Position numbers and translations under genes: made by a program
DNA from: Candidatus Zixiibacteriota bacterium
GTDB lineage: Bacteria > Zixibacteria > MSB-5A5 > GN15 > JAAZOE01
Length of the DNA: 64,000 bases
Direction of reading: 5' to 3'
Assembly (NCBI GenBank): GCA_043819555.1
Contig: JBDREQ010000001.1
Coordinates: 11,451-75,450 of the forward strand
Shown: positions 1 through 64,000 of the stretch, piece after piece
Position numbering within the stretch: position 1 is the stretch's first letter
Layout of the letters: the number at the start of each line of letters is the position of its first letter
Notes under the pieces: generated by a model
Seen by the model: the letters and a program-made list of their open reading frames with translations, nothing else
The model's database searches: none
Told to the model about the DNA's origin: nothing

Positions 1-690
1 GGGAACGGTCGAAGTATGCCTGATGGAATTATCATAATAAACGGCGATATCGGTTGTGCCTCCGCCAATATCAACAACCGCAACTCCAAGTTCCTTCTCT
101 TCATCGGTGAGAATGGCGTAACTCGACGCCAATGATTCAAGCACGAGAGCTTCCACTTCCTGTTCGCATCGTCCAATAGCGCGGTAGATGTTTCTTACAG
201 CGGTGGCCGCCGCCGTAATTATATGGACTTCGGCTTCGAGTCGAACACCCGACATTCCGATAGGAACTTTTATGCCGCATTGCTCATCGATTATGAAATC
301 CTGCGGAATGACATGGATTATTTCACGGTCGGCCGGGATGGCGACCGCGCGGGCGGCATCAATGACACGCTCAATGTCGGTCTCGGTAATCTCTTTGTCG
401 CTCCGGGAAACGGCGATAACACCATGCGAGTTTATCGAGCGAATATGGTCCCCGGAAATGCCGGCTAGGACCGATTCGATGCTGACCCCGGCCATCAATT
501 CGGCATCAGTTATCGCTTTGGAGATCGACCGCACCGTTTTTTCCAGATCCACTACAATTCCCCGACGCATTCCATCGGACGGAACCATTCCCATTCCGAC
601 CAGCCGCGGAGTTTCTTCGCCTGATTCAACTTCGGCAATAAGAGCCGATATTTTGGTCGTTCCGATATCGAGTCCTACAATGGTCCGCAC
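1..690 (-). CDS. ftsA: cell division protein FtsA (3'-truncated by window edge; absent from ORF track)
   Basis: Manual translation from GTG at 690 gives VRTIVGLDIGTTKISALIAE...DIGGGTTDIAVYY, the actin-fold FtsA motifs. Lies directly downstream of ftsQ. Confidence 0.95.
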   Translation of the reverse strand, partial: MRTIVGLDIGTTKISALIAEVESGEETPRLVGMGMVPSDGMRRGIVVDLEKTVRSISKAITDAELMAGVSIESVLAGISGDHIRSINSHGVIAVSRSDKEITETDIERVIDAARAVAIPADREIIHVIPQDFIIDEQCGIKVPIGMSGVRLEAEVHIITAAATAVRNIYRAIGRCEQEVEALVLESLASSYAILTDEEKELGVAVVDIGGGTTDIAVYYDNSIRHTSTVP

Positions 691-710
691 TTATGATTTC
701 CTTCCTCTTC

Positions 711-1415
711 TCATTTCTTAATTACCAATCCCGCATACTGGAGGTTAAACTGACCTCCCTGCGCCCCCAATCCAGTCTCGCGGAACAAATGCAGTTTATA
801 TAGTTGATCCGCGAGATCTTCTGAAATTGCCAAATACGATTCATGACCGGTGGTCAGGGATATTTCGAGATAAATTTTTGATGACAAATCTATTTCAGCA
901 ATCTGAGCAAATAGCTCTGGCGAGTTTTCCTTGATTTCTTCCAGTCCGTGGATGACATCGGCCATTCTAAAATCATCTGGCTGATTAAATTGTCGCTGAG
1001 TATTTAATCCTGTAATGATCGGCATATCCTTTGATTCCCAAGTGGTATCGTAAGGAATCACACGGCAGAATCTATCAATGCCATAAAGATCATCGGAAGC
1101 CAACATAGCCAGTGGCCTAAAGCGATTCACTTCGGCCCGGATTCCTGACGGCAAATCATAATTAAGGGCGACATTATGAATACCATCCAAGGCCATAATC
1201 GTTTCTATCATTGAACTTTTATTCACTCTAAAAATATTCGTTTCATCGGGAGCATTTTCCAATTTAGGTTTTAGAGCATCGACCCCGGGTCCCAAATATT
1301 CAATGGCCTTCCACCCAAACACAGATGAAATGTTGGCAAAAATGGTCGAACCTCCAATTACTGCCGTGATGATCAGGCATATCCAGTATTTTTTGCGAAT
1401 CCCCAGAAACATCAT
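711..1415 (-). CDS. ftsQ: cell division protein FtsQ/DivIB
   Basis: N-terminal TM helix and POTRA-like region (NIFRVN...LPSGIRAEV). C-terminal NLQY resembles the FtsQ DLRF/Y motif. Sits between murC and ftsA. Confidence 0.8.
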   Translation of the reverse strand: MMFLGIRKKYWICLIITAVIGGSTIFANISSVFGWKAIEYLGPGVDALKPKLENAPDETNIFRVNKSSMIETIMALDGIHNVALNYDLPSGIRAEVNRFRPLAMLASDDLYGIDRFCRVIPYDTTWESKDMPIITGLNTQRQFNQPDDFRMADVIHGLEEIKENSPELFAQIAEIDLSSKIYLEISLTTGHESYLAISEDLADQLYKLHLFRETGLGAQGGQFNLQYAGLVIKK

Positions 1416-2794
1416 GAACCCAGTTTCTTCAACAATTTATCGTTTATGCGAAAGACATCCCCGGCTCCCATCGTAATAATTACATCCCCGGGCTCGGACA
1501 TTTCAGCAACAATATCTATCGCATTTTCCTTAAGACCGACATATCTGACATTTTTGTATCCAATCGAGTGAGCGTAATCGACAATCATTTCGGCGTTGAT
1601 TCCCGGCATAGGTTTTTCCCGAGCGGGATAGATATCAACAACCAGGGCAACATCGGCAGTGTGGAGGGCTTCGGCAAATTGCCGGTAGAAATCTCGCGTG
1701 CGGCTAAACAGATGCGGCTGAAAGATCGCAATTGTTTTTCTTGGAGACGATGAGGACGATGCGCGCAATCCGCTCAACGTGGCTTTAACTTCGCTGGGAT
1801 GATGAGCATAGTCATCAATGACAGTAATATCATTAACCTCGCCTATGATTTCAAAGCGGCGCCCCACTCCTTTGAACTCGCTCAAGCCTTTATTAATTAA
1901 TTCGGGAGCTATTTCTATTTCGAGAGCGGCGGCTGTCGCCGCAAGGGCATTGGCTATATTAAACCACCCCGGTATGTTTAAAGAAAACCTGCCTTGGTTT
2001 TCCTGTCTGACATAAAGCTCGTAACTAGAGCCATGGCCCGAGAATTCAATGTTATCGGCATATACATCTGCCGGGGGGCTAAATCCAAAAGTGACAATAG
2101 GCCGCTTTATATTATCGCGAATGCGCAAGACGTTTCCATCCGAATCCGGAATAATTACTGAGCCGTAAAAAGGAACACGGTTGACATATTCCGTAAATGA
2201 ATTCAGCAAATCATCAATCCCATCATAGCAATCAAGATGATCCTCCTCAATATTGGTGATAACAGCTATTGAGGGATACATTTTCAAAAACGAGCGATCA
2301 TATTCATCCGCTTCCGCGACCATGATCTCGCCTTTACCAAGCTGTCCGCCGGAATCAAGTTCGATAGCGCGTCCACCGACAAGAACAGTCGGATCCATTC
2401 CTGCAGTCACCAGGATTTTTCCAAGCATGGCGGTCGTTGTCGTTTTGCCGTGACTGCCCGCGATTCCAATTGAGAATTTGAGGCGCATCAATTCGCCCAG
2501 CATTTCAGCCCGCTTAATGACGGGCAAACCTTTTGCAAGCGCTTCCGCGACCTCTGGATTTGATTCATTCACCGCGGATGATATTACGACCAGATCGACA
2601 CCATCCACTTGAGAGGCGCTGTGCCCGGTATAGATCGGTATATTAAGTGACTCGAGATGGTCGGTGACCTCCGAAGGCGAAATATCCGAGCCTGATATCT
2701 GATAACCCAAATTGTGCAAAATCTTGGCCATGCCCGACATCCCGGCGCCGCCGATACCCACGAAGTGGAGTTTTTTGTATTTCGAAAAAATCAT
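1412..2794 (-). CDS. murC: UDP-N-acetylmuramate--L-alanine ligase
   Basis: HFVGIGGAGMSG, GSHGKTTTT, EADEYD, DDYAHHP and FQPHLFSRT motifs. ATG 2794 preferred over the ORF-track start 2845. Confidence 0.97.
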   Translation of the reverse strand: MIFSKYKKLHFVGIGGAGMSGMAKILHNLGYQISGSDISPSEVTDHLESLNIPIYTGHSASQVDGVDLVVISSAVNESNPEVAEALAKGLPVIKRAEMLGELMRLKFSIGIAGSHGKTTTTAMLGKILVTAGMDPTVLVGGRAIELDSGGQLGKGEIMVAEADEYDRSFLKMYPSIAVITNIEEDHLDCYDGIDDLLNSFTEYVNRVPFYGSVIIPDSDGNVLRIRDNIKRPIVTFGFSPPADVYADNIEFSGHGSSYELYVRQENQGRFSLNIPGWFNIANALAATAAALEIEIAPELINKGLSEFKGVGRRFEIIGEVNDITVIDDYAHHPSEVKATLSGLRASSSSSPRKTIAIFQPHLFSRTRDFYRQFAEALHTADVALVVDIYPAREKPMPGINAEMIVDYAHSIGYKNVRYVGLKENAIDIVAEMSEPGDVIITMGAGDVFRINDKLLKKLGS

Positions 2795-2822
2795 ATTTGC
2801 CCGCCTAAACTCTCTTGGTGTT

Positions 2823-3941
2823 TCAACCCTGGTGATAGTCGCCAAGTTTTTCTCCTTTATCCTTCATTAAATCCACTATATGTTGAGCTATCTTTTTGGC
2901 CGCATCCGTATTCCCCAGTTTCGATGACGCGGATTTCATTTTTTCAAATTTATCCGAGGTCAAAATTGTCATGGCCCGTTGCAGAGGATTAATGGTATCG
3001 ATGTCTTTATCAGCGATGACTTCGGCCGCGCCTTCTTTTGCGATTTCCCGGGCGTTATAGTCCTGATGACTGGCGGTCGCGAAAGGATATGGAATCAGTA
3101 TGGCCGGAATGCCGCAATTTGTTAATTCGGCAATCGTCAAAGCTCCGGCTCGCGCGATAGCTATATCGGCAATGGCGTAAACGAGTTCCATTTCATTTGA
3201 AAACGGGAAGAGGGAGACGACAAACTCCTTTTTGTCCAGTCGCTCAGTTACATCCTTGTAATCCCCCTCCCCGCATTGCCATAATAGTTGAACCGAATCA
3301 TCGAGGAATTTCAATCCATCGAATATAGCATAATTGATCTTCCGGGCTCCTTGCGAACCACCCAGAATTAAAATTGTTTTTCTTTCCGGTTTTAATCCAA
3401 ATTTCTCGTATGCTTTATTTTTATCTCCGGAACTTATTGAGGAACGAACCGGGTTTCCGACAAGCATCCGCTTCGTTTGAACCGGCAGGTATTCCTCCGC
3501 TTTTCTGTAAGCGAGGTAAATCATCCTGGTTCGGGACGCCAACTTTCTTGTCACCAAACCCGGGTAACTATTCTGTTCCTGAATAACGCAAGGGATATTT
3601 TTCATTGATGCTGCGATAATCGGCGGTCCGGCCGCATATCCTCCGGTTCCGACCACGATGTCGGGTTTAAATCTTCCTAATATTTTATAAGACTGCAGCA
3701 CCGTCCATACCAGCCTGAATGGGAAAATCAGCAGAGATAACGCCAATTTTCTGGGCAATCCGCGCATCGAAATCAACGATAATGGATATCCCAGTTTCTC
3801 CCTCATGCGATACTCAATTCCATATCTGGTTCCCACAAATTCAATCTCGTTATTTTTATCAAGGCGTTTAATCTCCTCGGCGATGGCAAGGGCCGGATAC
3901 AGATGACCTCCTGTTCCCCCTCCGGCAAACAGAATTTTCAT
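2823..3941 (-). CDS. murG: undecaprenyl-PP-MurNAc-pentapeptide GlcNAc transferase
   Basis: GGGTGGHLYP, EQN, GNPVR, GGSQGA and RAGALT motifs. ATG 3941 overlaps the ftsW stop (ATGA). Confidence 0.97.
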   Translation of the reverse strand: MKILFAGGGTGGHLYPALAIAEEIKRLDKNNEIEFVGTRYGIEYRMREKLGYPLSLISMRGLPRKLALSLLIFPFRLVWTVLQSYKILGRFKPDIVVGTGGYAAGPPIIAASMKNIPCVIQEQNSYPGLVTRKLASRTRMIYLAYRKAEEYLPVQTKRMLVGNPVRSSISSGDKNKAYEKFGLKPERKTILILGGSQGARKINYAIFDGLKFLDDSVQLLWQCGEGDYKDVTERLDKKEFVVSLFPFSNEMELVYAIADIAIARAGALTIAELTNCGIPAILIPYPFATASHQDYNAREIAKEGAAEVIADKDIDTINPLQRAMTILTSDKFEKMKSASSKLGNTDAAKKIAQHIVDLMKDKGEKLGDYHQG

Positions 3942-5071
3942 TGAACACGCCTCACTTGCCAACGAGATAAATTGAGGAGGAGTCCCACGGCCGCCGCAGA
4001 AACAACTAACGATGAACCTCCAAAACTGAGAAACGGTAATGGCAATCCGGTTGTCGGAATCAGACCCAGAACAACCGCGATGTTAATGCAAATATTTATA
4101 GCCAAACAAAGAATCAATCCGGAAGCTAGGAGATAGCGGAATTTATCAGGCTGACCGGAAGCGATGCGGAAACCCCGCCAAATAACCGCGTAGAATAATC
4201 CCAGAGTAATGATCAATCCCAGAAGGCCAAGCTCTTCCCCGATTGAAGCAAAAATGAAATCGGTATGCGGTTCCGGCAGGAAAAACTGTTTGAATATTCC
4301 ATTTCCCAGCCCTGTTCCCCAAATGCCTCCATTGGCGATAGACAAAACCGATTGCTTCACCTGGTGCGGGGCTTGCATAGGGTCAGCCATCCAATCGAAA
4401 AAATCAAGGACACGGGACTTTTTATATCCGGCGATAAATACCAGGAGATAAACCGCAATGGCGGAACCGCCTATGGCGATGGCGAGATGGTTTAATCGCG
4501 CACCGGCCAGATATAAAAGAATAATAACCGTTGTTCCTAAAACCAGGATCGAGCCAAGATCAGGCTCAAAGACAATCAACAAGGTTCCCGCCAGCAATAT
4601 CGGCCCATAGGGCCATATATATAATTTCAAATTATCGAGCGACCGCCCTTTCTGCGATAATGAATGAGCCAGGTAAAAAAGGATCATGTACTTAAAAATT
4701 TCGGAAGGCTGGAATGTGAAAAAGCCGGTTGACAGCCAACGATGAGTTCCGCGAATCGGATTTGGGATATAGACGATTATCAAAAGCGCAAAGGCCAGTA
4801 TTAACCCTGGGAAAATCAGCTTTCTTGCCTTTTCCAAATCGATTCTAATCGCCAGATACATAACAATATAAGCCAGCACCAGGTATATAATCTGACGTTT
4901 TAGGAAAAAGGCATGGCTTGAAAATTTCCTTCCATCTTCGGTCATGGCGTTTTGCGCAATCGCGCTCGATGAAGAATAGACCATGATGCTGCCAAGCAGA
5001 ATCAAAAGAGAGACTGATAACAGCAACCAGTGATCGATCTTTTTATCTTTAGGCTTCAACAGCAGTACCAT
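3938..5071 (-). CDS. ftsW: SEDS peptidoglycan polymerase FtsW
   Basis: Multi-TM protein with RW, FQPSE, EPDLG, LPEPHTDFIF and PFLSFGGSS motifs, in the dcw position. Confidence 0.96.
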   Translation of the reverse strand: MVLLLKPKDKKIDHWLLLSVSLLILLGSIMVYSSSSAIAQNAMTEDGRKFSSHAFFLKRQIIYLVLAYIVMYLAIRIDLEKARKLIFPGLILAFALLIIVYIPNPIRGTHRWLSTGFFTFQPSEIFKYMILFYLAHSLSQKGRSLDNLKLYIWPYGPILLAGTLLIVFEPDLGSILVLGTTVIILLYLAGARLNHLAIAIGGSAIAVYLLVFIAGYKKSRVLDFFDWMADPMQAPHQVKQSVLSIANGGIWGTGLGNGIFKQFFLPEPHTDFIFASIGEELGLLGLIITLGLFYAVIWRGFRIASGQPDKFRYLLASGLILCLAINICINIAVVLGLIPTTGLPLPFLSFGGSSLVVSAAAVGLLLNLSRWQVRRVQ

Positions 5072-6458
5072 TGCCTTTTCCGTTTTTCAATTTCATTACC
5101 AATTTCTTAAAATCTTCGCCGCGTTGTTCAAAGTTGCGATACATATCGAAACTGGCGCATCCGGGCGAAAGCAGAACCGTATCTCCGGGATGTGACAGGT
5201 CGAATGATTTTTGTACGGCATCAGCCATTGAATCAGCCATGACCGCAGATATATGGCGGCCCAGTTGATCAAATATTTTTTCCCGTGCTTCGCCGATAAG
5301 AATCATATGCTTGACCTTACCTGAGGCATAAGGCAACAGGCGCGTAAAATCGCCCTGTTTATCGCGGCCTCCGGCGATAAGATTTATGTTTCCGGGGATT
5401 GACTGAAGAGCGACAACAACGGCATCGACATTTGTGCCTTTGGAATCATTTATAAATGAAACCCCCCCGATGGTATTGACATATTCAAGGCGATGCTCGA
5501 CTCCGGTAAATTTTTCCAGAACGGACGCAATTATTTGGGCATCAATTCCGCATATCAGCGCCGCGGCCGTGGCTGCCGAGGCATTGGATAAATTATGCGG
5601 GCCGGGGATTCCGATTTTGTCGGAGGATATAATATCATATTCTCTGCCGGCCAACTTCCCAAACAGTCTCTTCCCCCTCTGGGAGACACCATCCGGAAGT
5701 TGGCCGGTACTGCTGATGTTATCCTGGATTGAATATTTTATAACACTGCTTTTGTAAGGAAAAGTGCGTCGCGAGATTTCATTATCATCAACATTGAGAA
5801 TGGCATAATGTTCGGCGGTTTGGTTTTCGAATATTTTATATTTGGCGGCGCAGTAATTATCAAAAGATTTATAGCGATCGAGATGATCTGGTGTTAGATT
5901 TAGTAAAATACCAACATACGGCGCGAATTGTTCAATCCGATCTAATTGAAATGAAGAAACTTCAATAACAGCCAAACCGTCTTCCGGTACATCTCTGGCA
6001 ATCTGAGAAAACGGGGTTCCAATATTTCCGCCGACAACCGTTGGTATTCCCGAAGCTTTGCATATTTCGCCCAATAATGTTGTCGTCGTGGTCTTCCCGT
6101 TGGAGCCAGTTATCGCTAAAATTCTACCCCGGCAAATCCAGGAAGCTAACTCAATTTCTGAAAGAATCGGAATTCCGGCGCTCGATGCCATTTGAAGAAT
6201 ATCGATCGAGCCGGGAACGCCGGGTGAGCAAATCAGATAATCGCTTTCGAGTAATTTTTCCGTATGTCCGCCGTATTCAAACGCAATGCCCTCTTTTTCA
6301 AGAATGGCGATTACTTCGAACAAATCCTTTTCTGACATTACATCAGAAACCAGAGGTACGCCGCCTAATTGTTTGACCAATTTGGCGGCGGCAATTCCCG
6401 ATCTGGCCATGCCGATAATGCCAACTCTTCTTCCCTGTATTCTATCAATTCTATTCAT
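5049..6458 (-). CDS. murD: UDP-MurNAc-L-Ala--D-glutamate ligase
   Basis: ITGSNGKTTT, EVSSFQL, DHLDRY, NDSKGTN and LSPGCASFD motifs. Confidence 0.97.
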   Translation of the reverse strand: MNRIDRIQGRRVGIIGMARSGIAAAKLVKQLGGVPLVSDVMSEKDLFEVIAILEKEGIAFEYGGHTEKLLESDYLICSPGVPGSIDILQMASSAGIPILSEIELASWICRGRILAITGSNGKTTTTTLLGEICKASGIPTVVGGNIGTPFSQIARDVPEDGLAVIEVSSFQLDRIEQFAPYVGILLNLTPDHLDRYKSFDNYCAAKYKIFENQTAEHYAILNVDDNEISRRTFPYKSSVIKYSIQDNISSTGQLPDGVSQRGKRLFGKLAGREYDIISSDKIGIPGPHNLSNASAATAAALICGIDAQIIASVLEKFTGVEHRLEYVNTIGGVSFINDSKGTNVDAVVVALQSIPGNINLIAGGRDKQGDFTRLLPYASGKVKHMILIGEAREKIFDQLGRHISAVMADSMADAVQKSFDLSHPGDTVLLSPGCASFDMYRNFEQRGEDFKKLVMKLKNGKGNGTAVEA

Positions 6459-7540
6459 CGTATTTTCAACGTACTAAGGGTTAAAAGCGCGCAAATGGCG
6501 CCGATTATCCAAAAGCGGACGACTACTTTCGATTCATCCCATCCTAAAAGTTCAAAATGATGATGCAGCGGAGCCATTTTGAAAATTCGCTTGCCTCTTA
6601 ATCGATATGACATTACCTGGATTATTACTGAAACCGCTTCGGCCACGAAAACGCCTCCAACGATAACAAGCAGAAGTTCTTTCTTGATTAATATTGCTAT
6701 AGCCCCCAAAGCTCCCCCCAACGCCAGGGCGCCAGTGTCACCCATGAATACCTGGGCGGGGTGCGAGTTAAACCACAAAAATCCGAGCGAGGCGCCAATA
6801 ACAGCCGCGCAATAGACAGCCAATTCGCCGGAACCAGGCATATACTCAATGGTCAGATAAGAGGAATAGTCCGCGCGTCCGGCGACGTAGGTAAGGCCGG
6901 CGAATGCGATAAAACAAAATGCCGAGAGTCCTATTGCCAAACCATCAAGACCATCGGAGAGGTTGACGGCATTTGATGTACCGGCAATGACCACGATTAT
7001 AAACGGAACATAGAGTATGCCCAGATTGAGAATATAGTTTTTGAAGAACGGTATATTAGTATGGGCGCTAAATTCGCCGCCGGGCGGGAAATAATATAAC
7101 AGCAGACCGAATAACAGTCCACAGGCAATCTGACCAACCATTTTCTTGCGTCCGACCAATCCACGTGCCTGGAGTTTTTTTGCTTTGAGATAATCATCCA
7201 TAAATCCGATTGCGCCCATCCAGATGGTGACCATCAGGATTAACAGGATAAATCGATTTGTCAGGTCAGCCCATAAAAGGGTTGGTATCAAGACTGAAAA
7301 AAGAATCATCACCCCGCCCATCGTCGGAGTGCCTTCCTTGGCCTTATGGGTCGCCGGACCTTCTTCCCTGATTTTTTCTTTAACCTGAAAACGATGTAAG
7401 ATTCTAAGAAACATGGGGCCGAATAATAGCGAAATAAGAAGCGCGGTTATCGATGCGGCAACCGCACGAGTGGTGATATAACGGAATAAATTCAGACCCG
7501 AGATATACTGCGTCAATTCTGTTAGTAAATAATACAGCAT
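6455..7540 (-). CDS. mraY: phospho-N-acetylmuramoyl-pentapeptide transferase
   Basis: GTPTMGG, NAVNLSDGLDGL, FMGDTG and APLHHHFE motifs. Confidence 0.98.
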   Translation of the reverse strand: MLYYLLTELTQYISGLNLFRYITTRAVAASITALLISLLFGPMFLRILHRFQVKEKIREEGPATHKAKEGTPTMGGVMILFSVLIPTLLWADLTNRFILLILMVTIWMGAIGFMDDYLKAKKLQARGLVGRKKMVGQIACGLLFGLLLYYFPPGGEFSAHTNIPFFKNYILNLGILYVPFIIVVIAGTSNAVNLSDGLDGLAIGLSAFCFIAFAGLTYVAGRADYSSYLTIEYMPGSGELAVYCAAVIGASLGFLWFNSHPAQVFMGDTGALALGGALGAIAILIKKELLLVIVGGVFVAEAVSVIIQVMSYRLRGKRIFKMAPLHHHFELLGWDESKVVVRFWIIGAICALLTLSTLKIR

Positions 7541-7541
7541 T

Positions 7542-8939
7542 TTAATTTCTCTTAAAAGCTGTTCCCTTCAACCCGGAAACGATTTTTTCAATTCTCATAC
7601 CACGAGATCCCTTGAACAAAATCAAGTCACCGCGATGGATGATTTTCAGTAATTGGTCGAGTAGTTCATTATGATCCCGGAAATGAATCGCATGTTTGCC
7701 GGTCATACCTTCACAAATCGCTTCTTGAACCGTATTCTCTGTCAATGATCCCAGGCATAATAGAAAAGCCACACCTGATTTGGCGGCAATGGCACCGATG
7801 TTTTTATGGAACTCAATTTCATTTTCGCCAAGTTCCAGCATATCACCTATGATCGCAATGCGTCGGCCTGTAGTGGGTAAATTACACAACGTATCAAGCG
7901 ATGCCGTAACTGATCCCGGATTGGCGTTATAGCAATCTATTAAGAGATGCAATCCCTCAAATGATTCTGAAACCATACGCATATCGACGGGCTGAAATGA
8001 TGCCAAACCCTGCGTCCATTCATCCGGTGAACATTCCCAAACCGTGGCCGCCGCGACAGCTGCCAGAACATTATATATATTTACTTTGCCGAAGACTGGA
8101 ATACGGATATTATGACCGTTAATGTCGCAGAAGTAATTGCCCTTATCATCAATTCTTATCTTAGTCGCTCGGATGTCGCAATCGTTGGAAATGCCAAAGC
8201 CAATATATTTGAGATTTCTTCTTTGGGCTTCATTTGTCAGGTTTTCATCATCTGCATTCAGGATTACTACCGCCCCGACCGGAAGATTGTCAACCAGTTC
8301 GAATTTGGCTTTGATTACATTTTCAATTGTCCCCAGAGTATCCAGATGAGCCGGACCGATATTAGTAATTACCGCGATATCCGGCTTGATTATTGATGCC
8401 AATCGCGTCATTTCCCCCGGAACGGAAATACCCAGTTCAAATACGGCATAGTCAGCATCAGACGGCATCATTCCCAGTGATAATGGCAGTCCAAATAGAT
8501 TATTCAGATTTCCCGGAGAGCGGAAAGCACTATGGTTCACGCCTACGATTGAGTAAAGCATTTCTTTGGTTGTTGTTTTTCCGTTGGTTCCGGTTATGCC
8601 GGCAAATCTTGCGTCAATCTGGCGGCGGATATATCCGGCCAGATTCAGCAAGGCTTCATGGGTATCATTAACGACATAAATCAATCCTGGCGGATTGGCG
8701 GAAAATTGTGAAATTCGATCCCGGTTAACAACCGCGGCGGCGGCGCCTCGTTGAAAGGCGCCTGGGATATACTCATGTCCATCATTATTTTCGCCTTTAA
8801 TCGCGAAAAACAATTCACCGGATTTGATCGTGCGGCTATCGATTGATAATCCGGTGAATTCCGGCATGCCATCAATTGCGCCGTTGATTATTTCCGAATC
8901 AAGAACTATTTTTAGTATTGACGGAATCAAGTATTTCAC
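7542..8939 (-). CDS. murF: UDP-MurNAc-tripeptide--D-Ala-D-Ala ligase
   Basis: GITGTNGKTTTKE, DCYNANP, GDMLELG and KGSRG motifs. GTG start. Confidence 0.96.
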   Translation of the reverse strand: MKYLIPSILKIVLDSEIINGAIDGMPEFTGLSIDSRTIKSGELFFAIKGENNDGHEYIPGAFQRGAAAAVVNRDRISQFSANPPGLIYVVNDTHEALLNLAGYIRRQIDARFAGITGTNGKTTTKEMLYSIVGVNHSAFRSPGNLNNLFGLPLSLGMMPSDADYAVFELGISVPGEMTRLASIIKPDIAVITNIGPAHLDTLGTIENVIKAKFELVDNLPVGAVVILNADDENLTNEAQRRNLKYIGFGISNDCDIRATKIRIDDKGNYFCDINGHNIRIPVFGKVNIYNVLAAVAAATVWECSPDEWTQGLASFQPVDMRMVSESFEGLHLLIDCYNANPGSVTASLDTLCNLPTTGRRIAIIGDMLELGENEIEFHKNIGAIAAKSGVAFLLCLGSLTENTVQEAICEGMTGKHAIHFRDHNELLDQLLKIIHRGDLILFKGSRGMRIEKIVSGLKGTAFKRN

Positions 8940-10409
8940 CTATTTCCCGTACCCCATTTTTTCCAAATATTTTATGGCTATTTCTTTATCGCTAAAAGGA
9001 TGGCGAATCCCTTTGATTTCCTGATATTCTTCCGCCCCTTTGCCCGCCAGAAGAACGATATCTCCCTTTTCAGAACTTTGTAAGATGTGTTTTATAGCCT
9101 CTTCGCGGTCCTCAATTATTTCAGCCCTGGCTCCATTTGTAAATCCAGCGCTGGCATCATTTATTATCTGTCGAGGATCTTCACTGCGAGGATTATCGGA
9201 TGTAAGGACGCTATAGTCAGAGGATGATGCTACGGCATTGGCCATCAGGGGTCGTTTCCCTCGGTCACGATCACCGCCGCATCCAAAAAGCGTAAGAATT
9301 CGATTGGCGCCAATTTCCTTCAACGTCTCAATAGTTCTTTTTAAGGCATCGGGAGTATGGGCGTAATCAATGAAAACTGAAAATGGCGCACCAATGCCAA
9401 TTCTTTCCAATCTTCCCGGAATTACCTGAGAATTGGCCAATCCGGCAGCGACCGAATCAATATCAACTCCTGATGCAATTGATGCGGTCGCGGCCGCCAG
9501 AGCATTATATAGATTGTATCGCCCAGGTAATTTGAATTCAATATGCCTGACGCCGTGAGGAGTCTGGAGTTCCAAATTTGAACCGTCTGGGCGCAATTTA
9601 AAATGCTTCAAATATACATCGGCGTCCGAATCCGAAAGCGAATAGATCATGTGTGAGCAAGTCAAGCCATCAATAAAGCCTCTGTATTCAGGGCAGTCAT
9701 AATTCAGAACCGCCCATTGAGTTTTTAGCGTAACGAAGCCAAGCAGTTTGGCTTTGGTTGCCAAATAATCATCCATGTCTATGTGAAAATCGAGATGATC
9801 CCGGGTAAAATTGGTAAATAGCGCCACTTGAATATTCAGGTTTCTAATGCGATGCAATCTGAGCGCATGCGACGATACTTCGATGACCGCATTTGTGCAA
9901 AAATTACTTTTCATAGCGTTCAGAAATCGATAGATATCCAGAGATTCGGGAGTTGTGCGGGAAGCCTTAATTTGATCGCGGAGGGTGTCATAAACCAGGG
10001 ATGTTACCAGGCCGGTTCGCCTGTTCCAGGCACAGAGTATATTCTTTATCAAAAAGCATGATGTCGTTTTGCCATTAGTGCCGGTTACTGCACAAATTTT
10101 TATTTTGTTTTTGCCATAATCATAGAAACGCGCTGCCACATCGGCCAATGCCATACGAGCATCGGGAACAATAAGCTGAGGAACGGAATAATTGCCTTCT
10201 TTTTCAGATATAATCGCTGCAGCTCCATTATCGATAGCATCCTGAGCATAGACATTCCCGTCCTCCTGAAAACCGGAAATGGCCACAAAGGTATTACCCG
10301 GTTCAATCTTACCGGAATGATATTCGATTCCGGATATTTCGACATCATCGGAACCGATAATATTCGCGCCCGAAACCGCCCCGGCTAAATCCCGTAAAAG
10401 AATGTTCAC
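8940..10409 (-). CDS. murE: UDP-MurNAc-dipeptide--meso-DAP ligase
   Basis: VTGTNGKTT, EVSSH, DYAHTPD and FGCGGDRD motifs, plus the DAP-type DNPR motif. GTG start. Confidence 0.97.
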   Translation of the reverse strand: MNILLRDLAGAVSGANIIGSDDVEISGIEYHSGKIEPGNTFVAISGFQEDGNVYAQDAIDNGAAAIISEKEGNYSVPQLIVPDARMALADVAARFYDYGKNKIKICAVTGTNGKTTSCFLIKNILCAWNRRTGLVTSLVYDTLRDQIKASRTTPESLDIYRFLNAMKSNFCTNAVIEVSSHALRLHRIRNLNIQVALFTNFTRDHLDFHIDMDDYLATKAKLLGFVTLKTQWAVLNYDCPEYRGFIDGLTCSHMIYSLSDSDADVYLKHFKLRPDGSNLELQTPHGVRHIEFKLPGRYNLYNALAAATASIASGVDIDSVAAGLANSQVIPGRLERIGIGAPFSVFIDYAHTPDALKRTIETLKEIGANRILTLFGCGGDRDRGKRPLMANAVASSSDYSVLTSDNPRSEDPRQIINDASAGFTNGARAEIIEDREEAIKHILQSSEKGDIVLLAGKGAEEYQEIKGIRHPFSDKEIAIKYLEKMGYGK

Positions 10410-12511
10410 ACTCCTTTTGTTCGTTTAAACGTCAATTCCACTTTTTCTCCTGCCGCGAGTACGCGACCGGCCTCCGGTTTTTGCCCTATAACCCTTCCCG
10501 TTCCCCGATATGTTACTTCGATCCCATAGCAATCGAATATATTGATGGCCTCCCGCATCGTTAAGCCCGTTACATCAGGAACAGTCATATCCTCTTCGGA
10601 AGTCTTATTTGTGAAACAGCGCAGCAGTTCTTCCCTCGTAACAAAGGCGCCATGCGGTGGATGGGTCGCTATGATATGTGACCCATTTCCGATGAATTGA
10701 ATTTTTAATTCCAGATTTTCGCAATTGACTTTGATCTCACCGCGCGAAAGACCGACCAAATCCAGCATGCGCATCAAATTTCCAATAACTGCTTTGGCAT
10801 TATCCATTTCCTGAATTGCCTCATTTGACCGCGAATTGAATGCTGAAATGCCATAATTATCAATTGCGGCGAATTTTTCGGCTATATTTTTGAAGGCCGG
10901 ACCGGAGGTATAACCGCCGTAGTGAATAGGTTCCGGCTCATCGAGAATGACTATACCGGCGACCAGCGGTGAGTCGGCGGGGAAATATCCGGCAAAGGAC
11001 GCCATAAATTTATTCTTATAATACCCACCTGTCTCCAAATTGGGTTTTTCGGCTGTACCAGTTTTTCCTGAGATTGTCACGCATGCGCCAGCCAATGGCG
11101 CACCAGTGCCGTTGGTGACCACGCCGCGCATAAATTCTTGCAGTTGATTTACAATGTCATCATCGAGTACTTTGACCGGCCGACTCTCGTGCCGATTGAT
11201 GATTTCCCCTTCATGATTTATACACCCACTGACGAAATATGGATGATTTAAAAATCCGCCCGACGCCACTATTGCGAATGCCTGAACCATTTGAAGCGGC
11301 GTTACCGACAAACCATGGCCAATAGCGAAGGTTGAAGTCACAAACTTTGACCACTTTTTCGGTTTTGCGAGTATCCCCCGGCTTTCACCATTCATGCCAC
11401 AGTGAGTTTTTTGTCCAAATCCAAGTTTTCTGGCCATTGCATATATCTTTTCGCCCCCAATTTCATTGGCGATTTTACCAATGGCGATATTGGACGATAA
11501 TTCAAAAGCGCTTCGGAATGTAAGAGTATCATATTTATGATCATCTCTGAGACTATTCCGCCCCAGACGCCAGCATCCTTGCTCGGCGTAATATCTGTCA
11601 CTCGGTTTAATCGATCCATCTTCGAAGACAGCTGCGGCGGTAATGAGTTTAAAAATTGAACCTGGCTCAAAAGTCTCAGCGGCAGCGGACAATTTCATCG
11701 GCTTGTCATGATTAATCTCGGTCGGGCAATATTCTGCGGCGGCAATTACAGCTCCATTATGTGGATTAACGAATACGGCTATTCCGCCTTTGGCTTTATA
11801 TTTCTCAATGGCTCCGGCCAATTCTTCTTCCACAATTTGTTGTTTGTCCAAATCAATAGTTAGTACTACTGAATTGCCTTTAACCGCTTCCTTGATCGGA
11901 ATTTCTTGTATTTGATATTCTGTACCCAGGCCGTCGAGGTTGATCAGGGAACGTCCTTCGACACCGGCCAGAATATCTTCCATGGTCATTTCCACGCCTG
12001 ATTTCCCAATATTATCTGAATCCACGAATCCAAGAATGGATCGACCAATCATGCCGTATGGGTAATCGCGGGCAGGTTCTTCTTCAATAAAAAGCCCATA
12101 TTTTTTTTTACTTGAAACAAAGCGGGCATATTCTGAAGCATCCAATCCTCGCTTGATGTAACAGAATTTCCGTGGAGTCAATTTATATTCGCGCCTTATG
12201 GAATTTTCACTCTTCTTAAGCACTCTTGAAATCAGGGTATATGTCGAATCAATGATTTTTCTACTTGAGGGGTAGGCGCAAAGAGACTTAAAATTTTTAT
12301 TAATAGCGATTTTACGGCCCTTGCTGTCAAATATTAAACCGCGCTCGGCTTGAATAGATTTGGATTGCAAATATAATTTTCGGGCAGTTTCTCGATAATC
12401 GCTACCGCGAACAACTTGAAATAGAAATACGCGGCCAAGAAAGATGGAAAATACCAATGCCAATGACATAAAAACCAAACCGGATCGTACTTTTGAATAA
12501 TGCGTTTTCAC
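10406..12511 (-). CDS. ftsI: class B penicillin-binding protein with C-terminal PASTA domains
   Basis: SxxK (EPGSIFK), SxN (SSNI) and KTG (GKTGTA) motifs. PASTA-like C-terminus (VPDVTGLT...Q.P..G). Confidence 0.93.
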   Translation of the reverse strand: MKTHYSKVRSGLVFMSLALVFSIFLGRVFLFQVVRGSDYRETARKLYLQSKSIQAERGLIFDSKGRKIAINKNFKSLCAYPSSRKIIDSTYTLISRVLKKSENSIRREYKLTPRKFCYIKRGLDASEYARFVSSKKKYGLFIEEEPARDYPYGMIGRSILGFVDSDNIGKSGVEMTMEDILAGVEGRSLINLDGLGTEYQIQEIPIKEAVKGNSVVLTIDLDKQQIVEEELAGAIEKYKAKGGIAVFVNPHNGAVIAAAEYCPTEINHDKPMKLSAAAETFEPGSIFKLITAAAVFEDGSIKPSDRYYAEQGCWRLGRNSLRDDHKYDTLTFRSAFELSSNIAIGKIANEIGGEKIYAMARKLGFGQKTHCGMNGESRGILAKPKKWSKFVTSTFAIGHGLSVTPLQMVQAFAIVASGGFLNHPYFVSGCINHEGEIINRHESRPVKVLDDDIVNQLQEFMRGVVTNGTGAPLAGACVTISGKTGTAEKPNLETGGYYKNKFMASFAGYFPADSPLVAGIVILDEPEPIHYGGYTSGPAFKNIAEKFAAIDNYGISAFNSRSNEAIQEMDNAKAVIGNLMRMLDLVGLSRGEIKVNCENLELKIQFIGNGSHIIATHPPHGAFVTREELLRCFTNKTSEEDMTVPDVTGLTMREAINIFDCYGIEVTYRGTGRVIGQKPEAGRVLAAGEKVELTFKRTKGV

Positions 12512-12963
12512 TCTTCCTCAAATAATTGGTTTGCCTCTGCATCACTCGGCGCAATAAATGGGATGCCCTCTTTCAACTTATCAAAAGCCGTGAAGAAACC
12601 GGCAAATCGCCCCCGGTCCTCATTTAGGGCGGGATTGACAACTAAATTCTGATGCGGCATTGTTGGCTCAAGTCCTAGTTTGTGAACAGCAATAGTCTTT
12701 TCGACGTTTATCAAAGTCGATGCTTCAATCCAATCAATTTTCAATTCTGAAAGAAATCCTTCGGCTAGTTCATTCTTCTTCTGCAACTCCTTAATCTCAT
12801 CATCAAGTTCTCGGACCCAGACCCGCTGATAGATGTAAACAGACGCAAGAGAAACGATTGTCAGTGTGAGAAAGATAAGGCGAACGAACCTGTTGACAGG
12901 CAAACTGTTCCTACGTGAGGAGCATCTTTTGGTTCTGTAGCGGCGGGGTAGCTTCATTTTCAA
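12508..12963 (-). CDS. ftsL: FtsL-like cell division protein
   Basis: Basic N-terminus, one TM helix, then a coiled coil. Lies between rsmH and ftsI. Start may be ATG 12957. Confidence 0.7.
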   Translation of the reverse strand: MKMKLPRRYRTKRCSSRRNSLPVNRFVRLIFLTLTIVSLASVYIYQRVWVRELDDEIKELQKKNELAEGFLSELKIDWIEASTLINVEKTIAVHKLGLEPTMPHQNLVVNPALNEDRGRFAGFFTAFDKLKEGIPFIAPSDAEANQLFEEE

Positions 12964-13850
12964 ATTTTCTCTACTGCCCTCAATTTGGCGGAACGGGAGC
13001 GAGGGTTTAAATTCTTTTCTTTGACCTTGGCGGTTAGCGGTTTTTTGGTGAGGATTTTCATATCCCCGTTTTGTTTGCCTTCGCGGAATTTATTTTTGAC
13101 CATACGGTCTTCCAGGCTGTGATAAGAAAGGACAACCAATCTTCCGGCGGGCAGAAGTAAATCCATGGCGGCCTGCAGCCCTTGACACAGGTTCTCCATT
13201 TCTTCATTGACGACTATGCGAATAGCCTGAAAACACCGCGATAGAGTTTTATTCAAATATCTGGGATTGGTTACTGATTTTATAATTTGGGTAAATTCAA
13301 GAGTGGTTGTAATTGTTTTTTTTGTCCTTGAATCAGAAATTGCCGAGGCTATACGGCGGGCATTTTTCTCCTCGCCCAAAGTAAATAGAATATCATTAAG
13401 TTTTTTCTGGGGGTAATTATTTATTATTTCGGCGGCAGTTAATTTTTGTGAACGATCCATGCGAAAATCAAGCGGTCCATCGTGACGATAGGAAAAGCCT
13501 CTTTCGGCGCAATCGAACTGAAATCCTGAGACTCCCAGGTCAAAAACGACTCCGTCAATGGCCGTAATTCCAACTGAAGTGGCTAAATTGGCCATGTCGC
13601 TGAAATTCCCCTGGATAACATCCACATGCGATAATAGCTCCCTGTTTCTTTCCCTGGTTTGCTCAACTGCTTCCACGTCCCTGTCGATTGCCAATAACCT
13701 TCCCGCAGGACCCAGCTGGGAAGCTATAATTTTCGTATACCCCCCTCCACCGGCGGTAGCGTCTATGTAATTGCCGGCGGGATTGATATTTAATAAACCA
13801 ATAGCTTCATCAGCCATAACCGGCTGATGATAGCCATCAGTTAGGGTCAT
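12960..13850 (-). CDS. rsmH: 16S rRNA m4C1402 methyltransferase
   Basis: HQPVM, DATAGGGG, DLGVS, YHSLEDR and NPRSRSAKLR motifs. Confidence 0.97.
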   Translation of the reverse strand: MTLTDGYHQPVMADEAIGLLNINPAGNYIDATAGGGGYTKIIASQLGPAGRLLAIDRDVEAVEQTRERNRELLSHVDVIQGNFSDMANLATSVGITAIDGVVFDLGVSGFQFDCAERGFSYRHDGPLDFRMDRSQKLTAAEIINNYPQKKLNDILFTLGEEKNARRIASAISDSRTKKTITTTLEFTQIIKSVTNPRYLNKTLSRCFQAIRIVVNEEMENLCQGLQAAMDLLLPAGRLVVLSYHSLEDRMVKNKFREGKQNGDMKILTKKPLTAKVKEKNLNPRSRSAKLRAVEKI

Positions 13851-14310
13851 CTTTAAATAATCCTTCGGCTACATCTTCCAGAGAGCGACCATAGTTTTCC
13901 TTATAGGCGCGGTATTGTTCCGGATCCCAGATTTCTATCGTCTGATTGGCTCCAATAACTAGAACTTCCTTGTTTATTCCTGCTTGAGTTCGTAATAATT
14001 CCGGCAAATGAATTCGGCCCGATTTATCTATTTTCTCGATTGAAGTGTATTGATGGAGGAGTCGATTGACGTAGCGGAAATCTCGCTGAGTAAACGATTT
14101 GGATTGAAGGCGCTCCTGGACTTTTTTCCATTCTTCGACCGGATACAGGGAAAGGCAACCGTCGAGACCCTGAGATACAACGAGCTTATCTCCAGACGGA
14201 ATGCCCTTTTCCATTGATTTTTCCGGATCTCCAGGCCGTATTTTGGCCGGAATGGAAAGACGACCTTTGTCGTCTATGGTGCAAGTATAAGAGCCACAAA
14301 ACCCGAGCAA
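13837..14310 (-). CDS. mraZ: dcw transcriptional repressor MraZ
   Basis: Two DxKGR-type repeats (DDKGRLSIP, DKSGRIHLP) and IEIW. TTG start. Confidence 0.95.
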   Translation of the reverse strand: MLGFCGSYTCTIDDKGRLSIPAKIRPGDPEKSMEKGIPSGDKLVVSQGLDGCLSLYPVEEWKKVQERLQSKSFTQRDFRYVNRLLHQYTSIEKIDKSGRIHLPELLRTQAGINKEVLVIGANQTIEIWDPEQYRAYKENYGRSLEDVAEGLFKDDPN

Positions 14311-14334
14311 AATGCGCCTTCCTAAAAAAATTTA

Positions 14335-14387
14335 CCCATTTTATCCCACTGCATTCCAATATTGCCCATTTTTCTGGAAAAAGTCAA
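14335..14387 (-). promoter_or_regulatory. dcw promoter with four 10-bp-periodic MraZ (DCW) boxes
   Basis: Minus strand reads TTGACT-N17-CAATAT, overlapped by ATGGG-N5-TTGGA-N5-GTGGG-N5-ATGGG (boxes at 14365-69, 14355-59, 14345-49, 14335-39). Confidence 0.8.
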
Positions 14388-14674
14388 GAAAAAAATTAAA
14401 AAAAAGACCGCTCTAATTTTATATCAATCAATAAGTAAGAAAGAGTTTTTTTTCATTTTTTTGTATTCTCTTGAACCAAAAAAACTCACGCCTCTCAACA
14501 GAATTTTCCGTGTCAATTTATTTTTCAATTGATGAAAACCGATTGAGTATAGGAATTATTCAATACTATTAAGCGGATCTTTTTTGGCATCTCTTCTCCT
14601 CCAAACCACGCCATACAACCACCTATGATACAATGAGTTATGCTCCATAAAAATAACTTAAAATCTTATCCAAA

Positions 14675-14690
14675 GGGCACCTCTCTTGCA
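14675..14690 (+). promoter_or_regulatory. candidate sigma-54 (-24/-12) promoter of the C25 peptidase
   Basis: GGGCAC-CTCTC-TTGCA has the exact GG-N10-GC spacing of TGGCAC-N5-TTGCA and lies 40 bp upstream of ATG 14731. Confidence 0.55.
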
Positions 14691-14730
14691 TTTTATCATT
14701 TTGATTCTAAACGGAACAAGCGAGATAATT

Positions 14731-17070
14731 ATGAAGAGCCTGACTACTTTATTAATAGCCTTGGTGTTAGCCTGCGGAAACGCATTTTCCGCCGAATTAA
14801 TTGAGTCAATTAAATTCGACGCGGAAAAACTGAAAATAGACAAACATAACGGAGAAATAGGAATTTCAGGGTTTGAGACTGTCAGCATTGAAGGATACCC
14901 GACGGTACCGGTGACGCAATTAAAATATCACTCTATTCTTAATCAAGATGAATCGAAATTGTTTTTGCGAGTAGTTGAATGCGATACGATTCAGATTGAT
15001 TTTCTGATTTCAAAAAATATCGCCGATATTCCCACCAGCGCTTTGAACAAGGAAATCGAAAATCCAGAATACTTCTCGGAGGCGCAAAACGTTTATCCTT
15101 CCTCCCCTGGGAAAATCGAACGGGTGTCCATGAATGATTATTCGATCTGGTCGATCACTGTGTTCCCGATTCAGTTATTGGGTGAGGATAAAATTATTTT
15201 CAATCGCGTCTTTGAAGTTTCTTCATTGGACAAGATAACGACAATCCATAGAGGACTGCCAAAATCATTTGTAAATAATAATTCGAAAGTTGCGGCGGAT
15301 AACTCAACATCCGGAGCCGGATTTTCTGGTTGTCCACTGGGTAATCAGTTCGTGGTTGTTGCATCTTCCGAATTCGCAGAAGCATTTGAAAGTTTTATTG
15401 ACTTGAAAGTGAAAACCGGTTTCGATGCGGTCATAGCTATTACCGATTCCATATATAGCTATTACTCGGGAATTGATGATGCCGAAGCGCTCAGAAATTA
15501 CCTCCATGATTTCTATAATAACGGCGGAGAATATGTTTTACTTGGGGGGGATGAAAATCAGGTTCCGGTCAGATATGCATATTTTTATAATACCGCCATC
15601 ATTCCCGCCCTTTATGATTTAATGATCTGCGATTTATATTTCTCCGACTATGATGGTGATTGGGATTTTGACGGAGATGGCGTTTGGGGCGAGCCGACTC
15701 AGGACCATCCTGACCTGGGTGCTGAAGTCTTAATCGGCCGCTTACCGTTTTCTCAATCCTCACAGGTAATAGCATACACGAAAAAATTAAGGGATTATTT
15801 GTTCAATCCCGGAAGCGGCGATATAGATTATCTTAAGAAATCCGTATATTTTTCCTCAGATCAGATGCGCGATTATTTTGAGGGCGGCCAGCAATACCGG
15901 GTGGCCGAATCATTCCCGGTCCACATTGATAATGACTGTGAACGGTTAGCCGAAAACCCAAACGGCAATGATCCGGCTCCGACCGGACCGTACGCTGTTG
16001 ATGCCTTAAATGGCTTATCGCAAGGGTATGGATTTGTAAATATTCTGGCTCATGGGCGCCCCGACGCATTTGTGATAAGTTCAAGCGAGTATAATCAATT
16101 TCCCAAACAATATCTTTTTACCGCTGAAGGTATTGATGGCGATTATTTTTCAAGCATGGCCAATAACGATAAAATCGGGTTTTATTATTCAGTATCGTGC
16201 GACCAAGCCTCATTTGATCTCGAAACTCTATACGGCCAAGCAGTTCCTTCGGTCGTTGAAGAGCTACTATCTCTGGAAAATTCCGGGCCGGTCGGCATGG
16301 TTGCCTTTACTCGATGGGGCTGGGTCGGATCCAGTTACAAATTAATGGCTTCGTTTTATGGTCATTTATTTGGTGCGGCTCAGGCCAATCCGGTCGAAGC
16401 AATGTATCGCTCATGGATGGATTTTCCATATTATCGCGATCAGATATATGGACAGAATTATTATGGCGATCCGTCAGTCAAATTGTATTTGGACCGCCCG
16501 GAAAAAATAAATATAACTGCTCCATACGCATATCCGATCGGAGGAGAACTCAGCCTCCGAATCGATGTAAATGATATTCCAATTTCCGGGAAAACTGTTG
16601 TCATTAGATATGGTAATGATTTTTATCTATCGGCGGTTACGGATTTAAACGGATTTGCGTCGTTTTCAATACCTGATGGCTGGACTGAAATTATTAGCGC
16701 AACCGTCAATGGTCAAGGGCTTATTTCATCCGAGGTCTATCTCGGTCCTTCAATTGCTTCCGATGCAGATGACAACGATTTGCCGATTCCGTTGGTGTTT
16801 GCCCTGGAGCAAAATTATCCCAATCCATTCAATCCAACTACAACCATTGAGTTTATGACCTCGCGGTCCGGTCAGGTTGAACTTACGATTTATAATATTC
16901 TCGGAAACGTAATCGATAAACCGGTATCCGAATATCTGCCGGCTGGTAATCATGCCATCATCTGGAACGGGACTGATATGAATGACAATTCTGTTCCATC
17001 GGGAATATATTTTTATCGTTTGAATACCGAAGAAGGAATCCTCACGCGGAAAATGGTTTTGATTAAATAA
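14731..17070 (+). CDS. secreted gingipain-family (C25) cysteine peptidase with C-terminal FlgD-Ig/T9SS-type sorting domain
   Basis: Signal peptide (MKSLTTLL...AFS), YVLLGGD, D.YFSD.DGD, IGRLP, catalytic His (AHG) and Cys (SCD), and YGDP. C-terminus QNYPNPFNP...PSGIYFYRL...KMVLIK. Confidence 0.88.
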   Translation: MKSLTTLLIALVLACGNAFSAELIESIKFDAEKLKIDKHNGEIGISGFETVSIEGYPTVPVTQLKYHSILNQDESKLFLRVVECDTIQIDFLISKNIADIPTSALNKEIENPEYFSEAQNVYPSSPGKIERVSMNDYSIWSITVFPIQLLGEDKIIFNRVFEVSSLDKITTIHRGLPKSFVNNNSKVAADNSTSGAGFSGCPLGNQFVVVASSEFAEAFESFIDLKVKTGFDAVIAITDSIYSYYSGIDDAEALRNYLHDFYNNGGEYVLLGGDENQVPVRYAYFYNTAIIPALYDLMICDLYFSDYDGDWDFDGDGVWGEPTQDHPDLGAEVLIGRLPFSQSSQVIAYTKKLRDYLFNPGSGDIDYLKKSVYFSSDQMRDYFEGGQQYRVAESFPVHIDNDCERLAENPNGNDPAPTGPYAVDALNGLSQGYGFVNILAHGRPDAFVISSSEYNQFPKQYLFTAEGIDGDYFSSMANNDKIGFYYSVSCDQASFDLETLYGQAVPSVVEELLSLENSGPVGMVAFTRWGWVGSSYKLMASFYGHLFGAAQANPVEAMYRSWMDFPYYRDQIYGQNYYGDPSVKLYLDRPEKINITAPYAYPIGGELSLRIDVNDIPISGKTVVIRYGNDFYLSAVTDLNGFASFSIPDGWTEIISATVNGQGLISSEVYLGPSIASDADDNDLPIPLVFALEQNYPNPFNPTTTIEFMTSRSGQVELTIYNILGNVIDKPVSEYLPAGNHAIIWNGTDMNDNSVPSGIYFYRLNTEEGILTRKMVLIK

Positions 17071-17962
17071 TTTTTCGAATCAGGTGGTAGGCCGATCGCG
17101 GAATCGCGGCGACAAATATCAGTAAAGAAACTACACCCAAAAGCAGATAGCGCGCCATTTTTACCGGCCATTTTGATCGATCCAATTTCTCATATTTGGC
17201 AAAATAGTTTATCAGACTAAGATGCGAAAGCCAGACCATTTTAGGTTTTTGCCTTGAAACCGACGCCCCTCCATAATGCTCAATGACCGCATCATAGCAA
17301 TAATAATTTCTATATCCATCCATCCACAACCGTTTGCATAGATCAACATCGTTTAGAAATATTGGAAAGGATTCATCCAGCATCCCAACGTTATCGATAC
17401 GATCACGCTTGATAAGTATGGCCGCTCCCATTGGCTGTTCAATCACGGCCGAGGACAAATGATTGAAATCACCCATTTTCCAGCCATTGAGCAATTTTGA
17501 ACATGGGAAAACTCTGGATAATCCGCACAATTCAAATAAAACATGATGATACCGGGGAAAGCGGCGGCAATATTTTTGAAGAATACCGTCAAATCCGACA
17601 AAGCGCGGTCCAACCATCCCGGCATCTCCGTGGTCTGAGTAATAATTGAGTAGTGTTTGAAGACAGCCCGATTTTATACGAATATCCTGATTTAGCATCC
17701 AGATATATTCATATTGCGCCCTGCTTATTCCCTGATTAACGGCCTTTGCAAATCCAAGATTTTCTGAATTTTTGGCCAGGCATACGTCCGTAAAACCATT
17801 TTCAATAATTTCCAGCGTGCCGTCAGTAGAGTTATTGTCAATTATGATTATTTCATGGCAATATTCTCTGATGTTATCCTGAAGCGTTCGCAGGCAATCG
17901 GAAATATAGTCTTTCCCATTATAAGAAATAATTACAGCCGATATTCCCGGATTATCAAGCAT
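17063..17962 (-). CDS. family 2 glycosyltransferase (WbbL/rhamnosyltransferase-like)
   Basis: IISYN, IDNNSTDGT, NLGFAKAVNQG, LNQD and DVDLC motifs. ATG 17962 preferred. Confidence 0.9.
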   Translation of the reverse strand: MLDNPGISAVIISYNGKDYISDCLRTLQDNIREYCHEIIIIDNNSTDGTLEIIENGFTDVCLAKNSENLGFAKAVNQGISRAQYEYIWMLNQDIRIKSGCLQTLLNYYSDHGDAGMVGPRFVGFDGILQKYCRRFPRYHHVLFELCGLSRVFPCSKLLNGWKMGDFNHLSSAVIEQPMGAAILIKRDRIDNVGMLDESFPIFLNDVDLCKRLWMDGYRNYYCYDAVIEHYGGASVSRQKPKMVWLSHLSLINYFAKYEKLDRSKWPVKMARYLLLGVVSLLIFVAAIPRSAYHLIRKII

Positions 17963-19196
17963 CAAGAACTTTCTCGAATACGCCGGCAAATTGCTTCGCG
18001 GCATGCAACCGCGTCATAACATCAAGTTCCGTTTTTTCCCATTTCTCACTTTTTTGCCATCGATTAAATAAAATTTCCATCGCTTCGGCCAGTCCAATAA
18101 TATCGTTGGGCGATGCAAACAAACCTCCCCTATGCCGAGTAATCATCAGGGCGGCCTCTCCATCATGAGGCACGGCGCCAAGGATCGGGCTTTCAAGTCC
18201 CATATAATCAAATATCTTACCGGTCAAAATATCTTTATGATTTTCAGCGGCGCTCAAGAGTAAAGCTCCCGCGGAAGCGGCTTTTGAGAGCGCCTCACGA
18301 TGCGGCAGATAATCAATGACTTCAATTTTCTCGGTCATTTCGTATTTTTCGGCAAGACGCATGATTTCATTCCTATCGTTAGCACCGATAAATACGAATT
18401 TGAATTTTTCTCCAAATTGTCCTTTTTTACTTGCCAACAGATGAGCGGCTTGTAGAAATGGTTCGATGGGATGAAGGCTATGAATCGTTCCCAAATAACA
18501 AAGAATAAAATTCTTGGTGTCAGATGTTGCTTGAAGTTTGACAAAATCATCCGGATCATATCCGCCCGGTATGGAGACGGCAGTTGAAGAAATATGTGCG
18601 GCTATGGTTTTATTGATGGCCGTTATCGCCGAAGCCGTCTGTCCGATTTGACTCAAAAGATCATACGATTTTTTTATGAGAGATTTATCTTTATATATCA
18701 CTTCCGGCCCGCGTGATTCCCAAATATCGCGAAAATCGGCAATCCATGGAATCTGGAATTTTTCTGATATTTCCCTTGCCACCAAGTGAGCGGTAATGGG
18801 AGGAGAAGACGAAAGGATTAAATCGATTTTCTGTTTGGCTATTACCTCCTCTGCTTTTTTTATCGCGTATTTTTTCCATCCAATTTTTGAATCAGGCCAG
18901 ATCATTCCTGTTTTTTTGGCCATTCGTGAAATACTCTTTAAGCCGGTCAGTGGCAGTGGCAGATATCGAGTCAACCGTGCCGGATCGGATGATCCCGAAC
19001 GATGAATTTTCACCTCATCCGGAATTTCGTCGAAAAGAGATTTATCATAAGCGGGATACCTGATCGGTTTAACAGTGATGACATGAACCTGATATCCCAG
19101 TTGAGGGAGATATTTCGCCAGTTTGGCAATTCGCTGAACGCCGCCCATGGCAAGAGGAGGAAAATAGTAAGCGATTATCAGAATGGAGTTGTTCAT
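17955..19196 (-). CDS. family 4 glycosyltransferase
   Basis: IAYYFPP...GGVQR, SSSPP, ADFRD.W and TGKIFDYM motifs. Confidence 0.9.
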   Translation of the reverse strand: MNNSILIIAYYFPPLAMGGVQRIAKLAKYLPQLGYQVHVITVKPIRYPAYDKSLFDEIPDEVKIHRSGSSDPARLTRYLPLPLTGLKSISRMAKKTGMIWPDSKIGWKKYAIKKAEEVIAKQKIDLILSSSPPITAHLVAREISEKFQIPWIADFRDIWESRGPEVIYKDKSLIKKSYDLLSQIGQTASAITAINKTIAAHISSTAVSIPGGYDPDDFVKLQATSDTKNFILCYLGTIHSLHPIEPFLQAAHLLASKKGQFGEKFKFVFIGANDRNEIMRLAEKYEMTEKIEVIDYLPHREALSKAASAGALLLSAAENHKDILTGKIFDYMGLESPILGAVPHDGEAALMITRHRGGLFASPNDIIGLAEAMEILFNRWQKSEKWEKTELDVMTRLHAAKQFAGVFEKVLDA

Positions 19197-20260
19197 TATT
19201 GGGCAATTTTCAAAAATAGGTTTTTCAACTTTAACATATTATCCTGCCAGATCGCTTTTTCTTCAATTAAAGAACGATTTATTTGAGCAATATGCGTAAT
19301 ATCTATTTCGCCATTTAAAACTTCCATTAATTTTTCCGTTAACGATGCGACATTCCCCGGTTCAAATAAATATCCATTGTATGAATCCGTTATCCATTCC
19401 CGGTTGCCGGGGATATCGCTGACGATGGGCAGCAATCCAACCGACATTGCTTCCAACAAGGCCACGGATGTTGAATCCGATAGAGAGGATGATAAATAAA
19501 CATCGTAACCTAATAATGATTTTTCAAATTCTTCCCGCGGCAATCTTTGTTTTAGGCTTATCATTTCGGTAAGATTGAGCTTATTGATCATCATACCGTA
19601 TTTTCTAATACTTGAATCATCTCCTGACATATCGATTTGAAACTTGTATTCTCCCTTTAAAGCATCCGCCGCTTTAATTATCGACTCCGGGTCATAGACC
19701 GCCTGAAAGCCCCGAGGCGCCAGAATTCGGATGATTTCTTTTTTTCTATAATCTTTTTTCACACGATTTTCAAAAAATCCCCGATCAACCCCCATGATAA
19801 TATTTTCAATTTTTCTTTCCTCGATAAATTCATTGGCGGCGTCAAATAAGTTTTGCGAATCGACAGTGCAGGTGTGGGCATGGCCAAGCGCCCGTGCCAC
19901 TCGCCGCCTCTGTATTTGTGATTTTTGAGGGAGTATAAGCAGGTCAGTCCCCCATGCGGTCACAACCACAGGACAATTATCGGTATGAGAAGCCAGCCAG
20001 CCGTAGGAATTCACAAAATGAGCGTTTATAATATCGGGGTTGAATGATTCCGCGATTTTTCGGAATTGGTTTTTTGCCAATGAATAATCGATTATTCCTC
20101 GCCCGGTGGGGCGTCTCCCCTGATATTTAATTTTAGGACTCGAAATTGATATCTCTTCGAGCGAAAACAAACCGACTTCAAAACCATTTTGTTCGAAATA
20201 GCGGCACCAGCGTTCAGTATGAATTGAGCGTCCGTCGGATAATACCAGGAGTTTTCTCAT
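19196..20260 (-). CDS. family 4 glycosyltransferase
   Basis: AHF..SYG, TAWGTD and D...VALLEAM..G...IVSDIPGN motifs. Confidence 0.9.
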   Translation of the reverse strand: MRKLLVLSDGRSIHTERWCRYFEQNGFEVGLFSLEEISISSPKIKYQGRRPTGRGIIDYSLAKNQFRKIAESFNPDIINAHFVNSYGWLASHTDNCPVVVTAWGTDLLILPQKSQIQRRRVARALGHAHTCTVDSQNLFDAANEFIEERKIENIIMGVDRGFFENRVKKDYRKKEIIRILAPRGFQAVYDPESIIKAADALKGEYKFQIDMSGDDSSIRKYGMMINKLNLTEMISLKQRLPREEFEKSLLGYDVYLSSSLSDSTSVALLEAMSVGLLPIVSDIPGNREWITDSYNGYLFEPGNVASLTEKLMEVLNGEIDITHIAQINRSLIEEKAIWQDNMLKLKNLFLKIAQ

Positions 20261-20261
20261 C

Positions 20262-21215
20262 CTAACGCCCCAACAATTTTCTTAGCTTTGATTTACTGGT
20301 TAAAATTGGGTATTTAAATTCGCGTCCGCCCCAACGTTCTTTAAAATATATTAATCCTTCGGCATCGACAGGTGATGCGCCCAGATTAACCGACAGCACT
20401 CCCCGATTTCGATTAGATTTTATCGCGTTATAAAGGAGACGATAGTCAGGTCTGTAATTCCTCTTATCGAAATCCGAAACCGCCTGCCAATAATATTGAG
20501 TTTTGTTATTGATAAAATGAATTTGCGATCCGACCAGGCGATCTTTGACAATTAAGCCGTTCCAATATAGATTATCCGAGTCATGCAGTTTTCCCATAAT
20601 TGCTTTATAAAATCTCTTTTCATAAAGCGGTCTGGTTCGTCCATGCCTGAGTTCATTTCTGAGATAAAGAGCGTAGTAATCATCAAGCCATTGATCATTA
20701 TTAATCCTTATAATATCGCCACCCGCTTCCTCGCCGATTTTGATTTCAGATAAAACCTTTTTGGGAGGAGAATATTCATCTTTACTCCCCAGATCGAGGA
20801 TATGAGTTGATACCGATTTTGAAAAAAAATGGCGGTTATGCCAGAATCCAATACTATTGGCGTAATCGACAATAATTGCCTGGGAAAAACTACTATCAGC
20901 AAAATAATCCGTTAATCCCTTGGCGAATTCATCCTTTTGGTCACGAAGAATTTCTTCCGACCAGAGAACCGCTCCATAGGCTCCATTGGGCATGGAATAA
21001 AATGATTTGGCGCCCATCCTCCGCGAGATTATTGCCGGCAGACCGCACATTAGGGAATCATTTTCATATCCGCATACGAAAATTCCCCGTCCGGGAATTC
21101 CTTTTTCGCAGATATCAACCCAGGGCAAAGTGTGGTAAAAAGAGCCGCGCCGCGCAAGATTCTCCCAACTCGACTCATCGATATAGCGGCGATCTATAAT
21201 TCTAATTTCCATCAT
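20262..21215 (-). CDS. GNAT/FemAB-like acyltransferase
   Basis: FYHT..W, PNGAYG and NLGAS....GLIYFKERWG, typical of FemAB-like/Acetyltransf_6 proteins in glycan loci. Confidence 0.8.
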   Translation of the reverse strand: MMEIRIIDRRYIDESSWENLARRGSFYHTLPWVDICEKGIPGRGIFVCGYENDSLMCGLPAIISRRMGAKSFYSMPNGAYGAVLWSEEILRDQKDEFAKGLTDYFADSSFSQAIIVDYANSIGFWHNRHFFSKSVSTHILDLGSKDEYSPPKKVLSEIKIGEEAGGDIIRINNDQWLDDYYALYLRNELRHGRTRPLYEKRFYKAIMGKLHDSDNLYWNGLIVKDRLVGSQIHFINNKTQYYWQAVSDFDKRNYRPDYRLLYNAIKSNRNRGVLSVNLGASPVDAEGLIYFKERWGGREFKYPILTSKSKLRKLLGR

Positions 21216-23419
21216 TCGCGGATTAGAAAAATCTTACCCCGTCCCACTTCACCGTCGCGGGCGGTGATTGTAAAGAGATATACTCCGGATGCAACGGGTT
21301 GACCATTACTATTTAGTCCATCCCAAATACCGGTTACGGCAATCTCACGAATCAATTCTCCGGCCAGGGAAAATATTTTTATCCGTGATAATCCGGAATA
21401 ATTAAAACGCACCGTTTCATCCCCGGTTCGAATAATATACGGATTGGGATAGGCGAGTACATTATCGACTTCATCGGCGGCAAGTCTGGCAGGGATAGTC
21501 ATTCTTGAAATTCCGGCTACCGTCGAAATCCATAGCGCTTTATCTTTTGAATCATAAAAGATATCGTTGATCACGTTTGAAACCAATCCTGAGTTTTTCT
21601 CGGTCAAATGTTCATAATTCCCAGTCGCAATGTCGCGAATCGCCATACCTTGCCTGCTGCCGGAATAAAGAGTTCCCTGACCATCAAATCCAATTGCGGT
21701 TATTTCGGGTCCAAAATCGACCGGCAATATCTCGTTGGTAAAGATTATTTCTCCCAGTGATTGATACGATAATCCGAACGAGGTTCCAACCCAGAGCGAA
21801 TCATACTCATCGACCTTCAAATATCTAATAATATCCGAACCGATTCCGGAATTGGCCGATGTGAATTGCCAGGTATAATCGTCGGCGGCATAAAACGGCG
21901 AGCCGTTATACAGGCGGGCGAAAACACCATTATTGGCCGAGCCAATATATACCGTTCCCTGCCCACTAGTCAGAGTTTCAACCCATTCGGCCTGAACGCC
22001 TCCGGTCAAAATATAATTTTGCCATTGCCCAAGATCATAAGGATTAACAGCCACCAACTCACCTTCGGCCGCGCGCAAATTGGCAAACCAAATTGCATCC
22101 CCGGAAAAATGAATATCGGCTACGACCGTAAACTGAGGAGCTTCGGCTATTCCGGATAAAGCGGAATTATTGTAGGTGAAATGAGTTATACTATCGCCCA
22201 TGATGCGAAAAACGCCATTGCCCCAGGTACCGGCCCAGACATCTTCAAAGGGACCAACCCCAAGGCAATATATTCCTCCCACGACAGAATCAACTTTCGT
22301 CCAAATATCGTTATCAAGATAAGCCAATCCCGCATTCCAGAACGCGCCCCATTTTTTTCCCTGAGCTGAGATAATTTGGCGGCAATCATTGGATGGCAAA
22401 CTGCCGACAGAAAAATGAGTTAATTCATTGCCCTGTTGAAAATAAATTCCGTTAACTAATCCCCCATGCCAGTAATCACCGTTCATATCAATCATTCCAC
22501 ATGACGAATTGGGTATTGGCGGGCCCGCGGTCGGTAATCCCGAAATCACCCCGTTAAAATATATAGTGGAACCACGACTACTATTTATCATAAGCGAATC
22601 CCCAATGGCCGACATATTATAGACCAAAGGATTGCCGTACAAATTCAGATTTATAAATTCGGGAATAGACGGATTAAATTGATAAACTCCGGCCGGAGTA
22701 CCCACGAATATTCCACCAGTATTGATAGTCAATGCCTTAATTGAATCGGTTGAGGGACCCGATAAATCAGATGGCAGATATGATGTCCAACCGGTCGGGG
22801 CTTTTAGTTGCCTGATATCAAATCGCGATCCCACAGCCAGTCCGGCATCAGTACCAACCCAGATATTAGTGTCATCAAGCGCGACCTTTCTTACGGGAGT
22901 ATCTCGGTCGATATCTCCGAAACGACTATATGTATCCAGAACCAGCCCCTCAGCTAAGTTTTCTCCGGGCAAAAAAAGTATTAATCCAGCGCGGCTGGCC
23001 AGCCATAATGAATCCCCCCCGGCAACGCCATCAATATCCTCAATATCAAGAAGTATGCCATCATTATCGGTAAATAAATATCCATCGGGATATTCCGGAT
23101 CGGTGAAATTTACAAGACGGCCATGTCCTCCAACCCAAAATCTGTTTATATCGTCTACATATAGGCAAAAAAGCTGATTTGTCTGAAGTCCGTCAATATT
23201 CGAATAAGTTTCGAATGACATATCCCGGGGATTGATGCGTACCAATCCTCCGGTGGTAGCGAACCATAAATCATCATTATATATTACAGCGTCTTTGGTA
23301 TTTCCAAATGACGAATAGGTTGTCCAATCTCTTATTTCAGCCTTCATGTCAATCGAAAAAAGGCAAATCACCAAGAGCGAGAAAATTACTGTCAGGCAGA
23401 GGTTTTTTCTTTTATCCAT
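21212..23419 (-). CDS. PorZ-like secreted beta-propeller protein with C-terminal Ig/sorting domain
   Basis: Signal peptide, WTTY N-terminus, and repeated (L/I)W(V/F)(G/A)T..GL propeller blades (NSGLVSNVINDI). C-terminus VLAYPNP...WDG.N..G..VASGVY...GKIFLIR. Confidence 0.7.
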   Translation of the reverse strand: MDKRKNLCLTVIFSLLVICLFSIDMKAEIRDWTTYSSFGNTKDAVIYNDDLWFATTGGLVRINPRDMSFETYSNIDGLQTNQLFCLYVDDINRFWVGGHGRLVNFTDPEYPDGYLFTDNDGILLDIEDIDGVAGGDSLWLASRAGLILFLPGENLAEGLVLDTYSRFGDIDRDTPVRKVALDDTNIWVGTDAGLAVGSRFDIRQLKAPTGWTSYLPSDLSGPSTDSIKALTINTGGIFVGTPAGVYQFNPSIPEFINLNLYGNPLVYNMSAIGDSLMINSSRGSTIYFNGVISGLPTAGPPIPNSSCGMIDMNGDYWHGGLVNGIYFQQGNELTHFSVGSLPSNDCRQIISAQGKKWGAFWNAGLAYLDNDIWTKVDSVVGGIYCLGVGPFEDVWAGTWGNGVFRIMGDSITHFTYNNSALSGIAEAPQFTVVADIHFSGDAIWFANLRAAEGELVAVNPYDLGQWQNYILTGGVQAEWVETLTSGQGTVYIGSANNGVFARLYNGSPFYAADDYTWQFTSANSGIGSDIIRYLKVDEYDSLWVGTSFGLSYQSLGEIIFTNEILPVDFGPEITAIGFDGQGTLYSGSRQGMAIRDIATGNYEHLTEKNSGLVSNVINDIFYDSKDKALWISTVAGISRMTIPARLAADEVDNVLAYPNPYIIRTGDETVRFNYSGLSRIKIFSLAGELIREIAVTGIWDGLNSNGQPVASGVYLFTITARDGEVGRGKIFLIRE

Positions 23420-24939
23420 AGTCCAAATAATATAATGCTCAATAATCCAATTAACAACAGGCCAAATTGTCCAAGGAGGGGCCCAGTTTTGTTAAAGACA
23501 GTTAATTCTTTTACCGGTTTCAGCCGGCCATGGACAATTGTTTTTTTGTACAGATTACTCTTATTGTATATACGCCCAAAATTATCAACAAAATACGAAA
23601 AACCACTATTTGCGGCGCGCGCAATATATATATCGTTTTCAATCGCCCGAAATACGGCCATCCCTGCATGCTGATAAGGACCTGATGAACGTCCATACCA
23701 TGTATCATTGGTTATATTGACCAGAAAATCAGCGCCATTTCTTACATACTGATTCACCAGTTCCGGAAAAATCACTTCATAGCATATTAAAACTCCATAT
23801 CCTCCAAAATCACTTTCATATATAGGAAGCTCTCTCCCATGCTCGAAATCAGACCAACCCAATGAAAGATTGGCCAGCCACGGGACATATTCGCTATAAG
23901 GAACGGTTTCCGCAAACGGGACCAGTTTATTTTTGTGATACGGTTCATCATGAGAACCATCGGCGTTGAAATGTATGGCCGCGTTAAATGTTTTTATGCT
24001 GTCATTTTCCAATCGAGTGTAATCAAGCGTTCCCACCAGCATTGGCGTTTCGACTTTCCGAGCAGTTTGCGCGACCATTCGAGTCAGGCGATATTCCGAC
24101 AGTAAATACGCGGGCGCCGCCGTTTCAGGCCAGACAATTAAATCAGGTTTGCTCTGCGAGGAATTAATGACAGCTTCAACCGCCAGAGAATCATACAGGA
24201 AAAAATTGTAATCCCTATTATCGGGATTCCATTTTTCCTCAATGCTCAAACTTCCCTGTAAAACGACGACTTTTATCGGACCTTCATCACTCGGTCCTGT
24301 CTGAGATAATATTATCGACCCATATATTGTCGGAAGTCCGATCAGCAGTCCGACGATAAAAACGTATAACGGTTTTTTATATTTCCAAGCCTGCCAGAGC
24401 AAAATATTGACAATGACCAAAATTATTGTAATGCCAGCGTCTCCGGTATATTTGCATATCTGAATAAAAGCCGTGTATGCGCTTTGCGTGTAAGACAGGT
24501 TTGACCATGGAAAAGCAATTTCAAGTAATGTCCTGAAATACTCAATCCCCGCCCAGAGAAACGGTAATAAAATAAACGCTACCTTTTTTGACTTTGTATA
24601 GAGAGCTGAATACAGAGCGAGCATGAACGCCGAATATAAGGAAATCAGGCCAATGGCGGCGATTGTTCCCGGGATAGTTACCCATCCAATCCAGTAGAGC
24701 GAAAAACAATGATAGAAAAAGAAATAAAAATAGCCCTGCTTAAACGCCGGCCTAAACGACTTTCCCGATATAATATCCAGAGGTTTAATCAGGGCAATGA
24801 CTGCCAGAAACCCCAGAGGCAGCGGCGGCCAGGCGGCGGCCAGAAGAGCCGCGAAAAATAGCAAATATAATCTTTCCTGGCGCAGAGTTAAATCATCAGG
24901 CCAGATAGATTTGGCTATATATTGGAAAATCTTCGGCAC
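23392..24939 (-). CDS. lnt: apolipoprotein N-acyltransferase
   Basis: N-terminal TM helices and nitrilase triad motifs WPET (E), YHKNKLVPF (K) and ICYE (C), plus TNDTW. Confidence 0.95.
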   Translation of the reverse strand: MPKIFQYIAKSIWPDDLTLRQERLYLLFFAALLAAAWPPLPLGFLAVIALIKPLDIISGKSFRPAFKQGYFYFFFYHCFSLYWIGWVTIPGTIAAIGLISLYSAFMLALYSALYTKSKKVAFILLPFLWAGIEYFRTLLEIAFPWSNLSYTQSAYTAFIQICKYTGDAGITIILVIVNILLWQAWKYKKPLYVFIVGLLIGLPTIYGSIILSQTGPSDEGPIKVVVLQGSLSIEEKWNPDNRDYNFFLYDSLAVEAVINSSQSKPDLIVWPETAAPAYLLSEYRLTRMVAQTARKVETPMLVGTLDYTRLENDSIKTFNAAIHFNADGSHDEPYHKNKLVPFAETVPYSEYVPWLANLSLGWSDFEHGRELPIYESDFGGYGVLICYEVIFPELVNQYVRNGADFLVNITNDTWYGRSSGPYQHAGMAVFRAIENDIYIARAANSGFSYFVDNFGRIYNKSNLYKKTIVHGRLKPVKELTVFNKTGPLLGQFGLLLIGLLSIILFGLWIKEKTSA

Positions 24940-24942
24940 CCG

Positions 24943-26466
24943 CTAAATTAACAGCGATTCGCCGTCCATTTCAATTGGTTTTTTTATATTTAATAGCTGA
25001 AGGATTGTCGGGGCAATATCGGCCAGTTTTCCCCCCGGTCGTAATTTCGTGCCTTCAGGTCCGTTTATGAGATAACAGGGAACAAGGTTGGTTGTGTGAG
25101 CCGTATGCGGACCGCCGTTTTCAGGATCAACCATCATCTCCGCGTTGCCGTGATCGGCTGTTAAAATGCCCATCCCGCCTTTTGATATTAGAGTATCAAA
25201 CACTTTGCCAACACATCCGTCAACTGTCTCAACTGCTTTGATGGCGGCTTCAATTATACCGGTATGTCCGACCATGTCGCAGTTCGCGAAATTGAGGATA
25301 ATAACTTCGTACTTGTCGGAATGAATCGCATCAATAACTTTGGAAGTCACTTCCGGCGCCGACATTTCCGGCTGCAAATCATAGGTCGCCACTTTTGGCG
25401 ATGGTATCATTTCCCGGTCTTCACCCGGATATGGCGTCTCGTTGCCGCCGTTGAAGAAATAAGTCACATGCGCATATTTTTCCGTCTCGGCGATTCGCAA
25501 TTGCTTGAGGCCGTTCTCAGCGAGTACTTCGCCGAACAGCCGTTTCATCCTCCGAGGAGGAAAAGCTATCTTAGGAGTTTTCAATTTTTCATCATAGATA
25601 GTCATATTGACAAGATTGACTTTGAAATCATTATCGGTATCGAGCGTTGGCAAAGTCTGATTTCCTTCAAAGACATGATTAAGCTGCCTCACCCGGTCGG
25701 CGCGGAAATTGAAAAACAAAGCCAAATCGCCCGACCGCAATTTGCCGGGGTTATCTCCATCATTCATTACCGCAGGTTTGACGAATTCATCGGTTACTCC
25801 AGCCACATACGAGTCTTTTATTGCCTGTACAGGATTATCGACTTTTTTCCCTTCGCCCAAAACAATAGCTCGATATGCCCGCTCAATCCGCTCCCATCGT
25901 TTATCCCGATCCATCCCCCAGTACCGTCCCATAACCGTCGCAATGGAACCGATTTGATATTTCTCAAACATATTCAGCGCTTGCTGAACAAAACCCGCGC
26001 CTGAAGTCGGCGACGTATCCCGACCATCAAGGAAAGCATGCAGATATAATTCCGGCACTTTCAAATTCCTGGCCATACGAATCAGCGCATCAAGATGATT
26101 CATGGAGCTATGAACGCAGCCATCAGAAACAAGTCCGAACAGATGCACCGCTTTGCCAGCTTCTGCGGTTTTTCTTATCGATGATACCAAAACCTCATTT
26201 TGGAAAAATGATCCATCTTCGATGGATTTATCAATCCGGGTAATATCCTGATAAACAACCCGCCCGGCTCCAAGGTTTAGATGCCCAACTTCGCTGTTGC
26301 CCATTTGTCCTTCGGGCAATCCCACCGCTAAACCGGAACCGTCAATCGGTTCGCCGGGCCAGGCGGCAAAGATTTTATCCAGATTCGGCTTCCGAGCCGC
26401 CGCAATGGCGTTATTCTCTTTTTCGGAACGGAGTCCGAAACCATCTAAAATGCAGAGTAAAAACAT
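24943..26466 (-). CDS. gpmI: 2,3-bisphosphoglycerate-independent phosphoglycerate mutase
   Basis: ILDG, GQMGNSEVGH, DGRD, ETEKYAHVT, DMVGHTG and TADHGNAE motifs. Confidence 0.98.
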   Translation of the reverse strand: MFLLCILDGFGLRSEKENNAIAAARKPNLDKIFAAWPGEPIDGSGLAVGLPEGQMGNSEVGHLNLGAGRVVYQDITRIDKSIEDGSFFQNEVLVSSIRKTAEAGKAVHLFGLVSDGCVHSSMNHLDALIRMARNLKVPELYLHAFLDGRDTSPTSGAGFVQQALNMFEKYQIGSIATVMGRYWGMDRDKRWERIERAYRAIVLGEGKKVDNPVQAIKDSYVAGVTDEFVKPAVMNDGDNPGKLRSGDLALFFNFRADRVRQLNHVFEGNQTLPTLDTDNDFKVNLVNMTIYDEKLKTPKIAFPPRRMKRLFGEVLAENGLKQLRIAETEKYAHVTYFFNGGNETPYPGEDREMIPSPKVATYDLQPEMSAPEVTSKVIDAIHSDKYEVIILNFANCDMVGHTGIIEAAIKAVETVDGCVGKVFDTLISKGGMGILTADHGNAEMMVDPENGGPHTAHTTNLVPCYLINGPEGTKLRPGGKLADIAPTILQLLNIKKPIEMDGESLLI

Positions 26467-26514
26467 AATTGAATACTATACGCCTGATAAAATGATTTTT
26501 GTGAATCTTTCCCT

Positions 26515-27555
26515 CTATTTAATGCCAACTTCGCGAACGCCCTTTTCAATTGCCCCGATTCGATAAAATTCCTGATTAAGATTCGCAAGGACTTCTTCGG
26601 TCTTGGTTATATCGGATTTATCGACTACAACAATATACCCTATCCCCATATTAAAGGCGTCAAACATATCATTATCAGCCACACCGCCTTGTCTTTGCAG
26701 GTATTCAAAAATTGGCAAATTGGGCCAGCTATCTTTTTTCAGAACCGCTTTAAGATTTTTGGGAATAATCCTGATGAGATTTCCAGCGATACCGCCGCCT
26801 GTGATATGCGCCATCCCCTTTATATTGACTTCGTTCATCAACTGAGTAATCGACTTTAAATAACTGCGATGAACTTTCAGCAACTCTAGACCGATTTTGC
26901 CTTTGATCTCTTCGACATAAGAATCAGCCTGCAACCCGGCTATCTCAAAACAAATTTTGCGGGCCAGTGAATATCCGTTGGTATGCAGTCCCACCGACGG
27001 CAATCCATAAATAATATTGCCTTCGGTTATCGCTGATCCATCAACAATTTTATTCCTGTCAACCATACCAACGATAGTTCCGACCAGATCATATTCTCCG
27101 GGCTTATAAAAACCTGGAAGCTCGGCCGTTTCTCCTCCCAGAAGAGGCATATTGTTTTCCATGCAGGCAACCGTCAATCCTTCTACTATTTGGGCAATAA
27201 TTTCCGGTTTTACTACTCCGACTCCCAAATAATCCATGAAAAACAGAGGCGTCGCTCCCTGCACCAGAATATCATTGACGCCATGATTGACGATGCACTG
27301 ACCCACGGTATTATGAATCCCGGTCATAAATGCCAGCTTCAATTTTGTCCCAACGCTGTCGGTCGATGATACCAGAATTGGTTCTTTAAATTTCTCTAGA
27401 GGAGGTTTAAATAAACCTCCAAATGAGCCAATATCAGAAAGGACATTTTCATTGAAAGTTGCCCGGGCCAGCTTTTTTATTTTGTCCAGCGCTTCATCGG
27501 CTGCATGGAGATTAACTCCCGCCGACGCGTAATCGATCTTATTTTTGTTTTTCAT
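26515..27555 (-). CDS. purM: phosphoribosylformylglycinamidine cyclo-ligase (AIR synthase)
   Basis: Y..AGV, VGTK, GGETAE.PG, GLHTNGYS, AHITGGG and FNMGIG motifs. ATG 27555 preferred. Confidence 0.96.
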   Translation of the reverse strand: MKNKNKIDYASAGVNLHAADEALDKIKKLARATFNENVLSDIGSFGGLFKPPLEKFKEPILVSSTDSVGTKLKLAFMTGIHNTVGQCIVNHGVNDILVQGATPLFFMDYLGVGVVKPEIIAQIVEGLTVACMENNMPLLGGETAELPGFYKPGEYDLVGTIVGMVDRNKIVDGSAITEGNIIYGLPSVGLHTNGYSLARKICFEIAGLQADSYVEEIKGKIGLELLKVHRSYLKSITQLMNEVNIKGMAHITGGGIAGNLIRIIPKNLKAVLKKDSWPNLPIFEYLQRQGGVADNDMFDAFNMGIGYIVVVDKSDITKTEEVLANLNQEFYRIGAIEKGVREVGIK

Positions 27556-27562
27556 AGTACCG

Positions 27563-27600
27563 GTCAAGTTAGTCGCGTATGACTGACTTGTCAAGTTAGT
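27563..27600 (-). promoter_or_regulatory. sigma70-type purM promoter overlapped by direct and inverted repeats
   Basis: Minus strand TTGACA(27594-89)-N17-TAACTT(27571-66). GTCAAGTTAGT occurs at 27563-73 and 27590-600. Confidence 0.65.
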
Positions 27601-27659
27601 AAAATTCCGGAACTGATTAGATTTTTCAAATTTACATATAAGTCGTATATTGCATTCAA

Positions 27660-28505
27660 ATGTGTGGGAGGATTTTTATGGCTGATCAAGAAAACGGAAA
27701 TATTACTGAGTTTGAACACTGCCGCCGAACTTATACTCTGCCGGAGATTTATGACATCGCTTTTGATTTTCGTGATGTCCCTGAAGAAGTCGATTTTCTT
27801 TTGGGAACTGCCGAGAATTACCTTGGTCGGAAAGTAAGATCAGCCATTGAGATGGCTTGCGGGCCGGCCTATCATACCCGTGAATTGGCTCGTCGGGGCA
27901 TTATTTCAGACGGTTTGGATATCGAACTGGCTATGGTAAAATATACTCAGGATTTAATCTCCAAAGAAAATATCCGGGCCGACATTTTTGAAGGCGACAT
28001 GCGTTTTTATAGGAGCGAAAAAAAATATGATTTGGTTTATATGCTCATGGCATCGTTCGCTCAACTTCTAACCAATAAAGATATAATCGATAATTTCAAA
28101 TGCGCCGCCGATTTATTATCTGATGGAGGCATCTATATTATTTCCACGGCTCACCCCCGCGATTTTTATGGCGATGAAAAATCGACTACGAAAAACAGCT
28201 GGGAAATGACTCGCGGCGATATTAGCGTTAAGACTAATTGGGGCGGAGATAACCAGAAGTTTGACGCTTTGACTGAAATCGATGATATCATCATATCGTT
28301 TGATGTAACCTCAACGGAAAGGAAAAAACGATATGAATTCCCTGATCGTTATCGGCGGTGCTCGATTAAGACATTCGAAGCATTGGTTGAGCTTTCGGGC
28401 AGATTTGAAATAGTAGATTGTTTTGGAGCTTTGGACAAGAACATAAAACTATCAAACGCTTCCGAATGTTGGCGGTTTGTCCCTGTTTTGCGCAAATTGA
28501 AATAA
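27660..28505 (+). CDS. class I SAM-dependent methyltransferase
   Basis: EMACGPA motif I, GLDIE..M, GDMR, YDLV and L..GG.YI. Start may be 27678. Confidence 0.85.
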   Translation: MCGRIFMADQENGNITEFEHCRRTYTLPEIYDIAFDFRDVPEEVDFLLGTAENYLGRKVRSAIEMACGPAYHTRELARRGIISDGLDIELAMVKYTQDLISKENIRADIFEGDMRFYRSEKKYDLVYMLMASFAQLLTNKDIIDNFKCAADLLSDGGIYIISTAHPRDFYGDEKSTTKNSWEMTRGDISVKTNWGGDNQKFDALTEIDDIIISFDVTSTERKKRYEFPDRYRRCSIKTFEALVELSGRFEIVDCFGALDKNIKLSNASECWRFVPVLRKLK

Positions 28506-28510
28506 AAAAT

Positions 28511-29497
28511 TCAAGCCGCGCAGTACTCCTGCAAATATTTCAGTAACCTATCCATATTTTCAGGCAGCTTGCTTGAAACCGATATTTTTTCATTAGTGAT
28601 CGGATGAATAAATTCAAGCGATTTGGCATGCAGAGCCTGTCGGTCAATCAGGGACAGCAAATGTTTTCCCATTTTTCTATGTGATGGGTCTATGCCACTT
28701 AGCCATTTTTGCCGGCCGCCATAATCCGGATCCCCCAGCACCGGTCGATTAAAATGAGCCAGGTGAACTCGTATTTGATGGGTTCGTCCTGTCTCCAGCT
28801 TGATCTCGATAAAATCATTTATCAGAAAACGTTGGAGTACCTTATAATGAGTAATCGCGTTTCGGGATTTTAGATTTGTCACTGTCATTTTTTTGCGATC
28901 TCGCAAGGACCGGCCAATGGGGAGTTCTATCGTACCTTCTTGTTCTGGCATGTGGCCACAAGTTATCGCGTGATATATTTTTTCAACTTCCCGTTCCGCA
29001 AATTGTTCCCTGAGCTTCCGGGCGGATAGGTCATCTTTGGCGATTATAATTAATCCCGAAGTATCCTTATCAAGGCGATGGATGATTCCGGGACGGTCGA
29101 TTGAATCATTATCGGAAAGTTCCTTGAAATGGTACAGCAAAGCATTCACCAGAGTATTTGATTTGTTGCCAGCTCCGGGATGAACAACCATTCCCGCCGG
29201 CTTATTGACAACGGCCAGATGTTCATCATTATAGACGATATCAAGATGAATATTTTCGGGGATCAAATCCATTTTTTCCGGGGGAGGGATTTGAATAATA
29301 ATCGTTTCGCCGCCTTTTAATTTATGATTTTTCGAAACGACTTTATCATTGACTCGGACTTTCTCTGAATTAATCAGATTTTGTATATAGGCTCGCGATA
29401 ATTGCAAATCTTCCCGAGATGCCAGATATTTATCCAATCTTTGAGGTTTGGACAATTCTGGTGTGGTGAATTTTTTGATTTCTTTTGATTGACCCAT
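28511..29497 (-). CDS. rluD: RluA/RluD-family 23S rRNA pseudouridine synthase with S4 domain
   Basis: RLDKYL, VNKPAGMVVHP, HRLDKDTSG, TGRTHQIRVH and RQALHA motifs. Confidence 0.92.
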   Translation of the reverse strand: MGQSKEIKKFTTPELSKPQRLDKYLASREDLQLSRAYIQNLINSEKVRVNDKVVSKNHKLKGGETIIIQIPPPEKMDLIPENIHLDIVYNDEHLAVVNKPAGMVVHPGAGNKSNTLVNALLYHFKELSDNDSIDRPGIIHRLDKDTSGLIIIAKDDLSARKLREQFAEREVEKIYHAITCGHMPEQEGTIELPIGRSLRDRKKMTVTNLKSRNAITHYKVLQRFLINDFIEIKLETGRTHQIRVHLAHFNRPVLGDPDYGGRQKWLSGIDPSHRKMGKHLLSLIDRQALHAKSLEFIHPITNEKISVSSKLPENMDRLLKYLQEYCAA

Positions 29498-29553
29498 ATT
29501 TGGAAGATATTAATTACCGTACACCCAAGGCAAGGAATTATAAATATAAAGAA

Positions 29554-30345
29554 TTACAGTTTTTCAAAAATAGTATCCGCCAATTTGATAAAATCATCGA
29601 GTTCGAGTTGCTCGGCTCTTGTGGTCGATGAATTTGTCAGCTTGATAATTATTTTTTCCAATTCTTCTCTGGGCAAGGGATAGGCTGAATTGAGATTATT
29701 CAATAGCGATTTGCGTTTTCCCGAAAAACTATTCCGAACGAATTTCTCAAATCGTCTCAAATCCGAAATCGGATATTGGCGGTTATGGCGAATGAACTTA
29801 ACGACCGTCGAATCGACTTTAGGGGGGGGACGAAAAGAATCGGGAGGTACCGGGCAGACTATTTCGCTATCGAAATACAATGATGTTAAAACTGAGATCG
29901 TGGACCTGGCTTTTTTGCCCGGCGGTGAAATCACCCTTTCGGCCACTTCTTTCTGCATCATAAAAATGGCGCGATTAATCTGGGCATGATACAGCATCAG
30001 CCAATCCATTATGGGTGTCGTGATGTTATAGGGTAAATTGCCAATGACAGCAAAATCATCCAATCCTGCTTCACGTGGATTAACCCCCAAAATATCGGTT
30101 TCGACGACTCGGAAATTTCCTCTGTCTGAAAATTCTTTGGCCAGCCGGGGAGCCAGCCGTCGGTCAAGTTCAATCGCGACAATATCCGCCCCGGAATTCA
30201 CAAGAGGCAGCGTCAGGACCCCTTCACCGGGACCAATTTCCAGAATGGTTTCACCCAGCTGAGGATTTAAGGCTTCGATTAGTTGAATGATAATCAGGGG
30301 ATCGATCAGGAAGTGCTGTCCGAGAGATTTCTTAGCCTTAGTCAT
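29554..30345 (-). CDS. rsmA: 16S rRNA adenine dimethyltransferase
   Basis: KKSLGQHFL, EIGPGEG, GNLPYNI and PPPKVDS motifs. Confidence 0.97.
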   Translation of the reverse strand: MTKAKKSLGQHFLIDPLIIIQLIEALNPQLGETILEIGPGEGVLTLPLVNSGADIVAIELDRRLAPRLAKEFSDRGNFRVVETDILGVNPREAGLDDFAVIGNLPYNITTPIMDWLMLYHAQINRAIFMMQKEVAERVISPPGKKARSTISVLTSLYFDSEIVCPVPPDSFRPPPKVDSTVVKFIRHNRQYPISDLRRFEKFVRNSFSGKRKSLLNNLNSAYPLPREELEKIIIKLTNSSTTRAEQLELDDFIKLADTIFEKL

Positions 30346-31115
30346 TATTCAAACATCTCTACCAGTCGAAATAATTTTTCAGCAGTGCGAGTCGTAATTT
30401 TCTCCGCTTCTTCAAAACTTATATTTCTTAGTTCAGCCAGTTTTTCGCAGACTAATTTGACATAGGCTGGGCAATTTCGTTTGCCCCGATGCGGCATTGG
30501 CGTAAGATACGGGCAATCGGTTTCGATCAGTATTTTTGTTAAATCGATTTCCCGTCCGATATGCGCCATCTTCGAATTTTTATATGTCATTACGCCATTG
30601 ACAGAGACATGAAATCCCGTAGAAATTACTTTTTCGGCTTGCTCGACCGTTCCCGGAAAACAATGAAACACTCCGGATAATTGTCCACTGTAATTTGACA
30701 CTATCTCAAAGGCTTCATCGAGGGCGTCGCGTACATGAATGACAACCGGCATTTTCAGTTCAACGGCAAGGTCAAGCTGCTTTACAAAGACCACACGCTG
30801 GATCTTTCGCGGCGATAAATCACGAAAGTAATCAAGGCCGATCTCTCCGATCCCGACTACTTTGGGATTCCCGGCCATTTTTCGCATTTCAATCATGAAT
30901 TCATCGGTCATAGTTTTGGCATCATGAGGATGAATCCCCACCGTGCAGAATATATTATCGTATTCATTTGCCAGATGAAAAGATCTGCGGGTCGAATCCA
31001 CGTCGGCTCCAATATTAATCAAACGATCAACTCCATATTCGGAAGCACGAACGATAACATCCTCGCGGTCATTATCGAAATCCCGAAAATCAATATGGCA
31101 ATGAGTATCTATCAT
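30345..31115 (-). CDS. tatD: TatD-family DNase
   Basis: IDTHCH, GIHPH, IGEIGLDY, HCF and ETDCPYL motifs. Confidence 0.95.
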   Translation of the reverse strand: MIDTHCHIDFRDFDNDREDVIVRASEYGVDRLINIGADVDSTRRSFHLANEYDNIFCTVGIHPHDAKTMTDEFMIEMRKMAGNPKVVGIGEIGLDYFRDLSPRKIQRVVFVKQLDLAVELKMPVVIHVRDALDEAFEIVSNYSGQLSGVFHCFPGTVEQAEKVISTGFHVSVNGVMTYKNSKMAHIGREIDLTKILIETDCPYLTPMPHRGKRNCPAYVKLVCEKLAELRNISFEEAEKITTRTAEKLFRLVEMFE

Positions 31116-31133
31116 GAGAAAACTGAGTATCCG

Positions 31134-33056
31134 TCAGCTAATACCAGCGCCGGGCTCCATATCGCCATCAACAGTCACAACTTTAAGCACGCCGTCTTTC
31201 TTTGCGGCCAGAAGCATTCCATTTGATTCCAGACCCCTGATTTTGGCCGGTTTCAAATTGGCGATTACAATTATATTTTTGCCGATTATTTCTTCCGGGC
31301 CATAATGTTCGGCTATCCCAGCCACAATTTGCCGTTTTTCGTAACCCATATCAATTTGCAGTTTCAGAAGTTTATCCGCCTTTTCGACTTTTTCGGCGTC
31401 AAGTACCCGAGCGACTCGCAAGTTTACTTTGGCAAAATCATCAATCGCGATAAGTCCCGAATCATCTTCGGATTTTTCATCTGCGCTTGTATTAACCAAA
31501 GTCGGAACATCTTTGACATCCAGTCGAGGGAAAATTGATTTCTTGAAATTTATTTTATTGCCGCCTGGCAAATCAAACCATGTACAGGCGGAATTCAGGG
31601 TCAGAGTATCATCATTCAGTCCAAAAACTTCCCGGACCTCCCTCATCTTGGCCGGCATAATTGGATAAAGTAAGATACAGGCGATACGGACTAATTCGGC
31701 GGCAGTATATAATACTCCGCCAACAATATCGAGCTTTCCTTCTTTGGCCAGCTTCCACGGGGCAGCATCTTCAATAAATTTATTAGTTGCCCGAATTAAA
31801 TTCAATGTATCATTGATGGCGTTAGTTATCCTGAAATTCCTGACATGATCATAAACTGTTCCGGTCAGTTTTTCGGCCATTTCCATCATTTCTCTCTGAC
31901 CGGGAGCATCATCGCATGGTTGAGGAATTTTGCCGCCGCAGAACTGCATCGTCATTTTGGCAACTCGAGATACCAGATTACCAAGGTCATTGGCCAGATC
32001 GGCATTATAGCGAGTGACGAATTCGTTTTCTTTTACATCACCATCAACGCCGAATGGATATTGATTTAAGAGCAGGTATCGCGTGGCATCAACGCCATAA
32101 ATATCTACCATGGCTTTGGGATCGATCATGTTGCCGGCTGATTTTCCCATCTTTTCGCCATTAACAGTAAAGAAACCATGGATAAACATCCGGTCAGGCA
32201 ATTTTATTTTTGCCGCCATCAGCATCGCGGGCCAAAATATGGTATGGAATTTGAGAATATCTTTGGCCATCAGATGCACGACTTCGGCATTATTCCACCA
32301 AGCATCGAATTGTTCTTGATCATCCTCATAACCAATGGCTGATATATAGTTGGGAAGAGCATCAACCCAGACATAAGCTATTTGTTTGGGGTCGAACGGC
32401 AACGGAATCCCCCATTTTACGGTTTCTCGCGAGATTGAAAAATCAGGTAAGTCAATATTCAATAGACCGAGGACTTCCTTGCGCCTTTCTTCCGGCAAAA
32501 TTACCAGTTCATTATTCACAACCATTTTTTTAAGAATAGGAATAAACGGTTTGAGGCGGAAGAAGTAATTTCTTTCCTTGAGTGGAGTTGCCGGTTTTTT
32601 ATGTATTGGGCAATTGCCGTTATCCAAATCCGTTTCCGTCAAAAATTTCTCGCAACCAGTACAGTATAACCCTTCATAGACGCCATCATAAATTACATTC
32701 TGACCGTCGGGAGTTTTGGCCTCTTTGAGAATCGTCAGTAGTTTTTGAACCGCTCTGATATGCCTCTCATCCGTTGTCCGGACAAAGTAATTATTATCCA
32801 GGCCTAATGTCTTCCATGATTCCCTGAATTTCTGAACAACCTCATCGCAAAAATCCTGTGTAGATTTCCCCGCGGCGGCAGCCGTATCGGCGACTTTGGA
32901 ACCATGTTCATCAGTGCCGGTTAGAAAAAACGATTTTCTTCCGGCAATTTTGTGAAATCGCGATAAAAAATCAGCAGCGATTGAAGTATAGGCATGACCT
33001 ATATGCGGTTTATCGTTTACATAATAAATCGGCGTTGTGACATAAAAATTGTTCAA
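31134..33056 (-). CDS. metG: methionine--tRNA ligase with C-terminal tRNA-binding domain
   Basis: HIGH motif, KMGKS (KMSKS-like), YVWVDAL, and an OB-fold C-terminus (ESNGMLL). TTG start. Confidence 0.97.
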   Translation of the reverse strand: MNNFYVTTPIYYVNDKPHIGHAYTSIAADFLSRFHKIAGRKSFFLTGTDEHGSKVADTAAAAGKSTQDFCDEVVQKFRESWKTLGLDNNYFVRTTDERHIRAVQKLLTILKEAKTPDGQNVIYDGVYEGLYCTGCEKFLTETDLDNGNCPIHKKPATPLKERNYFFRLKPFIPILKKMVVNNELVILPEERRKEVLGLLNIDLPDFSISRETVKWGIPLPFDPKQIAYVWVDALPNYISAIGYEDDQEQFDAWWNNAEVVHLMAKDILKFHTIFWPAMLMAAKIKLPDRMFIHGFFTVNGEKMGKSAGNMIDPKAMVDIYGVDATRYLLLNQYPFGVDGDVKENEFVTRYNADLANDLGNLVSRVAKMTMQFCGGKIPQPCDDAPGQREMMEMAEKLTGTVYDHVRNFRITNAINDTLNLIRATNKFIEDAAPWKLAKEGKLDIVGGVLYTAAELVRIACILLYPIMPAKMREVREVFGLNDDTLTLNSACTWFDLPGGNKINFKKSIFPRLDVKDVPTLVNTSADEKSEDDSGLIAIDDFAKVNLRVARVLDAEKVEKADKLLKLQIDMGYEKRQIVAGIAEHYGPEEIIGKNIIVIANLKPAKIRGLESNGMLLAAKKDGVLKVVTVDGDMEPGAGIS

Positions 33057-33082
33057 TTTGGCAATTCCTTCTCCTTAAATTT

Positions 33083-33919
33083 CTACTCGCGCCAATTATT
33101 GAAAAACGATCCTTTTTGGCGTTCCTTTAAACGAATATCATTGAGTGTTATTTTTTCCATTTCACCGTTTTCAAGCCTGACCTGCATATACTTTTCAAAG
33201 ATATTTATTGTCTCAACAATGCCTATACCCTTTTCAGTTTTATACTCTTCGCCCTGAGGCGGAAATTTTCCTATAATCTCTTTATAATGTTCCGTTTCAT
33301 AGGTAAGACAGCATAGAAGCCTCCCGCAATTACCCGAAATCTTCGAAGGATTAAGCGATAAGTTTTGCTCACGGGCAAATTGGGTTGAGATGGGATCGAA
33401 TTTATGCAAAAAAGTGCAACAACATTGAGTCAATCCACACACTCCGAAACCACCCAATCTGCGAGCGGCATCACGTACTCCGATTTGGCGTAATTCTATA
33501 CGGGTTTTATAGATAGCGGCCAGATCACGGACCAGGGAGCGAAAATCGACCCGCTGGTCGGCCGTAAAATAAAAAGTTAACTTATTTCTATCATGCTGAT
33601 ATTCCGAATCAATCAGTTTCATTTGGAGATTATGCTTGATTATTAATTTCCCACAGCATTCAATAGCCTTTTTTTCATCCCGGGCGTTTTCCTCCTGGAT
33701 TTTAAAATCACCGGCCGAAGCCGGCCTTAGAATAGACAGAGGTTTCTCATCGGGACCGATATAGTCTTCATTCAGTACTTTTTCAGAGGTAATCCCTAAA
33801 TCCTCTCCCCTCTCAGCCTCGACGATCACTTTATTGCCTTTGTCAAGACTGTGATAATAAGTATTGAAGTAGAATCCTCGCCGAAATCCTTTGAATGCAA
33901 CTATATATAAATCGGGCAT
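33083..33919 (-). CDS. ricT: PSP1-domain protein (YaaT/RicT family)
   Basis: RVDFR.LV, TRIELRQIG.RD, G.CG...CC and KISG.CGRLLCCL.YE motifs. ATG 33919 follows AGGAG and a TTGACT-N17-CATAAT promoter. Confidence 0.88.
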   Translation of the reverse strand: MPDLYIVAFKGFRRGFYFNTYYHSLDKGNKVIVEAERGEDLGITSEKVLNEDYIGPDEKPLSILRPASAGDFKIQEENARDEKKAIECCGKLIIKHNLQMKLIDSEYQHDRNKLTFYFTADQRVDFRSLVRDLAAIYKTRIELRQIGVRDAARRLGGFGVCGLTQCCCTFLHKFDPISTQFAREQNLSLNPSKISGNCGRLLCCLTYETEHYKEIIGKFPPQGEEYKTEKGIGIVETINIFEKYMQVRLENGEMEKITLNDIRLKERQKGSFFNNWRE

Positions 33920-34100
33920 ATTTTCTCCTAAACCAAACATTATGATATAATCATAGGCAGAAGTCAACAGGAAAGCACTTTTGGGCGGCGTTGATTAGGG
34001 GTTAAACTGCAAGTGTTTTTTTTAATTAAGGACTGTTTTACTATTGATTTTGCAAACTATTTCCATAGATTCTTGTACAAGATAGTAAGGAAGAAAAATA

Positions 34101-34118
34101 TTTCCCTCGCGAGGGAAA
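34101..34118. promoter_or_regulatory. perfect 18-bp palindrome upstream of cytochrome c gene
   Basis: TTTCCCTCGCGAGGGAAA lies between a candidate TTGATT-N16-TAGATT promoter and the AAGGAG RBS. Confidence 0.55.
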
Positions 34119-34137
34119 AAGTAAAAGGAGTAGGTAT

Positions 34138-34650
34138 ATGCGTTTAAAAGCAATCATTGCTATAGTCACCATGATTCTTGTCGCCGGAATGTTTGTACTG
34201 GTGGTTGCCGATGAAGCTAAAAAAGCTGAAACAAAACATGCTTACATCGGCGCGAATAAATGCAAAATGTGCCATAAAAAGGATGGTATCTTTGATTCGT
34301 GGTCTGCGACAGCACATGCGACCGTATACGATAAGCTATCCGAGGCCGATAAGGCCAAAGACGAACTCAAGAAATATTATACTACCGGAACTGACGACAA
34401 GGGAGTACTTTTAGAAGGTGTACAATGTGAAGCCTGTCATGGCGCCGGAGCCGATTATAAAAAGAAATCCATTATGGAGGATCGTGAACAGGCGATTGCC
34501 AATGGACTGATAATTCCCGACGAGAAAACCTGTAAATGCTGCCACAATGAAAAGGCCCCGGGCAAATTGGCTGAAAGCGCTAAAGCATTTGATTTTGCCA
34601 AGATGAAAGCCAAAGGCGTTCACGCCCCGGCGGCAACTGAAAAAAAATAA
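34138..34650 (+). CDS. periplasmic multiheme c-type cytochrome (c554-like, three CxxCH)
   Basis: Signal peptide, then YIG...CKMCH, GVQCEACHG and CKCCH. Confidence 0.88.
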   Translation: MRLKAIIAIVTMILVAGMFVLVVADEAKKAETKHAYIGANKCKMCHKKDGIFDSWSATAHATVYDKLSEADKAKDELKKYYTTGTDDKGVLLEGVQCEACHGAGADYKKKSIMEDREQAIANGLIIPDEKTCKCCHNEKAPGKLAESAKAFDFAKMKAKGVHAPAATEKK

Positions 34651-34667
34651 TGTAATTCTATTTTTTG

Positions 34668-34696
34668 AAACGCCTCCATTGGGGGCGTTTTTTTTT
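34668..34696 (+). terminator. intrinsic terminator
   Basis: AAACGCCTCC-ATT-GGGGGCGTTT followed by a T-run. Confidence 0.85.
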
Positions 34697-34807
34697 GCCA
34701 ATTATTCAAAAATCCAAATCCATATTATGAACCTGCTCCGGTTGACATTACCCGCATTTCTATATAAATTTGAGCTCTAACCAAACATCACAGATTGGAG
34801 AATCGCA

Positions 34808-37800
34808 TTGAAACAATCATCTAAGATTTTTGGAATCCTTCTCATTCTTTTAATTTCATTTACAATTTTAACCATTGCAGAGGATATCAAATACGCAAGA
34901 TATCCGACTTTATCTCCAGACGGTTCGACAATAGCCTTTTCGTATTTTGGAGATATCTGGACGGTACCTTCCGGAGGTGGGGAAGCTACTCGTCTGACTA
35001 TACACGATGCGGTTGACATTCTGCCATTTTATTCACCCGATGGAAAATACATTTTATTCACCTCATGGCGATATAACAATGCCGACGTTTTTGTTATGCC
35101 CGCCGAAGGGGGTGAGGCCCGGCAAATTACCGTCCACACATCATACGATTATGGCAGTGGCTGGACCCCGGAGGGTGACTCGATAATAATTAATTCAGGC
35201 CGGGAAGGGCGCTACGATATATACAAAATCGCCTTATCCGGCGGTACGCCTATTAAATTAACCGGTTATCATTACGCCGCGGAATACAATGGACGCATTT
35301 CTCCTGATGGCAAATATCTCATTTTTAACAACGGTTCTAACCGGTGGTGGCGAAGGGACTTAAAAGCCAGCATTCCTGCCAATATTTATATCCAGGATCG
35401 CGCCGAAGAGAAATTTACATCGAGACGCCTGACCAATGAACCGCGCCATAACCTTTGGCCTATATTGAATGCCGATTTGGGCGAAGTCTATTATGTTTCA
35501 TGCCCGGATGATTGGGCTCAGGTCTGGAAAATTCCGTTTGAAGGAGGAAAACCAAAACCATTAACCAGTTTTAAGGGAGACGGCGTTCAATGGCTCAATT
35601 CCAATCCGCAGGGTAATAAACTTGTTTTCGAACAAGGTTTTGATATCTGGATGCTTGATCCGGTCGAGGGGAAGCCAAAACGGATTCCAATTTCTATTCG
35701 TTCCGATGAAAAATTCAATTTGATTGAAACTAAATCATTTAAAAGTGATGTCGATTGGTACTCTGTTTCTCCTGATGAAAAGAAAATCGCAACGATAATC
35801 CATGGCGAAATATTTATTATACCGTCTAAAGATCCGGAGGAAGGCTTCAGGATCACTAATACCCCATCACGGGAAATTACCCCGGTATGGGGAAATGATT
35901 CCAAAACGCTATATTATTCATCCGACCGCAATGGCAATTATGATTTATATAGCGTCGATGTTACGACCAGAGAGGAAAAACAATTAACTTCATCCGACGA
36001 AAACGATGTCAAACCGCTAGTATCCCCCGATGGCAAATATCTCGCATATTATCGCGGATTGGACAAATTAATGCGATATGATATCGAATCAAGCAGTGAA
36101 ACAACCTGGGTTGAAGGAAATTTTTACGATTTGAGTCTTGAGCAGAACTTTGAGTATGATTGGTCGCCTGATTCAAAATGGCTCACCTTTACAATGACCG
36201 GCCCTACTTATGAAATGCATATTTACGCAATTTCTCTTGACGGCGAGCCTCAGCTTTTATCCAAATCCTCAGGATGGAGCTATAGTCCTCGATTTTCTAA
36301 AGATAGCAAAATAATCTATTTCTCTAACTCTTTTGAGGGGGAAATTAAAACATTTAAAATTGATTTGCGGCATGAGCCTTTTGAATTTTATGAATCATCA
36401 TTCGATTCCCTGTTTATAGAAGGGCCGGAAGATGAGAAGGAAGAAAATGGAAAGGGGAAGAAGGATAAAAAAGACAAAGATAACAAAGATGAATTGGTTC
36501 AAGAAACCTTGATTGATTTTACTCGCATTGAAAAAAGGCGAGCGCTGGCTTTCGATTTATCGGGTTCTAACAGCTCACCCGTATTAACTCCCGATGGCGA
36601 AAAATTCGTATTTATCGCTTCTCTTCTGGAAGATCCGGAAATATGGTCGGTTGACACCGAAGACAAACTCGATCTGAAACAACTGACTCATTCAAAATCC
36701 GAAAAGTCTTTTTTACGCGTTTCGAAGGATTCAAAATCCATCTATTTCCTCGAAGATGAAAAGATTAAAAAAATCGGGATAGACGACAGCAAAATGAGTA
36801 CTGTCAGCTTTTCGGCGGTAATGGATATTGAACTCCCGGAACTCAATCGGCAGAAATTTCAGGAATCATGGCAATTGCTGAATTCGTTTTTCTATGATAA
36901 TGAATTTCATGGCACAGACTGGAATGCCGTCCGAAAAAAATATAAACCTCTTGTGGAGCATGTTCGTTCCGACCGGGAGTTTAGAGATGTCGTCCTTGAA
37001 ATGATGGGCGAATTGAGAGCTTCTCATTTAAGTATATATTCTCGCGATCCCGGACCGAATCGCAATATTGTTACAGCCGAAACCGGCATTATGCTTGATT
37101 ATGTAAATTTGGAGAAATCCGGCGATTTTCGGATTGCCCATGTCATACCTGAATCGCCGGCCGCAATCGCTGGAATTAAGACCGGACAATATATCATTAA
37201 AATTGATGACCATAAATTAAAATCGGGCGATAATTTTTTTTCTTACTTTTCCGGTAAAAATGGTAAGCGTCTGACATTAGCGATCGGAGATAAGGCGGGA
37301 GAAGAAGATACCAGCTTCGCAATTAAGCCAATTTCGAACAGTGAGTTAACCGAACTTAAATATGATGAAATGATAGAAGACCGTAGACGATTGGTAGATG
37401 CACTTTCAGATAATCGATTGGCATACATACACATATCCGCAATGTCGGGTACCTGGCTGCGGAGATTCAAGCAAGAATTAATCGCTTATGCCGAAGAAAA
37501 AGATGGATTAATTATTGACGTCCGCGATAATGGAGGCGGTAATATTGCCGTTCATCTTCTGGGTATGTTGGCCAGAAAACCATTTTTCCTCAGAAGCTTC
37601 CGAGATTTCCCGATTACATCTGAGACCAAATATCGATCAAAGGCTTTCGAAAAACCAATGAACGTTCTGATAAATGGAGGCTCGGCGTCAAACTCTGAGA
37701 TTTTCGCCGAAGGTTTTAGAAAATTGGGATTGGGTAAAGTTATCGGCGAACCGACCGCGGGAGCTGTCATTGGCACCAGCAGCTATACTCTAATAGACGG

Positions 37801-37969
37801 GACCCGCATTCGCCGGCCTTCTACCGGGGCATATACTATTGATATGGAAGATACCGATCTTTCTCCGCGTCAGCCGGATATTCTAGTCGAACGACTTCCT
37901 GATGATTTTATGAATGGAAGAGATCCGCAATTGGTCCGGGCTGTAAAAGAACTGCTTAAGGAATTGTGA
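34808..37969 (+). CDS. tricorn-like protease (S41, PD40 propellers, PDZ), paralog 1
   Basis: Signal peptide and SPDG repeats. Catalytic region ELRASH, IIDVRDNGGG, SASNSEIF, GEPTAG. TTG start. Confidence 0.92.
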   Translation: MKQSSKIFGILLILLISFTILTIAEDIKYARYPTLSPDGSTIAFSYFGDIWTVPSGGGEATRLTIHDAVDILPFYSPDGKYILFTSWRYNNADVFVMPAEGGEARQITVHTSYDYGSGWTPEGDSIIINSGREGRYDIYKIALSGGTPIKLTGYHYAAEYNGRISPDGKYLIFNNGSNRWWRRDLKASIPANIYIQDRAEEKFTSRRLTNEPRHNLWPILNADLGEVYYVSCPDDWAQVWKIPFEGGKPKPLTSFKGDGVQWLNSNPQGNKLVFEQGFDIWMLDPVEGKPKRIPISIRSDEKFNLIETKSFKSDVDWYSVSPDEKKIATIIHGEIFIIPSKDPEEGFRITNTPSREITPVWGNDSKTLYYSSDRNGNYDLYSVDVTTREEKQLTSSDENDVKPLVSPDGKYLAYYRGLDKLMRYDIESSSETTWVEGNFYDLSLEQNFEYDWSPDSKWLTFTMTGPTYEMHIYAISLDGEPQLLSKSSGWSYSPRFSKDSKIIYFSNSFEGEIKTFKIDLRHEPFEFYESSFDSLFIEGPEDEKEENGKGKKDKKDKDNKDELVQETLIDFTRIEKRRALAFDLSGSNSSPVLTPDGEKFVFIASLLEDPEIWSVDTEDKLDLKQLTHSKSEKSFLRVSKDSKSIYFLEDEKIKKIGIDDSKMSTVSFSAVMDIELPELNRQKFQESWQLLNSFFYDNEFHGTDWNAVRKKYKPLVEHVRSDREFRDVVLEMMGELRASHLSIYSRDPGPNRNIVTAETGIMLDYVNLEKSGDFRIAHVIPESPAAIAGIKTGQYIIKIDDHKLKSGDNFFSYFSGKNGKRLTLAIGDKAGEEDTSFAIKPISNSELTELKYDEMIEDRRRLVDALSDNRLAYIHISAMSGTWLRRFKQELIAYAEEKDGLIIDVRDNGGGNIAVHLLGMLARKPFFLRSFRDFPITSETKYRSKAFEKPMNVLINGGSASNSEIFAEGFRKLGLGKVIGEPTAGAVIGTSSYTLIDGTRIRRPSTGAYTIDMEDTDLSPRQPDILVERLPDDFMNGRDPQLVRAVKELLKEL

Positions 37970-37985
37970 AAAAATAATATTCAAT

Positions 37986-38023
37986 AAAAAAACCCTGAAG
38001 TGCTTTAATCAGGGCTTTTTTTT
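37986..38023. terminator. bidirectional terminator between convergent tricorn genes
   Basis: A7-CCCTGA-loop-TCAGGG-C-T8. Confidence 0.8.
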
Positions 38024-38034
38024 ATTAGTTTGGC

Positions 38035-41000
38035 TTATCGTTTTTCAGGAATTCCCGGGTGTGGAGGCAAAACCACCGGTTCATCTTTGATCTTTTTCAA
38101 TAACATTTTTATCGCTTCTGATAATTGATCATCAAATCCATTAGCCAGCCGTTCAGGAGTATTATCAATTTCAATATCAGGTATAACGCCTTCGTTTTCC
38201 ATCACCCATTCGCTGTCTATCGAATATGTGGCAAATTGAGGAACAAATACATATCCTCCATCGGAAAGAGATCGTGATCCCGAAATCCCAACTACTCCTC
38301 CCCAGGTCCTCATCCCCATAACAGTTCCCAGTTTATAAAACTTGAAAAAGTACGGGAAATTATCACCGTCCGAACATGAAAATTGATTACACAGAGTTAT
38401 CATATGAGCTGTTACGGCTGTACCCGGACGCGGAGACGGATTTCCGTTGCGGGAAGTGTTGACTCCGGAAAGTCTTTCCTGCAGCCGATCGAGAACCAGC
38501 TGCGAAACAAAACCGCCTCCATTCCAGCGTACGTCTATAATGAGTCCTTCTTTCCGCAACTGATGATAAAACATCTGGTTGAATCGCACGAGGCCATAAC
38601 TACCCATATCGGGCAAATGAATATATCCAATCTTCCCGTCAGAAATTGAATCGACATAGGCCCGGTTAGACTCGACCCAATTGTAATACCGCAGGTCGCT
38701 TTCTGATGCCAGAGGCTCAATGACGACTTCACGAGCGTCATCCAAACTTGGCCGATCATTGACGGTTAAAGTAATCTTCTGATTCGCCTTATTCTGAGTC
38801 AGCTTATATGGATTCGTATCAGCCCAAATCTCCTCGCCATCGATGGCCAAAAGATAATCTCCTTCGTTGATATCGACGTGAGTTTCAGTCAATGGAGACC
38901 TCAATTGTCCGTTCCAGTTTTCACCATCAAGAATATTAACAATTTTAATTCTCTCATTTTTTTTATCGATTTCAAAATCACAACCCAAAAGCGCGACTCG
39001 GCTCGAAGGCGGATGATAATAATCTCCTCCACCGGTATATGTATGCGAGCAACATAATTCGCCTCGCATTTCTCCGATGAGATAGGTCAAATCGAAACGG
39101 TGGGCGACAAACGGAACCAAAGCTCCATATCTCTCGCGCATGAGTTCCCAGTTGACGCCATGCATATTTTCATTATAAAAAAAGTCACGGTCGCGCCGCC
39201 AGGCTTCATGAAACATCTGAGCGTATTCGGCCCTGCGATCCAGCTTCATATTCATCTGTGAAGTATTTAACTGATTATCATCAAAACTCGCTTTATCGCC
39301 GGATATACTGACAATGTGATAGGAACCGCTGCGGGTCAAGAGCATGTTTTTACCTTTGGAGTCGAGAACATAACCGCCGATATTTGCCGCGAAATTGTGG
39401 TTTTTCCTGTCGTCAATGGCATATTTATATAATGTGCGTTCGCCGTCGGTAATATTCCCCTGCAAACCACTCAAGGGATTGGACACATAAAAGACGGCTC
39501 CGGAAACGGCCGACAAGCCCATATAATTTCCGGCCGGCAAATCGAACGCGATCTGGCGATCATAAATTCCATCAAAATCAATTTTGATATTTGGAGAATC
39601 ATCATCCGATTTACCATTATCTTCTTCTTGGCCTTTCTTATCTTCTTTCTTATCCTTGTCTTTATCCTCGTTCTTTGCAATAGAGACTTCATCGCTTTCA
39701 GGCAAAAACGGAGATTTGTCATCTTTATGGAGAAGGATCAGATATAGATTGGTAATTGCCGTATTAACGTATTGAAATTCGTAGCTGCCCAATAGAGGAT
39801 TAAAAGATCGTTGTGAAAGAAAATAAATGTATTTACCGTCGGGATCAAAGACCGGATTATAGTCTTCGGTATAGCCGGGCGTAATTTGGCGGGAGTCGCC
39901 GTCATCGATGGCATACACAAAAATGGCTCGGATATTATTTTCAAGATTTTTGTCATAAACAATGAACCTGCTATCAGGTGACCAATTGTGACCGCCAATT
40001 CCATTTTTATCATGATCAATAAGCATGATTTTTTTACTATCGATATCGATATAGTACAGATTATTATTCTTATCTTCAAAAGTCAGCATTTTACTGTCGG
40101 GCGACCACGTTCCCATGTAACGGAAGCAGTGACCATAATTTGTCAGGCGGAGTTTTTCCTTACCGTCTCCAGACATCAGGTATAGCTCATCTTCGCCGGT
40201 CTCATCGGATAAATAGGCGATCCACTTTCCGTCGGGCGACCAAATCGGTTCTTTATCATGAGCCCCCGAACTATTGGTCAAATTCCGGGTATTTCCTTCT
40301 TTGGCCGGGACCGTAAAAATGTCGCCCCTTGCTGAAAAAATGGCTCGCTTGGCATCAGGGGAAATATTGAAGTCATTAATACTATTATCCACCGAAATAA
40401 ATTCCGGCCGGATAGAATTGTAGTCGGATATCATCTCAATTGAGATTTTTTTGATGGTTTCAGCCGGCAATTCCAGCAAGTAAATATAACCGCCATTTTC
40501 AAAGGCGATCGCATCTGATCCCAAGCTCGGCCAGCGAACATCAAAGTCTATAAAACTTGTTACGGTGCGGGTTTCACCGGTGGTAATGTCATAACAATAG
40601 AGGTTCAACCGTCCCGTCCTGTCTGAATTGTAGTATATTTTATCACCATACCACATGGGCATGTTGTCGGTTCCAATCCAGTCGGTTATCTTTTGAGCCT
40701 CAAGGCTCTCCAGATCAAAAATCCAGACATCCTGGGCCATCCCGCCTTTGTATCTTTTCCATGTCCGAAAATCTCGGAACTTGGGGCAGTAGGCGACCTT
40801 TTTGGCATCAGGAGAAAAGCTGGTGAATCCGGCCCAGGCCATTGGCAACGGCTTAGGCAATCCGCCGGTGGTCTTCACCAGGTACGCCCTGCCCTGCCAT
40901 ACATCAGGTTCTGCCTTACGGGAACGATATAAAATCGATTGACCGTCGGGATGCCAGCCCATCACTATGTTTTCCGGTCCCATTCGTTCGGAAGTTCTTG

Positions 41001-41334
41001 CTATGCCGGGATGAAAGGTCAGCTTGACAGGCAATCCGCCATCAAGAGACATGTAATAAACTGAAAAGTCACCATCATATTGCCCAGTAAAAGCGATTTT
41101 ATCGCCATCAGGCGAAAACTTGGGAAATAGCTCCAATCCTTCGTCCGATGTCAGCCTCATCGCCAGGCCGCCATCCCGGGCAACCGAATAAATATCTCCG
41201 GCATAAACAAAGGCGATTTTGTCCTTACTTACGTCGGGAAAGCGCAATAGGCGGCCTTCATCCGCATTTGAATTTGCCCCCAGCATTGTCACAATCAATA
41301 GCCCCAGAAAAATTGCTACGCGTGACTTAAACAT
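38035..41334 (-). CDS. tricorn protease (S41), paralog 2
   Basis: Signal peptide, LLRFPD, WKRYKGG, ELCCSH, IIDVRWNGGG, SCSDGD and RTWGG motifs. Confidence 0.94.
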   Translation of the reverse strand: MFKSRVAIFLGLLIVTMLGANSNADEGRLLRFPDVSKDKIAFVYAGDIYSVARDGGLAMRLTSDEGLELFPKFSPDGDKIAFTGQYDGDFSVYYMSLDGGLPVKLTFHPGIARTSERMGPENIVMGWHPDGQSILYRSRKAEPDVWQGRAYLVKTTGGLPKPLPMAWAGFTSFSPDAKKVAYCPKFRDFRTWKRYKGGMAQDVWIFDLESLEAQKITDWIGTDNMPMWYGDKIYYNSDRTGRLNLYCYDITTGETRTVTSFIDFDVRWPSLGSDAIAFENGGYIYLLELPAETIKKISIEMISDYNSIRPEFISVDNSINDFNISPDAKRAIFSARGDIFTVPAKEGNTRNLTNSSGAHDKEPIWSPDGKWIAYLSDETGEDELYLMSGDGKEKLRLTNYGHCFRYMGTWSPDSKMLTFEDKNNNLYYIDIDSKKIMLIDHDKNGIGGHNWSPDSRFIVYDKNLENNIRAIFVYAIDDGDSRQITPGYTEDYNPVFDPDGKYIYFLSQRSFNPLLGSYEFQYVNTAITNLYLILLHKDDKSPFLPESDEVSIAKNEDKDKDKKEDKKGQEEDNGKSDDDSPNIKIDFDGIYDRQIAFDLPAGNYMGLSAVSGAVFYVSNPLSGLQGNITDGERTLYKYAIDDRKNHNFAANIGGYVLDSKGKNMLLTRSGSYHIVSISGDKASFDDNQLNTSQMNMKLDRRAEYAQMFHEAWRRDRDFFYNENMHGVNWELMRERYGALVPFVAHRFDLTYLIGEMRGELCCSHTYTGGGDYYHPPSSRVALLGCDFEIDKKNERIKIVNILDGENWNGQLRSPLTETHVDINEGDYLLAIDGEEIWADTNPYKLTQNKANQKITLTVNDRPSLDDAREVVIEPLASESDLRYYNWVESNRAYVDSISDGKIGYIHLPDMGSYGLVRFNQMFYHQLRKEGLIIDVRWNGGGFVSQLVLDRLQERLSGVNTSRNGNPSPRPGTAVTAHMITLCNQFSCSDGDNFPYFFKFYKLGTVMGMRTWGGVVGISGSRSLSDGGYVFVPQFATYSIDSEWVMENEGVIPDIEIDNTPERLANGFDDQLSEAIKMLLKKIKDEPVVLPPHPGIPEKR

Positions 41335-41482
41335 TAGTTCCTCCTCAACCAGCAGTATGTTTTTGTACCAAATATTTTCGTGATGCTAACCATATAAACA
41401 CAAAATATAAACTCCAATTTATATAAATGCCGCGGAGTTGGCAACCTGTGCAAATAAAATATATTTTAAAATTGATATAAAT

Positions 41483-41667
41483 AAAAATGGCCGATGAAGA
41501 GAGCACGAACTCCATCGGCCGGAATCCCGTCATTAATACCATCCCTTGAGGGAAAGAAGAAACGACGAGAAATAATTTCTGATTAATTAAGTGAAACGCA
41601 CTTGATTATCAAATTTCTGATATTTTATTGTGCCGTGCCCCGATAAAAATCTCACTCAGCTTACAAG
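41483..41667 (-). ncRNA. candidate orphan small RNA (ECF-type promoter plus own terminator)
   Basis: GAACTT(41700-695)-N17-TCTAA(41677-73) lies upstream. The region ends in hairpin GGCCGATG...CATCGGCC plus ATTTTT. No credible ORF inside. Confidence 0.4.
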
Positions 41668-41738
41668 ATCCCTTAGAACCAACAAATGCAATATAAGTTC
41701 TTATCCTATTTTTGCCAAATATATTTTTATTTTTTAAT

Positions 41739-41773
41739 AAAAAAAGGGATTCTGCCCTCCAGCCGAATCCCTT
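41739..41773 (-). terminator. intrinsic terminator of VWA gene
   Basis: AAGGGATTC-loop-GAATCCCTT followed by a T-run on the minus strand. Confidence 0.85.
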
Positions 41774-41781
41774 GCTTTGTT

Positions 41782-43752
41782 CTATTTTTCCGCCAGCTCA
41801 TCTTCAAGCCTCTGAGCTGCCAAAATCATTTCTAAAAGCTCGTCAATTCCGGAAATTTCAGTATTCCTTTTTATCCTGCGAGCTATCCTGTAAACGTCTT
41901 CCAGCCGTGAGTCCTTGGCCCAGTATGACTTACGCAATATTTCAGCCAACTCGGCTGAAACCGCCGCCAATTGAAATCCCGGAGATGATGATTCAAAATG
42001 TCTGCGGATCATTTCATGATTGAGCCGCTTGCTAAACTCGGTAACTTCAAAACTAATCGGATCTTTATATCTGATATAAACTTTACCGATCGGTTCATTG
42101 TTTTTATACTTTTGGAATTTAATCTCATAAAGAGCCGTTACGGTATGTCCGGCGCCGATCTCTCCGCCATCCTCTTTATTATCCCGGAATTTATTATCCG
42201 CAACATCTCGATTCTCATATCCCAACAATCGATAACTGCGAACAACATCAGGGTTAAAATCAACTTGAATCTTTACATCGCGAGCTATTACCTGCAGATT
42301 TCCGGTCAGGTTTTCGACAAATACTCGATGCGCCTCGTTGATATCATCGACATAGGCGTAATGGCCATTGCCTTTATTACCCAGTTTCTCCATCAGGATA
42401 TCGTTGTAATTACCCATCCCAAATCCAATTGCCGAAAGAGTAATTCCAAAATCAGAATATTCTTTTATCTGCTTCAGGATTGCGTCCGGGCCACTCCGGC
42501 CTACATTGGCAACGCCGTCGCTGCACAGGATAACCCGGTTTATCTTACCTTTTTCAAAATTGCGCCGGGCCATTTGATAACCAAGAACAATACCTTCTTC
42601 GGCGTTCGTTGCCCCTTCTGACCTAAGGCTTCTGATTGTTTTATCGATTACATGCCGTTGCCGGACAGAAATCGGCTGAAGTATTTCACGACCCTGGCTT
42701 CCATAGATGACAATTCCAACTTTATCATCAAAGCGCAATTCATCAAGGAGCATGAGAAGCGCTCTTTTGACCAGACCAAGGCGATTTTCGCGATTCATCG
42801 ACCCCGATACATCAATGACAAAAACAAGATTGGCCGGTTTTCTCATTTCGTCCGGGATTTCCATTCCCTTGATTCCGATGCGGAGAAGCATGCAGTTTTG
42901 CCCGAATTCTGAGGGAGCCCCTTCGATATTGACGGCAAATGGTTTTTCATAGGGAGCCGGATAACGATAATCAAAATGATTGATGAATTCCTCAACTCGA
43001 ACTGCGTCAGCCGGGGGCAGCTCTCCTCGATTCAAATATGAACGAGCCATGATAAACGAGGCATCATCGATATCGGTCGCGAACGTTGAAAGATGATCGT
43101 CTTCAGTATCGACAAATGGATTGACGCCATAGTTCTTGAAAAACATGGCATCAAAAGGCTCATCATTGACAATCGAGGATCCGCCATGAGCGGGAGGGAT
43201 TTGTACTTCCTGGCAATACCCCTGGCGCCCGCCATTGTATAGCACCTTACTTCTTGAATCACTTTCGGTTTTTTTGTCTTTGCGAGAGACCTGAAAATCA
43301 CCGGAGGGAATAGTGATGGACTTGAGTGCGTCGCCTGTCATTACTCGAACCGTTCCCGTCTGATTAAAACCAATCCCTTTTTGTTTTTCCGTCACAGTTG
43401 TAACCTTACCAGTTTCCAGCACTCCGGGCGTCAATTTGATAATCTTCTCAGTAACCTGGCCGGCCATTACCTCGACTTCTGTCAATTCAGCGGTGGCGAA
43501 GCCGGTAGAAGAGATTATTAATGTGTAAGTACCCGGCGGAACCGAGATGATAACAAAATTGCCATCCAAATCGGTTTTGGCTCCCATTGTCGTGCCTTTG
43601 ATGAGAACCGAGACTCCGGGAATTGGATCACCGGTTGTGGCGTCGGTCACGGTGCCTTTGATCTTGCCGGCGTCTCCGGCAACGGCGAAAAACACGGTTA
43701 TGGTGAGGAGAAGGGTGAGGATCAGATGTGGTATGCATGATTTGATACGCAT
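41782..43752 (-). CDS. secreted YfbK-like VWA protein with N-terminal carboxypeptidase-regulatory-like domain
   Basis: GKIKGTVTD..TG.PIPG, STF..D.D.AS, VRVEEFIN.F.Y, MIDAS motif DVSGS, SDG.ANVG, YRLLGYENR and GEIGAGH.VTALYE. Confidence 0.88.
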   Translation of the reverse strand: MRIKSCIPHLILTLLLTITVFFAVAGDAGKIKGTVTDATTGDPIPGVSVLIKGTTMGAKTDLDGNFVIISVPPGTYTLIISSTGFATAELTEVEVMAGQVTEKIIKLTPGVLETGKVTTVTEKQKGIGFNQTGTVRVMTGDALKSITIPSGDFQVSRKDKKTESDSRSKVLYNGGRQGYCQEVQIPPAHGGSSIVNDEPFDAMFFKNYGVNPFVDTEDDHLSTFATDIDDASFIMARSYLNRGELPPADAVRVEEFINHFDYRYPAPYEKPFAVNIEGAPSEFGQNCMLLRIGIKGMEIPDEMRKPANLVFVIDVSGSMNRENRLGLVKRALLMLLDELRFDDKVGIVIYGSQGREILQPISVRQRHVIDKTIRSLRSEGATNAEEGIVLGYQMARRNFEKGKINRVILCSDGVANVGRSGPDAILKQIKEYSDFGITLSAIGFGMGNYNDILMEKLGNKGNGHYAYVDDINEAHRVFVENLTGNLQVIARDVKIQVDFNPDVVRSYRLLGYENRDVADNKFRDNKEDGGEIGAGHTVTALYEIKFQKYKNNEPIGKVYIRYKDPISFEVTEFSKRLNHEMIRRHFESSSPGFQLAAVSAELAEILRKSYWAKDSRLEDVYRIARRIKRNTEISGIDELLEMILAAQRLEDELAEK

Positions 43753-43909
43753 AATCCACCTCCATGAGCTTAAAGGTTATATCGATGTTCTGAGGGGATT
43801 ACACTTATAAGACGCTTTTCTTCCCAAAAATGTGGAAAAAATATTCTAATTTCCTCATTTCATGAATTTTCTAAGTATGTCCCGTGATCCCCCTCCCCTC
43901 CCCTTTTTG

Positions 43910-43938
43910 TTGACTTCAGTACTACAAGATTCTACTAT
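43910..43938 (+). promoter_or_regulatory. sigma70 promoter, probably leaderless transcript
   Basis: TTGACT-N17-TACTAT ends 8 nt before ATG 43947. No SD sequence. Confidence 0.65.
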
Positions 43939-43946
43939 ATAAAACT

Positions 43947-44630
43947 ATGGATTTGGCTCAGGTTAAGGATAATTTAAGGACTCTGGCCGTCGAACTCGGC
44001 GCGTCGGCATTTGGGGTTTGTGAGGTCGGAAATTTAATCAAGAAATTTCATCCTGAAATCAGAGATAAAGCCAAAAAACTGCCCTATGCAATCTCTATCG
44101 GAGTTTCATTGCGCAAGACCGTTATGGATACTCTTGTTGATCGACCCAATGATATTTACAAATCGCATTATCGCACGGCCAATGCGACTATGGATAATAT
44201 CACCTTTCAATTGGCCAAACGAATTGGTGAATTGGGGAAAAGAGCTATTCCTATTCCGGCTTCGATGATCGTCACCCGATACCCTCTTCTGGCCCATGTT
44301 AATCACCGGGAAATCGCCGGGAAAGCTGGACTCGGCTGGCGAGGAAAAAATAACCTTTTGATAAATCCCAAATATGGCGGACGAATTCGGCTGACGACAA
44401 TTCTGGCCAATCTCAAACTTGAGCCGGATGAAATTATCGCCAATGACTGCGGCGAATGCAAAGCTTGCATAAAGAAATGTCCGGCCGGTGCGATCGGCGC
44501 GTCGATTGATGATTTTTCATTGGAAAAGTGTAATGACCAGGTAATATATTTCTCAAAACAAAATAATTTTGGACAGCTAATCTGCGGCTTGTGCCTCAAC
44601 TGTTGCCCTCACGCCCAGAAGAATGAATAA
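43947..44630 (+). CDS. QueG/reductive-dehalogenase-like 2x[4Fe-4S] protein
   Basis: AGLGW.GKNNLLI.P.YG..IRL.TI, CGECKACIKKCP and CGLCLNCCP motifs. Confidence 0.75.
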   Translation: MDLAQVKDNLRTLAVELGASAFGVCEVGNLIKKFHPEIRDKAKKLPYAISIGVSLRKTVMDTLVDRPNDIYKSHYRTANATMDNITFQLAKRIGELGKRAIPIPASMIVTRYPLLAHVNHREIAGKAGLGWRGKNNLLINPKYGGRIRLTTILANLKLEPDEIIANDCGECKACIKKCPAGAIGASIDDFSLEKCNDQVIYFSKQNNFGQLICGLCLNCCPHAQKNE

Positions 44631-45166
44631 TGGCAAAAAAAACAAACATTGAACCGGTAAAACTGTTCTCAGGATTCATTTACAGCGATATCCAAACCAT
44701 GAGTCAGGTTTTGGAAATACTCGAAAATAAATTCGGGCCGGTGGAGTGTGAATCCGAGCATTTCGATTTTGCTCATACGATGTATTACAAGAAAGAAATG
44801 GGACCTAACCTAAAGCGATTGTTTATTTCATTTGAAAAACCAATCATGCCCGACACTCTCAAGGACATTAAAACCGAGACTAATTCCATAGAACGCAGAT
44901 TTGTCAATGCCGATGGCGGGCGTCTGGTAAATATTGATCCCGGCTTGATAAGCCTGGCCAATGTAATCCTGGCTTCCACAAAAGAATATTCACACCGGAT
45001 ATATTTGGGCAATGGAATTTTCGGCGAAATAACGCTTCTCTATGAAGACAAATCATATCGCCCGCTAAAATGGACTTACCCGGATTACCGCACCACCCAT
45101 GCTATTGATTTTCTGCTGCGCGTTCGGGAGTCATTGAAGGACTATATAATTGAACTCAGACAATAA
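44630..45166 (+). CDS. DUF4416 family protein
   Basis: T.YY.KEMG, R.VNIDPG, LASTK.YSHRIYL..GI and WTYPDY motifs. Confidence 0.8.
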   Translation: MAKKTNIEPVKLFSGFIYSDIQTMSQVLEILENKFGPVECESEHFDFAHTMYYKKEMGPNLKRLFISFEKPIMPDTLKDIKTETNSIERRFVNADGGRLVNIDPGLISLANVILASTKEYSHRIYLGNGIFGEITLLYEDKSYRPLKWTYPDYRTTHAIDFLLRVRESLKDYIIELRQ

Positions 45167-45228
45167 GGAATTAGTATACATCTTTTTGATATTAACATTG
45201 TATAACCTGTATGGGGTAGAGAATAATT

Positions 45229-46497
45229 ATGGATAAATTTGTAATTCGCGGTAACAAACCTCTTTCGGGAAAGATGAAAGTACAGGGCGCGAAAAACGCG
45301 GCCCTGCCGATAATAGCCGGATCACTTCTTATCAGCAGTGGCGAAACGGTATTAGAAAACATTCCCCCTCTCAGAGATATCGATACGCTGATCGCCATGT
45401 TGACTCATCTGGGAGCAAAAGTGAGCCATGACCGCAGTGAAGGGGTCATGACCATTGACGCTTCAAATCTAACCAGCAATAAGGCGCCATACGAACTCAT
45501 GCGCAAAATGCGGGCGTCTTTTTTGGTATTGGGACCGATCCTTCAGAGAATGGGCGAAGCGCAAGTATCTCTCCCCGGCGGATGCGCTTTGGGCCCGAGG
45601 CCGGTTGATTATCATATCAAAGGATTTGCCGGACTGGGCGCCGAAATTTCGGAACAAAAAGGATATGTTATCGCGCGGGCAAAGCAATTGAAAGGAAATA
45701 CCATTTATTTTGATCGGCCCAGCCACACCGGCACCGAAAATATAATGTTCGGAGCGGTCATGGCCAAAGGTACGACCCATATCATAAACGCCGCGTGCGA
45801 CCCTGAAGTAGTCGACTTATCAAAATTCCTTTCCAGCGCCGGGGCAAAAATAAAAGGCGCCGGTACCCCAAGTATGACTATTGAAGGCGTCGCAAAGTTA
45901 AAGCCCATTAAACATACCGTCATGGGCGACCGTCTTGAAGCTGGAACCTTGTTGATGGCCGCTATGGCCACCGAAGGAAATATCTTAATATCCGGGGCGG
46001 AAACTTCTCACCTCGAAATTGTGTTAAGGAAATTAGCGGAAGCCGGCGCTGATATTAAAACGACAAAAGAAGGTATAAAGCTCACCGCTCCGAAGAAAAT
46101 AAAATCTGTTGACGTGGTTACTTTCCCGTTTCCCGGATTTCCGACTGACCTGCAAGCTTGCATGACCGCGCTATTAACAAAGGGGGATGGACTCAGCCGC
46201 GTCCGTGAAACGGTTTTTCAGGATGCCTTTACATACGTAATGGAATTAAACCGTTTGGGAGCGGATATCAGCGTCACCGCGAATGAAGCCGCCATAACGG
46301 GAGTAAAAAAACTGACCGGAGCTTCGGTTATGGCTCCTCATATACGTGCCGGAGCCGGCCTGGTTATCGCCGGACTGGCCGCATTAGGACAAACTGAGGT
46401 ATTGAGAGTATACCATATTGATCGGGGTTACTATCGACTGGAAGAAAAGTTGCGGGCGCTGGGCGGCGATATAAAAAGAGTCAGCAATGGATCCTGA
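45229..46497 (+). CDS. murA: UDP-N-acetylglucosamine 1-carboxyvinyltransferase (atypical residues)
   Basis: GAKNAALP, MRAS, LPGGC.LG.RPVD, FPGFPTD and HIDRGY motifs. Confidence 0.92.
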   Translation: MDKFVIRGNKPLSGKMKVQGAKNAALPIIAGSLLISSGETVLENIPPLRDIDTLIAMLTHLGAKVSHDRSEGVMTIDASNLTSNKAPYELMRKMRASFLVLGPILQRMGEAQVSLPGGCALGPRPVDYHIKGFAGLGAEISEQKGYVIARAKQLKGNTIYFDRPSHTGTENIMFGAVMAKGTTHIINAACDPEVVDLSKFLSSAGAKIKGAGTPSMTIEGVAKLKPIKHTVMGDRLEAGTLLMAAMATEGNILISGAETSHLEIVLRKLAEAGADIKTTKEGIKLTAPKKIKSVDVVTFPFPGFPTDLQACMTALLTKGDGLSRVRETVFQDAFTYVMELNRLGADISVTANEAAITGVKKLTGASVMAPHIRAGAGLVIAGLAALGQTEVLRVYHIDRGYYRLEEKLRALGGDIKRVSNGS

Positions 46498-46510
46498 AAG
46501 GATGATAATC

Positions 46511-49500
46511 ATGAGATATATTGCGGTAATCACTGCAGCGCTGCTAATTTGCGGCTTTTCTATTGCAGGGGCGCAGGAAACATATTTTGGCAAAAATAAA
46601 GTCCAATACAGAAACTTTGATTGGAATTATATTCAAACCGATCATTTCGATATATATTTTTATGACGGTGAATATGACCTCGCCAAATTTGCCGCCGAAG
46701 AATTGGAAAAATCGTACGGAATAATAACAGAACAGCTCAAGTACTTCGTCGCCCGCCGGATACCTGTATTTATTTACAGCTCGCATAATGATTTTCAACA
46801 GACGAATATAATTGGTGAGGATATCTCCGAGGGACTTCAAGGCTTCACTGAAGTTTTCAAAAATCGCATGGTCGTACATTTCATGGGTTCTTATGCCGAA
46901 TTCAGACACCTGCTACATCATGAATTATCGCATGCGGTTGCGTACGATTTAGTATATGGTCAGTTTTTTAAATCCCTGATTAGCTCCTCCCGCCTATTTG
47001 TTATCCCCTTGTGGCTCGCTGAAGGATATGCCGAATATACTTCTAACGGAGGCTGGACGGCTGAGGCGGACATGATCGTCCGCGATGCCACTGTTCACGG
47101 ATATTTGCGTCCGCCGGGATATATGGGAGGGCTCGCCTATACCGAAGGATTTGCCTTTGTCAAGTATATCGTGGACACTTACGGGATTGAAAAAACCGGC
47201 GAAATATTCAAAAAGGGAAAAGCACTTATCTCAATTGATAAAGCCCTGAAATCATCATTGGGATTAGATTCCAAAGAGTTATTTGAAAAATTCAATAAGG
47301 AAATGAAAAAAAGATACTGGCCCGATATCGCGGCACGTGAGGAGCCGATAGATTTTGCCAAACAACTGACCCATCAGGGAGAAGACGGTTCATTCTATAA
47401 TGAAAAACCGGTGTTTTCGCCGGACGGTCGTCTGTTGGCTATATTTACCAACCGTAATGGATATTCAGAGATTTATCTGATCTCACCCATTGATGGAAAA
47501 GAAATCTCTCGGCTGGTGAAGGGAGAGCGTAATTCCGCCCTCGAATCGTTGCGGTGGTACACATCAGGTATGTCATTTTCGCCCAATAGCGAAAACTTAG
47601 TCTTCGTCGCCAAGTCCAAAGGCGAAGACGCCTTAAACTTTTTGAAAATTCGGGGCAAAGACATATTTCTATCCAAGAAATTCGGACTAAAATCAATAAT
47701 CTCCCCCGCCTGGTCACCCGATGGAAAAATGGTCGCGTTTACGGCCCTCGATAAAGCGAGTCGTAACATCTATTTGTACCATCTCGAGCAGGATCGTTTA
47801 CTGCAGTTAACGAATGAACTTTACGATGATATCGATGTCGCTTGGTACCCCGACAGCAAACGAATAATATTCAGCTCGGACAGGCCTCATCCAGAAAACG
47901 GCTTGGACATAACCGAGGATGAAATGGTTTATGGTTATTATAACCTCCATTCCTTTAACCTGGATAACGGCAGTATTACTGCGATAAATGTCGGTCCCGG
48001 AAATAACCGCGAACCGGTTATATCGCCTGACGGAAAAAAGATCGCATTTGTTTCCGGACGCAACGGCATTGAGAATTTATATATATACTATGTCGATTCC
48101 GCACGAACACAGGCGGTAACCGACGCCATTACCGAGATTTCGTCACCGACGTGGAATGATAAAGGAGATAAGCTGGCGTTTTCGACTTTCTATAAAGGCG
48201 GTTTTGACGTCTATGTGATGTCAAGAATAGAACCTAAGGGAGAAAACGGCGTGCTGACTTTGACGGATTTTGCCAATGGCAAGTTTGATAATCCCATTGA
48301 ATGGGCGCGCAAAAAACCAGAAAATGAGCATGTTGAATTAAACCATATCGGATTGGCGGTAACTGATAATTCCCCGATTGATCCGGATTATCCAATAAAA
48401 CCAGCCGGAGAACCGTCAGAGTTTGCGCAGGTTATTCAAGATGATGGGAACAAATCAAAAATCGGCGGCATTGATGACGAAAATCCGAATAACGCGGAGG
48501 AAGTAACTGATAGTACTCAGACAATGACTCCGCCGGAGGAAGAATCCTCAACCGATTCGACATATGTCCGCGATAAAACCGAAGAGACCGGGGAAGAAGA
48601 TATATATGTTTTTCATGCGCCTCCGTCGGAAGAATCCGTCTTTTCACCCTCCGGAAAAATAATGACTGAGGACGGACAGGAACTGTTTGATGAGGAACCA
48701 GTCGATAGCCTTCTGGAAGTGGAACTAAACAATAGACTGAAGGATGGAGAATATAAAATTCGACCGTATAAAACCAAATTTACTCCGGATATAATTTCGG
48801 GCGGGCTGCAATATGATACCTTTTTTGGCTTCCGCGGCCAAACAGTATTCCTGTTTTCCGATTATCTCGGCGATCATGAGATTATTATCGCGACGGATCT
48901 GGTAAATACCATCGATCAATCAAACATCCAGGCCTTCTACAATTATAAACGCCATCGGATAAATATCGGAGGCGGATTATTTCATACCAAAAACTTCTAT
49001 ATTAATGGCCGCAACGAATTATTCTCCGATAGATTCTACGGTTTTTTAGGGATAATTTCATGGCCCCAGTCGCGTTATACACGTATCGATATGAACCTGG
49101 CGACATTCTTCATCGATCGTCGTAATTATGATAATCCGCTTGATGAAAAACGTAATGTCCGCCTGTCCACGGCGACATTAAGCTGGACTCAGGATAATGT
49201 TCTTTGGGGTATCACCGGACCGGTTAAAGGCAGAAGATTCAAACTCGGCGTCGAAGGAGCTACTCCCGTATTTGGCGCCGAATCTTTAGAATACTACTCG
49301 GGGGAAATTGATTATCGTCAGTATTTCCCGCTCAGCCGTTCGTTTACGTTCGCGTTCCGGTATTCGGGAGGCCTGTCAAATGGCGCCTTCCCCAAGAATT
49401 ATTATTTGGGCGGAAACGTTAACAATATCGGGTCCATATCGGTTGACAATAGCGTTTATGATGTCGAGAATCTTTATTTCTCCAGCCTTATTACACCGCT

Positions 49501-49849
49501 GCGAGGTTATGATTATTACGATCTTGTGGGTGACCGGTATAGCGTCGTGAATATGGAATTACGCTTCCCGTTTATTGACTATTTCGTCATGCGCTACCCG
49601 TTGAGCCTTGGAATTGCCCGCATCCAAGGGGCGTTATTTCTGGATATAGGCGCCGCCTGGAATAAAGGCGATGACACTTTCAAGGCCGCCAACGGCACCA
49701 TGTTGATCGGCATAAAAAGCGGATTTGGATTTGGAGCTCGCGCCAATCTTGGATTTATTTTGCTGCGTTACGACCTTGCCTGGCGCACCGATTTTGATTC
49801 CGTCGAACCCCACACCAAACATTATTTCTCGCTGGGAGCCGATTTTTAA
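46511..49849 (+). CDS. Omp85-family outer-membrane protein with N-terminal HExxH metallopeptidase-like domain and PD40 propeller
   Basis: FGKNKVQY, HELSH...WLAEG.AEY and SPDG repeats. Barrel signature LGG...LRGY, ELRFP, and terminal F. ATG 46511 follows AAGGA. Confidence 0.85.
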   Translation: MRYIAVITAALLICGFSIAGAQETYFGKNKVQYRNFDWNYIQTDHFDIYFYDGEYDLAKFAAEELEKSYGIITEQLKYFVARRIPVFIYSSHNDFQQTNIIGEDISEGLQGFTEVFKNRMVVHFMGSYAEFRHLLHHELSHAVAYDLVYGQFFKSLISSSRLFVIPLWLAEGYAEYTSNGGWTAEADMIVRDATVHGYLRPPGYMGGLAYTEGFAFVKYIVDTYGIEKTGEIFKKGKALISIDKALKSSLGLDSKELFEKFNKEMKKRYWPDIAAREEPIDFAKQLTHQGEDGSFYNEKPVFSPDGRLLAIFTNRNGYSEIYLISPIDGKEISRLVKGERNSALESLRWYTSGMSFSPNSENLVFVAKSKGEDALNFLKIRGKDIFLSKKFGLKSIISPAWSPDGKMVAFTALDKASRNIYLYHLEQDRLLQLTNELYDDIDVAWYPDSKRIIFSSDRPHPENGLDITEDEMVYGYYNLHSFNLDNGSITAINVGPGNNREPVISPDGKKIAFVSGRNGIENLYIYYVDSARTQAVTDAITEISSPTWNDKGDKLAFSTFYKGGFDVYVMSRIEPKGENGVLTLTDFANGKFDNPIEWARKKPENEHVELNHIGLAVTDNSPIDPDYPIKPAGEPSEFAQVIQDDGNKSKIGGIDDENPNNAEEVTDSTQTMTPPEEESSTDSTYVRDKTEETGEEDIYVFHAPPSEESVFSPSGKIMTEDGQELFDEEPVDSLLEVELNNRLKDGEYKIRPYKTKFTPDIISGGLQYDTFFGFRGQTVFLFSDYLGDHEIIIATDLVNTIDQSNIQAFYNYKRHRINIGGGLFHTKNFYINGRNELFSDRFYGFLGIISWPQSRYTRIDMNLATFFIDRRNYDNPLDEKRNVRLSTATLSWTQDNVLWGITGPVKGRRFKLGVEGATPVFGAESLEYYSGEIDYRQYFPLSRSFTFAFRYSGGLSNGAFPKNYYLGGNVNNIGSISVDNSVYDVENLYFSSLITPLRGYDYYDLVGDRYSVVNMELRFPFIDYFVMRYPLSLGIARIQGALFLDIGAAWNKGDDTFKAANGTMLIGIKSGFGFGARANLGFILLRYDLAWRTDFDSVEPHTKHYFSLGADF

Positions 49850-49867
49850 TTACAAAATTAAAGCAAT

Positions 49868-49898
49868 AAAAAAAGCCCCGACCGTATCGGGGCTTTTT
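49868..49898. terminator. bidirectional terminator
   Basis: A-run, AGCCCCGA-CCGTA-TCGGGGCT, then T-run, between convergent genes. Confidence 0.88.
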
Positions 49899-49918
49899 CA
49901 TTTCATCCAATTGGAATC

Positions 49919-50383
49919 TTAGCGGCGTTTCATTGTGCGTTTGGGTGCGGCTTTTCTTTTCATTGCCGTTTTTCTTTTCGGCGCCGCTTTGCGCTTCATC
50001 GCAGTCATTTTCCTGGGAGCGGCTTTTCTTTTCATGGCTGTCTTTCTTTTAGGAGCCGCTTTTTTATTGGTCGCCGTTTTTCTCTTTGGCGCCGCCTTCT
50101 TAGTTGTGGCTGCTTTTTTCAAAGAAAGCGCTACAGCTTTGGAACGAACCGAACTCAAAGTCCTCTTCAGAGCTTTCGCGATTTGAGCATTGGGCGTCAT
50201 TTTATACAGCTTCTTTAATTCGAGAATTTCAGCAGGCGTCCAGAGTTTGGCTTTCTTGACTACTTTTCTCGCAGTTTTTTTCGGAGCTGCTTTCTTCCAG
50301 GCAGTGCGAGCAGGTTTGCGCGCAACCTTTCTCGTCGCAGTCTTTTTCCGTGGCGACGCTTTCTTGTTTGCGGGTTTTCTCAC
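49919..50383 (-). CDS. histone H1-like basic protein with central HTH (Myb/GcrA-like) core
   Basis: K/R/A/T/P-rich tails and only two acidic residues. Core WTPAEILELKKLY...AQIAKALKRTLSSVRSKA. GTG start after GGAGGG. Confidence 0.8.
   Translation of the reverse strand: MRKPANKKASPRKKTATRKVARKPARTAWKKAAPKKTARKVVKKAKLWTPAEILELKKLYKMTPNAQIAKALKRTLSSVRSKAVALSLKKAATTKKAAPKRKTATNKKAAPKRKTAMKRKAAPRKMTAMKRKAAPKRKTAMKRKAAPKRTMKRR
49934..50113 (-). repeat. five tandem 12-aa (36-nt) repeats, consensus TAMKRKAAPKRK
   Basis: AATTKKAAPKRK / TATNKKAAPKRK / TAMKRKAAPRKM / TAMKRKAAPKRK / TAMKRKAAPKRT. Confidence 0.9.
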
Positions 50384-50430
50384 TGAAAAACCCTCCTTTC
50401 AAATTCTCGCATCATTTTCTGAATTGCGAG

Positions 50431-50451
50431 TGTGGTTAATGGTGTGTGAAC
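50431..50451 (+). repeat. 21-nt exact repeat, copy 1 (5' UTR of H1-like gene, antisense orientation)
   Basis: TGTGGTTAATGGTGTGTGAAC, identical to 59227-59247. Confidence 0.97.
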
Positions 50452-50465
50452 ACATTACTTTATCA

Positions 50466-50493
50466 AAAGTAGTTCTTTTTATTTTTAAGTCAA
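50466..50493 (-). promoter_or_regulatory. candidate promoter of H1-like gene
   Basis: TTGACT-N16-TACTTT on the minus strand. Confidence 0.55.
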
Positions 50494-50694
50494 TACTAAA
50501 AACATTATCACATGATTTTTTATTCAGATACTGCATCTTGCGTACAATTTGTGAGCATTGACTCAAACATCATGTTAAACGACCAAGATCATTGGTTGTT
50601 TGCATCAATCTCTTACGCGGAATAAAATAATCTTCTGCTTCGACCGCGAATATATATTGTTCAAAACATTGACGCATCAGGGATGCATGACTAT

Positions 50695-53115
50695 TTACTT
50701 TATATAATCACGCCATGTATCGGCCAGTTCCCCAAGTTTTTGATCTGCCAGAAAATTAATGGTTCCTTCCGGATATTCACCATCATCGTTTATCTCACCC
50801 GCGGGAATGCCGGTCAATAATTCAACGCCTTCATCAATATTTTCAATTGCGTAAATATGGAATTTACCCTCCTCGACCGCTTCGATAATTTCATCTTTAA
50901 GCATCAATTCGACCTCATTCTGCCTGGGAATCAAAACTCCCTGCACCCCGGTCAGGCCGTTAATCAGGCAAGTATCAAAATAACCCTCAATCTTTTGATT
51001 AACTCCTCCGATTGGCTGAATTTCTCCCTTTTGATTTACCGAGCCGGTTACGGCCAATGATTGATTAATCGGTTTATTTGACAGGACCGAAAGCAGGGCA
51101 TAAATTTCTGTCGAAGAAGCCGAATCGCCATCAACACCGGAATACGATTGCTCAAAGCAAAGTGAGGCGGTAAAAACCAGGGGACGTTTTTTTCCGAACC
51201 GGTGGCGCATGAACCCGGTTAAAATCAATACGCCTTTATCATGCAGGCGTCCGGATAATGAGGCTTCGCGTTCTATATTGATGATGCCATCCGCCCCCGG
51301 TGAAAGGGCTGCGGTGATTCGGGTTGGCCGCCCGAAAGAATGCTCTCCCAGGTCATAAACCGATAAACCGTTTATTTGGCCGACTTCCCATCCGGACACA
51401 TCAATAAGATACAATGCCCGCTGGTACATCTCATGCACCTTGGTTTCAACCAGATTGACTCTGTTTTTCTGCATGAGGATTGTTTCTTTTATGATTTCCC
51501 GATCAACTTTGGTTTTTCCTTTTTTTCGAGCCGCCCATGAAGACTCGCGGATGACGTCGGCGATATTGGTAAAGCGCGTTGATAAACGATCATGTCGCCC
51601 GGAAAGTATTACGCCGAATTCTAATAGGGCCGCCAATCCCGAACGATCAATATCTATCAATTCATCTTCGCCAATTATTTTTTTAGCAAATTGGGCATAT
51701 TGATTAATCCCCGGTTCGTCATTATTCATAACATTGTCAAACTCGGCCTTGATCTTGAAAACTTTTTTAAAATCCGCGTCGGCTTGAAACAAAGTATCAT
51801 AGACACGGCTTTCGCCGATTAAAATCACCTTGACATCCAAATCAATTTTCTCAGGTTTCATACCGCCCCCACTAATAAACGGCGTATCGAAATTGGAAAT
51901 AACAAGATGACCAGTTCGTAAGGTTCTCTTTAGCATAGGCCACAGATGGGGATCATTAAACAGATCGACGGCATTTAAAACCATATAACCACCGTTGGCT
52001 TGCAGAATAGAACCGCTTTGAATGCGCGTAAAATCGGACCTCCATCCCGAATCCGGAGAATACACTCGCTCAATCGAGCCGAATAGATTTTTAAAGGTAG
52101 GAAATTCTTCTATAATGATCGGGCGTTTGGTGAATCCATTGTTATCGACTAATAAGTTCACGGTAAAAGCATTTAGCAATGAACGGATTTTGGAAGCCCC
52201 ATCCTGCTCCCCCGGTTCCACACCGGTCCCCCGGAACAAGTCAAGTTCACCAATCAGGATTTCGTTCAAATCTGATAGGTATTCGCGTGTTTTATCATCA
52301 TCATATAAATGTTTGAGAGTTTCTATTTTATCATTTACCAGGGGAATTACCAACGACGCATCAAGCTTATTTAATTTCTCTTCCAATTCTGATGATATTT
52401 TCTTGCTTTGACCGGAAGTCAATTCAAACTGCTTCGATAATCTTTCATATTCGGCCTCCAGCTCCTTCAATTTGATTTCAGGAAATTTACCCTCACCGGT
52501 CAATTTTTCAAGTTCATTCAAAGACACCGGCTTATTATCAACCAGGGGGTGCAGATCCGGCCGTGATATCTGTCCAAATTGAAGCTGAACCAGAACAAAA
52601 CCTTTTTCCTTTAGGTTAGTTTCAAAATCTTTGAATAATTCTTTCTGCCGCGATTCAAACTCGGCAATTATTCGCTCGCGCCGTTGTCGATAATTCTCCC
52701 CCGAAAATATTTTGGGAATTATCGTTACCAAAGAATCTATCAGATAAGAAACGGCCTTCTTAAATTTGCGCCCTTCTCCGGCAGCAAAGTATAATACCCG
52801 CGGAGAATCAGACATTTTGAAATTATTCACATAGCAAATATCTTTTAGTTCGACCGTTTCATCTTTCTCGATTTCGTCCAGAAGGAGCTTTACGGCGGTT
52901 GTCCGTCCGGTGCCGGGCAAACCGGTTACGAATATATTGTAGCCTTTTGATTTTATCTCAAGCCCTAACTCAACCGCGGAAATGGCTCGATCCTGACCGA
53001 TGATCCCGCAGCATGGTTCAATTTCATCCAAATGCATTTGTTCGAGTTTTTTCTCTTCAAATCGATAACGAAGTTTCTCCACTGGAATCCGCCATTTATT
53101 ATTTATTTCCGACAT
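50695..53115 (-). CDS. LonC-type Lon-like protease
   Basis: IIGQDRA and degenerate Walker A GLPGTGRTT. S16 protease domain with GQINGL, DGDSAS (Ser) and GGVNQKIEG (Lys). Confidence 0.9.
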   Translation of the reverse strand: MSEINNKWRIPVEKLRYRFEEKKLEQMHLDEIEPCCGIIGQDRAISAVELGLEIKSKGYNIFVTGLPGTGRTTAVKLLLDEIEKDETVELKDICYVNNFKMSDSPRVLYFAAGEGRKFKKAVSYLIDSLVTIIPKIFSGENYRQRRERIIAEFESRQKELFKDFETNLKEKGFVLVQLQFGQISRPDLHPLVDNKPVSLNELEKLTGEGKFPEIKLKELEAEYERLSKQFELTSGQSKKISSELEEKLNKLDASLVIPLVNDKIETLKHLYDDDKTREYLSDLNEILIGELDLFRGTGVEPGEQDGASKIRSLLNAFTVNLLVDNNGFTKRPIIIEEFPTFKNLFGSIERVYSPDSGWRSDFTRIQSGSILQANGGYMVLNAVDLFNDPHLWPMLKRTLRTGHLVISNFDTPFISGGGMKPEKIDLDVKVILIGESRVYDTLFQADADFKKVFKIKAEFDNVMNNDEPGINQYAQFAKKIIGEDELIDIDRSGLAALLEFGVILSGRHDRLSTRFTNIADVIRESSWAARKKGKTKVDREIIKETILMQKNRVNLVETKVHEMYQRALYLIDVSGWEVGQINGLSVYDLGEHSFGRPTRITAALSPGADGIINIEREASLSGRLHDKGVLILTGFMRHRFGKKRPLVFTASLCFEQSYSGVDGDSASSTEIYALLSVLSNKPINQSLAVTGSVNQKGEIQPIGGVNQKIEGYFDTCLINGLTGVQGVLIPRQNEVELMLKDEIIEAVEEGKFHIYAIENIDEGVELLTGIPAGEINDDGEYPEGTINFLADQKLGELADTWRDYIK

Positions 53116-53312
53116 TGAAAATCCTCCTTATTCACACGAAGTATAATTGATTGGACATGCAAACGCAAAATCTGAACGAAATACTCCATAAATTAGTATA
53201 CGTAAATGATGGCAGGTATTCAATTTTTCGTTTGAGAAATTAAAATTATTTTGATGCCCAGCTTAAGCCAAATGGGAAAGGTAAGAATAGAACAGTAAAA
53301 AGCTGGCCCTTA

Positions 53313-54341
53313 TTACTTGCCATGATGAAAAGCATGAACAGTATCGACCAGGATGTGAACATTTTCGACCGGGGTATCCGGCAGTATTCCATGACCAAGA
53401 TTGAAAATAAATCCATCCATATTCACCGTCGCTTCAAGAATACGGGCTGCTTCCCGGCAGACGAATTCACCGGACCCAAATAATACATGCGGATCGAGAT
53501 TACCCTGGAGGGATTTTCCATCAAGGATCGAAGCGGCCCGCGCAATCTCTGTTCTCCAGTCGATACTGATTACTTCGCATTCAAGCTCGGCAATAATTCC
53601 CAAATAAGGCGTGGTATTATTCACATAGAGAATGCGGGGAACGCCTTCAGTTTTACATATTTCAAACACTGTTTTAATGAACGGAAAAGAGTATTTCTTA
53701 TAAACCTCGGGAGGCAACGCCAGTCCCCAGGAATCGAATAGCTGCACCGCATCCGCTCCAGCCTCAATTTGTGCCTTCAAATATCTGCCTGTTATGTCGG
53801 CCAGATGATTTAGTAATGATGCCGCTTCTGCCGGATAATTATATATGAATTTCTTGGTTTCGGTAAAATTCTGAGTTCCTCCACCTTCGATTAAATAGCA
53901 GGCCAATGTAAAAGGCGCTCCGCAAAAACCAATAAGAGGAATCCGACCGTCGAGGCGTTTTTTTATTTCCTTTATCCCCTGCAAAGGATAAATCATTTCG
54001 TCAACGGGATTATAGGTTTTGAGATTTTTGACATCCTGCGGCGAGCGCACAGTTGGCGCCACGCGCGGTCCTCCATTATCAAATGAGACATCAACACCCA
54101 GCGGCTCCAGCGGAATCAAGATATCGGAAAATAAAATAGCGGCATCAAAACCAAAAATATCAATCGGCTGCATGGTTACTTCCGCGATATGCTCGGGAGA
54201 ACGGCATAGATCCATAAATGATATCTTATCACGGACTGCTTGAAATTCCGGCAGATAACGCCCGGCCTGACGCATTATCCAGATCGGCACGCCTTCATGT
54301 GGCTGACCAAATGCGGCTTTGATAAATTTATAATTTGACAA
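53313..54341 (-). CDS. hemE: uroporphyrinogen decarboxylase
   Basis: PIWIMRQAGRYLPE, AAILFSDIL, QGNLDP and FNLGHGI motifs. Confidence 0.97.
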   Translation of the reverse strand: MSNYKFIKAAFGQPHEGVPIWIMRQAGRYLPEFQAVRDKISFMDLCRSPEHIAEVTMQPIDIFGFDAAILFSDILIPLEPLGVDVSFDNGGPRVAPTVRSPQDVKNLKTYNPVDEMIYPLQGIKEIKKRLDGRIPLIGFCGAPFTLACYLIEGGGTQNFTETKKFIYNYPAEAASLLNHLADITGRYLKAQIEAGADAVQLFDSWGLALPPEVYKKYSFPFIKTVFEICKTEGVPRILYVNNTTPYLGIIAELECEVISIDWRTEIARAASILDGKSLQGNLDPHVLFGSGEFVCREAARILEATVNMDGFIFNLGHGILPDTPVENVHILVDTVHAFHHGK

Positions 54342-54363
54342 TGAGTTCTCCCCGAAAAATCAA

Positions 54364-55641
54364 TTAGGATTTGATGGCCCGGCTGATTTTTTCAGCCGCT
54401 TCATCAAGCATCTCGACGGTATGCACCAGCGATATAAATAATACTTCATAACCTGAAGGAGGTAAATAAATACCGCTATCAAGAATTTTGCGATGGATTG
54501 AATTATATTTTTCAATTGCGGCGGCATCAATCGCGTCGGCACGACGAGGGATATCGGATTGGAACAATATCCAGATAATCGAACCCTGACGAATAATGGA
54601 GCAAACAACGCCATCAAGATTTTGTTTCAAAACTCTTTCAAAATGAGAGCCAAGGTTCTCAAGCCTGGTAAAACCGTCATGACTCTCGAGAACATTCAGA
54701 GTTTCCAATCCTGCGGCCATTGCCACTGGATTTCCCGACAACGTTCCAGCCTGATAGACCGAACCCATGGGAGCGAGTATATTCATTACCTCACTCCTCC
54801 CCCCGAAAGCTCCAACCGGCATCCCGCCGCCAATAACTTTGCCGAATGTCATCAGGTCGGGAATAATATCATACAACTGCGCGGCACCGCCCCAGCCCAC
54901 GCGAAAACCTGAAATAACTTCATCAAAAATCAGAAGTGATCCATTCTTTTCGGTGATGTCGCGTAAGAATTGCAAAAATTCTCGGCGCTGTAAAAGCAAA
55001 CCATTATTGGCCGGAATCGGCTCAATCACGACGCATGCGATTTCGTTTCCGTATTTATCAAAATATCCTTTTACCGATTCTTCATCATCAAGATCGGCAA
55101 TTAGTGTATGTTTGGCAAAATCAGCTGGGACCCCTCCTGAAGAAGGCTTACCTAGCGTCGCCAAGCCGGATCCGGCTTTCACCAATAAATAGTCGCTATG
55201 ACCGTGATAGCATCCATTGAATTTTATTATCTTGTCCCGGCCGGTAAACCCGCGGGCCAAACGAATTGCAGACATAACCGCTTCGGTCCCAGATGAAACA
55301 AACCTGATACTTTCAATTGGGCTGATTTTCCCGACGATTTTCTCAGCAAATTGGACTTCCAACTTAGTCGCTGCTCCAAAAGTGGTCCCCTTCTCTGCCG
55401 TTTTCTTGATTGCCTCGATAACTTCTGGGTAAGCGTGGCCCAATATAAGTGGCCCCCAGCTACAGCAAAAATCGATGAACCTGTTCCCGTCATAATCAAA
55501 TATATATGCTCCCTCGCCTCGTTCTATAAAAAGGGGATTGCCACCAACCGCCGAAAATGCCCGAACCGGGGAATTTACCCCGCCGGGTGTTACTTTTATG
55601 GCACGATTGAATAGTTCTTCAGATTTGTGATAATCAGACAA
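54364..55641 (-). CDS. hemL: glutamate-1-semialdehyde 2,1-aminomutase
   Basis: PGGVNSPVRAF, SGTEA, GCYHGH, FDEV and GKVIGGG motifs. Confidence 0.97.
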   Translation of the reverse strand: MSDYHKSEELFNRAIKVTPGGVNSPVRAFSAVGGNPLFIERGEGAYIFDYDGNRFIDFCCSWGPLILGHAYPEVIEAIKKTAEKGTTFGAATKLEVQFAEKIVGKISPIESIRFVSSGTEAVMSAIRLARGFTGRDKIIKFNGCYHGHSDYLLVKAGSGLATLGKPSSGGVPADFAKHTLIADLDDEESVKGYFDKYGNEIACVVIEPIPANNGLLLQRREFLQFLRDITEKNGSLLIFDEVISGFRVGWGGAAQLYDIIPDLMTFGKVIGGGMPVGAFGGRSEVMNILAPMGSVYQAGTLSGNPVAMAAGLETLNVLESHDGFTRLENLGSHFERVLKQNLDGVVCSIIRQGSIIWILFQSDIPRRADAIDAAAIEKYNSIHRKILDSGIYLPPSGYEVLFISLVHTVEMLDEAAEKISRAIKS

Positions 55642-56614
55642 ACCATTCTCCTTTTAGGGCATCACGCAAATGATAAGTTAATATTATATCGGCGCCGGCG
55701 CGAGTAATGGCCGTCAAATTTTCCAGGACTAATTGTTTCTCGTCAACTATCTTTTCTCTGGCCATAACCTTTACCATTGTATATTCACCGGAGACATTAT
55801 ATGCCGCGACAGGCAGGTCGCAATTATTTCTAAAATCTGAGATTATATCCAGATATGCCAGGGCCGGTTTGACCATTACAATATCAGCCCCCTCTTCAAC
55901 ATCAAGAGAGAGTTCAACCATCGCTTCGCGGCGATTGCGCCAATCCATTTGATATCCTTTGCGATCGCCCTTGCCTGGCGCTGAATTACAGGCATCACGA
56001 AACGGGCCGTAATAAGACGAAGCGTATTTGGCGGTGTATGCCATTATCAGAGTATTGGCAAATCCATTTTCTTCCAGAGCCTCTCGGATTAGGCCAATCC
56101 GTCCGTCCATCATATCCGACGGCCCAAGGCAATCGCACCCCGCCTTAGCCAGAGTCAGAGCCATCCTCCCCAGAATCGGCAGAGTTTTATCATTATCAAT
56201 TTCACCGTTACTAATTAAACCGCAATGGCCGCTATCGGTGTAAGCGCACAAACAAACATCAGCGGAGACAAACAGCTCATCCCCATATTTGTCTTTTAAT
56301 GATCGAACCGCCATTGCGGCAAGCGAGTCGTCACCGATGGCCGAAGATGCTTTTGCATCTTTATGATCAGGAACGCCAAAGAGCATAATCCGGCGAATAC
56401 CCAGCTTATAGTCTTCATCAATCGATTTTAGAAGCGATTCAAGAGATTCGCGGTAGATGCCGGGCATCGATGCAATCTCATGCTTGATTCCATTTCCATC
56501 GCATACAAAATATGGCTGAATCATTCCATCGGGATTTAATCTTGTCTCGGCGAAAGTATCTCTGATAAGTTGAGTCCGCCTTAATCGGCGTGGCCTATAT
56601 ATAAAATCGCTCAT
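55634..56614 (-). CDS. hemB: porphobilinogen synthase (Zn-type)
   Basis: RPRRLR, DVCLCAYT..GHCG, SDMMDG, MVKPA and AYNVSGEY motifs. Confidence 0.97.
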   Translation of the reverse strand: MSDFIYRPRRLRRTQLIRDTFAETRLNPDGMIQPYFVCDGNGIKHEIASMPGIYRESLESLLKSIDEDYKLGIRRIMLFGVPDHKDAKASSAIGDDSLAAMAVRSLKDKYGDELFVSADVCLCAYTDSGHCGLISNGEIDNDKTLPILGRMALTLAKAGCDCLGPSDMMDGRIGLIREALEENGFANTLIMAYTAKYASSYYGPFRDACNSAPGKGDRKGYQMDWRNRREAMVELSLDVEEGADIVMVKPALAYLDIISDFRNNCDLPVAAYNVSGEYTMVKVMAREKIVDEKQLVLENLTAITRAGADIILTYHLRDALKGEWFV

Positions 56615-56669
56615 ATTATCCTCCTGCCCCGATTATTCTCTATTTCATACGCATTAAAATACGGTCAAT

Positions 56670-57572
56670 TCATGCTTTTAATTGACGATAAGCTTCTTCA
56701 ATCATTTCGGCAATATCATTACCCATGACATCGGCTCGTTTCAAGCCGATCCATTTATGATTTTCTTTCAGCCCATAGACTGCGCACAATCGATAATTAT
56801 CGCCTTCAATTCTTGAAAAGGCGCCCAGGGGAAGCTGGCATCCCCCTTCCATGAGCTTCATCAAACCTCGCTCAAGGTCGATCTGAATGCGAGCCGTTTT
56901 ATCATCCAATTGCGATACGATATCAATAACCGGACTATCATTGGCGCGAGTTTGAAGTCCAAGAATACCCTGAGCCGGAGCAGGCAGGAAAAAGTCTTCA
57001 TCCAAAAGTTCCAAATGTAAATCAGACAGGTTTAATTCCAGCCTCTTGATTCCGGCGTAGGCAATGATTATGGCGTCATACTTCCTTTCGCGCAGTTTAC
57101 CGACCCGGGTCGGGACATTTCCACGCAAATCTTTCATTTGTAAATCAGGCTGAATATTAGAAATTTGACACAGCCGTCGAACCGAAGAACTGCCGATTAT
57201 TCCTCCTGATTTTATCTTCAGTGGATTATCCGGAGAAAACGATTCTTTTCGGATGAGCAACGCTTCACGATTATCTTCGCGAAAACCAACCGCAGTAAGG
57301 GCCAGCCCTTCAGGCATAACCGTCTGCAAATCTTTTAAGGAATGAACTGCCAGGTCAATATCATTATTGAGAAGGGTTTCCTCAAGTTCTTTGGTGAAAA
57401 ACCCTTTGCCCTCCATTTTGCTAAAAGACAAATTGGTGATCTTATCGCCTCGCGTTTTAATAATTTTCAGGATTACGGGAAATTTGGTAATGCTTTCCAG
57501 TTGATTCTTTATAAAATTGGCCTGCCACAGGGCCAGATCCGAACCCCGGGTACCAATCCTGATTTCCTGCAC
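56670..57572 (-). CDS. hemC: hydroxymethylbilane synthase
   Basis: IGTRGS.LA, KGFFTKE, AVHSLKD, LRGNV.TR and GGC.LP motifs. GTG start. Confidence 0.96.
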   Translation of the reverse strand: MQEIRIGTRGSDLALWQANFIKNQLESITKFPVILKIIKTRGDKITNLSFSKMEGKGFFTKELEETLLNNDIDLAVHSLKDLQTVMPEGLALTAVGFREDNREALLIRKESFSPDNPLKIKSGGIIGSSSVRRLCQISNIQPDLQMKDLRGNVPTRVGKLRERKYDAIIIAYAGIKRLELNLSDLHLELLDEDFFLPAPAQGILGLQTRANDSPVIDIVSQLDDKTARIQIDLERGLMKLMEGGCQLPLGAFSRIEGDNYRLCAVYGLKENHKWIGLKRADVMGNDIAEMIEEAYRQLKA

Positions 57573-58895
57573 CTACGCTCCTTTGCGAAATGCCTCAACC
57601 TGAACCAATTGCCCATAACGAATGGACATCAATTCGGCGCCGGTGTCAGAATTATTTCTCGAGGATATTCTATCGGCCATTGTCCGGGCCGGTAGAAAGG
57701 TCGAATAACTTACCAATTTATTAACCAGGTGAGCAATCCGTTTTCGGTCTGATTCTTCAAGGTGGGACAAATTCTTATTAAATAAACTTTCCAGACCCTT
57801 ATCGGCATACTCTTTCGCCTGCTGATACGATACACTGAAAACGGGTTTTAACTCGTTTTCAATCAAACTCTGATGATACCGAACCACCTCGGCAGAAATA
57901 ATGGCACGCGCCTTATCCACATCACGGAATCGCTGTTTCCGATTTTGTTCCGAAATTGTCTTTAAGGCTGGAATATTATAGATTTTTAGCCGATTATCAA
58001 CAGAATTTTCCAGTTCATCATCAACGTCACAAGGAATCGCCAAATCTATAAGAAGTAAATCTTTATCTTGGGCCAAAAGGTTTTCTGTTGAAGATCTGGT
58101 AAAAATCGGATCGGGGCTCGAAGTTGCTGTGCAGATAATTCGTACGTCGGGCGGACTATTCAAAAAGTCATTAAGCGAGATTGCCCGCCCGCCGTACTTT
58201 TCTACAAACGGTTGCGTATTGTTAACCGTGCGGTTAACAAATACCAAGTCGCTGACATCATTTTTTGTTAAAAAATCAGCCAGCTTGTGTGACATTTCAC
58301 CGACGCCTATCAAGGCTACGGGCACTTTGCCCTCTTTTTCAACCACATCTTTAATTAAGGAAGTAACTAATGATACCATTGAGACTGATTTTTTACCCAT
58401 CTCGGTCTCAGTCCGAATTTTCTTGGCAACCCGGAACGCCTGCTGAAATATTCTACCAAGGCCATCCCCTACCAAATCATTCTCCAGCGCGTAGAAATAA
58501 GCGTCTTTCACCTGGCCCAAAATCTGTGCCTCGCCAATTACCAAAGAATTAATTGCGCTGGCAACAGAAAATAAATGACGAACTGATTCAAGACCGAATT
58601 TGCAGTATAAATCATTGGGAGAAATACTCTGGCTATCCTTATTCTGGAAAAAGAAATCAAGTATTTTATTGCGAACCGCATTAACTCCGGTTGAATTAGT
58701 GGCAGTAAAGATAAATTCGACTCTATTACAGGTTGCCAAATAAACCAGCTCGTCGATTCCAGCCAGTTTTTTTAGCTTTTTCAGTTTTTCAACTCTTGTT
58801 TCCGTGTCTATGGTTAACTCTCCCATAAGCTTAACACTATGGGATCCACATCCCTGGTTACAAACACTGACTCCCACAACTCCAATAAACTGCAT
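57573..58895 (-). CDS. hemA: glutamyl-tRNA reductase
   Basis: TCNR.E, S.VIGE.QILGQVK, IG.GEM, NRT and DLAIP.D motifs. ATG 58895 follows GAGGG. Confidence 0.93.
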   Translation of the reverse strand: MQFIGVVGVSVCNQGCGSHSVKLMGELTIDTETRVEKLKKLKKLAGIDELVYLATCNRVEFIFTATNSTGVNAVRNKILDFFFQNKDSQSISPNDLYCKFGLESVRHLFSVASAINSLVIGEAQILGQVKDAYFYALENDLVGDGLGRIFQQAFRVAKKIRTETEMGKKSVSMVSLVTSLIKDVVEKEGKVPVALIGVGEMSHKLADFLTKNDVSDLVFVNRTVNNTQPFVEKYGGRAISLNDFLNSPPDVRIICTATSSPDPIFTRSSTENLLAQDKDLLLIDLAIPCDVDDELENSVDNRLKIYNIPALKTISEQNRKQRFRDVDKARAIISAEVVRYHQSLIENELKPVFSVSYQQAKEYADKGLESLFNKNLSHLEESDRKRIAHLVNKLVSYSTFLPARTMADRISSRNNSDTGAELMSIRYGQLVQVEAFRKGA

Positions 58896-58938
58896 TAAAT
58901 CGCCCTCATTGTATTCAAAACATGGTTCATAGCAGGAA

Positions 58939-58978
58939 TTTATAAAATCAGATCGCAATAATGTCATGATTTTGTCAT
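58939..58978 (-). promoter_or_regulatory. candidate hem operon promoter with duplicated ATGACA hexamer
   Basis: ATGACA-N5-ATGACA-N17-TATAAA on the minus strand. Confidence 0.5.
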
Positions 58979-59184
58979 ATTTTCGGGAATTTTGATATTT
59001 TTGTATTCTTTTTTGGAAAAATCAAAGCCCGCTTTAAAGAATTATCTCAACCTAAGTCATTAGAATAAAGAAGGTTTTCAAACAAGACAGTTTTAATCAA
59101 CTATTTAATTACCCCGCAATAGATTAGTCAGATGAGTTTTCAATTGATTCCAAATTATTGTCACGAGATTTTAAAACAAGATTA

Positions 59185-59212
59185 TTGACTTAGGCCAAAA
59201 TGGCCGTATATT
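59185..59212 (+). promoter_or_regulatory. promoter of leader RNA + tRNA-Glu
   Basis: TTGACT-N16-TATATT. Confidence 0.65.
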
Positions 59213-59217
59213 TGATT

Positions 59218-59297
59218 ACCCTCCAATGTGGTTAATGGTGTGTGAACTCCACAAAGGAAGGATACGCCCGGGCTTTACAGCTCGGGCAAAAATTTAC
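59218..59297 (+). ncRNA. structured tRNA-Glu 5' leader, candidate trans-acting antisense sRNA
   Basis: ACCCTCC (anti-SD), then TGTGGTTAATGGTGTGTGAAC (59227-47) within a TGTGG/CCACA stem-loop, then a GCCCGGGC/GCTCGGGC hairpin. Confidence 0.55.
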
Positions 59298-59372
59298 GGC
59301 GGTATCGTCTAGTGGTTAGGACGGGTGGTTCTCAGCCATCAAACCGGGGTTCAATTCCCCGTACCGCTGCCA
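59298..59372 (+). tRNA. tRNA-Glu (anticodon CTC)
   Basis: Cloverleaf: acceptor GGCGGTA/TACCGCT, D-arm GTCTAGTGGTTAGGAC, anticodon arm GGTGG-TTCTCAG-CCATC, T-arm CGGGG-TTCAATT-CCCCG, encoded G-CCA. Confidence 0.96.
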
Positions 59373-59386
59373 AACTCTGTGGAAGT

Positions 59387-59425
59387 GGGAGCATAAATCC
59401 TTGAAAGGGCTGAAGCTCCCCTTTT
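59387..59425 (+). terminator. probable terminator after tRNA
   Basis: GGGAGC...GCTCCC hairpin followed by CTTTT. Confidence 0.55.
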
Positions 59426-59647
59426 ATATTAATGAGAATTCTATCGCCAAATTCTAATATCCAACATTAAGCCGCTCAGTAGCAGTTTGCATATGCCGAA
59501 TAATATGTCGTTGTTAAATTCCTCATCAATCACGTTTTAGCTTCAATGCACTTGCGGGCCTAATATTCGGCAATTATATTGTAACAACAAAAACTGAAAA
59601 ATCGGTTTTTATTAATAAGCCAAATACTCACAACAAAGGGGGACAAT

Positions 59648-60343
59648 ATGCTCACATGCAAAACTAAACTTTGGAGTATTCTTGTTATCATCGTCATACT
59701 GATTGCGGCGTCTCAGGCATTTGCTGGCGAACCCATTAATTGGACGGGCTGGTATGCGGGAGCTTTCGGCGGCTATATTTCCGGCAAGCTTAATTCCAAT
59801 GATCCTTTGCATGAAGAATCAACCGGGGATTACGACGACGATAGTCCTATGGCTGGCATCAGCATTGGATATCACCGCCAATATGAAAACGACTGGGTTG
59901 CCGGTGTCGAGGTTATGCTGCCACTTTACATACAGAAAGGAACAGCGGTCGACAAGCAGTACTTTCCCGATACGGTCACCTACGAGGCTGACTACCGCTA
60001 TGGCCTGCTTGTTGCGGCGAAAGGGGGACGCAGTTACGGTAAAGCGCTACCCTATGCATTCGGCGCAGTAGGTTTCACCAATGTAGACGGCAAAACCTTC
60101 AACGTCGACCTTGAAGAGAACTACTCGCCGGGATTCGAGCAAAGTGCGGCGGCAGCGCATTTCATCTGGCAGCTCGGGGCAGGGATCGACTATCAGGCCA
60201 GCGAGGTTGTGTTTATGGGAGCACGGGTGGCCGCTTTCATAGGGGCGCGGGCTGATCACACGATGCCGTGGAATGAGCCCGGACCGAATGAGTTTGGCTA
60301 TAACTCGGTATTAGTGCAAATCAACGGCGGTTACAGATTCTAA
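59648..60343 (+). CDS. small outer-membrane beta-barrel protein (Omp25/OmpA-like)
   Basis: Signal peptide, NWTGWYAG, LPYAFG.VG, W.LGAGIDY, and terminal GYRF. Confidence 0.8.
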   Translation: MLTCKTKLWSILVIIVILIAASQAFAGEPINWTGWYAGAFGGYISGKLNSNDPLHEESTGDYDDDSPMAGISIGYHRQYENDWVAGVEVMLPLYIQKGTAVDKQYFPDTVTYEADYRYGLLVAAKGGRSYGKALPYAFGAVGFTNVDGKTFNVDLEENYSPGFEQSAAAAHFIWQLGAGIDYQASEVVFMGARVAAFIGARADHTMPWNEPGPNEFGYNSVLVQINGGYRF

Positions 60344-60414
60344 CCTTTATGACGAGTCATACGGCGGCTTCGACCGGCGTTTAGTCTCACATTTTTAAAG
60401 CGGGGTAACAAGGT

Positions 60415-60834
60415 ATGGCACTCAGCATATTTGACGACAAATCCAAAATACCGCAAAAAGATGAGTTGGCAATAACCCTGGGGCGTGCAATCAAGCAATG
60501 GGACAGCCTGAAAAGCCATCTGGCAAATGTGTATGAGCCGCTCACAGAAACATGGATATATTCTGGTAAAGCCTGGGGCTGGGCGCTTCGACTAAAACAG
60601 AAGAAGCGAGCTGTTGTGTACCTGACACCGTGCAAAGGATACTTTCATGCCGGGCTTTCACTTGGGGAAAAAGCGGCAAATGCCGCTCACAAGAGCGACC
60701 TTCCGGTTTCGGTTATGAATATAATTGACGTTGCAAAAAAGTACGCTGAAGGAAGAGCTATCCGCATGGAAATTAGGAACGCCAAAACGGTTAGCGCGAT
60801 AATAAAACTCATTTCTATTAAGATGGCAAATTAG
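60415..60834 (+). CDS. DUF3788-like protein
   Basis: W.YSGK..GW.LRLK.KKR..VYL.P and AKKYAEGR.I motifs. Confidence 0.7.
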   Translation: MALSIFDDKSKIPQKDELAITLGRAIKQWDSLKSHLANVYEPLTETWIYSGKAWGWALRLKQKKRAVVYLTPCKGYFHAGLSLGEKAANAAHKSDLPVSVMNIIDVAKKYAEGRAIRMEIRNAKTVSAIIKLISIKMAN

Positions 60835-60872
60835 TAATAATCGTTGACGATCAAGGATGATTTCAATAAATG

Positions 60873-60903
60873 AAAAAGGCCTCGTTTTCGAGGCCTTTTT
60901 TTT
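60873..60903. terminator. bidirectional terminator
   Basis: AAAAAGGCCTCG-TTTT-CGAGGCCTTTTT followed by more T's. Confidence 0.9.
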
Positions 60904-60927
60904 CAATAATTCCGCTTAATTATTTTA

Positions 60928-63900
60928 TTAATCACATAGGGCACATGGGCTGGAACCGCCCTTAAATATGTGATTTACAAGATACACAGCATCTCCAATA
61001 TCGGTATTTCCATCACAGTTTGCGTCTCCGGCTTCTAATGGTTCAGGAGGCGGCCCGCCTTTGAAAACGTGATTAATGATGAAAACAGCGTCACCGAGAT
61101 TTACCTGCTGATCACCGGAAGCGTCTCCGCAAACATAAAGAAAATCTATCGTTCTTAGTATAGGCCCCGTTTCAGGCGCCATTAACCAGGCATTATAATC
61201 GAACCTGATCCAGGCGGTGTTGGGAATCACGGTACCCGGAATAATATCTTCCTTTGGAGATATGGAAAAGGTAAAATATCCTTCTCCTTCCGGGGGATTG
61301 TGATTGGGCGGCAACATTATGCTGTCGCAAAAACAATTTATAACCCCGGTATTATTATCAAACTCGACATCGCAATCGTCAGGATGACTCATACCGCCGA
61401 TATTAAGCGTATTCCAATCAAGATTAGGATCAAGAGTATCAATTACCCTTACGTAGATAGCATCGGCTGTCGCTTCTGGTTTGTTTTCAAAAAGTATGGT
61501 ATAGTTCAGCCGGTTGCCGGGCTCGATCGTTTTTTCATCGCCTTTTCCTTCGGGATCGCATAATTTATCGTTGGGATCGATTGACCCCACAACTTCAATT
61601 TCATGATCCCAATGATTATTATCAAGATTAATGTCAACGGAACTGGTTGATATATCGATTGGAAACGGTAAAAAATATCCTATCGGAGTGAATTCGGATA
61701 AATTCGCAAATACGCGAACGTAATCCCAGCTATATCCGGTCGGTTCCACGGTTCCCAAATTGAGAATCAATGTATTGCCCACTATGTCATATCCGGAATA
61801 AGATGAGTGGCCCACACTTAAATCCCACACGTCATAAACGTTTAAATACGGGTCAAGCGGAATCTGAATAACGCAATTATCACCCGGCGCCACTCCCATA
61901 TTACCCCAATAAACCAAAAAATGAATATCAAAACCGGGCCGGGCTTCAAAATCAACCATAGTTGTCAACATATCTGTATACGACTCATCAACATGGATAT
62001 ACGAACCTTCTGTCTTGTCATCTGAGCCCAGGGAATTGGTTACCGTCAATTTTACCGTATATATCCCGTGTGAATAATAAACATGGTTTGGGTGTTGCTG
62101 GGCACTTGTATTACCATCTCCAAATTCCCATAACCAGCTTGTAGGACTACCCGAACTCAGATCGGTAAACTGCACCGACAATGGATCTAATCCTGCGGTT
62201 GGAGTACCCGAGAAATCGGCAATCAAATCATTGACAATAATATCTTCAGAAACCGACGCCTCCTGACTCGAACAGCCTGCCACATCAAAATATACGGTCA
62301 AGGTTACATGAAAATTCCCGGCGTATGGATAAATGTGAATTGGATTGCGCTGAGTACTGGTAGTACCATCATCAAAATCCCATAAATAGCTTGTCACAAC
62401 CGCCCCGGGATGACTGGCTGTAAATGTAACGGTTTTACTACCTTGCTGACGCGAATAATCAAGAACGGGAGTTATACTTTCCTGGGTGATAATATAATTC
62501 ACTTTGATTGTCGTGTCTCCGAATCCGTTTTCATAATATGACAGAATTACGTCAAATGTTCCGGTTGTATCGTACGTGTGCTCGGGATCTGCATTGGTCG
62601 AAGTATATCCGTCTCCAAAATCCCAACGCAGGCTATCCAACCAGGGATATATTATAGGAGATCCACCCGTGAATTGAACTGTCAACGGATGGAGACCACA
62701 TCGAGGACTTGCTGTAAAACCGACAAATCCTGGATCACAGGCATCGCCCTTGCCGTCATTATCAGAATCTGCCTGGCTGGGATTATACTGGTCGGGACAG
62801 TTATCTTCAGGGCAAGTGTTTCGGAAATAACCCGGATCCCCGTAGCCATCGCCGTCGGTATCGGTACAGGTGTCGCATTCATCTCCGATACCATCACCGT
62901 CTGAGTCTTCCTGGTCTGGATTGGCGACTGCATCGCAGTTATCCGGATCACATGTGTTGGCTGGGAAACCAGCATTGCCCTTCCCATCGCCATCAGTATC
63001 GGTACAGTTATCGCAATCATCGCCAATACCGTCGTTATCGGTATCATTATTTTCATCGCTGGCTACATCCGGACATTTATCACAAGCATCTCCAAAATCA
63101 TCACCATCGGAATTTTCCTGCTGTGGATTAGGATCATCCGGGCAATTATCGCATACATCACCAACTCCATCGCCATCCAAATCAGATTGATCATTATTGG
63201 CAATTGTAGGGCAATTATCGTCGGGACAATAATTCTCGGCGTAACCCGGATCTCCAAAACCATCCCCATCGCTGTCATAGGGACATAGGTCCAATTCTTT
63301 AACGGGCCAGCAATAGGGGCCAAAAATCCTTGGGGGAGTGGTCGTACCGGTGCTGTTGACAAAAATCCAATCACCTGACGGAGGGATAAAGGAGGAATCG
63401 ATACAAATAGTCCCAATGTCATTATCGCCAGTTACCAGAGCCGAGAAGTGAATAGAAAGCATATGTTCGGATAATCCCGCCGGTAATCCTCCATTCATCG
63501 CCACGCCGCCAATTTTGACCGTATCAGGTGAGATTTCATCCATATCCTGTTCCCATACAAGCAAATCACCTGCATCCCATACGCTGGCAGGAGGATCCAT
63601 TCGACTTCCCCCAACAACCGTGACGCAGGCTTTTCCCGTGCCGAGTCCGGTGGGGCCATACCCGCCAACATCGTTCCATGTCCAAGTGGCGCCATCAGGA
63701 GAATAAATCTGGAAGCCAAGTTCCATACCTCCCAGTAATACATCGTTTTCTAAGAGGAGTTTAAAATGGTGATTGGCGGTTAGATAGATCGTATCGTTGG
63801 GATATGGTCCCAAGTCTCCGCTCAGGGCGACGTCCACTTGCCCAATATCACAGGCATCACCGGCTCCATCACCATCAGAATCAGTTTGATCGGGATTGTA

Positions 63901-64000
63901 AACCAGGGGGCAATTATCATCGGGACATATATTTTGCGGGTGCCCGGGATCGCCAAAGCCATCGCCATCGGCATCAAAGGGGCATTCGTCCAACTCTCGT
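60928..64000 (-). CDS. large surface protein (5'-truncated): TSP3 Ca-binding repeats, cohesin-like module, three PKD domains, SIDPNDK Ig domain, C-terminal dockerin-like domain
   Basis: DNCP...NPDQ.DSDGDG.GDACD repeats, W(D/E)F(G/D)DG.TS...(N/D/H)P.H.Y three times, GSIDPNDK...Y.I.FEN, and CGDASGD..VNLGDAVFIIN..FKGG.PP...GDANCDG..DIGDAVYL. The frame is open to the window edge. Confidence 0.88.
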   Translation of the reverse strand, partial: RELDECPFDADGDGFGDPGHPQNICPDDNCPLVYNPDQTDSDGDGAGDACDIGQVDVALSGDLGPYPNDTIYLTANHHFKLLLENDVLLGGMELGFQIYSPDGATWTWNDVGGYGPTGLGTGKACVTVVGGSRMDPPASVWDAGDLLVWEQDMDEISPDTVKIGGVAMNGGLPAGLSEHMLSIHFSALVTGDNDIGTICIDSSFIPPSGDWIFVNSTGTTTPPRIFGPYCWPVKELDLCPYDSDGDGFGDPGYAENYCPDDNCPTIANNDQSDLDGDGVGDVCDNCPDDPNPQQENSDGDDFGDACDKCPDVASDENNDTDNDGIGDDCDNCTDTDGDGKGNAGFPANTCDPDNCDAVANPDQEDSDGDGIGDECDTCTDTDGDGYGDPGYFRNTCPEDNCPDQYNPSQADSDNDGKGDACDPGFVGFTASPRCGLHPLTVQFTGGSPIIYPWLDSLRWDFGDGYTSTNADPEHTYDTTGTFDVILSYYENGFGDTTIKVNYIITQESITPVLDYSRQQGSKTVTFTASHPGAVVTSYLWDFDDGTTSTQRNPIHIYPYAGNFHVTLTVYFDVAGCSSQEASVSEDIIVNDLIADFSGTPTAGLDPLSVQFTDLSSGSPTSWLWEFGDGNTSAQQHPNHVYYSHGIYTVKLTVTNSLGSDDKTEGSYIHVDESYTDMLTTMVDFEARPGFDIHFLVYWGNMGVAPGDNCVIQIPLDPYLNVYDVWDLSVGHSSYSGYDIVGNTLILNLGTVEPTGYSWDYVRVFANLSEFTPIGYFLPFPIDISTSSVDINLDNNHWDHEIEVVGSIDPNDKLCDPEGKGDEKTIEPGNRLNYTILFENKPEATADAIYVRVIDTLDPNLDWNTLNIGGMSHPDDCDVEFDNNTGVINCFCDSIMLPPNHNPPEGEGYFTFSISPKEDIIPGTVIPNTAWIRFDYNAWLMAPETGPILRTIDFLYVCGDASGDQQVNLGDAVFIINHVFKGGPPPEPLEAGDANCDGNTDIGDAVYLVNHIFKGGSSPCALCD

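Follow-up and report, generated by a model that had tools for sequence, protein, structure and literature searches.

The window analysed here, a stretch of 64,000 nt from a Candidatus Zixiibacteriota genome, carries two distant regions that share one sequence (Table 1). On the minus strand, a gene for a protein rich in lysine, arginine and alanine lies immediately downstream of a LonC/LonB-like protease gene (50695-53115). A candidate antisense RNA to the mRNA of this gene is encoded 9 kb from its target, within the precursor of tRNA-Glu(CUC), one of the two tRNA-Glu genes of the genome (one CUC, one UUC). The 21-mer TGTGGTTAATGGTGTGTGAAC is present on the + strand at both places, each time in intergenic DNA shortly 3' of a promoter, and is the sole repeat of 18 nt or more within the window.

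Table 1. Features of the basic-protein gene and of the tRNA-Glu(CUC) leader, in window coordinates.
Feature	Position	Strand	Details or basis
Gene for basic protein, 154 aa, GTG start	49919..50383	-	ORF
Shine-Dalgarno (SD) GGAGGGU and GUG start	50381..50396	-	SD 50396-50390, GUG 50383-50381; read from sequence, ORF, cofold
UTR hairpin CUCGCA...UGCGAG between target site and SD	50406..50430	-	arms 50406-50411 / 50425-50430
Target site GUUCACACACCAUUAACCACA near mRNA 5' end	50431..50451	-	exact complement of leader seed
Promoter of basic-protein gene	50466..50493	-	-35 TTGACT 50493-50488, 16-nt spacer, -10-like TACTTT 50471-50466
Promoter of leader-tRNA-Glu transcript	59185..59212	+	-35 TTGACT 59185-90, 16-nt spacer, -10 TATATT 59207-12
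Predicted ~80-nt 5' leader of pre-tRNA-Glu(CUC), candidate antisense RNA	59218..59297	+	sequence, consensus structure
Anti-SD ACCCUCC at leader 5' end	59218..59224	+	read from sequence, cofold
Seed 21-mer, core GGUUAAUGGUGUGUGAAC in ~17-nt loop	59227..59247	+	repeat search, consensus structure
GC-rich hairpin P2, GCCCGGGC / GCUCGGGC, then AAAAAUUUAC	59266..59287	+	conservation, covariation
tRNA-Glu, anticodon CUC, single copy	59298..59372	+	ARAGORN; Rfam tRNA 57.4 bits

A preliminary description of this DNA had recorded exactly two copies of the 21-mer and had asked whether the rest of the genome held more. Both searches agree with its count. No further match at up to three mismatches is present in the 64-kb window, none of 100 shuffled windows gave two matches, and the 3.35-Mb genome (G000) contains exactly two copies at the same tolerance. 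The complementarity that it had described between the leader and the 5' UTR of the basic-protein gene, including that of the leader ACCCUCC to the SD, was also recovered: the UTR site is the exact complement of the leader seed, and cofolding predicts both a 21-bp duplex and a helix between ACCCUCC and GGAGGGU; relative to the monomers on their own, the free energy changes by -27 kcal/mol.

The promoter upstream of tRNA-Glu is the best sigma-70-like match in 58950-59650 (10/12), and TTGACA-N16/17-TATATT stands at the equivalent place in 14/14 genomes of the window's family (f1). A consensus scan called neither promoter-like nor terminator-like sites between this promoter and the tRNA. As far as the sequence can tell, the leader is encoded inside the tRNA primary transcript, which would start near 59218. 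In f1 genomes the tRNA-Glu(CUC) gene is head-to-head with hemA, encoding glutamyl-tRNA reductase.

A search of Rfam with the leader returned no match at E<=1. Its consensus structure pairs 90.2% of cells, compared with 27-55% in slid controls, and its covariation score was equalled by 3/500 shuffles. The seed loop is closed by UGUGG (59227-31) and CCACA (59249-53), as previously proposed; among genomes the second arm reads CCACA or CUGCA, either of which pairs with UGUGG, so that the changes are wobble-compatible. Hairpin P2, already noted as strong and lacking a U-tract, is followed directly by AAAAAUUUAC and then by the tRNA, and the scan did not call it as a terminator. It is kept in 11/11 motif-bearing leaders, with three covarying inner pairs, and its probable role is to stabilise the leader's 3' end. 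A CCUCC-like anti-SD is found in 10/11 motif-bearing leaders, the G005 sequence being CGUCC. Within the leader's own fold the anti-SD is paired to GGAAGG (59256-61), and the conservation of CCCUCC may therefore be structural rather than due to anti-SD function.

On the mRNA side, TTGAC(A/T)-N16-TAnnTn is readable upstream of the UTR motif in most of 13 f1 orthologues, with a weak or unclear -10 in G004 and G009. In the window this promoter was missed by a strict consensus scan because its -10 matches at only 3/6 positions. The target site would lie at about +10 to +30 from the mRNA start. The hairpin that the preliminary description had placed between the two pairing sites is present, and a hairpin of unrelated sequence occupies the equivalent place in 12/13 f1 UTRs by minimum-energy folding, the stem in G013 being part of a longer helix. 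A small UUUUUC/GAAAA hairpin has the GUG start codon in its loop.

Comparison among relatives confirmed the expected co-conservation and compensatory change, in that the pair is kept across genera, one seed position co-varies and both sides are lost together in three genomes. The 21-mer was detected (<=3 mismatches) in 9/13 other f1 genomes, as opposed to 1/87 genomes of other families in the order. Together with G007, which has a form with a 1-nt deletion, this gives a leader motif in 11/14 f1 genomes, always between promoter and tRNA-Glu. The 18-nt UTR core GTTCACACACCAT[TC]AACC is present in 10/10 orthologues recovered from leader-motif genomes. This core stays unchanged between genera that share only 60-69% identity in LonC, with all flanking intergenic sequence diverged. 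The remaining genomes, G004, G006 and G010, are without the leader motif; the UTR motif has decayed in all three, and a second motif copy was not found elsewhere in their genomes.

The longest stretch of perfect complementarity linking leader and UTR within one genome measures 21, 23, 21, 22, 21, 21, 18 and 21 nt in eight f1 genomes, compared with 5, 5 and 7 nt in the three motif-less ones. It is 13 nt in G011, split by an A.C mismatch that results from a G-to-A change in the leader, and 15 nt in G013, split by a G.U pair. Seed variation in f1 is small, with one covarying position: position 8 (leader/UTR) is A/A in six genomes and G/G in three (G003, G012 and G007), the G/G genomes being spread over two or more branches of the LonC tree. 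At this position G013 has a leader G opposite an mRNA U, which is a wobble pair.

In the basic protein, a three-helix HTH (residues ~48-88) is flanked by an N-terminal arm rich in Lys, Arg and Ala and by a repetitive C-terminal arm (KRKxAxKRKAAP). Its gene is linked to LonC in 13/14 f1 genomes. No Pfam or NCBIfam hit was obtained even at E<=10, Pfam GcrA included, and the AF2 model reaches a pLDDT of ~95 only for the HTH. The best geometric match of the HTH is the GcrA DNA-binding domain 5yiu (TM 0.80, rmsd 1.0, 44 columns, 36% identity), followed by the Myb-like 2llk, with Foldseek E-values of ~1 that are not significant; the protein alignment shows the signature W-T-x-x-E...L...L/IA..L...V..K. 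The protein had been called histone-H1-like. This holds for its composition, with Lys/Ala/Pro-rich arms like H1 tails, but not for homology: a linker histone H1 identity was rejected, since no Pfam Linker_histone hit was found and the model is a three-helix bundle resembling GcrA/Myb-type HTHs, not a winged helix. The LonC-linked, lysine-rich HTH protein is probably nucleoid-associated.

A second putative target is HU. The motif is found 2-4 nt upstream of GGAGG in the HU 5' UTR of 7/7 crown-clade genomes; the G012 UTR has G012's own C variant of the motif, and the G002 and G009 sites contain one A.A mismatch each. Predicted duplexes between the HU UTR and the genome's own leader have energies of -24 to -42 kcal/mol, and those with the HU paralogue -13 to -21. 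Among 631 SD-ATG windows of G000, the HU site comes 2nd. In the leader, the UTR of the HTH-protein gene and the HU UTR alike, the motif starts some 14-24 nt past the -10 box.

A pairing of different sequence is predicted in the sister family f3, where the ~30-nt leader of the equivalent tRNA-Glu is complementary to the start region of the positionally equivalent basic-protein gene downstream of LonC, from position -5 across the AUG to +16 or further. Of the 22 positions tabulated between -5 and +16, 19 are paired in 33-35 of 35 loci. Co-variation is seen at third-codon positions, with five standard pair types at +11 and, at +5, GC in 32 loci, AU in two and AC in one. The core has 29 deviating cells: six compensated Watson-Crick pairs, 17 G.U pairs and six mismatches; position -5 is U.G in 29/35 loci. 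Cognate duplexes average -35.2 kcal/mol and non-cognate ones -31.1, and none of 10,000 permutations equalled the cognate mean, a figure that, like the counts given here, overstates the number of events because kin are not independent. The duplex extends to 0-4 nt from tRNA position +1.

At 13 or more f3 loci, the ORF beside LonC is reduced to a mini-ORF of 5-40 codons without SD, while the complementary element is retained. In most of these SD-less loci a promoter lies 48-50 nt upstream of the AUG, and they keep the pairing, including lineage-specific CUCUUU/AAAGAG pairs. This retention is not predicted by simple repression of the mini-ORF. The class-C genomes G091 and G047 (2/5 such genomes searched) have, at another place, a full-length gene whose start region is the same.

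Taken as RNA, the two sequences are predicted to base-pair on the grounds of co-variation and co-loss in f1 and of compensation and the permutation result in f3. The predicted pairing between leader and basic-protein mRNA constitutes a chromosomal system found across an order of bacteria, with quantitative co-variation support. Because leader and mRNA 5' end are complementary and have changed together, the tRNA-Glu leader probably acts as a small RNA switching off the lysine-rich DNA-binding protein in these uncultured Zixibacteria. That the leader is a trans-encoded antisense RNA to the LonC-linked HTH-protein mRNA, and to HU in part of the family, is in our judgement likely, though short of firm. 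The regulatory reading of the preliminary description is partly supported: it retains its conserved complementary pair and loop presentation and gains the f3 compensatory pairing and the HU motif beside the SD, and its term histone-H1-like applies to composition only.

We infer an order of events, from the transcription starts through release and stability of the leader to repression, RNase III cleavage and a physiological rationale. A transcript started at TTGACT-N16-TATATT would carry the ~80-nt leader ahead of the tRNA, and a predicted RNase P cut at 59297/59298 would release the leader. This leader is predicted to fold into a 5' stem-loop, with 18-21 nt of seed in the loop and CCCUCC hidden in the stem, and a 3' GC hairpin. 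Pairing of the seed with the 5'-most ~30 nt of the target mRNA may open the stem and release CCCUCC to bind the SD, brought alongside by looping-out of the UTR hairpin. Seed and anti-SD pairing together would block ribosome binding, and output of the DNA-binding protein should therefore drop when transcription of the tRNA-Glu(CUC) gene goes up, a relation that may be tied to growth or starvation. Cleavage of the duplex by RNase III is likely, since it is perfect and at least 21 bp long. Genes for RNase III and RNase P RNA are both present. Hfq (PF17209) was not found in the 97%-complete genome by a search that detected it in control genomes.

The same pairing could work chiefly in reverse, or both ways. 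The basic-protein mRNA 5' region would then bind the pre-tRNA-Glu(CUC) leader to control RNase P processing or precursor stability, or would sponge the freed leader, the partner in some f3 genomes being a small RNA that remains where the gene once stood. RNase P requires a single-stranded leader, and the f3 helix, ending so close to tRNA +1, should hinder it; the SD-less mini-ORF loci that still pair and the hemA neighbour of the tRNA gene in f1 point the same way. We nevertheless consider this unlikely: the f1 duplex is 50 nt from the RNase P site with a strong hairpin in between, G091 and G047 retain a full-length target gene, and anti-SD or SD-adjacent (HTH-protein gene, HU) and AUG-covering (f3) geometries suit a translational repressor and are unneeded for tRNA processing. 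These occluding geometries, namely an anti-SD conserved beside the seed, an HU motif abutting the SD and an f3 duplex over the AUG, also make it quite improbable that pairing has an outcome other than repression, such as stabilisation or activation of the mRNA through 5'-end protection or UTR remodelling, even though the main f1 duplex is at the extreme mRNA 5' end, ~35 nt upstream of the SD, and a small conserved hairpin, which remodelling could open, already encloses the start codon.

Alternatively, the shared sequence could be a DNA operator for one protein, possibly the HTH protein itself, at the tRNA-Glu, own-gene and HU promoters. The similar distance from the -10 box in all three contexts and the HTH encoded by the target gene would fit, and a change in the protein's specificity would alter both sites together. 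However, the 18-nt core is asymmetric and without dyad, leaders always have it in sense orientation and targets always in antisense, and the flanking RNA stems of the leader are maintained through wobble-compatible changes. In f3, one-sided core changes are strongly biased to G.U (17 against 6 mismatches), co-variation falls at synonymous third-codon positions, and the U.G at position -5 leaves the RNAs able to pair although the DNA sites are not the same. An operator is thus very improbable. A chance repeat, or a functionless neutral remnant of an old inverted duplication, would be scarcely credible: the prior for one 21-nt pair in 64 kb is near 1e-3, small yet nonzero over many windows, but the comparative data strongly disfavour this reading through the core that stays invariant across genera amid diverged flanks, the co-variation and co-loss, and the separate f3 pairing.

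No Rfam family or published report was found that describes this leader-antisense arrangement of the predicted repressor. An assignment to the Hfq-dependent trans-acting sRNAs was rejected: Hfq was not found, the seed is perfect over 18-23 nt and a U-tail is absent. CopA/CopT, RNAI/RNAII and IstR-1-type antitoxin RNAs are structured RNAs that present a seed in a loop and form a long, mismatch-free duplex of at least ~20 bp; such RNAs block the ribosome-binding site, are usually cleaved by RNase III, and are mostly cis-encoded or plasmid- or toxin-linked independent transcripts. The candidate shares the loop seed and the long perfect duplex, and ribosome-binding-site block and RNase III cleavage are proposed for it too, whereas it is trans-encoded 9 kb away in a tRNA precursor and its predicted targets are housekeeping nucleoid proteins.

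According to the cited excerpts, the chlamydial sRNA IhtA pairs with the hctA and CTL0322/ddbA mRNAs (PMC3469542, PMC4355289, PMC8343073). Its pairing sequence is in a hairpin loop, it acts independently of Hfq, and its gene, between sctC and tRNA-Thr, directly adjoins the tRNA gene; it is transcribed from a promoter of its own and ends at a rho-independent terminator, and functional pairing covers only 6-7 nt around the AUG (PMC3469542, PMC4355289). Measured against these excerpts, the likeness extends to predicted pairing with the translation-initiation region of an mRNA that encodes a small and highly basic DNA-condensing protein (SD and 5' UTR in f1, SD-adjacent in HU, AUG covered in f3), to another small basic DNA-binding protein as second target (here HU), and to loop presentation, predicted Hfq independence and tRNA-gene adjacency. 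This is a functional likeness, not membership. IhtA is an independent transcript with a terminator, whereas here the leader is inside a tRNA transcript in which none was called; the phyla differ, the targets are unrelated (Hc1 and a GcrA/Myb-like HTH with basic arms), and no sequence or Rfam relationship was found, the sole Rfam match here being the tRNA (gathering score or E<=1).

In E. coli, 3'ETS-leuZ of the glyW-cysT-leuZ operon is described, in the excerpts cited, as a tRNA-transcript spacer freed in maturation that base-pairs with other RNAs: an RNase E-released, Hfq-linked 3' trailer that sponges RyhB and RybB (PMC13501541, PMC9514646), the amount of which follows tRNA transcription because it is a spacer of the primary transcript. 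Compared with this description, the Zixibacteria candidate is a 5' leader that RNase P is predicted to release, it is complementary over 18-29 nt to the 5' region of a protein-coding mRNA, and an Hfq gene was not found. It likewise comes from a tRNA primary transcript and is proposed to act by base pairing.

The 21-mer TGTGGTTAATGGTGTGTGAAC is the sole repeat of at least 18 nt in the window. A search of the window confirmed the preliminary description, in which it occurred twice on the forward strand, in the leader of tRNA-Glu and in the 5' UTR of the H1-like basic-protein gene. No further match was detected at up to three mismatches, and no shuffled sequence contained two matches. The complete 3.35-Mb assembly of the source genome (G000) holds exactly two copies, the outcome of the genome-wide check that had been suggested. 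The UTR copy is located 48 nt 5' of the GTG start and is preceded on the minus strand by a putative promoter (TTGACT-N16-TACTTT) that was read by eye, its weaker -10 having been missed by the strict scan. Between the leader-tRNA promoter and tRNA-Glu, the sequence scan called no promoter-like or terminator-like site. The hemA gene, encoding glutamyl-tRNA reductase, lies head-to-head with this promoter (tRNA region 59185-59372, +). G000 carries one tRNA-Glu with the CUC anticodon and one with UUC.

Positions of the features discussed, in window coordinates
Feature	Position	Strand	Remarks
Predicted exported protein	46487-49849	+	1120 aa; peptidase-MA domain and PD40 beta-propeller repeats
Basic-protein ORF	49919-50383	-	154 aa; GTG start; Lys/Arg/Ala-rich
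KRKTAMKRKAAP repeats, C-terminal arm	49935-50100	-	coding
16-17-nt direct DNA repeats, C-terminal arm	49947 and 50019
Start-codon hairpin	50370-50400	-	UUUUUC-GUG-AGAAAA
21-mer, UTR copy	50431-50451	+
LonC/LonB-like protease gene	50695-53115		basic-protein gene lies downstream
hemA-hemC-hemB-hemL-hemE block	53313-58967	-	between LonC and tRNA-Glu(CUC)
Leader-tRNA promoter	59185-59212	+	TTGACT-16-TATATT; best promoter-like match nearby
21-mer, leader copy	59227-59247	+
tRNA-Glu(CTC)	59298-59372	+
Predicted exported protein	60928-63993	-	1021 aa; many Asp-rich calcium-binding-type repeats, PKD-like segments and dockerin-like C-terminus

The smaller elements that had been described (the anti-SD/SD pair, the UTR hairpin, the UGUGG/CCACA stem and the GC hairpin) were all found in place. 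Cofolding of the leader with the UTR gave the 21-bp duplex plus an ACCCUCC:GGAGGGU helix, with the UTR hairpin looped out and a gain of -27 kcal/mol over the monomers. RNAduplex gave -46.2 for the full-length leader with the UTR and, for shuffled leaders, a mean of -27.5 (sd 4.8, minimum -49.0), a comparison that proved uninformative. Cofolding and exact-match lengths were preferred because RNAduplex permits long internal loops.

Both partners are conserved in the family of the window (f1, 14 genomes). tRNA-Glu(CTC) and an orthologue of the basic protein are present in all 14 genomes, with linkage of the latter gene to LonC in 13. The 21-mer, allowing three mismatches, was detected in nine of the 13 other family members, compared with one of 87 genomes belonging to the order's other families. 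The usual arrangement comprises two same-strand copies 9-11 kb apart; the motif of G007 has a 1-nt deletion. Eleven leaders share a common plan: promoter, about 6 nt, a CCCUCC-like box, a UGYGG arm, the core GGUURAUGGUGUGUGAAC, a CYRCA arm, a GGRRGG box, a GC hairpin, AAAnnUUU and then the tRNA. The consensus fold places the core in a loop, closed by CCACA or CUGCA, either of which pairs with UGUGG. In this fold 90.2% of cells are paired, compared with 27-55% when the partners are slid, and the covariation score of 0.248 was matched or exceeded by 3 of 500 shuffles. In the sister species G001 (L027), a 10-nt tandem duplication, GATGTGGTTA, lies just 5' of the seed and lengthens the leader to about 90 nt, leaving a 23-nt leader/UTR match intact.

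On the mRNA side, GUUCACACACCAU[U/C]AACC is present in all ten UTRs recovered from motif-bearing f1 genomes. It is followed on its 3' side by a hairpin of unrelated sequence (clear in nine, within a longer helix in G013) and then by the SD. In most f1 orthologues the start codon itself sits in the loop of a small conserved hairpin, built from the spacer between SD and start together with codons 2-3.

The co-conservation check suggested beforehand gave a consistent answer: in f1, leader and UTR motifs are kept together, co-vary and are lost together. Perfect complementarity of each leader to the UTR of the same genome extends over at most 21, 23, 21, 22, 21, 21, 18 and 21 nt in eight genomes, and shorter runs are found in G011 (13 nt, broken by an A.C mismatch) and G013 (15 nt, broken by a G.U); the borders of the duplex move between genomes and its length holds near 21. 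Position 8 is A in both leader and UTR in six genomes and G in both in G003, G012 and G007; in G013, a leader G stands opposite an mRNA U. On the LonC tree, whose basal nodes are weak, G007 does not group as the sister of G003 and G012, and at least two coordinated changes or reversals are therefore needed. In the three genomes devoid of the leader motif (G004, G006 and G010), the UTR motifs have decayed to a best complement of 5-7 nt. A search of each of these genomes for a second copy of its UTR sequence, as a relocated partner, matched the UTR copy alone. G000 also encodes a 121-aa paralogue of the basic HTH protein with a WTREEI motif (L056, contig C71:30809-31108, outside the window). No seed match lies upstream of it, and the pairing is therefore specific to the LonC-linked copy.

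The family search also returned third copies of the motif, located in the 5' UTR of an HU-type gene (MTKEQLIERMAKEANISK...). A full or partial motif lies 2-4 nt 5' of GGAGG in all seven crown-clade genomes (G000, G001, G002, G003, G009, G011 and G012), an order colinear with the anti-SD-plus-seed layout of the leader. The match is weak in G007, and the motif is absent from the HU UTRs of G005, G008 and the three motif-less genomes. Predicted leader-HU duplexes reach -31 to -42 kcal/mol in six crown genomes, -24 in G001 and -25 in G007, and -10 to -16 in the motif-less genomes; a paralogous HU gene, used as a control, gave -13 to -21 kcal/mol. In G000, the HU site ranks second among 631 GGAGG-N4-9-ATG windows.

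A related pairing is found in the sister family f3, where tRNA-Glu(CTC) is present in 64 of 71 genomes. Here the tRNA gene is divergent from LonC and directly beside it, with no intervening hem genes, and its leader measures about 30 nt. Downstream of LonC, the basic-protein gene has a start region, GGAGGAUGUUCAAUGCGCAAAGCUAAAAAGC, that contains the AUG and is matched in reverse complement by the leader end, ...GUUGCUUUUUUAGCAUUGCGCAUUGAAU-tRNA. That start region was the longest leader complement in the ~13-kb locus in seven of the first 11 loci. Of 62 loci fetched, 44 carried the element and 37, with no more than three differences from the consensus, were tested, leaving aside seven that differ at 4-5 positions. 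The 18 loci with no pair comprise three whose tRNA was unmatched by the regular expression, five with no LonC in the stretch and ten in which the 700 nt after LonC contain no element. In the tested set of 37, cognate duplexes averaged -35.2 kcal/mol versus -31.1 for non-cognate ones, and not one of 10,000 permutations attained the cognate mean. For the position-by-position tabulation, removal of L232 and L256, which lack the leader anchor, left 35 loci. Because related genomes are not independent, the f3 counts and permutation figures overstate the number of events, but relatedness by itself creates no complementarity.

The longest f3 duplex comprises 29 contiguous base pairs. Across the 35 anchored loci, 33-35 are paired at 19 of the 22 positions tabulated (-5 to +16). 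Five standard pair types occur at +11, the third base of an Ala codon; at +5, the third base of an Arg codon, there are 32 GC, two AU and one AC. Among the 29 core cells without the majority pair, G.U accounts for 17, and compensated Watson-Crick pairs and mismatches for six each. Position -5 is U.G in 29 of the 35 loci, and the two DNA sites therefore differ there while the RNAs pair. The wobble bias and the co-variation at synonymous sites argue for selection on the RNA duplex rather than on a DNA site. The otherwise ~25-bp duplex is interrupted at +8 of the mRNA, the last base of codon 3, by a conserved mismatch (mostly A opposite A; paired in two of 35). This mismatch may serve to adjust the stability of the duplex or its cleavage by RNase III; L238 and L256 are free of it and fully paired.

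The target genes of f3 fall into three classes, nearly all starting with MRKAKK or a near variant. Class A, the majority, combines a basic arm with a C-terminal Cys motif, and class B a basic arm with a central HTH as in the protein of the window. Downstream of LonC, loci L229-L295 encode lysine-rich proteins of 50-112 aa with the conserved C-terminal motif R-C-x2-K-T-K-x-G-K-x-C-K-R-F/Y-T-D-G-K-S-K-x-C-S-x-H-K-K, which looks like a small zinc-binding knuckle on an H1-tail-like arm. Class C (L236, L237, L239, L249, L250, L261, L264, L270, L279-L281, L286 and L292, downstream of LonC) has an ORF of 5-40 codons, most with no SD, and in most a promoter 48-50 nt 5' of the AUG. The complement of the tRNA-Glu leader is retained at these loci, including matching changes specific to particular lineages, and terminator-like hairpins follow in the three whose downstream sequence was read. 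Class C looks like a small RNA gene in the place of the basic-protein gene, with the pairing kept. Among five class-C genomes searched, G091 and G047 have a class-B gene elsewhere (148 and 152 aa) whose start region carries this element, and so still possess a protein-coding target.

Since the same leader-gene link is found in f3, the tie predates family f1, in which the pairing sequence and the target site have both been replaced, the 5' UTR and SD being used instead of the AUG. The f1 leader has also gained two hairpins, as expected if the RNA must survive release. In family f4, short leaders were seen in the eight loci examined and the basic-protein gene was absent after LonC in the seven where LonC was found; in f2, none of five genomes matched the tRNA-Glu(CTC) query. 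The tRNA abuts LonC directly in f3 and f4, and the hem block was therefore inserted in the lineage of the window.

Taken together, the comparisons give good support to the tRNA-Glu leader as a conserved trans-antisense partner of nucleoid-protein mRNAs, with repression of translation as the most likely outcome of pairing. An alternative is an order-wide mutual switch, in which the pre-tRNA-Glu(CUC) leader and the 5' ends of nucleoid-protein mRNAs titrate each other, a dedicated small RNA of mRNA descent replaces the mRNA in some lineages, and a single pairing sets the synthesis of nucleoid proteins as well as the tRNA's maturation or supply. In the window's family the tRNA gene came to sit beside hemA, whose product uses up Glu-tRNA for haem synthesis. 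This alternative is considered improbable; if true, it would be the first tRNA maturation governed by a trans antisense partner and the first conserved regulatory RNA to consist of a tRNA 5' leader. Under the trans-antisense reading, mRNAs for DNA-organising proteins appear to be regulated by a conserved antisense RNA, the 5' leader of a tRNA. If confirmed, chromosome-packaging proteins would be wired directly to the transcription of one tRNA gene, a logic convergent with the IhtA/HctA developmental switch of Chlamydia. It would also provide a natural case of seed turnover, in which sister families keep the same two genes paired but differ in the sequences and target sites used, and would make tRNA leaders generally worth screening for regulatory complementarity in genome scans.

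tRNA leaders cut by RNase P are regarded as waste. To our knowledge, a 3' trailer acting as an sRNA sponge is the sole bacterial tRNA spacer whose regulatory role is well studied, and Zixibacteria are a phylum with neither cultured members nor described sRNAs. A literature search on tRNA-leader antisense sRNAs and Zixibacteria small RNAs, with subscription journals outside its coverage, found nothing relevant. The closest functional counterpart is Chlamydia IhtA and the closest by biogenesis 3'ETS-leuZ. IhtA represses two small basic DNA-binding proteins, one of them the histone-like HctA, uses a loop seed at the start codon, acts independently of Hfq and adjoins tRNA-Thr; unlike the Zixibacteria leader, it has its own gene and terminator (PMC3469542, PMC4355289). 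3'ETS-leuZ is a tRNA 3' trailer sponging sRNAs (as cited in PMC13501541 and PMC9514646), whereas the RNA described here is a 5' leader. The table of tRNA-derived bacterial sRNAs in a 2026 review contains no 5' leader regulating an mRNA (PMC13501541).

Hfq (PF17209) was not found in G000, which is 97% complete, and was detected in control genomes; RNase III and a bacterial type-A RNase P RNA are present. We infer that long perfect duplexes in an Hfq-less setting fit an RNase III-assisted antisense mechanism. Rfam gave no match to the leader or the UTR region.

The basic protein has no match in Pfam or NCBIfam, and its homologues are unnamed hypothetical proteins. An AF2 model built on a 48-sequence alignment is confident only at residues ~48-88, which form three helices. 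Foldseek returned nothing at E<=0.001 for this model; the best geometric matches were the DNA-binding domain of Caulobacter GcrA (5yiu; TM 0.80, rmsd 1.0, 36% identity), Myb-like domains and homeodomains. The earlier label 'histone-H1-like' thus holds for the basic arms and not for the fold, a three-helix HTH in the model with no Pfam match. The protein is best described as a small putative HTH protein with H1-tail-like basic arms, for which a DNA-condensing role is plausible. The C-terminal arm is built of repeats at the protein level and contains direct repeats at the DNA level.

Several matches were set aside. L003 (G033) and L022 (G003:C14), with three mismatches each, were read as coding sequence and have no context. 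The CCATTAACC site near 35558 in the window was ruled out as a start region, being inside a 1053-aa ORF; its 9-mer has 31 genomic occurrences, roughly as many as chance would give. An 18-mer scan of a genome contig collection (596 Gb) returned 36 stretches, about half from Zixibacteria-type kin; the others (Deinococcus, Rhodoferax and others) are scattered, close to the chance number (estimate ~35), and were ignored. A metagenome scan with the LonC alignment yielded 80 loci, all merely 41-54% identical, none with the f1 motif (up to four substitutions) in a meaningful context; in four of them, tRNA-Glu adjoins LonC. Finally, the region is flanked by the two very large predicted exported proteins.
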